From assembly GCA_000004985.1 (NCBI GenBank), contig GG738875.1: a DNA stretch of 64,000 nt, one strand, 5' to 3'. The notes below the pieces were generated by a model that saw only the letters and a program-made list of their open reading frames with translations, had not been told where the DNA came from and did not search any database. Below are positions 1 through 64,000 of the stretch, in pieces. Made by a program: the position numbers and the translations under genes. The DNA is from Naegleria gruberi. Taxonomy: Eukaryota. Each line of letters begins with the position of its first letter. Position 1 is the first letter of the stretch.

Positions 1-739
1 CCATCCTTATTCAAGTCAAACATGTCAAACACTCCTCTCATATCCTCAGCACTTGCTTGGTCAGAAAATTGAATTGGTGTTTCATTACCTCCCTTCTTGA
101 TTGGAGGTAGCTTATCGGAATTAAGTCGTGAACCATTTGTTGGTGATTTACTTCTTGAAATTGGTAGGGGAGATGTTGGACTTGTTGGCACAAGGTTCTT
201 TTTTGAAGAAAATAGGCCTTTGAAGGATAAGGTGCTAGATTGTTGCGAAGAAGGTTTACTTGCAGCCTCTTCTGCAAGGGAATGTCTTCTTGAGGTTGAT
301 GGTGGGAATTCAGGGGCAAGGGAATTTCGTTTTGTAGACAAAGGGTAGTATGATGGTGATACCACACTCTTTCTTCTTGTAGGTAAGGTTTTCATAGTAT
401 CCATTGTTGGTGCTTTCATTATTGTACAGAATTCATCAAAAGATATTACACCCTTCTTGTGTGTTTGTATTTCAGACATGATATCATCCATATCATTCAT
501 TGTGACTTCATGACCCAGAGCGCGTAATGTATTTAATAATTCGTCTTTTCCTATGTATCCATCTCCATCCTTATCAAAAAGACGAAATGTTTGATGAAAA
601 AGAATCCTTTCTGTGTTGAGGAGTAGAAGCAGTTTATAAATAATCATGATCAAAAATGCTTACCCTCAGAGGAAATGTCAGAGGTTGTTAGTGAAGGTGT
701 AATAAATCTTATTGGCGTGTTGTTAGGAGATCTTTTCAT
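1..739 (-). CDS. EF-hand calcium-binding protein, 5' part (CDS continues beyond the window start). Model: join(complement(664..739),complement(<1..610))
   Basis: The minus-strand ATG at 739 has an in-frame stop just upstream. Exon 1 is 76 nt and ends ...TCT GAG G, followed by GTAAGC. A 53-nt intron spans 611..663 and ends at an acacAG acceptor. Exon 2 stays open to position 1 (checked codon by codon). It encodes the EF-hand loop FDKDGDGYIGKDEL with a partner loop (THKKGVISFDEF), then an S/T/P-rich linker of about 120 aa, then a new EF loop (FDMFDLNKDG) at the window edge. The ORF track omits it because it runs off the edge. Confidence 0.6.
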
Positions 740-889
740 TTTTTTTTCTTTTTATTCAGAAAGACACTATGAACCGGCGTTAAGGTAGTAATATAGGAAA
801 TTGGCTTTGAAAAAGTAAATAGGTTCGCACTTTTGATCAAATAATGAAGAGATATACTTCAATTGTTAATTTATTTACAAACAATTCAT

Positions 890-3800
890 TTACTGCGTGC
901 TGCCGAGAAGGGCAACACCTCTCAACTTCCACTTTGATTTATCTTCCAAACAATTAAGTTCAACATTGAAGATAAAGGTCAAGTCACTACGATTCTTATT
1001 TCTATACACTGGGCATGTGTAAGAGTTCTTCTTCTTTTCTTTTTCCTTATTCTTATCATTAGCAGCAGCAACATTTGAATCCTTAGCAAAGGCAGAAATG
1101 TGAATAACAGGTAATTTGCAAGTGAGGATTTTTGGTAGAGATTCAGTGAGTCTTGCTGAAGCCTTATCCCAACCAGCACCTTCCAAAGATAAACCATGGA
1201 TGTAAACACCTTCACTTGGAGGTTCAATTACATCTTTTTCTTCCATCTTGGTAACTTCAGTCTTGAGTACGACATCATCAAGAGCCCAACCTCTGGCTCT
1301 AGCTACTTCTTGTTGTACAGCTGTCAAGAAACCTTGTGGATTGTAGAATCCTGTTAATTTGAATGAGTTTGGTCTTCCTTCAGTGAGCCACTTGAATAAT
1401 TGGTCATGTCTGGTATCAAGTTCATTGAACCACAAACCAATAGTTTGGGACTCCCAAGAGAATTTCTTCCAAATATCTGGAACTCTACCATCGTAAATAT
1501 TATTCAAAATATCAGATAAACCAGCACTCATGATGATAGCACCATCAATGGCCAGCTTTAAATTGGTAAGATCGGCTCTTACCATACCAATAAGCTTTTG
1601 CAATCTATCAATTTCTTGACTAAGGAAAACGTTCAATGAATTTCTATCAAAACCACCTTGCTTCTTAATTTCAGAATCAACCATATCACGTTTGAAATCT
1701 GGTGGAAGTCCCTTCAAAAATTCATCAGCCTTCTTGAAAACGTTATCTTCTCTTGTTTCTCCGGCGCCACCAGCACTTTCCTTTGGTTGAACATCGAGGA
1801 TTGTTGACAATACTGACTTTGATTCATCAGTTCTGTAGTTAATATCAGCATTAGGGTGCAAGCCAAATACTTCAGGGTTATCAATTTGAGGAATTTGCTT
1901 TTCAATAAATTCGACAAATTGTTCCTTATCTACTTCAGTGATAACTTTTTCAGCACTAACGAAAGGAATTGTGTAACCATCATAAAATTTAAATTCAACC
2001 TTTGCAACATCAGGAGATAACCACTTTTCACCATAGGTCTTGAATAGTTGTCTGTCTCTTTCGTCAGTAATCTTACCACCATAGTGTACATCGCAAATCA
2101 TGTATCTAATAGTTGGCCAACTGATGGATCCCTTCTTGATATCATCACCTATTGAAGCAAAGTGATTTTGCATGAACATTAAGGAAGCACTCAAGTCAGC
2201 AAAGTTGAATTCATAAGGAATATTCCATCCCAAGTAACCAAACTTCTTTCTTTCAGAAACAACAGAGCTCAAGAAACACATTGTGTAAATGAGTGGTTTC
2301 CATTCTGGTCTCTTTGATGCATCTAACATATCTTGTGTGACCCATTCAAAGGCGTTCTTCATACCTGCCTTCACACCAACATCGCCTTCAAGAGTAAGCT
2401 TAATAGATGTTTGAAGTAAGCCAATTGGGAATTTTGGATGAGGTTCGCTAGTAACCCAAATTCTAAAGTCTGGATGTATATTTTCAGCATTCTTAATCAT
2501 ATCTTCAATAAGACTGATAAATTTCAAACCCAAGTGACAGTTTTGTAATAATACCCAACTACCAGTGGAGAAACCAGTTTGAATATATTCTGTAGCTCTT
2601 GGTTCCTGCCCTTGACCCATAGAAATGGCTAACACATCCTTCTTGTGGTGTCTGGCCAAGCCTTCAATTGCTGAAGTTGGATCAGAACCAGGACTCAACA
2701 AACAAACAAATGGCGTCTTGTTATCACTTTCCTTCCAGACGTTATCCAAGTTGATAGGTACAACGTCTAAGTACTTTTGGCCAAGTGCTGATCTAATATA
2801 TTGCATAGCAGCAAGGATGGTTCTGTCTTCTCTCAATGAACGAATAAGTAACAATTTTTCAAAATCTGTCAGGTTACTATATTCTGGGACCTTTGTTTCT
2901 TCAGGCTTTTCTTCGTCATAGAACTTCTTCCATAACTTGTCATTCTTGTGCATTTTTTCTGGCAATTGTTTGAATGTTTCAATAGAGAACAAGCTCATTA
3001 CATTCAACCAGTTAACATCAGGTAACCAGTCAACCTTTTGTCTAACTTTAGACAAGTCAAGCAAAGAACCTCCTCTTAATAGAGTACTGAATTGTTCAAA
3101 GTCTAATTTTCCTTCTCTTAATTGAATCTTACAAGTGAGCAATAGTAAGAATAAGAACTTGTGTCTCTTGAAAAGACCTCTGCTTGTGTATCTGTAAATA
3201 ATGAAGGTACATGATTCCTTAATATTAATAATTCTTTGAGAGGCAACAGGAGCAGGAGCTGCAGTCTTAATACCTCTATCAAAGAGAATCAAGAATTGAT
3301 TCAATGAAGTTTGGTACATAGGATTGACCAATGACATTTCAACAATCAAGAAATAGAGAACAGAACCTCTGATAGCAACATCTTCATATTCCATTCTAGC
3401 CTTATTGATTCTTTCCTCAGTATCTTTTGCATTTACAAGCTTTTCCTTAATTTCAGCTGCTTGCTTCTTTGTTTGGGCTAATACAGCAATCAATACTTCA
3501 TCTTCAATAAGAGACTTGTCTGATTCTTCAGAAAGTTTTGACAACAATTGGGCTTCAAGATCAGCCATGACTTGTTGGTTACCGTTAATATCTTCCAAAA
3601 TCTTTTCTCTTTGTTCTTCCAGTTCAGCCTTTTCTTGTTGGATAACATAACCCAAAAGCTGTTGTTCCAACCCTTTCATGGTAACTGTAAAGTCAATAAT
3701 GTTGCACTTAGCAAACAACTCAGGAGTAAAGTTAGGATTGGCAATCTTTGTTGTCAAGAACAACTTGAATCCATCATCGTAATCAATAGCCTTATCTTGA

Positions 3801-6800
3801 ATGATGATTTGCTTTTGTTTACCAGTCATAACGAATGACTTTTCCAATAGAGGATCAAGCATAGGATCAATTTCTTCTTCCACATTTTCAATGATAAGTG
3901 GACGACCATTTGAAATGGCATCTTCAAGTTGATTACGGAAGTACTTGTCAGTCAATCTAACAATTAAGAGACCTTGTTTTTCAAACTTCTTCTTCAACCA
4001 GGCTAAACCTTGTCCTTGAGGATCAACCAACAAAGCCCACTTAGAGGACTTTGTCAACATGATAGCATTTTGAATTGAGTGGGAGTCAGTTGGTAAGCCT
4101 TCAAGATTCCATGCACCTATTTGAGCTTCAGTAGTCAACAAATCTACAATCTTATCCTTCTTTTCATTTTTATCTTCTTCTGTTACAGGAATATCTTTTT
4201 CTTTACAATCAGCATAGAAACATTTGGAGAGCAAAATCTTACGGAATTCACTGTTAAAAGGTCCACAGTAAGAAATAAAAGCACAAGCGAGTGCAACATC
4301 ACCAGTTAACTTTCTCAATCTATCAGAGAATTGTTTGGATTGAATACCCCATCTTTCACTTTCTCCGCCAAGAGATGAAATAAGACTGGTTGCTTGTTCC
4401 ATGAACTTTCTTGTCTTTTCAGCATCTTCTTCGAGAAGTTCCTTTTTTCTTGTTTCTTCTTCGAAAACTCTTTGCTTTTCTTCAAATTCAGCGATGACCT
4501 TATTCAATTCTTCCATCTTCTTATTCAGTTGTGCAGTAGCGATAGCAAGAGTTTCTTCAGCTTCTCTAAGTCTTTCTCTCTTTGGTCTAACTTCCTTTTC
4601 TACGTTGTGATATTCAGCCATAGCACGAACCCAAGTACACAAATTTGAAGCAGCTGAACTTGATGATTTGATGATATCATATGTAAAGAATGAGTAATTA
4701 ATATAAGGCATCAACAATTCTACAGTTTCATCTGTAATTTCATCTTGCTTAAATTGTTGGATACCTTTCAAGAAACCAGCGTCAGCAGTCATCTTTTGAG
4801 CGTTAGAATATGAGTCTTCAATTATGGCACCCAATTTTTCGTCATTAATAATTTTAACATCATTGATTGGGAATTGTCTCAAGATGAGAACACCATCAAA
4901 TACGGTTTTAATGGCTTGAGCAGGAACTGTATAGGCCTTGACAGTTTGAATGTCTTTTGGTTGAATTGAAGCAACAGCCTTTTCAGCTCTTTCCAGGGCT
5001 GGTTTAGCTTTTTCTAAATCTGCTAAAGCTTCCTTCTTTTGAATTTCAACCAAGTTATGCTCCTTTTCAATAATATCCTTTTCTTTTTCTACTTCAGTCT
5101 TCTTAGCCAATGTCTTGGTCTTGCTTTCGGAAACTTCTTTCATGATCTCTTCAGCTTTGAGTTTGGCTTCATCCAATTTCTTTTCCTTAATCTTCAACTC
5201 AATTTGAAGCTTTTCAACATCTTCCTTTGCTTCATGAAGTTTAGAGAGACCCATAGCAACGTTCTTAGCTTCTTTATCAATTTCAGCATACTTAGCTCTG
5301 TATACGTCCTTATACAACTGTATAAATGATAGGTAAGACTTTGGAGTTGTGTGGACTGCTCTTCTGAATCTTTGGAAGTATTCAGAGGCGACTTCATTAA
5401 TCTTATTGTGTACTGCAGCCATGTGTTTAATCAAACTCTTCTTGACTTCAGGTGTACAATGAATTTCATAATCATCCAAGAATTTCTTGGCAACACTTGT
5501 CAAAGCTTCCTCTGGCCATGGGAAGAACCAATTTACAGAACATCCACTGATAAGAGCAGGGAACTTCAAAGCTCTGCTTCTGAACTTCTCACTAACTGGT
5601 GAGAAGCACAATACAATATGCAAATTATCTCTAACTCTGTTGATAAAGAATCTGTACAAATTATCATAAGTATCATTTCTTCCAATAGTAGTTGGGTATA
5701 AACGTTTAGCAACCATTCTCAAATCGTTAATGATAGAATCAATTTCTTCTTTCATGAATAGACCAGAGACTTCTCCTGAAGATAAGATACTATTAATATA
5801 TTCAAGGAAAGTTTCATCTTTGATTTCGTTATCTGTGAAAATGAAACTGACTGGTTTTCCTTGCAAACCAGCAAGCTTGAACATTTCTCTTAAATCTTCG
5901 AAGAAGTTGTTAGCGTTATAAGTCTTGTGAAGAACAATTTGCTTGATTTCATAGCCTGCAATAAATGAAGAAAGTCTTGTTAATGATTGTTTTCCTGAAC
6001 CACCAACACCGACTAATAAAGCATTACCTCTTGGCATACTCAGAATTCTTGAAATACGAACCAAGTGTTTGAGAGCCATGTCGAAGAGAACCAAGTCCAA
6101 TTTTTTAATATGCTTTCTTTCACCATTGTAATTCTTCATGAATCCTTCAACTCTTTGTCTGAGAGATTCAATTGACTCAATAGGTTCATAAATCTTTGGA
6201 GCTTCTTCAACTACTTCATCAGTGTCCTCATCAACAATAGGATCTCTCAAGAAATTGACAAAGTAATAATTATCAACCTTAGCTAATTCTCTGCCAAAGT
6301 ACTTTTCAGCTGTCTTAACAATGGAATCATCAAACCAAATCTTGTCTTTGACATCATTCAATCTGTCTGAGAAAACTCTACCACATTCGTGTTTCCACAA
6401 TCCCATCAAAATTTGTGGAGTTTTAACAACATCTGAAGGACAGTTCATTAAACCTTGATAGACTCTTGATAAATCTCTCAAGTTGAAAATGTAGTGGAAC
6501 TTCTTTGGAGTTGGAAGCATCTTATCTTGAGTCATTCTCCAGAATTCAATAGTAGCTGGAGTAATGCTTGATGCAAGCTTTACCATTTCATCAGAGAATC
6601 TTGTAGTATTATATCTACCTCTGATGACAGAACCGAAGATTTGGTCAATAGATGCTACAGTAGGAAGTGTAATATTCAAAATAGAGAAGTGTCTCTTCAA
6701 TCTTTCAGGAATATCATTCTTACCACCACCTGGATGGGACATGGCAGCAATAAATTGCAAATCTTCAATATGAATAAATTCACCAATCTTAGTTAAACTG

Positions 6801-9800
6801 TAGAATCCCTTTTCTTCTACAAGTTGTCTTACAATTTCGTTTGTAACTTGATCTCCCCAAGCATTGATTTCTGGCATGTTAATATCGTCAACAAAGACTA
6901 CCATCTTCTTGTTTTGAGGTGGTCCGTAAACTCTGAATCTCTTTTCAATATTGTCTTGAATAGTGAATTGGAAGATGTTGTGTGTTGTTGCAGAAGAAAA
7001 GTTAATCTTCTTATACATCATTGTTTCAGGGTCCAAATTGTACAAGTAGTTTTCAATTGTAACAGTCTTTGCTGTACCAGAACCACCTGTGAACAAGATA
7101 TCCCTCTTTTGTTTAGCCAAGAGTTCAATGATATAGGTTGTTCTTACAGAATCTGAAGTAGGAACGTACAAGGTACTGAATTCAAGAACATCATTTTCAG
7201 GATAATTCCAAGCAGGAATAACAGCCTTCCAATTCTTCCACTTCTTAGATGCAGGATCAACGAAAAAGTCATAAATATTTTCATCTTCACCCATATCAGT
7301 TGGGAAAATGGTTGCCTTGGATTTGATATAATCACTGAATTGTTTTCTCGCCTTTGATTCCAACAAACCACCAATAGACCAAGCAAAGGAATACCAGAAA
7401 AGCATTTCAATATGTTGCTTGTCTAATTTGATTTCTCCCTTATTAGAGTGTTCTTGAATCAACTGTGTAATAATACTGAAACAGGTCATAACTTGATTGA
7501 CTCTAACAACATTCATCACAGACTTAAGCTCTTTCTTAATATAATCAACACCATTGTCAATATGAGTTGTAAATAATGTTCTGACAATAGTTGTTTCTTC
7601 TTCCTTGAACGGAGCGACTGGTACAGAGTCACCAGTTGAAATAGTTTCATTAACTCTTCCTGCGTATCCTTTCAATCTTGATTCTAAAACAGGAGCCCAA
7701 CCAAGAACGGATTCAGAAATATAAATTTGACCAGCTCTAGAAACAGTAGCAGGAGAGGCATTATTCAAGTTTTCGACTTCGAAACACATCTTAACATCTG
7801 GGGACATTGCTAATCTATCACCGTTAGCAAGAGTCAATAACTTGTTATCATCCAAAACAGTGTTCAAATTTTCAATCCAAATAGCATCAACAGGACCATC
7901 ACAATTGATCCAAATGTGTTGCTTTCTTTGTTTGTTTGCTTGTTTCCACAAGTCAGAGAAAATACCGTCAGTCCATTCGTTTGCTACTACATCAAGTTTA
8001 CCAAACATTTGATTAGCTGTAATGGCCTTTGGATTCATTCTAAGTTGTTTATATGTTTTCTCTGGATTGAGAACACTGAGTGTCTTCAATAATATAGAAT
8101 AACAAGCACTTTTACCTGAACTGGCAGCACCGACCACCATGATACCGTGACGAACCAAACAAGTTTCATATAATTGGATCACTTTTTCCACCCAAGGTCC
8201 ATGATTTTCAAAACCATTTTGTTTGATTTGTTGTTCAAGTTGCTTTTCAAGTTCTGGAAAACGTCTCTTTTCTGCAACAATTGAAGGGAACAAGTCTTCT
8301 ACAAGAGAATTGAACAAGCTAACGTCTTCAGCGACCAATTTAGAAGTGTTCATGTCTCTGAGAGTTCTCATGAGCAAGAAGTGTTCTGATTTACCAATGT
8401 TAGCTCTCATTGTTTCACCAGCAGTTCTCAAAACTGACAAAATATTTCTGAGACCAAAATCGTAGTGAGCTTGTTTTGAAAGCTGTTGTTCACAAAGTCT
8501 GTACAAGACATCGAACTTCTTTGATAATGGTTCGTTCTTCTTGTAACCAGCAGCAGCTAACTTGACTCTAATAATAATTCTTCTGTCAGGAACCATCATA
8601 GTGACACCTCTAAACAAAACCTTCAAGTTTTCTGGAAGTTCTTGACGTCCTTGATAACCAGGATTCATAGTAATAAACATGGCTGTCTTGTCATTCAATT
8701 TACATGGTTTACCATCTGTAAAAACGAATTTCTTTTTACCATCTCTCAAGGTTGACAGAATGGATTGGACTTGTTGAGCAACGACAGACAACACTTCAAG
8801 TTCAATACGATTGAATTCGTCGAAACAACCCCAAGAACCACTTTGAGCCAAACCTCTAAAGATTTTACCCATAGCTCTATAATCCATTTGATCTGAACAG
8901 TTAAAGACAACTACATATTTACCAAGAGTTCTACCCAAATCTTTAACAGTTTCTGTTTTACCTGTACCGGCTGGACCAGCTGGAGCACCACCTAACTTCA
9001 AACCGATGGCTTGAGAGAGGGTAAGATAACATCTGTCGGTCAAAGGTGTAATGACCAGTCTTTCCTTACAACCCAAATATTCATAACAATATTCTTGATC
9101 GATATCTGCAATAGAAACAATACAAGTATCTTGATCTGGTTTCCAATAGAATCTGGCTTGTTTTTGCCAATCAAAATTAATAGTGTCCTTAACTCTATCT
9201 CTTAAAAGTTCACCGAAAACGTCACGTTGGTGAACTTGAATTGTAATAAGAGTTTCAACCTTTGTTCTTTCCAAAGGAGTCAATTCTCTTGTTGTTAAGG
9301 TTGTAAGTTCATCAAGAATAGTTGAAATTTTAGCATGGGTATTAGACATTGCTCTCTTATCAGACTTGGCTGAATTCAAAGCATTTTCACATTGTACTGT
9401 CCACACGAATTGAATACCAAGAATAGTAACTTGAGCAGGATACTTTTCAATGAAACTAGTGAGTGACATTGTGTTACATTCTTCAGCAGCATCTCTGACA
9501 ATGAAACGAAGAGTTCTTTGCATTTCTTCTTCGAGTTTTTGTAACCAATCTTCAACGTTACCTGCAGCTACAACAGCATCATTAAGAGGAACAATTTCTC
9601 CTTCAGGGGATTGCATACTCAAAATCTTGTTGTCTTGTCTAGCATCGAAAGTAACCTTTGAAATAGAGTCGAAAATTGTAATCAAAGCAGGTTGAATAGC
9701 ATGAGGATCAGATGATTGAGACAAGATTTCCAACAAAGCAGTGTCAGAGTTGAAATAGAATCTTGGGAAAATATCTCTCTTTTGTTCCAAATAACCAGCC

Positions 9801-12800
9801 AAAGCCTTTTGACATTCTTCCAAACTGATTTTAAGAGCTGGCAACATCTTCAACATTTCATTATCAAAGCAGAAACGAATAACGTTTGGAGTAGCAACAG
9901 CCTTTTGTAAAATCTTGACCCAGTTCTTATCAATGTGACTGAATTTCTTGTCTTCATGTGGCAATTGTCTCTTAATATCACCACTTGCAAATACAGGCTC
10001 AAGATAAAGCCATTGAGCTTGAACTTGTCTCCAAGCTTGAATATTTTCAGTTACAGATGTAAGCTTTTGCATCCATCCAGAGGCTAATTCTCTGAATGGT
10101 TCCAAATACTTTGAACCCATGATACCACCCAAGTTCATTTGGGCTTCTTCAAGTTGTTCCATCAATTCTTGAGTTTCAGCACCCTTCAAGATAATAGGAC
10201 CACGGTGTTTGTATTCAGCGAAAGACAATTCTCTATCCTTCCATTCTTCAGTAAGCTTTTTCAACTTGTCTTCAATTTCTAATTCCTTACGAGCTGAGTT
10301 ACAAACATCTTCGACTTCTTCCTTACATGCAAGTAAATTAGCTTCCAAAATGTCTTTAAGTTTAAACACATCGTCTTCCTTCTTAAATTGCTTCTTTGTG
10401 AGGGCTTCCAAACGTTCCCAATGTCTTTCTCTCATAGATGGATTCTTAAGTTGATCCAACAATGGTTGTAATTCTAAGAAATCTTCAATAGTTTGTCTCA
10501 AATTTTCATAAGCCTCAATGCCTTTTGCAGCTTTCTTTAAAGAATTACATTTAGTAGCAAACTTGTTGACTTCATCAGTAATGGCTTGGAAATCAAGTTC
10601 AGACCACAATAACTCTCCATAACTACCAACTTGTTTCTTAACCTTAATGTATAAATCGTACAAGGTGTCGTATAACTTTAACATCTTTTTCATCTTTGCA
10701 AGATCTGGGTATTCTTGCATTGGCAATCCGAATAATTTTTCACCTTCTCTGTACACTTCATATTTTCTTTCTCTTTCAGCATACAGTCTTTGGAATTTGT
10801 TCAGTCTTTCTCTAGCTTCTTCAGGTGCAATATCAGGTACTGCAGGCCCATTAAGTGTAAAATCTTTACAGAATTGCTCGACATCGGTTTTAAAGAGCTT
10901 TACCTCAGAAATTAATCTTGTCTTGAACCCACTTTGAACCTTAGAAATAGTTTCGTTAACTTTACTGGCCAATCTAGTCAATTTCTCCCACTTGAAAGCC
11001 AGATCGTAAACTTCATCAATTTCTTCCTTAGGAACATTTACAGAGTACTTTTTCAAAATAGAATATCTGTCAGCAATTTTAGAGAAATCATATTCAATCA
11101 TTGCTTCCCTAGATCTAATATCCATAACAGTACCCATGACAAATCTCAAGTCTTCAAGGTTTGCAATTTCTTGAGATAATCTCTTTGTAGATTCATCCAT
11201 CATTGTCAAATAGTTGTTCAATTCTTCCTTTGCACTTTCGTGAAGGTTATTGGCATATTGAACTTTCCATTGAATAACTAGCTGGAGTATGGAATTCTTC
11301 AATCCTTCTGCATCCAAAAAGAATGGACCCACAATACTTGATGTCTCCATTTGGCCAATCTCATTTTCAAGAACTGTGTATTTGTTCAACTCCTTTTCAA
11401 AATCATCAAGAGTTGGCTTCTTATCAACACATTTATCAACAAACTTTTTGTAGGCTGTTTGTTTGTCTTCCTTCCAGAGATAGCTGTACTTTTCGTATTT
11501 AGCCATAAATTGCTTAATTTCTTTTTGTAATAAAGCACAAGCTCCACTAGATGTCATTACCAGTCTAATAACATCACAGTCTCTGGATACTTCTCTGTTG
11601 AAGTGAATCTCTGGTTTGCACCTCCATGGTTGGATTGCCTTTGGAGATCCTAAAACAGATTGAACAACTCTGTCAATAGACTCTTGAATTTCTTCAAGGT
11701 TAGGTTTGAGAATTACATCAGGAGCTGCAAGTTCAAAACCAATTTTGAAAATTGGATCACCATGTGTGTCCTTTCTTGTTCTGCTTCTAAAGTAATGCAA
11801 AGACTTTACGACAGAATTCAGTAAGTTTTCTAAAATTGTTCTATGGTAAAATTCTTTAAGTCGAGTCAACAAATCTGGAGTAATTGTTAGTTTTGTTTCC
11901 TCGAATGGAAAACCAGAAATTACTTCTAAAATATCCTCTACGGCTCTTTCTATTTCAATACTCTTATTGTTGAGCTGTTCAGATAATTCTTTTGAGTATT
12001 TGTCTTGTGTATCTACAATTTGTTCAAGAGTGGAATCTTCTCTTTCAGGGAGCAAGAAAAATCCAGTATTTGATATATCCTTCAAATTTTTGTCGATTCT
12101 TCCATCGATAATATCATTAACCTTAAGTAATACATCTTCTAACTTTTCCAGTGTCTTGTGAATTCTCTTTAAATAAACTGAAATATTCATAGAAGTCCAT
12201 GAAAGAGTTGTAACACCAGGATCAATTTTCTTCTCAAGCTCGTCAATATGTGGTTCAAGTAATGGCTTTACATCATCTTTAACCATAGAAAGAATTCTTG
12301 CTCTTTCCTTCAAAACAAAGGATAACTCGTTGTAATATCCTTTGTATTTTTGTTCTTGAAGGAGAACAGTTTTACCCACATCTGGGATTTCAACTCCAAG
12401 TCTCATTAACCATTTGGCTTCTCTAATGAGTTGAATTATTTCAATATCAAAGTTAACAAAGAGTCTATCTTCAACCTTAATAATCAAAGTTGCCAATAAA
12501 CCGTCCTTTGCCTTTTCAACATATTTCTTCCAAGCTTCCAACCATGAGGTTTCAAACTTGATTAAACCCATCAAAACCTTGTTGTATGTTTTGATAATCT
12601 TCTTTGATTCCTTACTTTGCATAATAGTTGGGATTTGTTGGAATTTAGTCATTGGCTCCTCTATTCTTCTCATAAGTTGTCTACACCAAATAACTTTTCC
12701 GGCAACGGGTGGGGCATTTCTTACCAATGGTGGTTTAACTTTGAATTTTTCATATAGCTTTTGAATGTTATCAAGTTGGAATCCATAGTTGTGGAAAATT

Positions 12801-14392
12801 ACTGTATACTTATTTTCCAATTCAGTTTGAAGAGATTCTCTTTTCAGAATTGATTTAAACTTTTTAAGAACTTCTAAAGCTTGTTCACTGCTTGAAATAT
12901 TTTCAAACCATGTATTGATGAAAACCTGTAAGTATTGTTCAAGGTGAACAACTTTCTTGTTAAAAGCCATATATTCCTTATCGAAAGCATTTCTTTGATA
13001 ATCAAGAAGATTGGATGATTTTCTCTTAATTTCATCAACATATCCGAAAAATTGAGAAATAAGTTCATCCATACCTTCAATGTTATTACTCTTTAGTGAA
13101 TGGAATTGATCAATTGTCAAAAACAATTCAATAAGGGTTTCTATTCTTCTACAGAATAATCTCAATTTACCAAAGATTTTCAATTCATCAAAATCAAATT
13201 CTCTTCCCTTAGTTTGTTGAAGCTTAGACTTTTCAGCAAAATAACATCTTTCATATTCTTCTTTCAAGTCAATACAAGTCTTCAAACCTGATAATAATTC
13301 AGTAGTGTCTTGATCCCAAAGACGTCCTCTGTTCTCAATGTTATATTTACAGTTTTGAATGATTTGAAGACTGATCATAACCAATAATTTCTCCATCTTT
13401 TCCTTTGAACTATAATATTTAGCTATATTATACATCATACTAATATTCTTAATTAAACTTGGTAAGATTTCAATAATATGGGATGGAAGGGAGGAATACA
13501 AAGGCTCAATATATTTTTCTAATGATGTTAAATATTTAACATTGTCCTTTGCTTCGTTAATGGCATCTGTTAATGCAATATCACAATCGGCCCATTCTTG
13601 TGGCATTGAATACAGTTTCAAAGCGGAAAGAATTGCCTTATATTCTTCTCTCTTTAATTGTTCCATTACACTGTTCAATTTTAAGTATCTATTCTTCCAG
13701 TGTTCAATTTCTGCTGTTGGACCTAGTTCGTTATCTGTTAACTTATTGTCTTCAATCACTCTTTGAATCTCTTGAACCCATATCTTTACCAAATTATCGT
13801 AATAGTTCATCAGATTAATGTTTTCTTTAGCCTCCATAATTGCTGTTGGATTGTTTGGGATAAGTCTTTCTTGTGGAGGTCTTGTGAGTGTAATTGTTGG
13901 TGATTTTGATGTAAGAGCTTCTCCTAGTTTATCCGACATTCTCTTTGTTGTTTGTAAGAACTCTTTTGCTTGTTCTGAAGATGATTTACCCCAATCCATT
14001 TCCTCTGCACTGAACAGTGGAATGTAAACTTGGCCAAAGACTGTGTGTAAATTGTCTATCACATTTCCTTCAATAACACCACAAACAAGTGAATCAACAA
14101 TTTGAGCTTCTTTTGCAGGTACTGCTGCATTATTTCTTCTAAGAATATACAATACTTTTGGTGCCTTGTAAGGAAGATCGCTTGTTGTAGTTTTTAAAGA
14201 GAGGATGAATTCCCTGTTTTTTTCCACTACCGAAATCAAAAGAACATGGCATTGTTCATCTCCGTTCATAAAAGTATCGATACTCTTTTCATTTTCCTCT
14301 AGAAATTGTTGTATTTGAAGGGCCTTAACCTGAGGGAAGGACTCTTCAACTCTATCAGAAACGTATTTAGCTCGAGTATCCCTTATGACCAT
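890..14392 (-). CDS. Axonemal dynein heavy chain of about 4,500 aa (two-headed, outer-arm or I1-like); single exon
   Basis: A continuous 13.5-kb ORF. AAA1 P-loop GPAGTGKTETVKDLGRTLG...FNCSDQMDY...WGCFDEFNRI. Further P-loops: GAASSGKS (AAA2), GGSGTAKT (AAA3), GVGGSGKQ (AAA4). Coiled-coil stalk and the C-terminal domain are present. Start chosen at the ATG 14392 (aaaacaATGgtc, MVIRDTRAKYV...). The track's 14476 start is a TTG inside an A-rich leader. Confidence 0.88.
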   Translation of the reverse strand: MVIRDTRAKYVSDRVEESFPQVKALQIQQFLEENEKSIDTFMNGDEQCHVLLISVVEKNREFILSLKTTTSDLPYKAPKVLYILRRNNAAVPAKEAQIVDSLVCGVIEGNVIDNLHTVFGQVYIPLFSAEEMDWGKSSSEQAKEFLQTTKRMSDKLGEALTSKSPTITLTRPPQERLIPNNPTAIMEAKENINLMNYYDNLVKIWVQEIQRVIEDNKLTDNELGPTAEIEHWKNRYLKLNSVMEQLKREEYKAILSALKLYSMPQEWADCDIALTDAINEAKDNVKYLTSLEKYIEPLYSSLPSHIIEILPSLIKNISMMYNIAKYYSSKEKMEKLLVMISLQIIQNCKYNIENRGRLWDQDTTELLSGLKTCIDLKEEYERCYFAEKSKLQQTKGREFDFDELKIFGKLRLFCRRIETLIELFLTIDQFHSLKSNNIEGMDELISQFFGYVDEIKRKSSNLLDYQRNAFDKEYMAFNKKVVHLEQYLQVFINTWFENISSSEQALEVLKKFKSILKRESLQTELENKYTVIFHNYGFQLDNIQKLYEKFKVKPPLVRNAPPVAGKVIWCRQLMRRIEEPMTKFQQIPTIMQSKESKKIIKTYNKVLMGLIKFETSWLEAWKKYVEKAKDGLLATLIIKVEDRLFVNFDIEIIQLIREAKWLMRLGVEIPDVGKTVLLQEQKYKGYYNELSFVLKERARILSMVKDDVKPLLEPHIDELEKKIDPGVTTLSWTSMNISVYLKRIHKTLEKLEDVLLKVNDIIDGRIDKNLKDISNTGFFLLPEREDSTLEQIVDTQDKYSKELSEQLNNKSIEIERAVEDILEVISGFPFEETKLTITPDLLTRLKEFYHRTILENLLNSVVKSLHYFRSRTRKDTHGDPIFKIGFELAAPDVILKPNLEEIQESIDRVVQSVLGSPKAIQPWRCKPEIHFNREVSRDCDVIRLVMTSSGACALLQKEIKQFMAKYEKYSYLWKEDKQTAYKKFVDKCVDKKPTLDDFEKELNKYTVLENEIGQMETSSIVGPFFLDAEGLKNSILQLVIQWKVQYANNLHESAKEELNNYLTMMDESTKRLSQEIANLEDLRFVMGTVMDIRSREAMIEYDFSKIADRYSILKKYSVNVPKEEIDEVYDLAFKWEKLTRLASKVNETISKVQSGFKTRLISEVKLFKTDVEQFCKDFTLNGPAVPDIAPEEARERLNKFQRLYAERERKYEVYREGEKLFGLPMQEYPDLAKMKKMLKLYDTLYDLYIKVKKQVGSYGELLWSELDFQAITDEVNKFATKCNSLKKAAKGIEAYENLRQTIEDFLELQPLLDQLKNPSMRERHWERLEALTKKQFKKEDDVFKLKDILEANLLACKEEVEDVCNSARKELEIEDKLKKLTEEWKDRELSFAEYKHRGPIILKGAETQELMEQLEEAQMNLGGIMGSKYLEPFRELASGWMQKLTSVTENIQAWRQVQAQWLYLEPVFASGDIKRQLPHEDKKFSHIDKNWVKILQKAVATPNVIRFCFDNEMLKMLPALKISLEECQKALAGYLEQKRDIFPRFYFNSDTALLEILSQSSDPHAIQPALITIFDSISKVTFDARQDNKILSMQSPEGEIVPLNDAVVAAGNVEDWLQKLEEEMQRTLRFIVRDAAEECNTMSLTSFIEKYPAQVTILGIQFVWTVQCENALNSAKSDKRAMSNTHAKISTILDELTTLTTRELTPLERTKVETLITIQVHQRDVFGELLRDRVKDTINFDWQKQARFYWKPDQDTCIVSIADIDQEYCYEYLGCKERLVITPLTDRCYLTLSQAIGLKLGGAPAGPAGTGKTETVKDLGRTLGKYVVVFNCSDQMDYRAMGKIFRGLAQSGSWGCFDEFNRIELEVLSVVAQQVQSILSTLRDGKKKFVFTDGKPCKLNDKTAMFITMNPGYQGRQELPENLKVLFRGVTMMVPDRRIIIRVKLAAAGYKKNEPLSKKFDVLYRLCEQQLSKQAHYDFGLRNILSVLRTAGETMRANIGKSEHFLLMRTLRDMNTSKLVAEDVSLFNSLVEDLFPSIVAEKRRFPELEKQLEQQIKQNGFENHGPWVEKVIQLYETCLVRHGIMVVGAASSGKSACYSILLKTLSVLNPEKTYKQLRMNPKAITANQMFGKLDVVANEWTDGIFSDLWKQANKQRKQHIWINCDGPVDAIWIENLNTVLDDNKLLTLANGDRLAMSPDVKMCFEVENLNNASPATVSRAGQIYISESVLGWAPVLESRLKGYAGRVNETISTGDSVPVAPFKEEETTIVRTLFTTHIDNGVDYIKKELKSVMNVVRVNQVMTCFSIITQLIQEHSNKGEIKLDKQHIEMLFWYSFAWSIGGLLESKARKQFSDYIKSKATIFPTDMGEDENIYDFFVDPASKKWKNWKAVIPAWNYPENDVLEFSTLYVPTSDSVRTTYIIELLAKQKRDILFTGGSGTAKTVTIENYLYNLDPETMMYKKINFSSATTHNIFQFTIQDNIEKRFRVYGPPQNKKMVVFVDDINMPEINAWGDQVTNEIVRQLVEEKGFYSLTKIGEFIHIEDLQFIAAMSHPGGGKNDIPERLKRHFSILNITLPTVASIDQIFGSVIRGRYNTTRFSDEMVKLASSITPATIEFWRMTQDKMLPTPKKFHYIFNLRDLSRVYQGLMNCPSDVVKTPQILMGLWKHECGRVFSDRLNDVKDKIWFDDSIVKTAEKYFGRELAKVDNYYFVNFLRDPIVDEDTDEVVEEAPKIYEPIESIESLRQRVEGFMKNYNGERKHIKKLDLVLFDMALKHLVRISRILSMPRGNALLVGVGGSGKQSLTRLSSFIAGYEIKQIVLHKTYNANNFFEDLREMFKLAGLQGKPVSFIFTDNEIKDETFLEYINSILSSGEVSGLFMKEEIDSIINDLRMVAKRLYPTTIGRNDTYDNLYRFFINRVRDNLHIVLCFSPVSEKFRSRALKFPALISGCSVNWFFPWPEEALTSVAKKFLDDYEIHCTPEVKKSLIKHMAAVHNKINEVASEYFQRFRRAVHTTPKSYLSFIQLYKDVYRAKYAEIDKEAKNVAMGLSKLHEAKEDVEKLQIELKIKEKKLDEAKLKAEEIMKEVSESKTKTLAKKTEVEKEKDIIEKEHNLVEIQKKEALADLEKAKPALERAEKAVASIQPKDIQTVKAYTVPAQAIKTVFDGVLILRQFPINDVKIINDEKLGAIIEDSYSNAQKMTADAGFLKGIQQFKQDEITDETVELLMPYINYSFFTYDIIKSSSSAASNLCTWVRAMAEYHNVEKEVRPKRERLREAEETLAIATAQLNKKMEELNKVIAEFEEKQRVFEEETRKKELLEEDAEKTRKFMEQATSLISSLGGESERWGIQSKQFSDRLRKLTGDVALACAFISYCGPFNSEFRKILLSKCFYADCKEKDIPVTEEDKNEKKDKIVDLLTTEAQIGAWNLEGLPTDSHSIQNAIMLTKSSKWALLVDPQGQGLAWLKKKFEKQGLLIVRLTDKYFRNQLEDAISNGRPLIIENVEEEIDPMLDPLLEKSFVMTGKQKQIIIQDKAIDYDDGFKLFLTTKIANPNFTPELFAKCNIIDFTVTMKGLEQQLLGYVIQQEKAELEEQREKILEDINGNQQVMADLEAQLLSKLSEESDKSLIEDEVLIAVLAQTKKQAAEIKEKLVNAKDTEERINKARMEYEDVAIRGSVLYFLIVEMSLVNPMYQTSLNQFLILFDRGIKTAAPAPVASQRIINIKESCTFIIYRYTSRGLFKRHKFLFLLLLTCKIQLREGKLDFEQFSTLLRGGSLLDLSKVRQKVDWLPDVNWLNVMSLFSIETFKQLPEKMHKNDKLWKKFYDEEKPEETKVPEYSNLTDFEKLLLIRSLREDRTILAAMQYIRSALGQKYLDVVPINLDNVWKESDNKTPFVCLLSPGSDPTSAIEGLARHHKKDVLAISMGQGQEPRATEYIQTGFSTGSWVLLQNCHLGLKFISLIEDMIKNAENIHPDFRIWVTSEPHPKFPIGLLQTSIKLTLEGDVGVKAGMKNAFEWVTQDMLDASKRPEWKPLIYTMCFLSSVVSERKKFGYLGWNIPYEFNFADLSASLMFMQNHFASIGDDIKKGSISWPTIRYMICDVHYGGKITDERDRQLFKTYGEKWLSPDVAKVEFKFYDGYTIPFVSAEKVITEVDKEQFVEFIEKQIPQIDNPEVFGLHPNADINYRTDESKSVLSTILDVQPKESAGGAGETREDNVFKKADEFLKGLPPDFKRDMVDSEIKKQGGFDRNSLNVFLSQEIDRLQKLIGMVRADLTNLKLAIDGAIIMSAGLSDILNNIYDGRVPDIWKKFSWESQTIGLWFNELDTRHDQLFKWLTEGRPNSFKLTGFYNPQGFLTAVQQEVARARGWALDDVVLKTEVTKMEEKDVIEPPSEGVYIHGLSLEGAGWDKASARLTESLPKILTCKLPVIHISAFAKDSNVAAANDKNKEKEKKKNSYTCPVYRNKNRSDLTFIFNVELNCLEDKSKWKLRGVALLGSTQ

Positions 14393-14811
14393 TGTTTTAT
14401 TTTTTTTTAAATTGTAGTTTTTTCTTGTAGGTAATACAACGAAGAATTGGCTGTTTTGGCGCGCAATTCTGCTCAAATTTCTGCTGTAGCTTTCTCACCT
14501 GAGACAACCCTTTTGAACTTTATGAGTCAAACAATAACGTGGTTTGATGTGGGTGTATTTCGAATTGTCAGCTTCATCATTTTCTATTTGATTTCAAAGA
14601 TTAAGGGTGACATCCTTGAAATAAATTATTTCATCATCCAAATATGTCAAAAAGATCCAAGTGTAAATGTTCGTTACCGAATGCATTGATCCGAAATCGT
14701 TACGTATTAAAACAAACTGGAAATCAATAATAGAACTGGACTAACCGTTTCTCAATAAAAACTCAACAAAAAAAAATCGTAAATTATTATCTGTAGCATC
14801 ATTAATGAAAA
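14393..14811. promoter_or_regulatory. Divergent intergenic region between the dynein heavy chain (minus) and the STPGR gene (plus); putative bidirectional promoter
   Basis: A 419-bp AT-rich spacer between two divergently oriented start codons. Both ATGs are preceded by A-runs. No convincing ORF lies inside (the 14447 + ORF starts at TTG). Confidence 0.3.
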
Positions 14812-16473
14812 ATGAGCATAACGAGTGATGTGATTGATGCTGAATCTCTCTTATCGGATGAAGTCTTCGAGAATGAAACAATGAAAAGGGAAATAGAAGA
14901 GGGCAGATTAATTCCTGACCCTCTTAATGCTTCTCTAATTTCTGACAATCTTATGGACCTTAATAATACTAACAGCACAATTAGAAGACAACACCGTTCA
15001 TCATCAAGACAAAAATCCTTCAATTCTTCAATTAACCGATCAAGTATATCAAGAGCAGCAACACCTTCTATACACTCATTTCCGAGTAGATTTTCTGTTG
15101 AGAGTCCTGTTATTTCGTTTTCAAAAGGAGAACGTAAATACACCTATCTAAATCAAAGAGTTGACACTCCTGGTCCAATATATGAATCCATTCCAAAATC
15201 TGTGTCATCAAGCTTCTCCTTCCCAAAAGGAAAGAGATTTGTTGAAGAAGAATTAAAAATACTCCAACAAGCTCAAAAACCTCCTCCAACTGCCTATAAT
15301 CCAAAAGATCACATCAAGTACAGAACTGATCCATCTTTCAGTTTTGGTTCGAGAACTCCGACCCAAGAATACAGATCAGATTCACCAGGACCAATTTACA
15401 ATCCAACTGATGTTCCTTCAAAGAGATTTTCAAAATCTTCAACAACATTTGGTGCTGGAGAAAGATCTCTTAAAATGAGTGATGGGCGAAGTGGGTCTCC
15501 TCCACCAGGAGCTTATAATCCTTCCTTAATGGATTCTAAAAGGAATATTTCTTTTTCAATTTCAAAGAAAGAAGGTAGGTTTTAAATGAGGTTTAAAACA
15601 AAACATTTTTTAGAAAATTATATTTACTTTGGAGATAAATTAAGTGCAAATAAGGAGGTGAGTATTAATTGGAATTTATTTATTAAAGAAAATGAATAGT
15701 CAATGAGAGTACCTGGACCAGTTTATGATCCATCCTATCGATTGTCAATTACATCATCACCTTCATTCTCTTTTGGAAGAAGAACACCACTGCCCAGTGA
15801 TCAAGTACTTCTTGAACATCCTGGGTTAACAGATTACAACAAACAATTCGTTTCTCATTCTTTTTCCCTTCAGGGCAAAGATAGAGAAGTTGACCCAAAT
15901 ATTACATATAATGCTCCAAGAGCAAGATTTTTGGGAGATCAATTTTTGAACGAGAACCTGGGAAGAGCATCTCCAGGACCAAAGTATAATATAACTCAAA
16001 GTTTTGTCATTCCATCCAAGAGACATGTTGAGGAAGATCACATCCTGACATTCAAAGCTAAAGAAAAGAAAAAGAAGGACAAACCGATTCCTACACAAGT
16101 TTATCCTGGTTATAGTATTTCCAAGGCTTCTGCTCAAATTACTGAAAGTCCTGGGTGTGTTTACACTCCAAAAACAGATTTCTCGTCACGAGTCCCAAGA
16201 GTATGCAGCCCTGTAATGAAAGTAGCAAAACCAGTGGATAACAGAAAAGCTCCTGAAATTTATCCTCAATTAAGAAATCCAAATCTTACAGCACTTTCAA
16301 ATGTCCCAACTTCAACAGTACCAAAGTTCATAAGAACTGGAAATACTGTTGGTGTTAGAACTCCTCCTCTGATTTCCCATTCTCCTGGTCCAGTTTATAA
16401 AGTTGACTGGGAATCATTGGAAAAGAATGCAAAGAAAGGTTTACCTGGAGGTAAGTTTGGAGGCCTTTCGTAA
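14812..16473 (+). CDS. Flagellar STPGR / ODF3 (SHIPPO)-like sperm-tail PG-rich repeat protein. Proposed model: join(14812..15574,15614..15657,15700..16473), about 526 aa
   Basis: Two adjacent same-strand ORFs both carry repeated SPGPxY / PGPGAY / SFSFG motifs typical of STPGR (ODF3/SHIPPO) proteins. No single intron joins them in frame. A GTAGGT donor at 15575, a 44-nt micro-exon (ENYIYFGDKLSANKE), a GTGAGT donor at 15658 and an aatAG acceptor at 15698-15699 do join them in frame. Alternative reading: two tandem genes (14812..15585 and 15703..16473). Confidence 0.55.
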
Positions 16474-16623
16474 TAAATTTCTTTTTGATTCTCACTATTA
16501 TTTTTCTAAAAACATTCCTCTTCGACGAATTAGAATATCAACAACCTAATCTAGAAGGTTATTGGAAATCATATTTAAGGTTGTTCGAAGTGCTTAATAA
16601 TTTATTGTTACAATTGATACGAA

Positions 16624-17858
16624 TTACCAGATCACACCCTTTCCAAAAATTACAATAAGGCCAACAACAAGAACAGTGAGCAATATTAAACCAAGAATGA
16701 TCCACATCATTTTTGATCCTGTTTTACGGAGCTTGTTACTCTCTGTTGATCATTCCAATAAAAAATTAAACTTGAACGCAAAAATAAACTTACCTTTGAG
16801 ACTTTCCACACCTCTTTCCACATTGTCCTTTGATGTAATGACATTGGTGTGAATAGTGTCCAACATTGGATCTTGTTCATCTACAAGACTAGAAAAAGAA
16901 TGGAACAAGTGATTCAATTCATGATATTCACTTTGATAAGTTTTCAAATCTTCATACTCTTCCAATGCAATTTTCATTTCTACATTCAAAGTGCTATCTT
17001 GCCAAGAAACAAGAGCATTTTCTTGTAATTCTTGATCAACAGTAGTTTGCTTTTGTTGAGTAGTGTGCAATAATGGTTGATCTTCAGATTGAATTTCTTC
17101 TTCCTCATCAAAGTGATCCATTGGTGTTTGGTGATGGGCAGCAAATTGTTCTTGTTTTTGTTTAGTTTGTTGAGCAATCCATTCCTTATCACGTCTAATA
17201 ACATCCTTAAGAACAGTGATAGTTTTAGTAAGATCATTCTTTACACGATTATATTTAACCATGGTTTCATGTTGAGTATTCATTGAGGATGAATTAGTTT
17301 CAGTGGAAGAACTCAATCCAGATTCCATTAATAATCTGCTTTCATTACCAATCTTTGACCCAATTCTATTGGAAATCTTTTTCAAATCATTAACTTCTGA
17401 TGTGCACCATTGACGAATTGATCTATTAAATTATTTCAATCATTAATATTCATCATTATTTCAATTAGAATATTGAAAAATTCCATATTTCCTTACCTAA
17501 TCTTTTTAGTAATATCATTTCCACCAACACGAAGAGAAACATCACCATGATTAAAAGATGAGTCCGATCCTGAATTATTGTATGAAGAAATGGCCACTTG
17601 TTGTGCTCTCTGATTCGACAATTGTTTGTATTGTTCCACTTGTTTAGACAAGTTAGTAACTCTCAGAACAAACTCCTCAACCGAGTCATTATTTGAACGT
17701 TGGAAGGAGTTGAAGTTTTCATTTTCCTTGCTATTGTTTGTTCCAAGGTTATTGCTGCCTGTTGTGGTGGCGTTTCTTTTTTGTTGATTCAAAGTTTTGG
17801 CGCGTTGATTTGTACTTGCTCCAACACTAGGAACATTTCCCCACGATAAAGAAGACAT
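16624..17858 (-). CDS. Syntaxin-like Qa-SNARE with C-terminal TM anchor. Model: join(complement(17497..17858),complement(16794..17422),complement(16624..16742)), about 369 aa
   Basis: Exon 1 runs from ATG 17858 to ...KKI AG, then GTAAGG. A 74-nt intron spans 17423..17496. Exon 2 carries a heptad SNARE motif (...LVDEQDPMLDTIHTNVITSKDNVERGVESLKG) and ends in G, then GTAAGT. A 51-nt intron spans 16743..16793. Exon 3 encodes ESNKLRKTGSK followed by the TM helix MMWIILGLILLTVLVVGLIVIFG and a stop. The track start at 17385 is a TTG. Confidence 0.55.
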
Positions 17859-18577
17859 GTTGTAGTTGTGGTTGTTCTTTTCCTATGCACGGATAATGAT
17901 GATCAAACAATTTCAAAAAGGTGAGATGATGAAGAAACTGTGTCAGTGATCCAAACCGCCAATTTTTTTTTATGAAATGTTGGTGCTGTCAAACGTCATG
18001 TCTGGTGACTGGCCTTAAAAAACAAGAATGCAAATAAGAGAAGTGGGCAAATGAAGAAATGATTTGAATGAGGAAAACTAAAGGAAAACCCTTTTATAAA
18101 ATGATATCATTGATGATAATATTTCGATTAACCCTCTTTCTTAATTAATAAACTTTCCATCCAGAATTTTCAATAATAGAACTAATAAGTTCCACAGCCT
18201 AATGGCAGAAAAGTTACTTCACAATTCCTATAAAGATTACAACAAAATCGGATCGTTGTTCACATATTTAAAACTCAAAATATCTTATCTAATTAACTGT
18301 GATTGAGTGAAATCAATTCGTATTAATTAAATAAAAATAAATAATTAAAAATGTAAAATATTTAATTAAAATTGTTATTGTTGCTAAATTAAAGTTATTA
18401 TTAATAATACGAAAGTTGTCATCAAGCTCATTAAATTTTAGAATTTAAATTGTGACTTTTTATTTCCCTTTGATAAGGCACTAATAATTAGAGTGTATCC
18501 CTTAGAGAGGTACTATTGAAAACTAAAAGGACATGGTTCAGAGTTGTTTGAAATAAATCTCTCAACTAACTATAAAT

Positions 18578-20059
18578 TTACAAACGAATGCTAGAAGTGA
18601 ACAAACGAGCCCATGAGTAATCAATGAATTCCTTAGTGTAACCAACACCAACAAGAACTGGTTCCTTATCATAGATGTATGTATTGGCAACACGCTTAAC
18701 ATCATCAACAGTGATGGAATCAATTCTAGCGAACATTTCGGCAGCAGATGGTCTTCTGTTGAACAAGAGGGTTTGTCTACCCACTTCTTCCAAAACATTC
18801 TTCAAATTTCCATCATATTGAGATAAAACAGAGAGTTTGAGCAAATTCTTAGCACGTTCCAATTCAGCATTAGTAACCTTATAACAGAGACGAGTCATTT
18901 GTCTAATAATTTCAACCATCAAATAATCAGTATCTTCACCACCATCACTGACGAATTTAACACCGAACAATGATGTATCAGAGTATCCGTGGAGGAATGG
19001 AAGAACTTGTTGAGCCCATCCTTGTTCTCCGATGTATTGAGCCATATTGGAAGCAGCATATTTACCTGGAGTACCTTGAGAAACATCGAAAGCACCCAAG
19101 AGGAATTGAATCAAGTTAATAACAACCATGTCACCAGAGGAGAGACCTGGACCTTGGAAAGCAATAGCACCATGCAAACCGTTAACATCTTCAGTGTCAA
19201 CTCTAACATCTGAACCAATATATTCTGGAGTAGTTTGGTATTCAGCGAGTGGACGTGGAGTCTTAGTAGCACTTTGTAAATGACCAAAGTTTTGTTCGGC
19301 AAGTTTAACAAGAGCTTCATGATCAACATTACCAGTACCAACCAAAACCATTCTTTCAGCTGTATAGAAATCCTTTTGATATTGAATCATTTGTTGACGA
19401 GAAAGTTTCTTAATGTTTTCAACAGGACCAAGAATGCTCAATCCAAGTCCTGAATCAGGGAAAGCGGTTCTATGTAATTCATCATAAACACATTCTTCAA
19501 CACTTTGGCTGACATCCTCAGATTCAAGCAAAATAACACCTCTTTCTTCATTAATATCCTTTTCATCCAATCTGCTATCAAGCAAAATTTCGGACAATGA
19601 ATTTACACTTCTATCAACGTTATTCTTCAAACATTGTATAGTAAAAGCAGTATATTCACGAGATGTATGAGCGTTCAAGAGAGAACCTGTTCTTTCATGT
19701 TCAGCTTCAATAGCAACTTTAGATCTCTTGTTGGTACCCTTGAAGTACATATGTTCCAAAAAGTGAGCAACACCATTGTTGAAAACATTTTCTTGTCTAG
19801 AACCAGCACCGATGAAAACACCAACAGCAGAGGTTTCACCAACTTTTGGTTCAGTTACAACTCTGAAACCATTGTTAAGAACAGTAACACGTGAAGCTGG
19901 AGCCTTTGTCAATTCATATGGTAAATTATATGATGGTTGAACTGAAGATTGGTCCAAAGCAGCAGACTCACGATTAGCTGATGTTGTAGCGAATCCACGA
20001 TGATTGAGGATATTCTTCAAAATTTTTGAGTTGTTCTTCTTTGCGAGCTTTGAGAGCAT
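18578..20059 (-). CDS. Mitochondrial processing peptidase beta subunit (M16 insulinase family), 493 aa
   Basis: Presequence-like N-terminus MLSKLAKKNNSKILKNILNHRGFATT. Inverted zinc motif HFLEH plus a downstream Glu (ERTGSLLNAHTSREYT). Two M16 domains along its length. The ATG sits after an A-run. Confidence 0.85.
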   Translation of the reverse strand: MLSKLAKKNNSKILKNILNHRGFATTSANRESAALDQSSVQPSYNLPYELTKAPASRVTVLNNGFRVVTEPKVGETSAVGVFIGAGSRQENVFNNGVAHFLEHMYFKGTNKRSKVAIEAEHERTGSLLNAHTSREYTAFTIQCLKNNVDRSVNSLSEILLDSRLDEKDINEERGVILLESEDVSQSVEECVYDELHRTAFPDSGLGLSILGPVENIKKLSRQQMIQYQKDFYTAERMVLVGTGNVDHEALVKLAEQNFGHLQSATKTPRPLAEYQTTPEYIGSDVRVDTEDVNGLHGAIAFQGPGLSSGDMVVINLIQFLLGAFDVSQGTPGKYAASNMAQYIGEQGWAQQVLPFLHGYSDTSLFGVKFVSDGGEDTDYLMVEIIRQMTRLCYKVTNAELERAKNLLKLSVLSQYDGNLKNVLEEVGRQTLLFNRRPSAAEMFARIDSITVDDVKRVANTYIYDKEPVLVGVGYTKEFIDYSWARLFTSSIRL

Positions 20060-20318
20060 TTTTTTTGCGAGTTTGACGCCTATATTATTTACAATGGCTA
20101 AATAGTTGACTCACAGACGCATTAGGTTAAAACTCCTGTTGGAAAGAAAGAAATAACATGAGAAGAAATATTAAATTCTACTTTTTTATATATTTGATTG
20201 GTTTTTAAAGATTAAGTATTATATAATAAAGAATATTAAATCTCCGTAATATGTTTTTCATCTAGAAAACATTTACTTCTTCTTCTTCTTTTTCTTAGCT
20301 TCTTCTTCGCTGCTTGAA

Positions 20319-20520
20319 TCAGAATCCGATGAAAGATGATGAGGATGAAGAACTTTCATCATCAGATGATTCTTCCTTTCTCTTTCTCTTCTTTTCTTCT
20401 TCTTCTTCAGCTTCAACCTTCTTTGGCTTCAAGTCAATCTTCTTGCTCTTTGTTTCAGCAACAGTTTCAATCTTCTTGCTTCCACTCTTTGGCTTGAGTT
20501 GATCCATAGCTTCTTGTCTT
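20319..20520. repeat. Low-complexity Lys/Glu/Ser-coding tract (Cbf5 C-terminal tail)
   Basis: Purine/pyrimidine-skewed gaa/aag/tct repeats. They generate a spurious antisense ORF (20314..20502 +). Confidence 0.5.
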
Positions 20521-21791
20521 TCACTCTTCTTTCCGAGAGCAGCGTTAATTTCTGGCTTTTGTAAGAAGAACCACTTATTAGCAGAAACATCACGATAATT
20601 GTTCAACCAGACTTCAGGTGTAGATTCAGTTGGTTGACCATACTTATCCAATTTACCTTGTTCAATGAGTTCCTTCTTGAGCTTGGAAACTGGACCCATA
20701 CCCCAACGTCTTGGATAGGTATTACGATCCATAATAACTCTCTTAGTCTTACAAACAACACCATAATCCATAGATTGAATTTGAATTGAGGTCATGACAG
20801 CATAAGCAGTAGCAATAGCTTCACCCTTTGTGGTAATCAAAACAATTTCTTCACCAGTTTCAATAGAATCATCATAACGTAAAACACCAGGAATCATCAA
20901 TTGAGCACCGAAACAAATTGAGTTAACAGCACTATCCTTAACAATAACACGCTTATAGTTGGTCAACAAAATTTCCAATGGTTTAACAATACGTCTCAAA
21001 TAAGATTCATCACCCTTGGCCTTCAATTCATGTTGAGCATCCAAAACATCATGCATAGTGTAGAGGAAATCCTTTTCACTCAAAGAACCAGATTGAACTC
21101 TTCTCAATTCAAACATAGAACCACCAGTACCCAATAATAAACCTAAATGTTCACACAAGGTTCTGACGTAGGTTCCGGCTTGACATTTAACCCAGAAAAC
21201 AGCCATTTGACTCTTAGCATCAAATTCGAAAAGTTTAACATCATAAATAGATCTAATACGCAATTGTCTCTTAACAGCAGAAATTTCTGGTGGCATTTGG
21301 AAAACAGCACCAGTCAATGTAGTCAATGCTTCTTCAACAGCCTTATATCCTCCTTGAACTTCTCCGTTTAATTTCAAGATAGAAACGTATTGTTTACCAG
21401 CACCTTGTTGGGATTTAACCAAACGAGTTGCACGATTCAAACAAACAATCAAACAACCAGTAACTTTAGGATCCAAAGTACCAGAATGGCCAGTCTTTTC
21501 AACATCGAGAATTTTCTTAACCCAAGCAACAATTTCGTGGGAAGATGGATTAGCTGGTTTGTCCAAATTGATAACACCATATTTAAGATATTCTTCTAAT
21601 TTTCTTTTTGTTGGTGTGTTACCAGCTGGAATTGGAGTGTAATGTCCAGTTCTAGCGTTCAATTTATCGAAATTTTTCAACAAGAGTGGGAATTCGCTAG
21701 AATCAGTCTTGCTAACATCCAAATTTGTTGGGAGAGTTTTAGATGATGTTTCTTCAGTTGTTGAAGATGATTTTTTATCTTTTTTGCCCAT
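20319..21791 (-). CDS. CBF5: H/ACA snoRNP pseudouridine synthase Cbf5 / dyskerin, 490 aa
   Basis: TruB catalytic motif [42 protein letters not shown] domain present. Typical C-terminal Lys/Glu/Ser-rich tail ([20 protein letters not shown]). Confidence 0.9.
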
Positions 21792-22064
21792 TGTGATACA
21801 GTTTAATGATATGTTGTTGGCAATATTTTTTTGTGCAGCAAAAATGAGAGACTTTAATTTTTCGACCAGCGACCAAGCTCATTCTCAATTATTTTGTTGA
21901 ACAATCACAGCAGCAAGTAAAAGCAACAGGAAGAGTAAATTTTATTAAAACAACTTCAATAAATGCTGTCCAGCAACAATTTTAATAAAATTAAAGGAAA
22001 TCGAATATTCTTAGTAACTCTTCAAAAGGAATGAACAAAAACAAGAAAGTGTTTATGAATAAAT

Positions 22065-22928
22065 TTAAGCATGTTCATTTAGATAATCAACAAATCCTGT
22101 TACAATCTTTTGCTTTGTTTCAGGTGGATGCATTTGACACATTTTGACGAACTGAGTTCTGAGCTTTCTCAATTGTTGCATACCAACTGAGATACCTGGC
22201 AATTTCAGTTTATGTTTGGTAATTTGTTCCTTTGAGAGAGCATAACTTGTTGGAAGTGTAATTTCTTCTCCTGGCATATGAAGTGATTTAGAGTCAACTA
22301 AAAGTTGAACAATTTCAGTTGTAATCTTATCTAATTCATACATGAGTGTATTTTCGCTCAAGTGTATTGGAAGTGTGGCAGTATTTGGTTTGATTGTCTT
22401 CTTTGGTCTCAACATTTCGTCTTCAATTTCTTCGAGTGGTGTTTTTTGGTCTGGTGTCAATCTAAATAATGGACAATCCCATCTTGATTTTTCACTTGGT
22501 ACTTCCATTCTTTGTAACATTCCAGTAAGAAAATCCTCTTGATATTTTGATGATAATTTATCCTTATTCCAAATAAATGAATGTTCATTGAGATTTACAT
22601 CACAATATACTACACAATGTGGTGTTCTCAAAGATCTAGCAATACAATAGAGTTCATATCTGAACCCTTTAATATAATTTAAAGAATCAACTATTACTAC
22701 ATCATCCTTTGTCAATGCTCTTTCAACTGCAGCTTTAACTTTTCCTCTCATTTGTTTTTCATTGAATGAATCTTTATAAGCTTGATGAATATCTGTTACA
22801 AGCTCTTCATCTCTCACAATAATTACTTGTCCTTTTAAATCTTTTGATGTTTTGAAATGATTGGCAATTTCATCAGCTCTACTACTCTTTCCACTACATG
22901 GAATTCCAACTAACATTATAAGTGGCAT
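22065..22928 (-). CDS. KTI12: KTI12-like P-loop ATPase (elongator-associated / PSTK family), 287 aa
   Basis: N-terminus MPLIMLVGIPCSGKSSRA carries a Walker A motif. ...VVIVDSLNYIKGFRYELYCIARS and ...SRWDCPLF match Kti12 closely. Confidence 0.75.
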   Translation of the reverse strand: MPLIMLVGIPCSGKSSRADEIANHFKTSKDLKGQVIIVRDEELVTDIHQAYKDSFNEKQMRGKVKAAVERALTKDDVVIVDSLNYIKGFRYELYCIARSLRTPHCVVYCDVNLNEHSFIWNKDKLSSKYQEDFLTGMLQRMEVPSEKSRWDCPLFRLTPDQKTPLEEIEDEMLRPKKTIKPNTATLPIHLSENTLMYELDKITTEIVQLLVDSKSLHMPGEEITLPTSYALSKEQITKHKLKLPGISVGMQQLRKLRTQFVKMCQMHPPETKQKIVTGFVDYLNEHA

Positions 22929-23209
22929 TTTCCGTACGTAATTATTAATATATTCTTCCTTCCGAAATTAAAAACCGAAACCAAAAAACTCTCTTCAATA
23001 AAAACACCTAGTGTTGATTGTTGAATATTTTTTAATGATGAAGAATTTATTAATATTCTTTGATTAATTTTCATAATTGCACCTTTAGTCAATCAAGATA
23101 ACTACATTGAAATATAATACAATTTATTATACTCAAAATGTAATTCTTCTATTTAATATATTAAAAAGAATAAAAGTTCGAAAGTGGTGAATAGTGAATA
23201 TTAAAAAAA

Positions 23210-24490
23210 ATGTTTATCAATCAAATTAATCACAATGAAAATAACATTCTAAAAAAACCATCATCACAATTAATGATAATTCTAGGAATTGCATTATTAT
23301 TTTGTTTAATTGCTACCAATAAATTAGTGTCGGATAAGAATGACTTGCCAAGAATATTGAGATCCTATAATAATCCACAGTATGATGCAATTATTGATGG
23401 ACCAATCGGAGGAGATGATGAACAGGTTGGAGCTTGTTCATTTCGTTTTTTAATATTTTCATCAGTGGATTCCGAATCTATTGGATTGGGTAATACATTG
23501 CAAAGCATTTGGAAATTAAAGAGTAAATTATTTGTGCCATGTGTGGCTGTTATCATGTCATCGAAAGATTCAGAAAAATCAATTGAAAAGAGATTGGATA
23601 TTATTAATTCATCAGATTTTAAAAAGCATCCAAGTATGATAACAGCTATTGGCATTGGACATAACAATAGAAAGAGAGGATCAACAATTGTTGATGAATT
23701 GGGAAATTATTTGAAATCGATACGAGACGACAAGAAATTTATGATTGTTAATGAGGGAAATACTTTTTGTGAAAGGGCAGAATATCATATTATGAATGTT
23801 TTAGATGAGGCAAGGAGAAGAAAGATGGATTCCGAATCAATGAATCATCTTGCTTATAAGGTTTCTATGGGAAAATTGAATGGTTTTATTATAACGAGAT
23901 ATATTTTATCAAAATGGGTTGAAACTTCATCAATCAAGAGTTCTGTATTGCTTGACATTTTAGAAAAGAAAAAGGTATTAACCTATCGATTCCAAATCAT
24001 GCAATCTGTTCAAGAAGACCAACCAAAATGTTTTGAAACATTAGTTGAAAGGGATTCTTCGTTTTCATTTAATTTGGATCAATGTTCAGATTCATTATTT
24101 AGTCCCTGTAACAATGAGAAGAAATCGGTAGAATTTTCACATGATGTTGTGAAGGAAACTGTATTCCCATCATCCTCCAAATATTCAATTTCTGATTTTG
24201 AAAGAGTAGAATCAATCAAATGTTTGAAAGGAGAAGATTGTAACACTTGTTGCGAAAAGAAAGCAATGAAATGCACTCAAGAATTCTTCCCTTTCATCAA
24301 TAGATGTGACGAGTTGCAATATCATGATAATTCTTGTGAGTGTGAACGTGAATCTGAGTCAACTTCAATTTCACCATTTTACAAAGGATCAAAATGTGTT
24401 ATTGCACTTAGAAAAAGCAAGTTTACCTGTGAATCAAAGCCAACAACATCTAGTTTCATTTCTAGGCTTTGTCCATGTTTAAAAGAATAA
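23210..24490 (+). CDS. Hypothetical type II membrane protein with a Cys-rich C-terminal domain, 426 aa
   Basis: ATG after ttaaaaaaaa. One N-terminal hydrophobic anchor (LMIILGIALLFCLIAT). The C-terminal 120 aa contain about 16 Cys residues (CNTCCEKK..C..C.C...C). No family was recognised from sequence. Confidence 0.45.
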   Translation: MFINQINHNENNILKKPSSQLMIILGIALLFCLIATNKLVSDKNDLPRILRSYNNPQYDAIIDGPIGGDDEQVGACSFRFLIFSSVDSESIGLGNTLQSIWKLKSKLFVPCVAVIMSSKDSEKSIEKRLDIINSSDFKKHPSMITAIGIGHNNRKRGSTIVDELGNYLKSIRDDKKFMIVNEGNTFCERAEYHIMNVLDEARRRKMDSESMNHLAYKVSMGKLNGFIITRYILSKWVETSSIKSSVLLDILEKKKVLTYRFQIMQSVQEDQPKCFETLVERDSSFSFNLDQCSDSLFSPCNNEKKSVEFSHDVVKETVFPSSSKYSISDFERVESIKCLKGEDCNTCCEKKAMKCTQEFFPFINRCDELQYHDNSCECERESESTSISPFYKGSKCVIALRKSKFTCESKPTTSSFISRLCPCLKE

Positions 24491-24617
24491 TTTTGGGCAT
24501 TACACATTAGTCAATGGCAACTAATAGATATCCGAGTTTATATGTAATATTTCCAATTAAAGTTTCAACATAACTAGAAACCGTTCACTGAAACTTTGAA
24601 TTAAGCAAAAAACAAAT

Positions 24618-25343
24618 ATGAGCACAACAACAGCAACTATTGGAGAAACCCCTCAAGTTGGATCTACCACAACTGTTGGTAGTCAACTTCCAAGAACAAG
24701 AGTTAATCAACCATTCCTCAAACTATTTCTTAATGTAACCTGGTGGGAACCATTCTTTGAGATGGCAGTTGGAGCCATTATGTTATTGCTTCCATCATCA
24801 TGGATTGTTCTTACAACATTTATGAGCCAACCCTTACTTGACTCTATTGGTTTCTCTCGTACTGACAATCCAGTAATTCTTGGAGTTATTGCATTATCAC
24901 AACTTAAGGATTTCATTACATTCATGATTAGAAGCTTTGGATTTATGGTTTTTGTGTTTGGAGTTATTCATCACTTGTTATTGAGAATCTGCTTTAAAGA
25001 ATTGGCTTTCAATGATCATAAGGTATTAATTGAGAAGGTTCCAATGTTTCAATATATTGTTACTGCATTAGCCCTTGGTGATTTGATACATATTATTTTG
25101 GTTTGGAGCCATGCAATGTATTCAACTGCATCAGCTGTAATTAGAAGTGTGGAAGGTGGTATTTCAAAGGAAGTGGAAAATATAGAAGGCTGGTATGGAG
25201 TATTATACCTCATTATTCCAACTTTCATATCCATGGCATTATTTGCAATGAGACTTACCTATTTATCATTCTATGCACCTTCTTCAAATTTGAGTGGAGT
25301 AAAGTATTCAGAGGTTCAAACAAGAAGAGTTCATGCTGAATAA
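24618..25343 (+). CDS. Hypothetical multi-pass membrane protein, 241 aa
   Basis: Single ORF with 5-6 predicted hydrophobic helices. Has a WWEPFFE motif near the first helix. No confident family assignment. Confidence 0.4.
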   Translation: MSTTTATIGETPQVGSTTTVGSQLPRTRVNQPFLKLFLNVTWWEPFFEMAVGAIMLLLPSSWIVLTTFMSQPLLDSIGFSRTDNPVILGVIALSQLKDFITFMIRSFGFMVFVFGVIHHLLLRICFKELAFNDHKVLIEKVPMFQYIVTALALGDLIHIILVWSHAMYSTASAVIRSVEGGISKEVENIEGWYGVLYLIIPTFISMALFAMRLTYLSFYAPSSNLSGVKYSEVQTRRVHAE

Positions 25344-25478
25344 TTATAGACCTTAATAAACAAATTTATCAAAAGATTATGCTCAAGTTTTTCATAATTT
25401 TTTTTGGTGAATTTTCTAAAACGAAACAATTTAGCTGACAAATCTTTAAAAGATATTTGTGATAGCATTATTTGTTTA

Positions 25479-27134
25479 TTAAAACAATTCTGTTGATGTC
25501 AACTTTGAACCGCCAGTAACACCTTCAATCAAGTGTTTAAGACGAGTCTCCGAAGAACGTGTTGTTGAAATAATTTCTTCTCTGTTAAATCTTTCTACAG
25601 GTGTATTTTCCAAGATGTCACTCAACTTTTCTGTAACTCTTTCCAAATCTTCTTGCAAATATTCGAACAAGTTCTTTTCTTGACCATCCTCCAAATAATA
25701 TCCGTATACATAAGTATATTTCAAATTACCTCTGCATTCAATAAGAGTGTTCACTGCTTTTTGAATGTATTCTACATCAACCCATGAGCTATACTTATTC
25801 ATTTGTGTCAATTCTCTCATCTTTTCTTCAGTCTTTTCACGTAATTGTCTTTCGAATTTTTGTGACTTGTCGTGGTTGGCATATCTGGTGAAGTAGTGCA
25901 TATATTTTTCAAGAGCAGTACGAGCTGATTCTCTTTCATCTTCGTGCAACTTCTTCTTCAAATCTTCTGGTTGATACTTGTTACATTTATAATAACCACC
26001 AGTTTCACTTCCGTGAGTTGACCAAACATCCATACAAACCCAACAAAATTCGTATTTGCATTGAGAACATGTCATGTGGTTACAACCACCATTCTTTTCA
26101 ATAGAACGATTACATTTTGGACAATCCTATTTGAAAAAAATATAAGTGAACTTTGTAAAGTTCCTACATACCTTTGTGTTAGCAGTCAACCAAGTTGCTG
26201 TTTCTGATTCGTCTTGTTCTTTCTTCTTCCAAGCTTTTAATTGAGCACATGATGCAGGAACGTGAGCTTCACAAGAACACTTGAAACAGAACTTTTGATG
26301 ACATCCTCCGCATTGAACTGCTTCAACAGTAGTTTCTGGACAATAAACAGCTCTACCACAATCAGCAGTAGGACACCACTTAATTCTTGGATTATCTTCA
26401 ACAAAACTTCTCACTAAATATTTAGAATATGTCTTGTAACTATCTGCTGGCACCAATTCTTTGACAAGGGCTTCAATAATCAATGTTGTACATCCTCTTT
26501 CCAAACAACTTGCTGTGAGACAAGTATTACCATTATTAATACTAGTTATTAAATGTTGACGCCAACAATCTTGACAGAAATAGTGTTTGCAAGCCATTGC
26601 TAACATATTTGAACCATCATAGGTATCATAACAAACACTGCATTCATATTCTTTTCCTGGTACTCCTTGATAAACTTTAAAGTCATTGATATTAATGTTG
26701 GCTTTCTTTATCACACGGTCCTTATTTTCAAAAAAGTCATTCCAAAGTTTTTCCTTGTTCCAATCATAGCTTCTAAGTAAAATACCACAAGCTCCTACAG
26801 GAACACCCAACACAGTAGAAACTTCACTAACAAGTTCTTGTTGTTGTGCCATTAATTGTTCAGGATCAAGAGTGATGAATTGAATTTCCTTTGCAGCCAT
26901 TGGATTATCTTCGAGAGGATCTGTTGGAGTTAGAATTTCCAAATCATCTTCATCACCATCAAATGGATCATCTTTTGTTGGCATTGGTGAAGCATCCACA
27001 AGTTGAGCATATAATTCCTCCCTTGTAACACCCATATCAGCTAATTCTTCTTCTGTAAGTAAATCAATTTCTTCTCTAGTTAGGGTGGTATCTTCACCAT
27101 CCATAATATCAATATCTTCATCCATATCGGACAT
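25479..27134 (-). CDS. Ariadne-type RBR E3 ubiquitin ligase. Model: join(complement(26172..27134),complement(25479..26126)), about 536 aa
   Basis: Acidic N-terminus, then RING1 (CSVCYDTY...CKHYFCQDCW), IBR (CPTADCGRAV...CGGCHQKFCFKC) and RING2 (DCPKCNRSIEKNGGCNHMTCSQCKYEFCWVCMDVW), then the Ariadne C-terminal helical domain. RING2 is split by a 45-nt intron (26127..26171, GTATGTAGG...AAATAG) that joins the two track ORFs in frame. Confidence 0.8.
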
Positions 27135-27602
27135 TATTTATATTTTAATAATACAAAAGTGATTGGCTTGATGTGCTAAAATAATTACTATCAACAATAA
27201 GATTGGTTTTTAAAGCCAAACAGGTGTGTGATCGCAATTTTTTTTAAAAATAAATTTTAAAAATAGTTTGATGTAATTAATTTTTTAATATTAGGGTAAA
27301 GTTCTTTTGTTTTGTAAACATATGATGTCTGGCGTTTGTTGGCTTTTCAATCCATTAAAGAACTTTGCTTTCATCTTGTTTTTATTGGTTCATTCTCGTT
27401 GTATTATGCAAGTTGAACTCTATCAAATCAAAGTAAAGCAATTTTACAAAATTAAAAGATTCATTTAACATTAGTTAAATCCCAGTTGTGCGATTTCTTT
27501 TGTTATTGATAATTATTTATTTGTAGTGTTATTATTGGATCGGAATAGAACACGTGTTTGGCGTAGAAGAAAATAAATCAAAAAATTTGCAGCGAGATCA
27601 TC
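27135..27602. promoter_or_regulatory. Divergent intergenic region between the Ariadne E3 (minus) and the SEL1L/Hrd3 gene (plus)
   Basis: A 468-bp spacer containing long T/A runs. Two divergent start codons. Confidence 0.3.
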
Positions 27603-30344
27603 ATGCCTATGAAAAAGACAAACCACAGGCTGAAGTGGAGTGTGGGAAAATATATTATATTCATAACAATATTAATAGTAGCTTTTTCTATTATAATATC
27701 ACATCAAGAACAAGTTAATCAAAAGAAAAAATCTAATAATCAAAATTCGGAAGAGGAAGAACCAAAGTTTATAATTTTGAAAGATGGTGATGAATCTGAG
27801 CTTGAAAACCTTCCTGAAGAGTTTAAACAAAAAATCAAGGAAGCTTTATTGAAAGTTAAGAGTAATATTAATTTTGAACAAGCTCCCCCAGAATCAAATC
27901 CTTTAAATAATAATATGCCTGATCAACAACAGACTAAAACTTCCCAAACAACCAAACCAACACCTCAAGTTGAAGAGACATTGGATACATCAATGTTAAG
28001 TGATATTTCTATTCCTTTGGATGAGATAACAATTCCAACAGAATATTCCTCAACATTGGATGAAGAGTTCACTAGAATTAAGAGAATGAAAGAATTAAAA
28101 CTTGTAACAAGAAGAAAATTCATGTCTAAAAAACTCAATGATTTGAGAAAACAACAAGAAAATGAAATTGATGGAAAGAAGGATTCTACAGAAAAATTAT
28201 TAGAAGCAAGAATGATTTTGGATCCCGATCTTCCAGAGTATGACAAAGAAGCTGTTGAAAAGGCAATTGGAATTTATCTTTCTGTTGTTAAAGAAGATCC
28301 AACAAACCCACTTGTATTGTATAATTTAGGAACAGTATATAAGGTAAGATTTTCTGAGAATATTAATGACTAATTGTTTAATTAGAGTGAAAAATTTGGT
28401 GTTAGAGACTTTTCCAAGAGTAAAATGTACTACATTTTGGCAGCTTATTTAGGTAGTCAAATGTCACAATTCGAGGTTGCTCTATTGTATAATAATAACT
28501 TGATTTCAAGCAAGGATTTAGAAAATGTGAAAAGTTTAATGATTGAGATATTTGGACCAGTTGAAACAATGAAAAAGCAAGTCAAACTAATTTATGAGAA
28601 GATTCCAAAATCTATTGAAAATCCTGAAACATTATCTTTGTTGAATCTTTTCTATAGCTCTTTAGGAGGAAATACTGGAGCAAATATTGCTTTGGGATAT
28701 AGACATATGTTCGGACATGGCGTACCAAAATCTTGTAAAACAGCTAGCTATTATTATTCGAAAGCAGCTTCTGATGTTATTGTCGAGTTTGAGGATAGCA
28801 GAATGCCTCTTATTGATCATGTAAGACTTAATGATGAGAGTGCTATTCAAAATAAGCAATCACAAGAGGATATTATGGAATATTACCAATATTCTGCTAG
28901 TAAGGGATCATCTTCATCGATGCTTATTTATGGTTATGCTAATTTATATGGTATAAGAGGTGTCGAGCAAAATGGAGAAGTTGCTAGAAGATTATTTGAA
29001 CAAGCTGCTGAGGCAGGAGAACACGAGGCTTTTGGCGCTCTTGGTAATATGTTCCTCAAGGGTGCTGAAGGTATTCCAAGAAATAATGAGACAGCTTTCA
29101 AGTACTTTAAGAAGGGAGCAGACAAAAAAGATCCATCCTCATTAAATGGGCTTGGAAAGATGTACCTTGAGGGATCAAATGATGAACAAGGAAATATCAT
29201 TCTTGAAAAGAATTTTGAATTGGCAGCTGGATATTTCAATAAGAGTGCATCATTGGGCAACTCTGAAGCTCATTATAATTTGGGTCTTTTATATTTGGAT
29301 GGTAAGGGTGTAAAGAAATCATTTAAACAAGCAATGCAACATTTTGCGATTTCAGCTCAACATGGTCAAGTTCTTGCCAAATATCAACTTGCCAATATGT
29401 ATCTTCATGGATTGGGAACTAATCCAAATTGTGAAATTGCTGTTAAATTCTTAAAATCTGTTGTTGAGAAGGCCTCATGGACTTCAGTAATGGAGAGTGC
29501 TTTTGAAAAGTTTGTATCAGGAGAGGATCAACATACTGCTCTTCTACTTTACCAACATGCTGCAGAAATGGGTATTGAAATAGCACAAGCTAACATTGCT
29601 TTCATGTATGACAGAGGATATGGATTTGAGGAAATTTCCAGTGGATTATCTGAAGAGGAAAGTGAATTGTTAAAATTCAAGGGAGCTATCAAATGGTATC
29701 AACAAGCAGCTGAACAAGGTAATGTTGATGCGTATGTCAAAGTTGGGGATTATTACTATTATGGTTCATCTGCTTTATCATCTTCAAACTCTTCTGTTGG
29801 AAGTTTAGAACAATCATACGAAAAGAGTATTTATTTCTATAGAAGAGCTAAGGAATTGAACAATGCTCAAGCAATGTTTAACTTGGGTTATATGCATGAA
29901 CATGGAAAGGGACTTCCACAAGATTTCCATTTGGCTAAAAGATATTACGACATGGCATCTGATGCTGATCCAGTAGCTTATGTTCCAGTTATTTTGGCCT
30001 TGGGTAAATTATATGGTCATTGGGGATTTTATTTAGTTAAAGATTATGTAACAAATATTTTCAATGAAATGCCAAGTAGTGAAATAGATGAAACCTCAAA
30101 CTCTGATATTTCAACTTGGTTGGTCAATCTCATAATTGAACATGAGGATTACTTTTTGGCTATTCTAATTGGTGGTCTAGCCCTACTTATTTTTGTCAGA
30201 CATGTAGTGAATAGTCAAGCTAATGCAAGACCAAGAAGACGTAGAGTAGTCACTACCACTGAAAACACTCAACAAGAAGATAACGTTAGAAACCAACAAC
30301 CAGAAGAGCAAGAAGAACACAATCAGCACGAACACCAAGAATAA
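27603..30344 (+). CDS. SEL1L / Hrd3-like Sel1-repeat protein (ERAD adaptor). Model: join(27603..28343,28386..30344), about 899 aa
   Basis: N-terminal signal/anchor (YIIFITILIVAFSIII). Many Sel1 repeats (AHYNLGLLYLDGKGV..., AMFNLGYMHEHGKGLPQD...). C-terminal TM helix (LAILIGGLALLIFV) followed by a basic/Gln-rich tail. A 42-nt intron (28344..28385, GTAAGA...AATTAG) joins the two track ORFs in frame. Confidence 0.75.
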
Positions 30345-30395
30345 ATATTTGGCGCCTTTTTTAAACTACAATACAACACCACAAACGCAAAAAAA

Positions 30396-33300
30396 ATGAG
30401 AGAAGATACAACTGAGAATTACAGTGAGGATGCCTTTATTGGTCATACATCGCTGTCAAATCTTCATCTTGTACTTCAAAATATATTTCTTCCATTCTTA
30501 TCAGATCAAAACGGACAAGAGGATGAAAATAATAATACAAACAATCAAAAATATGGTGAAACCTTACAAAATATACATACCCTAAATTCTGATTTCATAT
30601 CACATTTGAAAAAGTTTAGTGGACAAGTTGGATATACAGTTAAACAACTCTCTGGAGAAGTATTGATTGATTTACCGGAAGTGCATTTGGATGATCCCAA
30701 GACAGCAGCAGAGGATGAACATGTAAGTTTTTTATTTGATACTTGATGAGCTAATTATTAATACAATTAGATTGTTCAAAAATTGGAAGCATGCCTTAGT
30801 AGTTGGACTCAATCTATTAACTCCCTTTTAGAAAAGGTTGTGAATCAAGAAAGAGAAGGAGAGGTAAGCATTATTTGAAATTAAAATTCTAAAAAAATGA
30901 TTTAAAAAGGGACCTCTCTCCGAAATTGATTATTGGAGAACAAGACACGCTTCACTAGGAACAATTTGGGAATCACTAAATAGTAAAACTGTAAAGAATG
31001 CTATAGAAGTGCTCCGAATTTATGATGCACAATTATTACCTGGTTTTGATGACCAATTTCAAGAATTAACTAAATTATACATGGAAGCAAAGGAAAATGT
31101 AAAGTTTTTACAAACTCTTGAACGTCACTTTAAAAACATTTCACAAGCAAGAGGTTCATTAACACCAATTTCCGATACACTTCCTTCTATGATGAATGCC
31201 ATCAGAATGGTTTGGGTAATTAGTAGATATTATAATACAGACAAGAGAATGATACCTCTTATGGAATTAATTGCTCAAGAAATTTGCTTGAAAGTATCAC
31301 AATATATTAACCTAGAGACTAGTTTAGATGTAAATAATATTTTTAATAATCCGTACAAGTTAGCAGAAAGACTTCAAGAGGGAGCTGAAGTTTTACAAAA
31401 ATGGAAAACTGTATGTTTAAAAATTTAAATTTATTTATTAATATTGCTCTAGACCTACTTCCATGTAAGAGAAAAAATAGAAAATACAAGTAAGGATGAA
31501 CGTTGGCATTTTGAAAAGGACTCACTTTTTGAACAATCTGATTACATGTCAGAAAGATGTTACGAGTTGAAAGAATTAGCAATTTTTATTGGAAGATATA
31601 AATCATTTTTAGGTCCAGAATTGAGAAGTATGTTTTTAATTCTATCATTTTTTTAAATTTTATTTTAATCCATTAGATATTACTGGTGAAAGTGGTATTG
31701 ATGAAATTTTGGATAGATTGAAAGATCTTGTTACACCATTCCAACAAAATGCTAATTTAATTTTTAATAGAAATGCACAAATGAAGTGGATTGAAATATT
31801 TAAACAATTTAAAGAAAATTCAGAGGAAATTAAAATACAAACCAACTCATTTATTGATAAGAGTTTCAAGAAATTGAGATCAGCAGAGGGTGCCTTTAGG
31901 CTTTTACAAGATGTTAGAAAGATTCACAGCCAAGACAAAGACTCTATAAATCAAAAGATGATGCTCAAGTCGATAGATATTCTTGAAAGATATGGAGAAG
32001 AAGTTGATAATATTTATCAAATTTTCAACAATGAAAAATCTAATCCACCAAGAACAAAGAATATGCCACCAGTATCTGGAGCTATTTATTGGTCTCATTC
32101 ACTCTTTGAAAGAATTAGAAAACCAATGATTTTGTTCAAGGAGGCTCCAGATATGTTGGATACAGATGAAGGAAAGAAGATTCAAAATAAGAGTTTTACA
32201 GTAGCTAAAGAAATTCTAGAATTTGAAGAAACTAAATTTAAGGAATGGAAATCAACAGTGACGGAAGATACTATTAAATACTTGAAAGGCAATATTTTAA
32301 TGAAAGATGGTAATAAGATTGTTGTGAACTTCCATGCTAAACTTTTATTATTAATTCAAGAAACCAGATATCTTGATAAACTAGGTAAAAAAGTCCCAGA
32401 AATTGCTTTGAATGTAACTTTGCAAGAAGAAAAGTACCACAAGTACATTGAAAATCTCAGAGGAATGATAGAAAATTTCACTCAATCAAAGGATTCATTA
32501 GATAAGGCTGAAGAAAAGGTTCTTGCTCCTTTGATTAATAGATTGAAGAAAATATTAGAACCTGGATTTTCTGTTCTGAATTGGAACTCATTAGGTATTG
32601 ATGAGTTTATCAAAAGATGTAACACGGAAATCTCAGATTTTCAATCAATTGTGCAGAAAATGCAAAGAAACGCATCTGTAATCCGATCCTTAATCCAACA
32701 ACTCAAGAGTCCTTTTGCTACAAAACTGGACTTGAATGGAGAAATGATCACTTTACCAGAATTGGTTGAAACTATCGAAAGAAATGTTCAACAAAAAAGT
32801 GTCAGTCTTGCCAAGAAATACAAAACTATTGGTCAAACTTTATTGAAGATGGAAGGAGACCTCATCAATAGTAATGTTATAGAGAGTGAAAGTAAATCAG
32901 CAACAGGAAGAGAAAAGCTTTTACAGGGCTATTATGCCTATTGGGAAAAGAGAATTTTTAAAGCTCTTGTAAAGAATGTATCCTCAAGTATTGATGAATT
33001 GATGGATTTCCTGTACTTGAGTAAAAAGAAGAAGAATATCCCAATTAAGAAGAATCCTCTTCTCAAAGTTAACGTTTCATTGTATCACAAAGCTATTGCA
33101 ACATCACCAGATTTGGATGATATTTCAGATATGTTGGATAAGATTGTTAATAGCCCTATCAATGCTACTAAACATTTCGTGAGATGGTACAGTGGTACCT
33201 GCCATGAAATTACAAACATTGAAGTCAAAACAGAGAGGGATGACCAAATTGATATTCCTTCGATTATTGCTAATCACTTCTCTTTCTTCAATGAAATTCT

Positions 33301-36300
33301 TCAAATTCCTTTAATTACCAAGAAAGTTTTACTTTTAAATAATGGTATCCAGAAAACTTTAACTAATGTACAAAGATTTGTAAATACCTACACCAAATAC
33401 CAAGAGTATTGGAAGACACCAAAAGAAATGGCTATGGAAAAGTTTGGTAGTAAAGACCCTTCATGGGATGCCTATTACAGAAAATTGGAAGACTATCATA
33501 GATTGTTAGAAGATATTAATTCTCATACAAAACCAATCAAGGATTTAGAATTTATTAGAATAGATTCAACATCATTTATAAAATCCTTCACAGATGAATT
33601 GAGAAAATGGATTGAAGCAATGTCCAAATTATTAAATAGCAATATTGAACCTAAAGCCAAGGAATTAAATGCTAAAATTGATAGCTTCAAGGAGGGGTTA
33701 ACAATTGAAATCAAGGAACTTGATGATTTGAGAAAGGTACTTTCAGTAATTGATGAAGGTAGATCTAGCTCTGCTGATATAGAACGAGAATATAGAGAAG
33801 TTGAGGATGTTTACCATACTATGATTTCTTATGGTGTTAAAATTCCAACTGAAGAAATGGAACTTGTTAATGGACTGAGATCAAAATGGGAAAATTTAAT
33901 GGTAGCCTCAAAGGAAATGGAAATTGAATTGATTCCACAAAAAGAAAGATTCACTTCTGAGACACAAAAGAGAGTTTCTCAATTCCAAATTGAAGTTACT
34001 AAATTGAAGGACGAATTTGATAAAGGTCCAGGTAATCCATCAGTACAATTGGAAGAAGGTCTCGAACAAATGGAGTCACTTAAAGGTGCTATGGAAGAAA
34101 AGAAAAAGACCAGAGATTACCTTGTTCAATCAGAAAAATTATTCGACCTACCAATTACTCCTTATCCAGATTTTGTGCAACTCGAAAAGAAGATGGCCAA
34201 GTTTGGTAAGATTTTCGAAATATTTGGAGATTGGCAAAAGAAGCTTACCAAATGGTCTAGAACTCTTTGGGTTGAAGCTCCTATTGAAGAAATGACCAAA
34301 GAAACCTCACGATTCTCCCAAATGTTGATTAGTAAGAAGGAATTCCCTCAAGAGCTTCAAGAATTACCTGCTCACAAGACATTTAAGAGTAAGGTTAAAC
34401 ATTTCCAAAAGACCATTGAATTACTTTCATGTCTTAAGAGTGAAGCATTGAGAGAGAGACATTGGGAGCAATTGATGAAAGCTACAGGTAAAAACTTTGA
34501 TATCAATCCATCAACATTCACATTGAAAAATTTGATTGATATGAACTTGTATGAACACGAAAATAGTATTAATGAAATCACAGAATCTGCCAATAAGGAA
34601 CTTGATGTTGAAAATACAATTAAGAAGGTTGCTGAGGTTTGGAGAAATAGAAAATTCGATCTCAAGAAGCACATTAGAGATGGTGAAGATAGAGGTTTTG
34701 TTTTGACCGGTATTGATAGTGTAAAAGAACAATTGGAAGAAGATACTGCCAACTTGGCTGCCATTTCTGGTACTCAACATTCTGTACCTTTTGCTGCTGA
34801 ACTTAGCAAATGGGAAGGATATCTTTCTAAGATTGATGAAGTTACTACTCTTTGGGTAGATGTTCAAAGAACCTGGATGTACCTTGAAATCATTTTTATT
34901 GGTTCAGAAGATATTAAGGATCAATTACCAGAACAAGCAAAAGCCTTTAAGAAGATCGATACTGATTGGGCTAAAACTATGGCTGAAACAGCCAAGAATA
35001 GAAATGTGTTGGAGAATTGTTGCCAAGGAGGTGACAAACTTTCCCTCATGTCTAGTCTACAAATAAGACTCAACGAATGCCAAAAGGGTTTAAACAATTA
35101 TTTGCAATCAAAGAGAAACGCCTTCCCAAGATTCTTCTTCATTTCAGACAATGAGTTGCTAAGTATTCTTGGTTCTTCTGATTTGAATACTATCCAAAAG
35201 AGTATTGGTAACTTATTTGAAAACTGTGGTAGTCTTATTATCAAACCAAACACTAATTTAGTTTTAGGTATGGTTTCCAAAGAAGGAGAAGAATACACAT
35301 TCGATAAACCTGTAAGAGCTGAAGGATTTATTGAAAAATGGTTAACTGCTGTTCAAAGTGAAATGAGAAAGACACTCAAAATTATTATGAAAAAATCCGT
35401 CTACGCTTATCCATCTGTTCCTAGAATTGATTGGATCAAAGAGAATCTAGGAATGGTCACTTTGTGTGGCTCTCAAATTTGGTGGACTTGGGAAGTTGAG
35501 GATTCCTTTAGAAGAGTTAAAAATGGTGAAAAGATGGCTGTTAAAAATTTGGCTGTTTTACTCACTCAAAGATTGAACGCTTTGGTTGATGAAGTTAGAA
35601 CACCTCTTAATTCTCAAGTTAGAAAAAAGATTACCACCATGATTATTATCGATGTTCATGCCAGAGATATTGTAGACAGATTGGTAAGAGACAGTATTTT
35701 GGACGAAAGAGAATTCGATTGGGAAAGTCAATTGAGATTCTATTGGGACAAATCTGCTAACGATGTTAAAATTAGACAATGTACTGGTGAATTTGACTAT
35801 GGTTATGAATATATGGGTCTTAATGGTAGACTTGTTATTACTCCATTGACTGATAGATGTTTCATGACTTTAACTCAAGCTCTTACATTTAATTTGGGTG
35901 GTTCTCCATCTGGTCCTGCAGGTACAGGTAAAACAGAAAGTGTTAAAGATTTGGCCAAGAGTTTGGCTCTTATTTGTATTGTTTTTAACTGTGGTGAAGG
36001 TCTTGACTACAAGGCTATGTATATGAATTTTTCAGGTTTGTGTCAAACTGGTGCTTGGGGATGTTTTGATGAGTTCAACAGAATTGAATTACCTGTCCTT
36101 TCTGTCGTTTCTACTCAAATCAGAGAAATTCAAAGCGCTCTTAAGGCAGCAAAGGATGAATTTAGATTTGAAGAAGAAGATATCAAACTCGATAGAAAGC
36201 TTGGTATCTTTATTACTATGAATCCAGGTTATGCTGGAAGAGTAGAATTACCTGACAATCTCAAAGCATTGTTCAGACCATGTGTCATGGTAGTGCCTGA

Positions 36301-39300
36301 TTTGGAAATTATTTGTGAAATCATGTTGTTCTCTGAAGGTTTCAACTCTGCCAGAGTTTTGGCTAGAAAGATGACAAAACTTTATCACTTAGCCTCTGGA
36401 CAACTTTCAAAACAACACCACTACGATTGGGGTCTCAGACCACTCAAATCAGTCTTAGTTTTTGCCGGTAGATTAAAGAGAGAAAATCCAGAAAAGAGAG
36501 AGGATGAACTTTTAATGAGAGCTTTGCATGACATGAATGCTCCAAAGTTTGTTTATGAAGATACGCCACTCTTCCACGATTTATTGAATGATCTTTTCGT
36601 AAATATTTCATATGAAAGACTCACTTATCCAAAACTTTACAAGGCTGTAGAAGAATCATTACAAGAAAAAGAAATGAAGTTACTTGAAGATGGTAGTCAA
36701 GTCGATAAGGTTATTCAAGTTTATGAAACCCTTGAAACTCGTCACTCTGTCATGATTGTTGGTGAAACTCAAGGAGGAAAAACAGTTGTTTTCAATGCTC
36801 TATGCTCAGCATTGAAGAAGGCTTTCAACTTTAACGTTAAACAATTGGTAATGAATCCAAAAGCTCAAGGTTTGGCAGAATTGCATGGCGTGCTTAATAA
36901 GGATACCAGAGATTGGACTTATGGTTTACTTTCATACTACTTTAAGGAACTTAACCAACCTTGTGAAAAGGGTAATGAAAGAAGATATCTTGTTTTTGAT
37001 GGTGATGTAGATGCTGAATGGATAGAAAATATGAACTCTGTCATGGATGATAACAAGATTTTGACTTTACCAAATGGTGAAAGAATTACTCTTCTCAACC
37101 CTCTCTGTTCATTAATGTTTGAAGTTGGTAACTTGAAACAAGCTTCTCCTGCCACTGTCAGTAGATGTGGTATGGTCTATGTAGATCCTAAGAATCTTGG
37201 TTTTGAACCATTTATTTGGACTTGGTTAAATCACAAGCTCAAGAAGGATCACCCAGAGAAAGTTGAAGTAATGCAACGTTTATTCGAAAAATATGAAAAG
37301 TCTTGTGTTGACTATGTATTGAAAGGTATTGATCTTGATGGTTCATTTGTTGAGAGACTCAAATTGAACGTTGTTATGAATTCTGTCAGTTTGGTATCAC
37401 AACATTGTAATATGCTTGACGTAATATTTGCTGATCCAGAACAAAATACTGAAGATGAAAGAGAATTAGAGTGCCTCTTTGTTTTCTCTCTTATTTGGTC
37501 TGTTGGCGCTGTTGTTGTGGATAACGATAGAAAACGTTTTGATGACTTTATTAAGAAACTCACAAAGTGGAAATCTGTAGATAATGGTGAAAGCTTGACT
37601 GACCATTTTGTTGGTGTTGGTTGTTGTCCTTCAAGATTGACACTTTATGAATATTTCTTTGATATTAATAATCACCAATGGAAACCTTGGAAGGTTGCTG
37701 TCCCACTTTACACTCCTCCAGCTAATGGAAGATTCTCTAGTATTATTGTTCCAACTGTTGATACAGTTAGATATACTCATTTATTGAGTTCATTTGTATC
37801 ACTTGGTAAGCCAGTACTCTTTGTAGGCTCTTCAGGTACTGCCAAGTCAGTCATGATCAAGAACTTTGTTAAAGACTTGACAGACAAGAATGAGAAAATG
37901 ACTAATTTATCTATTAACTTTTCTAGTAGAACATCTAGTTTGGATTTGCAAAGAACCATCGAAGACAATATTGAAAAGAGAGTTGGTGATAACTACGGAC
38001 CTTTACAACAAAAGAAGATGATAGTCTTTATTGATGATATGAACATGCCAAACTTTGACAAATATGGTACCCAACAACCTATTGCTTTATTGAAATTGAT
38101 GTTAGAAAAGCAAGGTTTCTATGAACGTAAAACTACCAATCTGGCCTTTATGAGATTACTTGATATGCAATACGTTGCTGCCATGCAACCAACATTTGGC
38201 AGTAATGCTATGGATCCAAGAATTGTTTCTAAATTCAATGTGCTTAATATTTCTTTCCCATCTGATGATTCTATTGACCATATTTATAGTTCCATTTTAA
38301 GTCATCATCTTACAAACTTCTCTCAAGAAATTCAAGATGTTAGTTCAAAGATAACCAAGTCAACTATTAGATTGTACAAGTATCTTGTAAATTCACTTCC
38401 TCCAACTCCTTCCAAATTCCACTACCTCTTCAACTTGAGAGATTTGAGCAGAATTTATGAAGGTTTATGTTTATCTACTATTGATAAGCAAAACGAGGCT
38501 GCAAAGTTTATTAGATTGTGGAGAAATGAACTTTTGAGAGTTTTCCATGATAGACTTATCTCAGTAGCAGATAAAACTCTCACCATCAATGCTATTGAAG
38601 ATGAAATCAAGACTGTTTTCCATAGTCACTCAGAATATGTTCTCAGAAATCCAATTGTTTATGGCGATTTCCTTGACTTCCAAGATCCAAATAATCCAAG
38701 ATTATACGAAGATTTAACGGATTATGATAGAGTTAAGCCTGTTATTGAAGATGCCATCAATATTTACAATGAAAGACCAGGTATTAAGAAATTAGATCTT
38801 GTAATGTTCGAAGATGCATTGGAGCATTTAACTAGACTTTTGAGAATTGTTAGAATGGATAGAGGTAATGCTCTCCTTATTGGTGTTGGTGGTTCTGGTA
38901 AACAAAGTTTAACTAGACTAGCATCTTTTGTTGCTGGATATGAGTTATACGAAATCAAACTCTCAAGAGGTTATAATGAAAATCAATTCCGTGAAGATTT
39001 GAAGAATTTGTACAGAAAACTTGGTGTAGAAGATAAGAAAGTATTGTTCTTGTTTACTGATGCCCATGTTGTAGAAGAAGGATTTTTGGAATTCATCAAT
39101 AATATGCTTTCATCAGGTGTTGTTCCTGCATTATTCGAAGATAATGAAAAGGATGAACTCTACAACGCAGTATCTAAGGAAATTAAGACGACTAACATTG
39201 TTCCAAATAAGGAAAATATGTGGAACTTCTTTATTAACAAATGTAGAAATAATTTACACATTGTCCTTTCAATGACACCTACAGGTAGTACCCTCAGAGT

Positions 39301-42300
39301 TAGATGCAGAAACTTCCCAAGTTTAGTTAGTAGTACTACTATTGACTGGTTCACTTCTTGGCCTTCCCAAGCTCTCAAAGAAGTTGCTAACCAATTCTTG
39401 TCAGATGATTCAGTTCCGCAAGAATTGTTGCAATCTATCAATACTCATATGATTTTCGTACATCAAAGTGTTGAGAAATATAGTAATAGATTTGCTCTCG
39501 AATACAGACGTTATAACTATGTTACACCAAAGAATTATCTTGATTACATCAATACTTACAAGAGATTACTCAATGAAAATAGAAGTAAGATTGATGAAAT
39601 GATCAAGAGACTTGATGGTGGTTTGAAGAAACTAAGAGAAGGTAAAGATGAAGTTGAAGAAAGAAAGAAGGAATTATCTGAAGCCTCTGAAATTCTCCAA
39701 ACAAAGTCTGTTGAAAACCAACAGCTTCTTCAAGTTATTAGTGAAAGACTTACAGAAGCCTCAGAACAAAGTAAACTCCAACAAGAAAGAGAAGAAGAAA
39801 TTAAGAAGGAACTTGAAAACATTCAAAAGCAAAAGATTGAAGAAGAAGAGAAGTTAGCTGTAGCTGAACCCGCTGTTAGAGCTGCAGAAGAATCTTTGAA
39901 GAAACTTGACAGAAATGCTATTACAGAAATGAAGTCATTTGCCAGTCCTTCCCAAGTCATTCAAGATGTTGGTGCTTGTATTTATATCCTCTTAGAAGAT
40001 GATTCTCCATCACAAATTACTTGGTCTAATGTTAAGTCTATCATGACTGAAGCCTTCTTTAACAGATTGGTTACCTATGAAAAGTCAAGACTTACATCTA
40101 ATAAGATTAACAAAATTGAAACTATTTACAGAAAGAACGGTGATGCCATGAAACCTGAAGAAATTGCTAAAGTTTCAAGTACATTGGCTGAAATTATTAA
40201 GTGGGTTAACTCAATGAGAGAATACTTTAATGCTATGAGGGTCGTCAAACCAATCAGAAAGAAGAAGGAAGAAGCCGAAAGAAAGCTTGCCTCATTCACA
40301 GAACAATTAGCAACCATCAAATCAAAGCTCATTAAGTTAAAAGAGGATATTGCTGAATACAAGGTAAAATATCAAAGAGGTCAAGAAGAAGAAAAGAGTT
40401 TGATTGAAAAGAAATTAAGTATGGAAGCTAAACTTACAGCTGCCAACAAACTTATTGAAGGTTTAGGCTCGGAAAGAGAAAGATGGGCTCAACAAATTCA
40501 AGAACTTGCAGAAAAGAAGAATAGATTAATTGGTGATTGTTTAATTTGTTCAGCATTTTTGAGTTACACTGGTGCCTTCACTGTTGACTTTAGAAAGGAA
40601 ATGATTCAAGAATGGATCAATGAAATGAAGGAAACAGAAATTCCACTTACATTCCCATTCGATATTGAAGATATTCTTACTGACGATGTTCAAAAGAGTC
40701 AATGGGCATATGAAGGATTACCTTCTGATAAGATTTCTACTCAAAATGGTGTTCTCACAACCCACGCTTCAAGATTCCCTCTTTGTATTGACCCTCAACT
40801 TCAAGCTGTTAAATGGATCAAGAACAAGGAAAAGAACATTAGAGTTTGCTCTTTTAGTGATTCTGACTTTATGAGAAAGATTGAAAATGCTATGAAATAT
40901 GGAGAAACTGTACTTTTTGAAAATGTTGATGAAGTTATTGATCCAATGATAGATCCTGTTTTGGATATGGAAATTAAGGGAAAGAAGAGAATTGTTAGAA
41001 TGGGTGGTGATGAAATTGATGTTGATCCGAAATTCAAACTCTACATGTGTACCAGAATTTCCAATCCTCATTACACTCCTGAAATTGCCAGTAAGACAAT
41101 TATTATCAACTACAGTGTTACTGAAGAAGGTTTAGAAGAACAATTATTGAATATTGTAGTCAATCATGAAAGACCAGAACTTGAAGAAGCAAGAAGAGAA
41201 TTGGTTCAAACAATGTCTGAAAGCAAGACTTTACTTCAACAATTGGAAGCAAAAATTTTGAAGGAATTGAACTCTACAGGAGGTGGTTCCCTTATTGATA
41301 ATGTTGAATTGATTCATACTTTAGAAGAAACTAGAAACAAAGTACGTGAAATCAACACAAAGATCATTCAGACAAAGCAAAACGAGAAAGAAAACTTTAA
41401 GGCTAGACAAGGCTATAGACCTGCTGCAAAGAGAGGTACTATTCTCTACTTTGTCATGTCCAGTTTATCAAATATTAACTCTATGTATGAATATTCATTA
41501 TCTTCATTCTCACAAGACGTCTTTGAAACTTCATTGTCAAGAAGTCAACCTTCAAGAATGTTAGAAGGTAGATTGGATAATATTGTTGACTACTTGACCA
41601 AGTCAGCATATAGTTATACATGTGCTGGTTTGTTTGGTGTGCACAAACTTTCATTCTCTCTCCAAATTGTTCTCAAGATTATGGATAGTGAAACTAGACT
41701 TAATCAAGCTGAACTTGATTTCTTCCTCAAGGGTGATCTAACAATTGGTCTTGAAACTCCAAATCCATGTGAATGGTTATCTGAAAGCAGTTGGAAAGAT
41801 TTGTTAGCCCTTTCAAAGATTTGCGAAAACTTAAAGGGATTATCTGAAGACGTTACCAATAATTCTTTATGGAAAGAATGGTATGACCATGCTGAGCCAG
41901 AAGCTTTACCTCTTCCAAACGAAAAATATCAAAGTGTTGTTACTCCATTCCAACAAATGTGTATTCTTCGTTGTTTGAGACCTGACAGAATTGTAGTTTC
42001 TGCAACCAAGTTTATTGCAGATGAGATGAAGAATGAATATTTTGTCAAACCACCTGTTCTCACTTTTGAAAATATCTTTAGTCAAAGTTCCAAGCTTTCA
42101 CCAATTGTTTGCATGATCAGTCCTGGTTATGACCCAGCAAATGACATTATCAAACTTTCAAATGAACTTGATAAGAGAGTCAAGTATATTTCTCTTGGTG
42201 AAGGTCAAGGTGAAAAAGCCCTTGCTTTGCTTGAAAAAGGTATTTCTAAAGGCATGTGGGTTCTTCTTCAAAATTGTCATTTGTTGGTTGATTGGATGAA

Positions 42301-43921
42301 GAATGTTGAACACATTTTAGAAAAACTTGAAAAGGATAAGGTTCATGATGAATTTAGACTCTGGTTAACAACTGAAGTTACTCCAAAATTCCCTATTGGT
42401 ATTCTTCAACGTTCTCTTAAGGTTGTCACAGAGCCTCCAAACTCTTTGCAACTTAACATGAAATCAACATTTTCTAATATTTCTGATCCAGAGTTAGATG
42501 AATGTCACCACAAATCTTTCAGACCATTAGTTTATGTTCTGTCTTATTTCCATGCTGTTATCCAAGAAAGAAGAAAGTATGGTAAAATTGGTTGGAATAT
42601 TCCATATGATTTCAACAAGTCTGATTTTGATGTCAGCTTCAGTCTTATTAGAACATATTTGAATAAGGCATCAATGTATAATGATCCAATTCCATGGGAC
42701 AGTCTCAAGTACCTTGTTGGTGAAGCTATGTATGGTGGTAGAGTTACAGACAAGTTTGACAGAAGAGTTCTTACTACATATCTCAATGAATTTATGGGTG
42801 ACTTCTTGTTTGATACCTTCCAACCTTTCCGTTTCTACGAAGATGAAAGTGTTTGTTATGAGTTACCACCAATGGAAAGAGAAAAGCTTATCGGAAAACA
42901 AAATATGATTGTTCCACTTGCTGTAGAAGATTTCTCTGAATTTATTGAGAGGAACGTTAAGCTTACAAACTCTCCAAGCGTTTTTGGTTTGCATCCTAAT
43001 GCAGAAATTGGTTACTTGACCAATTCTACATCTAATTTGTGGAGTGATCTCATATCTTTACAAATTGGTGTATCTTCTCATGGTGGTAAAGGAACTGGTG
43101 ATGAATATATCAAATCAGCCCTCAGCATTATCCCAGAACCATTTGATAAGGAAGAAATTCAATCAAAGATTCTTCAAAAGTCAAGCAAGCTCACTCCAAT
43201 TAATGTAGTCTTACTTCAAGAAATTGATAGATGGAATGCTCTAGTAGCAGTTATGAAGAGATCATTAATTGATTTGCAAAAGGCTTTGGCTGGTGAAATT
43301 GGTATGAGTGAAGAACTTGAAAATTTGAGTAATTCCATTAATATTGGTATAGTTCCTCAACTCTGGAAGCAAATGGCACCACCAACAAGATTGAATTTAT
43401 CTTCATGGTTAGAACATTTCAAGGAAAGATATAGTCAATATGTTGATTGGATTAAGTATGGTGAAGATCCTGTTGTTATTTGGTTGAGTGGTTTGCATGA
43501 ACCAGTTTCCTACATCACTGCTCTTATTCAAATGACATGTAAGAAATACAAATGGCCTCTCGATCGTACAACTATTACAACTAGAGTTACAGAGTACAGA
43601 GCCTCACATCAAGTCAAAGAAAAGCCTCAAGATGGTTGTTATGTGCGAGGTTTATTCTTGGAAGGAGCTGCTTGGGACTTGAAGAATAGATGTCTTAAAA
43701 CACAAAATCCAAAACAATTGAGAGAAGAACTTCCTATTCTTGAAATTATTCCAACAGAAAACTCCAAAGTCAAATTACAAAATACTTTCAATGCACCTGT
43801 TTATTATACTCCAGATAGAAATGATGGTGGTAATAAGGGATTGGTATTTGAAGCTAATCTCCAAACTGATGAACACGAAAGTATTTGGACCTTACAAGGT
43901 GTTGCAGTAACAATGACTTAA
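30396..43921 (+). CDS. Axonemal dynein heavy chain of about 4,446 aa (inner-arm-like). Model: join(30396..30722,30771..30863,30910..31410,31453..31627,31677..43921)
   Basis: Four short 5' introns of 48, 46, 42 and 49 nt with GTAAGT, GTAAGC, GTATGT and GTATGT donors. They join the track ORFs 30396.., 31009.. and 31709.. in frame. The N-terminal DHC_N1 signature is present (SMMNAIRMVWVISRYYNTDKRM). AAA1 P-loop GPAGTGKTESVKDLAKSLA...FNCGEGLDY...WGCFDEFNRI. AAA2-4 P-loops GETQGGKT, GSSGTAKS, GVGGSGKQ. Stalk and C-terminal domain are present. The final 12.2 kb is intron-free. Confidence 0.85.
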
Positions 43922-43969
43922 ATAAACAAATAATTTCATTAATTCATACTCCTATTAAAAATCATATTA

Positions 43970-44149
43970 TTACACTCTATACCAATAGTTTTCACAAAAT
44001 TGTTTCGAATAGTGTAGATATATCCTGTGGGCAACAATCTTTTCGGCAAGTGCTGATTTCTTTCCTTTAGACTTGATTCTCAAACTTTTGCAAATTTCGA
44101 CCAATTCCTCTTTCCTCTTCTTGATCAATTCTACTGTTTCTTCTGACAT
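43970..44149 (-). CDS. Small ORF (59 aa) with a SAP-like DNA/RNA-binding motif
   Basis: ATG at 44149, stop TAA at 43970-43972 (checked by manual reverse complement). MSEETVELIKKRKEELVEICKSLRIKSKGKKSALAEKIVAH resembles the SAP helix-extended-helix consensus (L..LKV.EL..EL..RGL...G.K..L..RL). It is below the 60-aa threshold of the ORF track. It lies tail-to-tail with the dynein gene and head-to-head with the NTPase gene. Confidence 0.3.
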   Translation of the reverse strand: MSEETVELIKKRKEELVEICKSLRIKSKGKKSALAEKIVAHRIYLHYSKQFCENYWYRV

Positions 44150-44265
44150 TCGTTTTTTTTATTGTTAAAAATTTTTTTAATAGTTTTGCTTCAAATAGAA
44201 ATTGGGAACTTGTAAAGTTATTTTTAAAGAATTAAGGCATTGACAACGTAAAATTTGAAAAAAAA

Positions 44266-46437
44266 ATGTGGAAGGCCCCGACGCAAACGTTTGTTAAATC
44301 AAACTCTTACGGCCTTTTCTTTTTGCCAACAAAAGTCAGATTTAACCAAGTTAATCTTAGGGTTGTTAAACAAACAAATAACGTTAACTATCCCCAACCT
44401 CTAAGCTTTACGAACAATATGACATTTCCCAACAAACAATATTTTGAAGGCGAGGATTTGATGAATATGATGGATCAGGTTGCAAGGAAGATGAAGGATG
44501 TTACTGAAAAGCCTAAATGTAAACAAGTGTTGAATACCTATCGCACAGAGAGCCACGTACAAATATACAGATTTCTAGCCTCTGTTATGAATCAACTCCA
44601 ACACAATGAGTACAAAGATTGTAGAGGTCTAAATTCCCACACACTCATTGGACGAAGAGGAATTGGAAAAACAGCAACTCTCACCAATATATCTTTAGCC
44701 GGTCAATTATTGTTTCCAAAAATTATTCCTATTTACATTTCGTATTTGGGTATTCAGAATGATCCGTTCCTTCAACAACACACAGTCATGGAAGTTGTGG
44801 AAATGGTTCTAAATGAGCAGGGTATTCCAGTAGACACACTTGGAGGAAGATTTGTGAACATTATGGAAGCACTTTTTGAAGTAGATAAGCACGTTTTACT
44901 TATTGTGGATGAAATTGATCAATTGTATCAAGTTTGCCCAAATGGCTGGAGTGACACTTTGATTAAATCTTTGGGAGAACTTGCATCTATTGGTGATAAT
45001 GATAGTGGAAGGTTTTCAGCAATTCTTTGTGGCTCCTCTTCAAGAATTTCTTTACTTGTCAATGCCAATGGTAAGAAGGATGAAGTTACAGTGAAAGAGT
45101 TTCCTCTTGTTGCCAGCTCACCAAATTTGAATGGAAACAAGTTTAGAATAAGACGAATCCTTACGAATCCCCCAACTGACATTACAGTTGCTGCTCATAT
45201 CTTAGAATCTGGACTGGTCAATACAAAAAACAAGGCTATGTGTAAAGCTGTTACCTTTATTACTGGAGGTGTTACAAGAGAAATTCAGAGATTACAGTTT
45301 GAAAGAAGAGATGAGACATTCTTCACCTCTCTCCATGTAGAATCTAATCCTAAAGCTTTGGCTACATTATCCTCACCTGCAGGAGAAATTTGGAACAACA
45401 TTTTAGCTTTGCTATTCGAAAAAAACAAAGAATTACTTGAACAATTAGTAGATAAGGATGGGCTTACTGATATGGAAAAAGTAAAGAGTGTAAATTGGGA
45501 ATACCTGTTCAAGCCTTTAAGTTATACTGAACTCAAAGAAAAGATGGGTTCTGTAACCAATTTAGACCATTGGATTTTCCATTTGTTTGACAGAGATTAT
45601 ATTACTGTTTGTGAGATCAATAATGGAAGACCAGATGAAATTTACCCATACTCACTATATATGCTTTTGAGAAGTGGAATGACAGCAAGTACCAAAAGAG
45701 ATGATGCTAAACAAATATCTGCTTTTTTTAGAGGCATTATTTGTGAAATTTCTTCAAGCATCAAGGATCCTAAAAAGATGGGGGGTGTTGTTTTTAATTG
45801 GAGCTTTCGTGGGATAATTGGTTCGGCAGTAAATTCGTTATGAGCATTCTATTTCCAAATATTTTTAATCACCAACCCTAAAGAGAGATTCTAATTCCAA
45901 TAAGAAATCTAGCTCACAAGTTGATGAAATTTCTGCAAGACCTCCAATTAGAAGATCTAAAGTACCAATTCATTACAGTAATAAGGAAAGAACAACAAAA
46001 CATCCATCTTCACATACCTTGAAAAAGATTGAGATTGAAGATCATTGTAAGTTTTACAACATATATCGAATTTGTTGTGAACTTTATTGAAAGGTCCAAA
46101 ATGTGAAAAGAAGATTGAAAAATCTGCATTTGAGTATCATGTAAGAAGATGTAATTCCTCTAAAAATCAACCTAGAAAGTCATCTCTTGATTCAAACTGG
46201 AAATCTAAACATGGATTTTGTTTATCAAGAATAAGAAACAAAAGATTTCTAGTAAAGATAGTGAAATTCCAAAAGATGAATCCATTTAATAAACTCAAAC
46301 CTTGTTCTTATAAAGTACCTAAAATTATTAGAATAAACATGTTGGATCCACTCATCACTCATCTATTCAGCTCATTACTAAATGTATGTTGTTGGAATAA
46401 TGAAAAGGGTTCAAGAACTGTATCCTCCAACACTTAA
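44266..46437 (+). CDS. Novel P-loop NTPase (STAND / Arch_ATPase-like). Secure part 44266..45843 (525 aa). Possible extended model join(44266..45828,45884..46046,46094..46437) adds a C-terminal C2HC zinc finger (about 689 aa)
   Basis: Walker A LIGRRGIGKTATL and Walker B LLIVDEIDQL, followed by a helical domain. No close eukaryotic family recognised. The 525-aa ORF ends at TGA 45841-45843. An in-frame GCA|GTAAAT donor at 45829 and a ctaaAG acceptor at 45883 would skip the stop and read through a Ser/Lys-rich linker. A second intron (46047..46093, GTAAGT...GAAAG) leads into the ZC2HC1/FAM164-type C2HC zinc knuckle CPKCEKKIEKSAFEYHVRRC. The downstream exons have no ATG of their own. Confidence 0.5.
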
Positions 46438-46536
46438 TCAATCAAAAAAAATTACTTAATTTTACAAAATGAGTTTCCATTCGTATTACTGTACATCAAT
46501 ATTTATTTAGAAATTTAAATACAATCGAAAGAGGAA

Positions 46537-47348
46537 TTAATCCTTCTTTAATTCCAAAATTTCAGTTTTGATACCTTCCTTTGTAATAATTAAGATTTCA
46601 ACAGAGTCACCAGTGTAGATATCTCTTTCACCTGCGCTCGTAAAGGCATCCTTAACAATACTTAAACTTTGTTCAAGAGTAAGGTCAGTATTTGGAACCA
46701 AAAGGTGATTCTTGAAAGCAACTTGGTTATCAAGGAGAGGTTGAATAAGAGTTTGACCAGAACCTTGACTTCCTACTTCTACAGATTGATAGGATCCGAT
46801 AGCATCATAACTGAAAACAATTCCTTTTCCATCAGTATCCAAACCAGCAACAAGATTAAATGTATAGTATGGGAAAAATCTACGATTGTACAACATGTTA
46901 GAAAGCATTTGTCCAACAGCAACAACACTCATTGGTTTTCCATGTTGATGTTCATATTCTACAAGTCTCATCTTTAACACTTTGTGTAATGTGGCAGCAT
47001 CAGATTGCATACCAGCGGAAGCAATAACACACTTATCAGTCAATTTACATAATTTAGTTGATTTACGGGTTTGAATTGAATATCCTAAACTCATTCTTGT
47101 GTCAGCAGCTACGATTACATAGTCTGGACCAGGAATAGCAAGTGTAGTACTAAGATCAATTGTATTATCAAAAAAATATTATTGTTGTATAATCATCATC
47201 AGGAGCATTATTAATTTGTACATATTATTCAAGATTACATCAATTTAAATATTCTCAATAGATCATTGAATCAAATAATCGTACTTACCCTCCGTTGTCT
47301 TCGTATGGAGAGAATTTAGGTCTTTCAAATGTATTGGCGTGGAACATT
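46537..47348 (-). CDS. 20S proteasome beta-6 subunit (PSMB1-like, non-catalytic). Model: join(complement(47290..47348),complement(46537..47149)), 223 aa
   Basis: The exon 1 - intron (47150..47289, 140 nt, GTAAGTACG...TCTTAG) - exon 2 join gives [48 protein letters not shown]. This aligns with human PSMB1 ([38 protein letters not shown]). The C-terminus (...YTGDSVEILIITKEGIKTEILELKKD) is also PSMB1-like. Confidence 0.8.
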
Positions 47349-47667
47349 TTTTTATAAGTTTTATTTACATTCTCTCTATTAATAGATTACTTTTGCGAAG
47401 CAAGAAAATTTTTCATCACACCATCACAGAATATTTATTTTTTATTTTTAATTTTCTCCTTCCCTTCAACGAATTTCAAGTTAGCTTTTACAATCCGAAT
47501 TGAACTAGATTGCTTCGTCATCAAAAAGTTTACAAAACCCAATGTTGAACACAATGCCATTTCCTAATTGCACACCTTTCCGATAATATAAATTAGATTT
47601 TCCTGATTTTCATGAGATAATTTAAAAAAAACTAATTCAAAAACTGTTTGCACTTGTAAATTAAAAA
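47349..47667. promoter_or_regulatory. Divergent intergenic region between proteasome beta6 (minus) and deoxyhypusine synthase (plus)
   Basis: A 319-bp AT-rich spacer between two divergent start codons. The plus-strand ATG is preceded by an A-run. Confidence 0.3.
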
Positions 47668-48816
47668 ATGTCTCAAAACACAACAACTGGTGATATTGGT
47701 CAACAAGCTGTCTTTATCAAGACTGATCCATATGAATGCGGTTTATTACAAAAGGAAGTTCGTGGTTATGATTTTAACAATGATTTGAAGGATTTGAACA
47801 AACCAATTGACTATAATGCTCTTCTTGAATCATATTATACTACCGGATTCCAAGCCCACAATTTTGGTGAAGCTGTTAATATTTTGAATGCCATGTTACG
47901 TTGGAGATTGAGTGATGAACCAATGATGGAAAATGAACAAGAACCATATGATGATCCTGAAGTTAGAAAGAATACCAAATGTAAAGTTTTTCTCGGATAT
48001 ACTTCAAATATGGTTTCATGTGGTGTTAGAGAAGTGATTAGATTCTTGGTTCAACATAAATTAGTTGATGCCATTGTTACAACTTGTGGTGCTATTGAAG
48101 AAGATATTATGAAGACAATGCAACCAACTTATTTGGGTGCTTTTGATTTGGATGGTAAAATGTTGAGACTTAATGGTATCAATAGAATTGGTAATTTGTT
48201 GATTGCTAATCAAAACTATTGTAAATTTGAAGATTGGATTACCCCAGTTTTGGATGCCATGTTAGAAGAACAATATAAGGGTAAATTGTGGTCTCCTTCA
48301 CTTATGATTGATAGATTCGGAAAGGAATTGAATAACGAAGATTCTATTTTATATTGGGCTCACAAGAATGAAATTCCAATTTATTGCCCATCCCTTACTG
48401 ATGGTTCAATTGGTGATATGCTCTATTTCCACTCTTATTCTGATAAGAAGGGTGACGGTCTTGTTTGTGACATTGTTAGTGATATTAGAAGATTGAACGG
48501 TCAAGCTGTTCGTGCCAAGAAGACTGGTATGGTTATTTTAGGAGGTGGTGTTATTAAGCATCACATTTGTAATGCCAATTTAATGAGAAATGGTGCTGAT
48601 TTCACTGTTTATATTAATACTGGTCAAGAATTCGATGGTTCTGATGCTGGTGCTAGATGTGATGAAGCTGTCAGTTGGGGTAAGATTCGTCTTGGATCAA
48701 GACATACCAAGATTTATGCTGAAGCTTCTCTTATTTTCCCACTTCTTGTTGCTCAAACATTCGTCAAATATCAACGTGAACAAGAAGAAAAGAAATTGAA
48801 AGAACAACAGCAATAA
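47668..48816 (+). CDS. DHPS: Deoxyhypusine synthase, 382 aa
   Basis: The stretch [23 protein letters not shown]...[55 protein letters not shown] is near-identical to animal and fungal DHS. The catalytic Lys region is present. Confidence 0.9.
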
Positions 48817-48940
48817 AATTAAATTTTTATATTTTAAAAGGAATGAGGTTGGATTGGGTAATTAGCTATTATTTCCATTAAAAGCTATAAATTAAATCTA
48901 GAATGAAATTAAGCTGAATCTCATGCCAAAATTATATAAA

Positions 48941-49491
48941 TTAATGGCTTTCAAAATCAATGACAGCTCTAATAAAGCTATACAAATAGAATCCAAAGAG
49001 AACAACATAGTAAACAATGTGAGCAATTGCTTCCTTCTTTCTCTTTCCGATTTCACGGTACAAATCAGTTGGATCTAATTCAAAACTACGATCGAAATAA
49101 CACTTCAAGTGATAAATAATAACTGGAGCATTAAGAAGAAGGGCCACATAGGTGTTGTTGTAGAAGATGGCCAAAACAAAGCACAAAACAACATGAGTAA
49201 TGTACTCAATCTTCACCATAATATTGACATTCTTACAAAGTGACATACTACTAATTTGGTTTTGTTCATATTCCAAGAAGGTAATTAACTGTATTAATCC
49301 AAATTTTGTTCAAATTTTAAATTCAACAACATTCCGTTCCATACAACAAAAAAATCAATGTTTAGAAAGTTTTCAAACAAGCCAATTTGTATCAATCTTA
49401 TTCTCTTCTCCTCTATACTTACATAGATGCCATTCAAGAATGGGTGGACAATACTGAACAACCACACTAACAACCACAAGATGAAAATCAT
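48941..49491 (-). CDS. Cornichon / Erv14 cargo-receptor family protein. Model: join(complement(49423..49491),complement(48941..49288)), 138 aa
   Basis: Exon 1 is MIFILWLLVWLFSIVHPFLNGIY, then GTAAGTATAG. A 134-nt intron spans 49289..49422 and ends at an aatacAG acceptor. Exon 2 is LITFLEYEQNQ...ALLLNAPVIIYHLKCY...DPTDLYRE...AIAHIVYYVVLFGFYLYSFIRAVI, which matches the cornichon consensus (LNMPLLAYHIWRY...DPTEI...KLAFYLLSFFYYLYGMI). Confidence 0.7.
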
Positions 49492-50004
49492 TTTTTTTTA
49501 AAATTAAATTTCCTATTCTTTTGATGATGTAATCATGTTGGAGCCCACAACTCAATAATACATTAAAATTAGTGTCTATGATGATGATGGCATGTGGCAT
49601 CACGTTGTATTATGAACAAAACATGTAAATTTATTCATCACTCCTCACAATTAAGAAGCCATACATTTTATCTTGTTGATGACATTTGGAATTCAGCTCT
49701 CTCTTTGCCTCTGTTGAGAGATTCAACCTTGTTGAATGAAAGAATACTATTAGGAGATGAGGAGCTTGAAAGTAAACAACTACCTCACTGTAAATTGAAA
49801 TGGTTATTACAGTGGTGATTAGCAAACTAGCAACTCCTGATATTAAAATAATGAACGCTGAATTAATAGATAGATCTAACTGAAAAAAATCAAAATAACA
49901 ACAGTTTCGTTTTGGATTTGAAGCCTGCATACAAGACGAAGAAGAGAAAATGAAATTAATTGTATTATCTTTCCGAAGAGATGTTATTGCTTTGGTCATA
50001 ATTG

Positions 50005-50958
50005 ATGATCTGTTCCATCATGATGAATGGTGTTATGGCATTCAAAAACAAGGACAGCAGCTTTCCATCATTGGGAGAATTTGCTGGTAAAGTTGTCTAT
50101 GTTTCTGGAGGTTCTGCTGGTATCGGCTATCAAACTTCTCTTCAATTTGCTAGAGAGGGAGCTCGTGTTGTTTTCACTGCTAGAAATGCTCATCCAGATT
50201 GGTATACAGGAGAGGAGGCTGAGATTAAGATTAATAGAGATGATAGAGTTGTTGCGAGTGGTGGAAAGGCAACTTTTATCAAGTGTGATATTTCAAATTA
50301 TACTCAAGTGAGAGATTTGTTCTTTAACAAGATTGATCGTTTATTTGGTAAATTGGATATTGCTGTGAATAATGCTGGAATAGGAGGACCTGGAGGTAAT
50401 TTGGTTGATCTTGATCCTGAATACTTTTTGGGAACTAAGCATAATCCTATGCATAATAATGCTTATGGTGTTGTTTATCAAATGCATGTTCAACTTCAAT
50501 ATTGGGCCTCTAAGAAAGATAACTCAACTGTAAAGTCAATTGTGAACTTGTCAAGCTATAATGGATTGAGAGCTTGCCCAGGTTGTTCTCTTTATTCAGC
50601 TTCAAAGCATGCAATTATTGGATTAACTCAATCTGTTGCTATTGAGCATGCAAAGGCAACTCCAAAGATGCCAAGAGTTAGAGTAAACGCTGTAGCACCA
50701 GGTTTAATAGATACACCTCTTACAAGAAACCAAGCTAAATCTATTTTTGAAGGAATTCCAACATGGCAAGGTCCTCTCATTACTGAAACTGATCCACTTT
50801 GGTTAAAGATGAAACCAGAGGCAGAAAACTCCTTGGTTGGTGGAGTACTTGGTAAACCAGAGGAAATGGCTAATGTTATCATGTTCTTGTCCAGTGATAG
50901 AGCTAGTTACGTTTCTGGTACAGTCATTAGTGCTGACAATGCAGAGACAGCAAAATAA
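50005..50958 (+). CDS. Short-chain dehydrogenase/reductase (classical SDR), about 317 aa
   Basis: Cofactor-binding motif VSGGSAGIGYQTS and NNAG. Catalytic YSASKHAIIGL with Y-x3-K, and PGLIDTPL. The track start 50002 is a TTG. The first ATG is 50005. In-frame ATGs at 50020 and 50035 are alternatives. Confidence 0.75.
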   Translation: MICSIMMNGVMAFKNKDSSFPSLGEFAGKVVYVSGGSAGIGYQTSLQFAREGARVVFTARNAHPDWYTGEEAEIKINRDDRVVASGGKATFIKCDISNYTQVRDLFFNKIDRLFGKLDIAVNNAGIGGPGGNLVDLDPEYFLGTKHNPMHNNAYGVVYQMHVQLQYWASKKDNSTVKSIVNLSSYNGLRACPGCSLYSASKHAIIGLTQSVAIEHAKATPKMPRVRVNAVAPGLIDTPLTRNQAKSIFEGIPTWQGPLITETDPLWLKMKPEAENSLVGGVLGKPEEMANVIMFLSSDRASYVSGTVISADNAETAK

Positions 50959-51016
50959 GTGTTAATAAATTTATTCCTAGTAAATTGTTTAAATCAAAAT
51001 TGTTGGTGAAAACTGG

Positions 51017-53033
51017 TTAAACACTTTTAGTTTCTTCCTCTTCTGTTTCATATCTTCTCTTCAAAATTGATTTAGGTACAGTTAGGGAAAGAATAAAGGT
51101 GAATATACACACTCCAGCACACACCCAAAAACTAATCTTGTCGACGAGTGGAACTTTTCCAATCCAAGAGTTTGGATTTGATTCAGTGATACTTTCAGCC
51201 CAATTCAATCCAACACTAAGCAATACTCCTCCAATGAATGGACCTGAAGCCCAACCTATTGAAGCAGTAATATGTGCTAATCCAGTTGTGCTTCCAATGT
51301 GTTCCGAAGATGGGGCTGAATTGTTGACAAGTAAGAATTGAGAGGTATAGGCCATTTCTTGTGCGCATGATTTGATAAAGATACAAAAAGTGGCAAAAAT
51401 AAAAACAACCCAAGGATTCCACTCATATTGGACTAGTTCAGTACTGAATGGAAAAACTATTACGTCAATGATGTAAACTATCAAGCCAATTCTGAAGAGC
51501 CATAAGAATCCAAGCTTATCAGATAATTTTGGATAAATAATTAACATTATTAGTGAAGTAACGCCACCAATAGAAAGCATTAATCCAATTTGTGACGAAT
51601 CCAAAGCTAGACCTCTCTTTTGAATTGAATTACTGGCAAAAACTAACAAATATTAATATCATTATAACAAAAAACTTACTTGGAACCATTTCGTCCATAA
51701 TATTAGTAGCAAGACCAAGGAAGAGATACAACAAAGCAACCTTAACAACTATAGAATCTTTCAACAGATAAAAAAGACTCAAGTTTGGTTTTTCCTTATT
51801 AGCAGCTACCTTTGTCTCAATTGAAGATGTTTCCTCGACAGAATTTGAGTCCTCTTCCAATAAATTATCCTTAGTACTGTAGGCGTCTAAGTTTGTCGTG
51901 GAAGCACTTATCATTTCAATAGATGCTTCTTTTTCCTCTTCCACAATTTTCTTTTTTCTTATTCCAACCTTTACAAGAAACCAATTTACAATATCAAATC
52001 TATTCTTTAAAGATTCTTTCATGAAAAATATTGTGCAAATAATTGAAATAATATTCATAATGACTGGAATGGAGAGCGGTAGCACGTACGGATTAGTGTT
52101 AAAGAAATTATAGAGCCATGTTTCTTTACCTCCAAAAAGGAAAGGCCATTTTTCGGCAGGTTTAGACAACCAACCTCCCATTCCAGGAGAAACGATGTTA
52201 CTCACAGCCCAAATACAACTAATAAGCACAAAGGCTTTTTCCTGATTGCTCGAATTGGTAATATCAATAGTGAATGACTTGTAAATTGGAACGTTAGCAT
52301 TCAAAGCTCCGTGAATTGTTCTAACAACTAGGGCAAACCAAAAATTCTTTGAAAATGCAAATAATGACAAAAAGATTACATTCACAACTAAGCCCGATAA
52401 CAATAAGGGTTTTCTTCCTAAATGATCACTCGATCTTGAAATGAACCAATTGGAAATTAATTGAGCAACTGAATAGGCAGATGCCAAAATACCAACCAGT
52501 AATCCAACTCTTTCCTCTGGTATTTCCAATTCATCATGATTGATAATTGTACCATTTCCAATCAATGAACTATTTACACTAAATAATTTCGAATCAAATT
52601 GTTTCGAATATAAATAACTTTTTGGCAAAATTGCAAAACTATTAAATCCCAAGTTGTAACTTGTTGTAGTAGTATTATAACTCAGTGTTCCATTATTTAG
52701 ACGTGCTTCTTGTTGTTCAAACAACAGAAAATCTCTCACCATAAATGGCACAACAGGATAGAGAATTGAATAACCAACAGCCTCAGCAATGATAATTATC
52801 GATATCATTATCATGGCCATTTTAGGCAATGGTGTCACTTCTGGTTTCACTTCCTCTTGATTACTTTCCAAATTTTGTTCCTGTTGCTCTTCTACTTGTT
52901 GATTGTTATCATCAATAATTCCTTCATTATCATCATCATCTGCCAATCGGATGATATTCACCGAAGAAGATAACGAGTGAGTATTGTCATCATCCATTTC
53001 TGGTGGTGAGTCTTGTTGTGGGTGATGACTCAT
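51017..53033 (-). CDS. Major facilitator superfamily transporter. Model: join(complement(51680..53033),complement(51017..51642)), about 659 aa
   Basis: Acidic/Gln-rich N-terminus, then about 12 TM helices with MFS-like loop motifs (HLGRKPLLLSGLV). A large cytoplasmic loop is present. The two track ORFs are joined by a 37-nt intron (51643..51679, GTAAGTTTTTTG...TTGTTAG), giving ...IMDEMVPS|IFASNSIQKRG... in frame. Confidence 0.7.
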
Positions 53034-53741
53034 TTTTTTTCAGTGCGCCTAGTTTTCTAGAAGGATTGAAATATGCTGTTTGTTTCAAATATTCGTTGAA
53101 GATTATAAAGAATAATAAATGGTAATTACAATAAATGGTGAAGAGGTTGCGGCAACGTGCTACGAAAGATATTTTGTTGGTGTGTTGTTTTTTTGTTATC
53201 GGAGGATTTTTGATTTACAGTAGTAATTGGTTTGTGTTGCTTAATAAAAACGTGGGGAAAAAAAGACTGAATAATTGGCTTTCTTGCCTGTATAAGAGTA
53301 AAAGACTACAGCACCACAGGTTCCCAAGTTGTCTCCAACCTCAGTACTGATGTGGCTCTACGATGCTTAACTTCTCAAATCGGACGGGATGAGGTGCATT
53401 CATCGTGATATGGCCGTAGCCATTCATTATATGAAAATTATGATATTGAACGAGTACAGAAATTATGTTTATATTTTATTTCAGTCATCGTTGGATGAAA
53501 TATTTGAATGATACGAAAGGTGAAAGTGTTAATGAAAATCCACCTTAATCCTCATTCAAGTTTCATTCAAATCCAACATTGTAAACTGGCAAACTAGCTT
53601 CCACTTTTCCAATCACCTTCCAATAACACTCCATTTTTAATTTGAGCCACTAAATGATTTAAATTGCCTCCGGAGCTCAAGAATACTCCACACAAAAAAA
53701 CAGCAACAATATTCAACATTCTTCATACAAAAGAATACAAA

Positions 53742-54530
53742 ATGCTTTTCCAACAACCTGTACATACTGGCAGCAATTTTACCATTCCATTTGATGGAAC
53801 CATTGAAAAATTCACCTCTACCTTTCCAATATCTTTAGTGAATAGAGTACACCCCGATCAATTTCAATCTACATTAGAAAAATGTAATTTAGTGATGAAG
53901 AAGCATATGGACAAGATTAAAGAGAGTGATAAGAAAGTGTTGTGGGTTATGTTGGCATTCATTGGCTTGATGATATTGTTAATTTTATTTCCAACTCTTT
54001 TCGTTACTGTCATTATTCCTGTTGGTGATTCTGATGCTTGGATTCCTGCAGTTTTCATTCCAATATTTGCATGTATTCCAATGATTGGAATTATTATTTA
54101 TTCATCTCGTAGAATGCAACAAATCAAAGCCATGCATGTAGAATGTAAGAAGGAAGTTGAAGAGCTATTGGCACAAGAGAATTCAATGTACTTCCAATTT
54201 GGTGTTCAATGGATCTTGAGATATGACGGTATTGAAGCTATTGGCAAGGTCAGATATGGTGTCTATAGGCATTTAAATACCATGCCAAGCTTGGAGATTT
54301 TGACCAATCAAGCAATGTATATGGTGCAACAACCTAATGTTATGGTGCAAGGTAGTTCTGACATGATGCCAATGTATCAACAACAACAAGCTATTTATGT
54401 AGTGCCACCAACTAGTCAACCACAACAACCAACAGTTTATGAACAAGAACCACACAGTGTAACTTATCAACAAGTGAATCAATACCAAAAGGAAAATGAT
54501 AATCAACCACTGTTAGGTAATAGAGTGTAA
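53742..54530 (+). CDS. Hypothetical membrane protein with two predicted TM helices and a Gln-rich C-terminus, 262 aa
   Basis: The first ATG (caaaATGctt) in an ORF whose track start 53664 is a TTG. Two adjacent hydrophobic helices (VLWVMLAFIGLMILLILFPTLFVTVIIPV and IPAVFIPIFACIPMIGIIIY). Q/P/Y-rich tail. Confidence 0.4.
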   Translation: MLFQQPVHTGSNFTIPFDGTIEKFTSTFPISLVNRVHPDQFQSTLEKCNLVMKKHMDKIKESDKKVLWVMLAFIGLMILLILFPTLFVTVIIPVGDSDAWIPAVFIPIFACIPMIGIIIYSSRRMQQIKAMHVECKKEVEELLAQENSMYFQFGVQWILRYDGIEAIGKVRYGVYRHLNTMPSLEILTNQAMYMVQQPNVMVQGSSDMMPMYQQQQAIYVVPPTSQPQQPTVYEQEPHSVTYQQVNQYQKENDNQPLLGNRV

Positions 54531-54729
54531 ATTATTTTTGTAAATAAAAATTGTAAATATTAAAAATAATACAATTTTAATATTCCATAAACTCAGAAAG
54601 GGCAAGAAAGGCTCAGAAAGTTCATCATGCTAAACCTTGCTATGTTTTTAATTAAGGTGGCTGGATACAAAATTATTTAAGTGGTAATAATTGTTATTGT
54701 GGTTGTTAGGAAGAATTCCTCAACAAAAA

Positions 54730-55098
54730 ATGCAACAACTTGTGGAGGGGCAGATTTGGACATATCATCATCGTTCTAAAGATGATTCTACATCCCGATT
54801 CACAATTTATAAAATTGACCAGATGGGTGATCATGATGTAGTGCATATCAAAATTTCTGGTGTTCGATTTGCTGGAAAAAAGATGCAAATACAACACATG
54901 CCTTTTACGAGAGAATCTATAGAGCAGAGTGTTATAGAATTGGTTGGAAATATTGATGACTTGAAGGATGAACATTTTACAGATGGATATGAAAATTGGA
55001 AGAAGGAAAGTTTGGAAGGAAGAGCAGGTGCTTGGACTATGAATGTGGATAAAGCAATTGATTTATTGGAGAAGGCTACTACGGGAGCTGATGAATAA
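54730..55098 (+). CDS. Hypothetical small soluble protein, 122 aa
   Basis: First ATG (caacaaaaaATGcaa) inside the track ORF, which starts at TTG 54691. No recognisable domain. Confidence 0.35.
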   Translation: MQQLVEGQIWTYHHRSKDDSTSRFTIYKIDQMGDHDVVHIKISGVRFAGKKMQIQHMPFTRESIEQSVIELVGNIDDLKDEHFTDGYENWKKESLEGRAGAWTMNVDKAIDLLEKATTGADE

Positions 55099-55177
55099 TT
55101 AGATTAGCCTTTGTCAAGCCTCTATTGTAAATATAATTAAAAAATTAAATTATTATTAAATTTGGAAAAATTGGAAT

Positions 55178-56983
55178 TTATTTTACAACCAAGTATTTAA
55201 TCTCTTTTGGAAGAGTAAAGTTTGAAACACCAGTATTAATTGCTCGGATAGATGTGATTTTTGGACAATTTTTGGAAATGCTTAATATGCTATTATTTGT
55301 GATTGGATTTTCACTTAAATCAATCGTCTCCAATAGTGGTAGCTCTTTAGAAATTGCTTCAACAAATTTGTCATTAATATCTTGATTGATAAGTGTGAGA
55401 GTTTTCAAATTTTTGAGTTGGGATAAACGTTCAACACTGAAAATTGGAGTTCTGAAAATATTCAAATCCACCAAATCACACATGACATCTGTGGACACTT
55501 CATGAACTGCTTCATAAGTCCCAAGTTTAAGCTTTTTCAAGGAGGCTATAGTGAGAAGCTCACTAAAACTGTCACCTATTCCGCATGAGGTGATTTCTGC
55601 TGTTTTAATAGGCATTCCTGCAAGATATTTAAGCATTCCTGGCTTGATTTTTTCATGATCCAAGCTAATTGTACTCAACTTTGAACAGGAACTCAAATTT
55701 TCAAAGAATTCTCTTTGAGTATCGTCTGGAGGGCTATCGTAAAGTGTTGTATATCCATGAAGGGAGCCACCATTTTCTCCTTTAAGTATTGATTTGACAG
55801 TTCTAATATTTGGCCAATTTTTAAGAGCTTTTGAAAAGCGGAAAATTGAGGTGACACTTGTTTGAATATCTAAAGTGGTTAATAAAGAAGAATTAGCAGA
55901 AAATTCTGTAAAGTCTTCATCTTTTCCTGCACTGTGACCTCTCCATCTGAATATTCTCAACTTTGGAAATTTAAGTTTACAGAATCTGTTCATTTCACAC
56001 ATATCACTTGAAGGAACTTGAAGGATTGTAACATCTTCCAAATAAGGTGCCATCACTTCCAAGGTTGAAACCAAAACTTCTGAAGGTAATTGTCTTACAT
56101 TAAGACTTGTGATGTTTTGTACAGGTAATAGTTTAAGAGTTTTCTTTGTTTGGGTCAATGCTTGTTGGGAATCTGTGACAGTGGTATCATGTAATAATTT
56201 AACATATGGGACCTTCATTGCAATCTTTGCACCATTGGCTGCCAAGCATTGAGTCATCCTCAAAAGTTCAGATCTATGATACATTTTAGAACCATCCAAC
56301 TCCAATCTTCTAAAGAGAAACTTTGGAGAGTCTCCCTGTCCAGATCTTGTAAATTTACCAAAATACAATTGATTAAACTTTCTAACATTGGAACCACATG
56401 ATTGATCGAATAATCCTCCATAATAGTCCAAAATAATGAGCAACACTTCACTAGGAAGTTTACAAACAAGTCTGTTCAATTCATCTTCCAATTGTTGAGC
56501 TTTAGGAAGTGGTGTTTTTGGTTTCACTGGAACATTGGCAGGTTGTTGCTTACTAACAGGTGGAGCCTTTGTTGTTGATGAGGATGTGGTTGTACTACCA
56601 GTTTTGGTCCTTAATGCTGAAGATGTTTTTGATATGAATGTTGCCTTTGGTGATGAAGATAGACTTGATGGTTTGGAACTTGATGAAACCTTACTAGTAG
56701 TAGTTGTCGCCACAGGTTTGGTTGCACTTGGTAAAGATGATGATGTCTTGCCGGCATTACTTGTTATCTTTGTTACATTACAGCTTGAAGTTGTTGTTGT
56801 TGTGGTTACTGCCTTTGGAGTAGGACTGTTTGACAATGATCTATTATTACTCGTTCCCGAAGAGAATGTCTTTGTACTTGAAGTGGTTGTTGTTGTGCTG
56901 CTGCTAGAAGTTTTGCTTGTTGTTGTTTTTGAGGGAATCTTTGAGGGGGTAGTTGTTGAGGGAGTGGATTTGGTGAGGGCCAT
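55178..56983 (-). CDS. F-box / leucine-rich-repeat protein with a mucin-like Ser/Thr-rich N-terminal region of about 190 aa, 601 aa
   Basis: After the S/T-rich tract comes an F-box-like LPSEVLLIILDY, then degenerate LRRs (LxxLxL, C-terminal ...LETIDLSENPITNNSILSISKNCPKITSI). Confidence 0.5.
   Translation of the reverse strand: MALTKSTPSTTTPSKIPSKTTTSKTSSSSTTTTTSSTKTFSSGTSNNRSLSNSPTPKAVTTTTTTSSCNVTKITSNAGKTSSSLPSATKPVATTTTSKVSSSSKPSSLSSSPKATFISKTSSALRTKTGSTTTSSSTTKAPPVSKQQPANVPVKPKTPLPKAQQLEDELNRLVCKLPSEVLLIILDYYGGLFDQSCGSNVRKFNQLYFGKFTRSGQGDSPKFLFRRLELDGSKMYHRSELLRMTQCLAANGAKIAMKVPYVKLLHDTTVTDSQQALTQTKKTLKLLPVQNITSLNVRQLPSEVLVSTLEVMAPYLEDVTILQVPSSDMCEMNRFCKLKFPKLRIFRWRGHSAGKDEDFTEFSANSSLLTTLDIQTSVTSIFRFSKALKNWPNIRTVKSILKGENGGSLHGYTTLYDSPPDDTQREFFENLSSCSKLSTISLDHEKIKPGMLKYLAGMPIKTAEITSCGIGDSFSELLTIASLKKLKLGTYEAVHEVSTDVMCDLVDLNIFRTPIFSVERLSQLKNLKTLTLINQDINDKFVEAISKELPLLETIDLSENPITNNSILSISKNCPKITSIRAINTGVSNFTLPKEIKYLVVK
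56440..56983. repeat. Low-complexity Ser/Thr-coding tract (acn/tcn repeats)
   Basis: Encodes TTTSKTSSSSTTTTT... on the minus strand. Generates a spurious poly-Val ORF on the plus strand (56535..57008). Confidence 0.5.
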
Positions 56984-57113
56984 TTTTTTTAAAGTTTCAC
57001 CTCTCTGACCCCACCAAAAGAAATCTTATAGAGTTAGAAGTTGACCCGCCTTAATAATTACTATTGATGTTTCACAGTGCGAGCTTTTCTATAAAAATGG
57101 TAAAGAGTTAATT

Positions 57114-58097
57114 TCAATTATTCCATTCGAAATGTCCAAAGAGTACTCTTTCGCCATTGATTGAGTCCACGATTTGTTGCCAAACTGGTTTGGAATTGTG
57201 AGGGCTGGTCTGAGGATGAAAGTGAGTATCTAATTGGAAAATGTAATAGTAAATACAAATGAAATGAAGTAAAATTCCACCAACTGAAAACAAGTGCCAA
57301 ATGGCATGTGAGAAGGGAATTATTCCATCACCATTCAAGAAGTAAATTCCACCTGAGAAGAAAAATCCTCCACCAAATAATGCAAAATAAGCTTCCAAAG
57401 GGATATGAATAAACATTGAAGAGGGAATGGCTACTAGAGCTACCCAACCCATAATATTAAAAAGAGTACCATTCGAAACGAATGTAATCATTCTTCCTTC
57501 AGAAAATGATTTAGTAAGCCCACAAAATGCCAAACACCAAACAAAAATTGTTAAAAACTTTCCATACATATTCTCATTTCCCAATTCCAAAATCATCAAG
57601 AATGGTGTGTAAGTGGCTGCTATAAAGATATAAATTGTTGCATAATCTACAATTCTGAACCAGTATGTTTTGTGTGAAAACTTTCCAAACACCAAACACA
57701 TGACATGATACAAAGTTGACACGAAAAACAATGTAAACAGTGTCATGCAGTAGAGTATGGATGAAATTCGTTCCTCAATACTATTCACCACATGTTCATT
57801 TGTTAAGAATAAATAAACAAAAATGAATAATGGAATACCATGAGTGAGAATGTTTGCCGTTTCCTCAATTTTTGATGGTTCATAATCTTCCACATTCAAA
57901 CTATCAGGAAATTCATTCATGAATATTTTACACATCGGGCAACAAGTCACTGGTTTTTGTTTGTAAATAATTTCATCCACCAATTTGAACTGTTTCTTTT
58001 CTGATGCTGTTTCATGATTATTTTCTGTATTTTCGTCATGATGACAACCACTGTGATGATGACAAGGGGAAGGGTCACCCTTTTTTCGTTCTCTCAT
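57114..58097 (-). CDS. PAQR / hemolysin-III family seven-TM receptor, 327 aa
   Basis: Seven hydrophobic helices. Conserved HAIWHLFSV motif before the last helix. The N-terminal tail is His/Cys-rich (CHHHSGCHHDEN). Confidence 0.7.
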   Translation of the reverse strand: MRERKKGDPSPCHHHSGCHHDENTENNHETASEKKQFKLVDEIIYKQKPVTCCPMCKIFMNEFPDSLNVEDYEPSKIEETANILTHGIPLFIFVYLFLTNEHVVNSIEERISSILYCMTLFTLFFVSTLYHVMCLVFGKFSHKTYWFRIVDYATIYIFIAATYTPFLMILELGNENMYGKFLTIFVWCLAFCGLTKSFSEGRMITFVSNGTLFNIMGWVALVAIPSSMFIHIPLEAYFALFGGGFFFSGGIYFLNGDGIIPFSHAIWHLFSVGGILLHFICIYYYIFQLDTHFHPQTSPHNSKPVWQQIVDSINGERVLFGHFEWNN

Positions 58098-58184
58098 TTT
58101 TTTATTAGATTATAATTAATAAATTAAATATATTGAATTTATTTGAATATTACATAATTTTTCAAAGAATACCTAGAGTCAACC

Positions 58185-58703
58185 CTATTTTCTCTTTGGT
58201 GGTTGAGATGCTAAAATCTTTTCAACAGTAAAATCAATTTCCCATCTTTCTAACATTCTTTCAATAGCAACGAGTGGTACACCATGCTTATTTCTCTTTG
58301 CTAATTCTTGTGCATTCTTAGCCCAAGGAGTAGTTGGTTCTGTAATTTCTACCACATAAGAATTGGCCTTTGCAGCTACAACATATGGTTTAGCTTCCCA
58401 CTTTTGTGTATTGGTATTATCGATTATTATAGGAGTGGTTCCATTCTTCATGGCATCGGAAGCTCTTTTCTGATTCCATTGATGGGCCTTTCCAAGTTGT
58501 GTAGCATCAAAATTATAATTTCCAGTCTGTGGATCCACAAAATAATCATCAGTGGAAAAGATATGATCTTTATATCCTGTTGTATAATCAATTCCGTGAT
58601 TTTTCATAATTTCTGATGCAAGAGTACTCTTTCCACTTCCAGAAATTCCTCTCAACAAGATCATTGTTTTACCATTAGATGATGATGAATTAGTTGCTGA
58701 CAT
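58185..58703 (-). CDS. P-loop kinase of the AAA_33 / N4BP2L / PNK-like family, about 172 aa
   Basis: Walker A LLRGISGSGKSTLA. Aspartate-rich DxD region (FSTDDYFVD). Start chosen at caaaaaaaATGtca (58703, MSATNSSS...). The track start 58772 (MQFNKIY...) is an upstream in-frame alternative. Confidence 0.55.
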   Translation of the reverse strand: MSATNSSSSNGKTMILLRGISGSGKSTLASEIMKNHGIDYTTGYKDHIFSTDDYFVDPQTGNYNFDATQLGKAHQWNQKRASDAMKNGTTPIIIDNTNTQKWEAKPYVVAAKANSYVVEITEPTTPWAKNAQELAKRNKHGVPLVAIERMLERWEIDFTVEKILASQPPKRK

Positions 58704-59123
58704 TTTTTTTGATTTTGTTTGATGTTGAAATTTGTGTAAAAATAGATTTTTATAAATTTTGTTGAATTGCATACTTCAATATTGTAAACTGGTTCAACAA
58801 TTTATTTCAGTTTATTTTGAAGATGAAGCATTAATGATTTTGGTGGAAGTGAATCATACTGTACCCTTGATTATTGGATTGATTATGATATGGTTCAAAC
58901 GACTTGTTTGAAGAATGAAGATAAATCAAAATGTGAAAAACAAGTTAATTGGCGATTTGGTTGGTGGTATTTTCAATACCTGATCAACTCTCCGAATGAG
59001 CAGGTAGGTTCATATTAAATTTTTGTTACTTTACTTATTTTACAAAATACTAATTTTATCAATTTCACAAACATGGAAAGAGTTCATCGAACGAAATTAG
59101 CGTTAAAAATCCTTCAGAAAAAA

Positions 59124-59726
59124 ATGGCTCAATACCACCAACCGACCTTGAAGAGTTTCAATAAGAAAATTTCTTTCGAAAATATTGATAATATTAAATT
59201 ACATATTGCTAGTAGTCCATTCACAGTTTCACCTGGCGATGAGGAGAAACACAACTTGGTTCCAATCTTTCAGTCAGTAATTTCATCCTTCCTATTTTCC
59301 ATTTGTTGCTTATTTGCTCATCTTTCCCCTGGTAATTTCTTTGATGAAACTGAAACTCTAATGAATGCTCTTTGTTCAGTGTTTGTGTTGAGTTTCGGAT
59401 TCTGTATGTACGTTATGATCAATGCATCGTGTCTTCAGATGGTAAGGGATGGATTTGTTAGTCTTCCACTAGTTAGCATTCATCCAAAGGCTAATCAATT
59501 ACTCATTTGGTTATCTAGAATTTTCAAAGTGTTTTTGGGATTGATTGTTTTGTTCAATGAGATTAAGAAGGTGTTCAACATTGAGGGAATAGTGCTTGAG
59601 ATGGAGTTACTCTCCTATATCATTCTATTGAGTCACATGTTTTGTGCCTTATTATTATTGAATATATATTTTTGTTTCTCTATTCAATCAAGAGAAAGAA
59701 ACTACTCTTCCGAAAGTTGTGTTTAA
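59124..59726 (+). CDS. Hypothetical small multi-pass membrane protein, paralogue A, about 200 aa
   Basis: Start aaaaATGGCTCAATACCAC is shared with paralogue B. About 4 hydrophobic helices. Shares the C-terminal block VLFNEIKKVFNIEGIVLEMELLSYIILL with paralogue B. The track ORF begins 51 nt upstream at another ATG (59073). Confidence 0.5.
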   Translation: MAQYHQPTLKSFNKKISFENIDNIKLHIASSPFTVSPGDEEKHNLVPIFQSVISSFLFSICCLFAHLSPGNFFDETETLMNALCSVFVLSFGFCMYVMINASCLQMVRDGFVSLPLVSIHPKANQLLIWLSRIFKVFLGLIVLFNEIKKVFNIEGIVLEMELLSYIILLSHMFCALLLLNIYFCFSIQSRERNYSSESCV

Positions 59727-59839
59727 TAATAATAAAGAAAATTTGATCCTTATTATCGATAATTATTATTCATTCCTTTCATTATATGAATCAATAACAT
59801 ATTGAGAAGAGTTTCATTGAGCCTTGCAAATAGTAAAAA

Positions 59840-60409
59840 ATGGCTCAATACTACTACAAGTCTAAGGATGGTAATGATCACAACGAATTACTTGTTTCAT
59901 TAGAGGAGAAACAGAAAGTTAATCCATTCTTTGAAATCATTCGTGAGAGTTTATTATACTTTATATTCTCAGTGAGTTGCATGTTTGTTCTACTTTCCTC
60001 AAGTGAATTCTTCAGTGGCTCAAAGTATTTTTATGCTCCTTATTCTAATTTATTATTCTCTTTAATAATGATGATTATCGGGCTTGGCATATATGAAACT
60101 CTCAAATTTAGTTGTTTGTTCATCCTTTCGCAAGAGTACATCTTCTTCTCCAATAATTCAGTTGATTTTCCATCCTCCTGCTTTGCAATATTTTCCATCT
60201 CAAGCTATTTCAAAGTAATCGTTGGTTTTGCTGTTCTATTTGGAGAAATCAAGAAGGCTTTCGAAATTAATGAACTTGCATTATTCTTTAAGATTTGTGA
60301 CAATATCGTTCTGTGGAATCATGTAGCATGTACACTTGTTCTATTGGAATTATTTCTAATTTTCAAATTCAAAAAGTCAAAATTCCTCCCATCACATGAT
60401 TTAGTTTGA
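59840..60409 (+). CDS. Hypothetical small multi-pass membrane protein, paralogue B, 189 aa
   Basis: Start aaaaATGGCTCAATACTAC. Same architecture as paralogue A, with the conserved block VLFGEIKKAFEINELALFFKICDNIVL. It lies 113 bp downstream of paralogue A on the same strand. Confidence 0.5.
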   Translation: MAQYYYKSKDGNDHNELLVSLEEKQKVNPFFEIIRESLLYFIFSVSCMFVLLSSSEFFSGSKYFYAPYSNLLFSLIMMIIGLGIYETLKFSCLFILSQEYIFFSNNSVDFPSSCFAIFSISSYFKVIVGFAVLFGEIKKAFEINELALFFKICDNIVLWNHVACTLVLLELFLIFKFKKSKFLPSHDLV

Positions 60410-60479
60410 GTAAGATTCATAGTTGCTTGCATTATCAAATGGCAATAAATCCTCTATAGGTATGAAGTTAAGAACTTCT

Positions 60480-61313
60480 TTATTTTCTCAAAGTTACAAC
60501 ATTTCCAGTGCAAACGAATTGAATTTGACCATTTTGTGGTTGATATTCTGTTTCAATTCTGGCATGGATCTTACTCAACCATTCCTTCTCCAAAATGGGA
60601 TCTATTTGTGGTCCGAATTTTCTCTTCACCATTTCTGAGAATTGAGTGCTTGATTTCACTATTTCCATCATAACTTCGAGTGGACACTCAAATTCTTTGG
60701 TTACCTGTTCAATATCTATGTGAGAAAAACCAGCTTCCTTGCACAAGGTTTCGAAATGTTGTGGATCCTTGAGTGAAAACATGGCTCCTTGTGGTCCTCT
60801 TTCTAAATCAAGAGTATCATATGCAGCATTTAATGGAATTCTCAAGGGGAATGCCTCTGTCCATGAGTTTACCAAGGCAATACCTTGTTGTTGCATTACT
60901 CTGTGAATTTCCTTCAACCCTCTTAATATATCCTTGTATAACATAATTCCCATATTGGAATAGACAACGTCAAATGAATTGTCTTCATATTTCAAATCTT
61001 GTCCATCCATGATATGAAATTTCAAGGAAGAAACATTTGAAGATGTGTTAGAAATCTTGGAATTTGCTCCTTGAATGTAATCTTCTGAAATATCAATACC
61101 ATCAATACTCAACTTGAAATCCGTTCCGTTTAAAATAGTCTCATTCTCAAACTTGAAAGGCAACAATCCAGTTCCAGTTCCAATATCCAAAATCCTAACA
61201 TTTCTGTCCTTTGTTGAGTTGAAATAAAGAGTGGTGGATCGTTGAATAAGATCATCTGCAAAGAATTCTTGCACAACTCTGGTGAGTTCCATAAACTTGA
61301 TTTTTTGATTCAT
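60480..61313 (-). CDS. Class I SAM-dependent methyltransferase, 277 aa
   Basis: Motif I VRILDIGTGTG. Post-I acidic residue (IDGIDISEDY). Motif II/III region FDVVYSNMGI. Confidence 0.7.
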   Translation of the reverse strand: MNQKIKFMELTRVVQEFFADDLIQRSTTLYFNSTKDRNVRILDIGTGTGLLPFKFENETILNGTDFKLSIDGIDISEDYIQGANSKISNTSSNVSSLKFHIMDGQDLKYEDNSFDVVYSNMGIMLYKDILRGLKEIHRVMQQQGIALVNSWTEAFPLRIPLNAAYDTLDLERGPQGAMFSLKDPQHFETLCKEAGFSHIDIEQVTKEFECPLEVMMEIVKSSTQFSEMVKRKFGPQIDPILEKEWLSKIHARIETEYQPQNGQIQFVCTGNVVTLRK

Positions 61314-61863
61314 ATCTAATAGCTTGTTTTTTATGAGTGTGTGATTCAGTTAACTGGTGAATTTATTTTCTTCTCAAATGAGGACATGCTCTTAAATATT
61401 GCCCTGTCCTTTGTTGCGTGTGGACTTTTTCAAGATTATATTGAGCTTTACCGCTTTTCATAACCAACATGAATGCATGTTAAGGGTCAGTATAATAAAT
61501 ATTCATCCAAATTCATGTATTGAGAACGGGCTTATTAAATGCATTATTTTTTACAATAAATAATCTCAATAATTCAATCAAAATTAATTGTAAGTGCCAA
61601 ATTTGGTAATTATTTTAAAGCCTGTTAAATTTCAATTCCCCTCCTTGAAGCTCCACTCGAATAATTCTCCAACGACACAAAACTTACTCAAAAAACATTG
61701 CAAAAAACATCTACCCCATTCCTCTATTAATTACATCCAATATCTTTCCACTTTTTCAAACAATTATCTATTGGTTGTTGTTTTTTCTCCTTTTAAAGAC
61801 TCACTATTTCCTTGTTGTGTTCGGACGAATTAGCCCGATTGTTTTTTCTCAAACTCTAAAAAA
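61314..61863. promoter_or_regulatory. Divergent intergenic region between the methyltransferase (minus) and COX15 (plus)
   Basis: A 550-bp spacer between two divergent start codons. The plus-strand ATG is preceded by ctaaaaaa. Confidence 0.3.
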
Positions 61864-63291
61864 ATGCTCAAACAAAACCTGAGACATGTATTATCGCCAT
61901 CATCGAGGAAGACATTGATTCAAAAGATCAATTGTTCTTCTTCAAGTAGTAGACCATCGGCTATGATGGTTGTTTTCAACAGCAAGAATCAAGAAATTGT
62001 CTCTACAAGAAATTTCTCATCATCTAGTATTCAAAATTTGCTCAATGTTAGCAAGAGTAGAAAGGATGAAGTTTTTCCAGTATTGAATATGAATAGTAAT
62101 ACCATCAATGTTTATCCATCATCATTAAAGCCTAGCATAACCTCTTCATCATCATATAATTACTCGACCACAGTTTTTAATCATCCAGAAGAACAACAAA
62201 AATTTGAAGAAGAAATTCCAGGACGTAAAGCTGTTTTAATATGGCTCGGAACATTGAGTTTCCTTGTTTTTACAATTGTTATTGTTGGTGGTTTAACTAG
62301 ACTGGAAGAAGGTGGTCTTTCAATGGTTGATTGGTCATTCATGGGTTCACTTCCTCCAATCACACAAAAGGAATGGGAAGAAGAATTTGAAAAGTACAAA
62401 CAATTCCCTGAATATAAGAAGAAGAATGAAGGAATGACTGTTGAGGAATTTAAATACATCTTTTACTATGAATATTACCATCGTATGCTGGGAAGATTGA
62501 TTGGTGCTGTTTACACAATTCCAGCTATTGCATTTGCTGCTAAGGGATTTTTCTCTGGTAAGAGAAGAGTCATGTCACCTTGGACAGTTCTTGCTATAGG
62601 AAGTGTCATTGGTTTCCAAGGTCTTTTGGGTTGGTATATGGTTAAGAGTGGTCTCGATGAAAATCATGAACTCATGAAGAAGTATAATAGCATTCCTCGT
62701 GTATCTCAATATCGTTTGGCTTCTCACTTGTGTACTGCCTTTGTAATTTATGCCATGACTTTGTGGAAGAGTTTCGATTTGGCTACCAAGAATAAGACTG
62801 TTGAAACCTTTGCTGGTAGCTCAATTTTCAAGATGGTTGCCCCAATTTTCTTCTCCCTTGTTTTCTTGACTGCTGCTTCTGGTGCTTTTGTTGCTGGTAT
62901 GGATGCTGGTTTGGTTTACAATGAATTCCCACTCATGGGTGGTGCTGTTGTTCCAAGTGACATCATGGCTATTGAACCATGGTATAAGAATTTCTTTGAA
63001 AATGCCACTACTGTCCAATTCCAACACAGATGGTTGGCAACCTTTGTAGCAACAGCTATTGCTGCTTTCTGCTTCTATTTCAAGAAGGGTGACAAGGGTA
63101 AACAATTGCCTGCTACTGTTAAGAAGTCACTCAATTATTTGCTTGCTGTTGTTACTGCCCAATACACTCTTGGTATCACTACTTTATTGACCTATGTTCC
63201 AACATCAGTTGCCTCAGCTCACCAAGCTGGTTCATTGACTTTGTTCACATTTGCTTTATGGATGGCTCACGTTGCTAAGAGAATTAGATAA
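61864..63291 (+). CDS. COX15: Heme A synthase COX15 (mitochondrial inner membrane), 475 aa
   Basis: N-terminal Ser-rich presequence. The stretch GGLTRLEEGGLSMVDWSFMGSLPP...EFKYIFYYEYYHRMLGR...GLLGWYMVKSGLDE...IPRVSQYRLASHL...LTAASGAFVAGMDAGLVYNEFPLMG...VQFQHRW...THQAGSL aligns along its length with human and yeast COX15. Confidence 0.9.
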   Translation: MLKQNLRHVLSPSSRKTLIQKINCSSSSSRPSAMMVVFNSKNQEIVSTRNFSSSSIQNLLNVSKSRKDEVFPVLNMNSNTINVYPSSLKPSITSSSSYNYSTTVFNHPEEQQKFEEEIPGRKAVLIWLGTLSFLVFTIVIVGGLTRLEEGGLSMVDWSFMGSLPPITQKEWEEEFEKYKQFPEYKKKNEGMTVEEFKYIFYYEYYHRMLGRLIGAVYTIPAIAFAAKGFFSGKRRVMSPWTVLAIGSVIGFQGLLGWYMVKSGLDENHELMKKYNSIPRVSQYRLASHLCTAFVIYAMTLWKSFDLATKNKTVETFAGSSIFKMVAPIFFSLVFLTAASGAFVAGMDAGLVYNEFPLMGGAVVPSDIMAIEPWYKNFFENATTVQFQHRWLATFVATAIAAFCFYFKKGDKGKQLPATVKKSLNYLLAVVTAQYTLGITTLLTYVPTSVASAHQAGSLTLFTFALWMAHVAKRIR

Positions 63292-63582
63292 ATTTTTGAA
63301 GACACCACTAATTTTGGAATTTGAATGTTAAATATAGGGTATAGATATTAAATAAACACTAAAACAGATAAATTTTGATACGTTTATGAATGGTGTTCTA
63401 ATGACAACGATACTATATTTGCAGATATTGTTATCTTAATAAAGATGAATAATATACTAAGATTTAAAAAAACTTGGTGTTGTTTGTTTACAATATTGAT
63501 AGATTGATAACAATTTGAAATCAACTAAAAAACTCATTCCTATCCTGATTCTCAATATCTTTTGATTGCAGACAGAAAAAAA

Positions 63583-64000
63583 ATGCAAGAAAATACTTTC
63601 ACTGAATACACTTGTAGAAGAGCCGTCATTGGTGATGCACCATCAATTACCGATTTTAACATTAGAATGGCACTTGAAACGGAAGGAATTAACTTAACAC
63701 CATCAATTGTAAAACGTGGAGTGGAAACAGTTTTTGAAAGGGAAGAAAAAGGAAGATATTATGTTGCAACCATTTCGGAAGGAGATAATGAAAAAGTTAT
63801 TGGATCATGTTTGATAACTATGGAATGGAGTGACTGGAGATGTTGTGATTATTTTTATTTACAAAGTGTTTTTATTGAACCAGAACATAGAAGAAAAGGT
63901 GTCTTTAGTCTATTGTATAAATTTGTGGAAAGTGAATGCATCAAGGCAGGCACTGCTTCTCTGAGACTCTACGTTGATAAAGGAAATGAAAAGGCAAAGC
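63583..64000 (+). CDS. GNAT-family N-acetyltransferase, N-terminal part (continues past the window end)
   Basis: ATG after gaaaaaaa (coordinate +/-1). Acetyl-CoA-binding motif A region (LQSVFIEPEHRRKGVFSLLY) in an open frame that runs to the window edge. Not in the ORF track because no stop is found within the window. Confidence 0.55.
   Translation, partial: MQENTFTEYTCRRAVIGDAPSITDFNIRMALETEGINLTPSIVKRGVETVFEREEKGRYYVATISEGDNEKVIGSCLITMEWSDWRCCDYFYLQSVFIEPEHRRKGVFSLLYKFVESECIKAGTASLRLYVDKGNEKAK

What the first reader, a model, noticed from the sequence alone, without database searches (positions are those of the whole stretch)
59073..60409. Tandem pair of paralogous small membrane proteins with a conserved start context and no known family
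Two head-to-tail genes 113 bp apart encode proteins of about 200 and 189 aa with about 4 hydrophobic helices. They share the identical start context AAAAATGGCTCAATAC (MAQY...) and a C-terminal block VLF(N/G)EIKK(V/A)F(N/E)I. They are otherwise only 25-30% identical, so the duplication is old and the family is under selection. No domain was recognised, making this a lineage-specific membrane protein family candidate.
Basis: seen in the sequence. Interest (0 to 1): 0.55.

Follow-up and report, generated by a model that had tools for sequence, protein, structure and literature searches.

The report
Orphan membrane-protein gene pair in Naegleria
Two neighbouring genes of the amoeba Naegleria gruberi encode related small four-helix membrane proteins with no detectable relatives in any other organism, and they lie in a 3.1-kb stretch that other Naegleria lack; this is a real but fairly ordinary species-restricted gene family.

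Summary
Window 59124-59726 (A, 200 aa) and 59840-60409 (B, 189 aa) are head-to-tail ORFs 113 bp apart. They are clearly homologous: BLASTP E=2e-18, 30% identity over 160 aa, Smith-Waterman z=22. Each has four hydrophobic helices, the shared 17-nt start AAAAAATGGCTCAATAC, and the VLFxEIKKxFxI block.

The window is Naegleria gruberi nuclear DNA. A is the annotated 'predicted protein' NAEGRDRAFT_68872. B appears to be missing from the reference proteome.

Pfam, NCBIfam and PDB sequence searches gave no hit. An exhaustive HMMER profile search of 1.84 billion proteins returned only A and a 98%-identical copy of B from a metagenome. That library does hold N. fowleri, Willaertia and Acrasis proteins.

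In N. fowleri and in a third Naegleria-like contig, the flanking genes (AAA_33 kinase-like and COX15) are directly adjacent. N. gruberi carries an extra 3.1-kb segment there holding A, B and a SAM methyltransferase.

So this is a two-member, lineage-restricted family of 4-TM proteins, predicted N-in/C-in, most likely gained in the N. gruberi lineage and then duplicated in tandem. Biochemical function could not be determined. Species-specific orphans are common in Naegleria, so interest is modest.

The parts
59124..59726 (+). Gene A: 200-aa protein with 4 predicted TM helices. It is the N. gruberi 'predicted protein' NAEGRDRAFT_68872 / XP_002675866.1 / D2VJ15. An upstream in-frame ATG at 59073 would add 17 aa.
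   Evidence: The ORF is. It is 100% identical to P0002. Hydropathy segments lie at about 46-67, 78-104, 125-145 and 156-187. AF2 helices are 46-67, 77-108, 121-150 and 154-193. The codon-usage log-likelihood is positive only in this frame.
59840..60409 (+). Gene B: 189-aa paralogue with 4 predicted TM helices, not found in the reference proteome.
   Evidence: The ORF is. The exact sequence is not in the collection. The only hit is P0001, 98% identical, on a 747-bp metagenome contig. Four hydrophobic segments. AF2 helices are 29-56, 66-103, 112-141 and 147-179. Between strains there are 4 synonymous and 4 nonsynonymous differences, pN/pS about 0.25.
59119..59135 (+). Start context of A: AAAAAATGGCTCAATAC (A-rich leader plus the codons for M-A-Q-Y).
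   Evidence: It matches 59835-59851 exactly over 17 nt and is the longest shared word between the genes.
59835..59851 (+). Start context of B: the identical 17-mer, preceded by an in-frame TAA.
59547..59582 (+). Conserved block VLFNEIKKVFNI of A: the end of TM3 plus the TM3-TM4 connecting loop.
   Evidence: The alignment is. The same amino acids are partly encoded by different codons in B (ttg/cta, ttc/ttt, gag/gaa, att/atc).
60233..60268 (+). Conserved block VLFGEIKKAFEI of B.
59727..59839 (+). 113-bp spacer between A and B. It carries AATAAA 4 nt after A's stop codon. A second AATAAA lies 34 nt after B's stop codon.
   Evidence: The signals are read directly from the sequence; their use as poly(A) signals is inferred.
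58773..61863 (.). 3.09-kb segment present in N. gruberi between the AAA_33 gene and COX15. It holds A, B and a class-I SAM methyltransferase (60480-61313, minus strand). It is absent from N. fowleri and from the Naegleria-like contig L004.

Best explanation
A and B are two real, separately translated protein-coding genes of Naegleria gruberi. They form a two-member, taxonomically restricted (orphan) family of small polytopic membrane proteins.

Shown: they are homologous; both keep long open frames in AT-rich DNA; each has four hydrophobic helices; and they have no detectable relative in any other organism.

Also shown: they lie, together with a methyltransferase gene, in a 3.1-kb segment that separates two genes (AAA_33 kinase-like and COX15). 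Those two genes are immediate neighbours in two other Naegleria lineages.

Inferred: the segment was gained in the N. gruberi lineage after its split from N. fowleri. The membrane-protein gene was either born there or diverged beyond recognition, and it then duplicated in tandem.

Inferred from charge distribution (positive-inside rule): both termini and the TM2-TM3 loop face the cytosol. The short acidic TM1-TM2 loop and the conserved EIKKxFxI loop between TM3 and TM4 face the lumen or exterior.

Conservation sits in the helices (F/S/C in TM1, G/Y/S-C-L in TM2, F-K-V..G..V-L-F in TM3, H..C in TM4) and in that loop, and there is no enzyme-like motif. The most likely way of working is therefore as a compact four-helix membrane bundle acting as a structural or adaptor subunit, possibly as an A/B hetero-oligomer, rather than as an enzyme or large-pore transporter. 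This functional part is a guess.
For: Homology.

Organism and identity of A.

Coding signal:
- The codon-usage log-likelihood is positive only in the proposed frames (A 0.116, B 0.070 bits per codon; the five other frames range from -0.30 to -0.94). This is similar to the neighbouring HlyIII membrane protein at 0.10.
- The probability of no stop in 189-200 codons at this base composition is about 1e-6.
- Nucleotide identity by codon position is 0.41/0.68/0.43, against 0.27/0.31/0.28 expected.
- Of the 58 identical residues, 25 use different codons.
- B is intact in a second strain, with pN/pS about 0.25.

No relatives:
- Pfam, NCBIfam and a PDB profile search gave nothing.
- The word-indexed search of 5.8e9 proteins returned only self or near-self.
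- The exhaustive HMMER profile search of 1.84e9 representatives returned only A and B.
- JGI metagenome and IMG/VR scans gave nothing.
- Control: the same database returns COX15 from N. fowleri, Willaertia magna and Acrasis kona.

Synteny:
- In N. fowleri, AAA_33 (8965-9744, minus) lies 257 bp from COX15 (10001-11494, plus) in L002. In L004, AAA_33 (1-318, minus) lies next to COX15 (570-1925, plus).
- The downstream acetyltransferase is conserved in all three.
- No A, B or methyltransferase homologue occurs in the 21-kb N. fowleri locus.

Polarity: COX15 quartet sites place L004 outside (gruberi, fowleri), 12 vs 5 vs 5. A single insertion in the gruberi lineage is therefore more parsimonious than two deletions.

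Topology: K+R counts are 9 (N-terminus, loop 2, C-terminus) against 2-4 (loops 1 and 3) in both proteins.

Separate genes: an in-frame stop lies directly before B's ATG, the start context is identical, and AATAAA follows each stop codon.
Against: - No expression or proteomic evidence could be obtained, and no paper mentions the gene.
- B is not annotated in the reference.
- dN/dS between A and B (0.39-0.83) is not far below 1, and dS is saturated. The between-strain test rests on 8 substitutions (Fisher p=0.056).
- The codon-usage signal is weak compared with typical genes of the window (0.39 +/- 0.18).
- Polarity of the insertion rests on a one-gene quartet count. The outgroups (Willaertia, Acrasis, a JGI heterolobosean contig) lack the AAA_33-COX15 adjacency altogether, so deletion from an ancestor is not excluded.
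- Unannotated homologues in other Naegleria genomes could not be searched at DNA level beyond the syntenic loci.
- Structure models are of low confidence (pLDDT 43-44), so fold and function remain open.
Confidence: 0.75

Rival explanations
1. De novo birth. The ancestral A/B gene arose from T-rich non-coding DNA in the N. gruberi lineage, following the 'TM-first' model in which thymine-rich sequence readily encodes hydrophobic helices. It then duplicated. This is a specific version of the origin step, not of the present function.
For: There are no homologues anywhere. The coding strand is T-rich (0.39-0.40 against 0.31 in typical genes of the window; 43-44% T at codon position 2), and the segment's plus strand is 37.5% T. 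The codon adaptation is weak, and the locus is lineage-specific. The model itself is described in PMC7005711.
Against: No orthologous non-coding precursor can be shown, because the whole segment is missing from N. fowleri and L004. A well-organised 4-TM protein of 190-200 aa with conserved polar residues is large for a young de novo gene. T-richness is expected of any TM protein.
Confidence: 0.25
2. An old family diverged beyond recognition. A and B are fast-evolving members of a known tetraspan superfamily (for example MARVEL-like or claudin/PMP22-like), or of an older heterolobosean family located elsewhere in other genomes.
For: The generic 4-TM architecture with short loops is shared by many families. 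The paralogues themselves have fallen to 30% identity, so orthologues across the deep Naegleria divergence (COX15 only 72% identical) could be undetectable. B shows that small genes of this kind escape annotation.
Against: The profile search of 1.84e9 proteins gave nothing at E<=0.001. Pfam gave no hit even at E<=1, and the PDB profile search gave nothing. Nothing lies at the syntenic position in two other Naegleria lineages.
Confidence: 0.15
3. A horizontally acquired cassette. The 3.1-kb A-B-methyltransferase segment entered the N. gruberi lineage from an unsampled donor (giant virus, bacterium or other protist) as a functional module.
For: Three genes are inserted together between conserved neighbours. 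The Naegleria pangenome paper discusses many genes with homologues in other kingdoms and in viruses (PMC9928731).
Against: GC content (0.32-0.33) is like the rest of the window, and the methyltransferase has typical N. gruberi codon usage (0.347). There are no close bacterial or archaeal relatives of the methyltransferase and no viral relatives of A/B. There are no flanking repeats or target-site duplications.
Confidence: 0.07
4. Not functional genes: chance ORFs, or a gene plus a decaying pseudogene copy.
For: There is no expression evidence, B is unannotated, the codon-usage signal is weak, and dN/dS reaches 0.83 by one method.
Against: Two ORFs of 189-200 codons stay open despite dS of about 1 or more. 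The chance of this is about 1e-6 each. Conservation is strongest at codon position 2 and in discrete blocks. B is intact in a second strain, with the same stop codon.
Confidence: 0.05

Closest known systems
Species-specific orphan genes of Naegleria, as catalogued in comparative genomics (PMC8296547, PMC9928731)
   Same: There is no homologue outside the species and no domain, and the gene is annotated only as 'predicted protein'. Such genes number in the hundreds per species. For example, 458 N. fowleri orthogroups have no N. gruberi homologue, and 80% of those have no homologue anywhere.
   Different: Here the gene has a tandem paralogue, a clear 4-TM architecture, and a datable position inside an insertion between conserved neighbours.
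De novo 'TM-first' emerging membrane proteins of budding yeast (Vakirlis et al. 2020, PMC7005711)
   Same: The coding sequence is T-rich and encodes hydrophobic helices, the genes are taxonomically restricted, and codon adaptation is weak.
   Different: The yeast cases are mostly short, with one or two predicted TM segments and identifiable non-coding orthologous sequence. A and B are 190-200 aa with four helices, are already duplicated, and have no precursor sequence identified.
Small tetraspan membrane-protein families (MARVEL PF01284, claudin/PMP22, tetraspanin)
   Same: Four TM helices, about 150-250 aa, and predicted cytosolic N- and C-termini.
   Different: There is no sequence match. 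The extracytosolic loops are only about 10-19 residues and lack the cysteine or W-GLW-C-C motifs of tetraspanins and claudins. The characteristic block here is EIKKxFxI in the TM3-TM4 loop.

Membership tests
Any Pfam-A / NCBIfam family | A score above the curated threshold against the family HMM. | tested here: not met
   A and B have no Pfam match at E<=1, no NCBIfam match at E<=10, and no PDB chain match with the A+B profile at E<=10.
Tetraspanin | A large second extracellular loop (about 70-130 aa) between TM3 and TM4 with a CCG motif and further conserved cysteines. | tested here: not met
   The TM3-TM4 connection is about 10 aa in A (EIKKVFNIEG) and about 19 aa in B. There is no CCG. The definition of the family is from general knowledge.
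Claudin / PMP22 / EMP | A first extracellular loop of about 50 aa with the W-GLW-C-C signature. | tested here: not met
   The TM1-TM2 loop is 10-15 aa (SPGNFFDETE in A, SEFFSGSKYFYAPYS in B) with no W or C. There is no Pfam hit.
MARVEL domain (PF01284) | A match to the four-helix M-shaped domain HMM, or a matching fold. | tested here: inconclusive
   The HMM gives no hit at E<=1. The fold comparison is not meaningful because the models have pLDDT 43-44.
Taxonomically restricted (orphan) gene | No detectable homologue outside a narrow lineage, despite sensitive searches of databases that contain the sister lineages. | tested here: met
   The exhaustive profile search returned only A and B. The control showing sister taxa present in the database is. 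The syntenic loci lack it.
De novo originated gene | An orthologous non-coding sequence at the syntenic position in outgroups, showing the ancestral non-genic state. | tested here: inconclusive
   The syntenic position in N. fowleri and L004 is a gap of about 250 bp between AAA_33 and COX15. The whole 3.1-kb segment is absent there, so no precursor can be aligned.
Integral membrane protein with 4 TM helices | Four hydrophobic segments of at least 19 residues with mean Kyte-Doolittle hydropathy of at least 1.6, at conserved positions in both paralogues. | tested here: met
   (four segments each), the alignment, and the AF2 secondary structure. Experimental membrane insertion was not tested.

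The most novel reading that the evidence does not exclude
A/B is a de novo born four-helix membrane protein family in a deep-branching protist. It arose from T-rich DNA inside a lineage-specific insertion between AAA_33 and COX15, was then fixed and duplicated in tandem, and both copies were retained under selection. That would make it a datable, tractable example of de novo membrane-protein birth outside yeast, animals and plants.
Probability: 0.2. Interest if true: 0.5.

Novelty: new member of a known kind. Interest (0 to 1): 0.25.

Why it matters
The family has no described relatives, so it adds one small entry to the large set of Naegleria orphan genes. Three practical points follow.

1. 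It identifies an apparently unannotated N. gruberi gene (B).
2. It shows that the pair sits in a well-delimited lineage-specific insertion. This makes it a convenient case for asking how new membrane proteins arise and are kept (de novo birth versus rapid divergence) once more Naegleria genomes are compared.
3. The pair is a candidate marker for the N. gruberi lineage in metagenomes, since a 98.7%-identical contig was found in an ENA metagenome.

It does not bear on any long-standing question, and nothing suggests an unusual mechanism.

Tried and rejected
- Pfam, NCBIfam and PDB sequence searches gave no hits.
- Word-indexed searches with A and with B returned only self or near-self. The exhaustive profile search returned only A and B.
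- JGI metagenome and IMG/VR scans with peptide patterns gave nothing.
None encodes a relative by tblastn at E<=1.
- tblastn found no third copy in the 64-kb window. Two other near-matches to the start 16-mer are chance: one lies inside a mitochondrial processing peptidase gene, the other at the start of a deoxyhypusine-synthase-like gene.
- The two AlphaFold2 runs gave pLDDT 43.3 and 43.8, so only secondary structure is usable. Foldseek against the PDB gave nothing below E=0.3, only generic four-helix bundles such as FAT domains, and I treat these as meaningless.
- An internal 2+2 helix duplication was rejected (z=2.3 and 0.8).
- A single 8-TM gene joined by an intron was rejected. B has its own conserved start with a stop codon directly upstream, and A ends with TAA followed by AATAAA.
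- There are no flanking repeats or target-site duplications around the 3.1-kb segment.
- The methyltransferase gave no close bacterial or archaeal hits and only generic class-I SAM methyltransferase matches in the PDB.
- Literature searches for the locus tag and accessions found nothing.
- Outgroup loci (Willaertia, Acrasis, a JGI contig) lack the AAA_33-COX15 adjacency, so they cannot polarise the insertion.
Full report
**1. The observation**

The window carries two plus-strand ORFs.
- The first runs 59073-59726 (217 aa from the first ATG). It starts at 59124 if it begins with MAQY, giving 200 aa.
- The second runs 59840-60409 (189 aa).
- The gap between stop and start is 113 bp.
- B has an in-frame TAA immediately upstream of its ATG, so MAQY is its only possible start.
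- By homology, and by the public gene model, A also starts at MAQY.

The two proteins are clearly homologous.
- They align with BLASTP E=2e-18, 30% identity and 51% positives over 160 residues.
- The Smith-Waterman score is 198, against 39.9 +/- 7.1 for 1000 shuffles (z=22).
- The N-terminal and C-terminal halves are each significant on their own (z=11.9 and 15.2). There is no internal 2+2 duplication.

- An exact 17-nt match, AAAAAATGGCTCAATAC, sits at both starts. It is the longest word the two genes share; the next longest is 11 nt.
- The block VLFNEIKKVFNI in A corresponds to VLFGEIKKAFEI in B.

Each protein has four hydrophobic segments. AlphaFold2 predicts four long helices at the same positions.

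**2. Source organism and annotation**

Protein A is 100% identical to the Naegleria gruberi 'predicted protein' NAEGRDRAFT_68872 (XP_002675866.1, D2VJ15) on a 396-kb scaffold. The window is therefore N. gruberi nuclear DNA, with GC of about 0.30-0.37.

Protein B's exact sequence is not in the 15-billion-protein collection. Its only relative there is P0001, 98% identical, from a 747-bp ENA metagenome contig (ERZ929261).
- That contig is 98.7% identical to the window at the nucleotide level.
- It has the same TGA stop. Its 202-aa product is a read-through gene call.

B therefore seems to be missing from the reference annotation. I found no paper that mentions the locus tag or accessions.

**3. 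Are they real genes?**

- At the base composition of this segment, the chance that 189-200 codons contain no stop is about 1e-6. Both copies have stayed open even though synonymous divergence between them is near saturation (dS 0.97-1.76).
- A codon-usage log-likelihood trained on the 14 long ORFs of the window is positive only in the proposed frames (A 0.116, B 0.070 bits per codon). It is negative in the five other frames.
- That signal is weaker than in typical genes (0.39 +/- 0.18) but equals that of the neighbouring HlyIII membrane protein (0.10).
- Nucleotide identity between A and B is 0.41, 0.68 and 0.43 at codon positions 1, 2 and 3. The values expected from composition are 0.27, 0.31 and 0.28. 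This is the pattern expected when hydrophobicity class is conserved.
- Of the 58 identical residues, 25 use different codons.
- Between the window and the metagenome strain, B has 4 synonymous and 4 nonsynonymous changes. This gives pN/pS of about 0.25, with Fisher p=0.056.
- dN/dS between A and B is 0.39-0.83 depending on the method. It is below 1 but unreliable.

Taken together, both copies are maintained as coding sequence, though under rather loose constraint. Each stop codon is followed by AATAAA (4 nt after A's stop, 34 nt after B's). With the conserved independent start, this argues for two transcription and translation units, not one gene. No expression data were available to me.

**4. 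Relatives elsewhere**

All of the following searches found nothing beyond A and B themselves:
- Pfam at E<=1, NCBIfam at E<=10, and a PDB profile search at E<=10.
- The exhaustive HMMER search with a profile of A+B against 1.84 billion representative proteins, which returned only A and B.
- Peptide-pattern scans of JGI metagenomes and IMG/VR.
- A tblastn search for a third copy in the window.

As a control, a COX15 search in the same protein collection returns N. fowleri (72% identity), Willaertia magna, Acrasis kona and environmental heteroloboseans. Sister lineages are therefore represented. The caveat is that B shows small genes of this type can go unannotated, and I could not run tblastn on whole Naegleria genomes.

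**5. Genomic context**

In N. gruberi the local gene order is:
- HlyIII (57114-58097, minus)
- AAA_33 kinase-like (58185-58772, minus)
- A (plus)
- B (plus)
- class-I SAM methyltransferase (60480-61313, minus)
- COX15 (61864-63291, plus)
- an acetyltransferase (from about 63577)

In N. fowleri (VFQX01000044.1, locus L002), the AAA_33 orthologue (72% identity) lies 257 bp from COX15. The same acetyltransferase follows.

A 3.5-kb ENA contig from a third Naegleria-like lineage (L004) shows the same direct AAA_33-COX15-acetyltransferase order. Its COX15 is 71-74% identical to both species.

Neither locus contains any A, B or methyltransferase homologue, by tblastn or tblastx. N. gruberi therefore has an extra 3.09-kb segment (58773-61863) carrying three genes.

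Willaertia, Acrasis and a JGI heterolobosean contig lack the AAA_33-COX15 adjacency, so they cannot polarise the change. Quartet-informative COX15 sites place L004 outside (gruberi, fowleri), 12 against 5 and 5 with Willaertia as outgroup. That makes one insertion in the gruberi lineage more parsimonious than two independent deletions. This is a weak, single-gene inference.

The segment has ordinary GC content and no flanking repeats. Its methyltransferase has normal N. gruberi codon usage and no close bacterial relatives. A recent horizontal transfer is therefore not favoured.

**6. What the proteins look like and how they probably work**

The architecture of A is:
- an N-terminal hydrophilic tail of about 45 aa (35 aa in B), with a conserved EEK...P.F motif just before TM1
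- TM1
- a short acidic loop (SPGNFFDETE)
- TM2
- a loop of 17-20 aa
- TM3
- the conserved EIKKxFxI connector
- TM4
- a short basic C-terminus

K+R counts are 9 on the N-terminus/loop 2/C-terminus side, against 2-4 on the other side, in both proteins. By the positive-inside rule (general knowledge), this predicts N-in/C-in.

The invariant residues lie mainly in the helices: F56, F58, S59 and C62 in TM1; G92, Y96, S102, C103 and L104 in TM2; F134, K135, V136, G139, V142, L143 and F144 in TM3; H171 and C174 in TM4. There is no signal peptide-like N-terminus, no enzyme motif and no large loop.

My best guess is a compact four-helix membrane bundle serving as a structural or adaptor subunit, possibly as an A/B hetero-oligomer. 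This is inference only. The AlphaFold models have pLDDT 43-44, and Foldseek gave no match below E=0.3.

**7. Comparison with known things**

The pair fails the defining features of tetraspanins (no large EC2 loop, no CCG) and of claudin/PMP22 (no long ECL1, no W-GLW-C-C). It has no HMM match to MARVEL or to any other Pfam family.

It fits the category of taxonomically restricted orphan genes, which are abundant in Naegleria. For example, 458 N. fowleri orthogroups have no N. gruberi homologue, 80% of these have no homologue anywhere, and most are expressed (PMC8296547). The pangenome study lists 944 N. fowleri-specific and 742 N. lovaniensis-specific genes (PMC9928731).

The T-rich coding strand (T 0.39-0.40 against 0.31) and the weak codon adaptation recall the 'TM-first' route of de novo gene birth described in yeast (PMC7005711). 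No non-coding precursor can be shown, however, and a 4-TM protein of 200 aa is large for that model.

**8. Verdict**

- The family has two members and is restricted to the N. gruberi lineage.
- It sits inside a lineage-specific three-gene insertion.
- One member is unannotated.

It is a genuine but ordinary orphan family. Function is unknown beyond 'small 4-TM membrane protein'. Interest is modest (0.25). The most novel reading not excluded is de novo birth followed by tandem duplication (probability about 0.2).

Noticed in passing
window 59840-60409 (+): Gene B is not present in the N. gruberi reference proteome held by the databases. The only record is a 98%-identical metagenome gene call, so it is probably an unannotated gene.
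   Followed up: yes
window 61864-63291 (+): The COX15 ORF is 475 aa with a Ser-rich N-terminal extension. The reference N. gruberi model (P0003) has only 400 aa (84% coverage). The N. fowleri orthologue aligns from residue 13, so the reference model is probably truncated at its N-terminus.
   Followed up: partly
window 50959-58184 vs L002 541-8964: Between the syntenic adh_short and AAA_33 genes, N. gruberi and N. fowleri share no detectable genes. N. gruberi has an MFS transporter, three ORFs without a Pfam family above threshold, and HlyIII. N. fowleri has DUF4116, ParcG, Ras and Roc genes. This is a local hot spot of gene-content turnover next to the A/B insertion.
   Followed up: partly
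window 51017-53033 (-): Two overlapping minus-strand ORFs (51630-53033 and 51017-51649) both match MFS_1. They are probably one transporter gene split by an intron or a frameshift.
   Followed up: no
L001 (ENA ERZ929261, contig k127_311980) 16-624: A metagenome contig 98.7% identical to window 59825-60571 shows a close N. gruberi relative in that sample. Its 202-aa gene call reads through the conserved TGA stop, a genetic-code artefact of the gene caller.
   Followed up: yes
window 59119-59135 and 59835-59851: The 17-nt exact identity covers 6 untranslated A's plus the first four codons, whereas the following 20-35 residues of the N-terminal tails are barely alignable (z=1.96). Whether this reflects a translation-initiation or N-terminal-processing constraint, a short gene-conversion tract, or chance is unexplained.
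   Followed up: partly
window 59698-59726 and 60380-60409: Both proteins end in a hydrophobic valine preceded by S-x (A: ...ESCV) or D-x (B: ...HDLV), and S196 and V200 are invariant in the alignment. This resembles C-terminal PDZ-type ligand motifs, but that is only a resemblance recalled from general knowledge.
   Followed up: no
window 57114-58097 (-): The HlyIII/AdipoR-like protein has a His/Cys-rich N-terminal stretch (PCHHHSGCHHDENTENNHE) ahead of its 7-TM domain.
   Followed up: no
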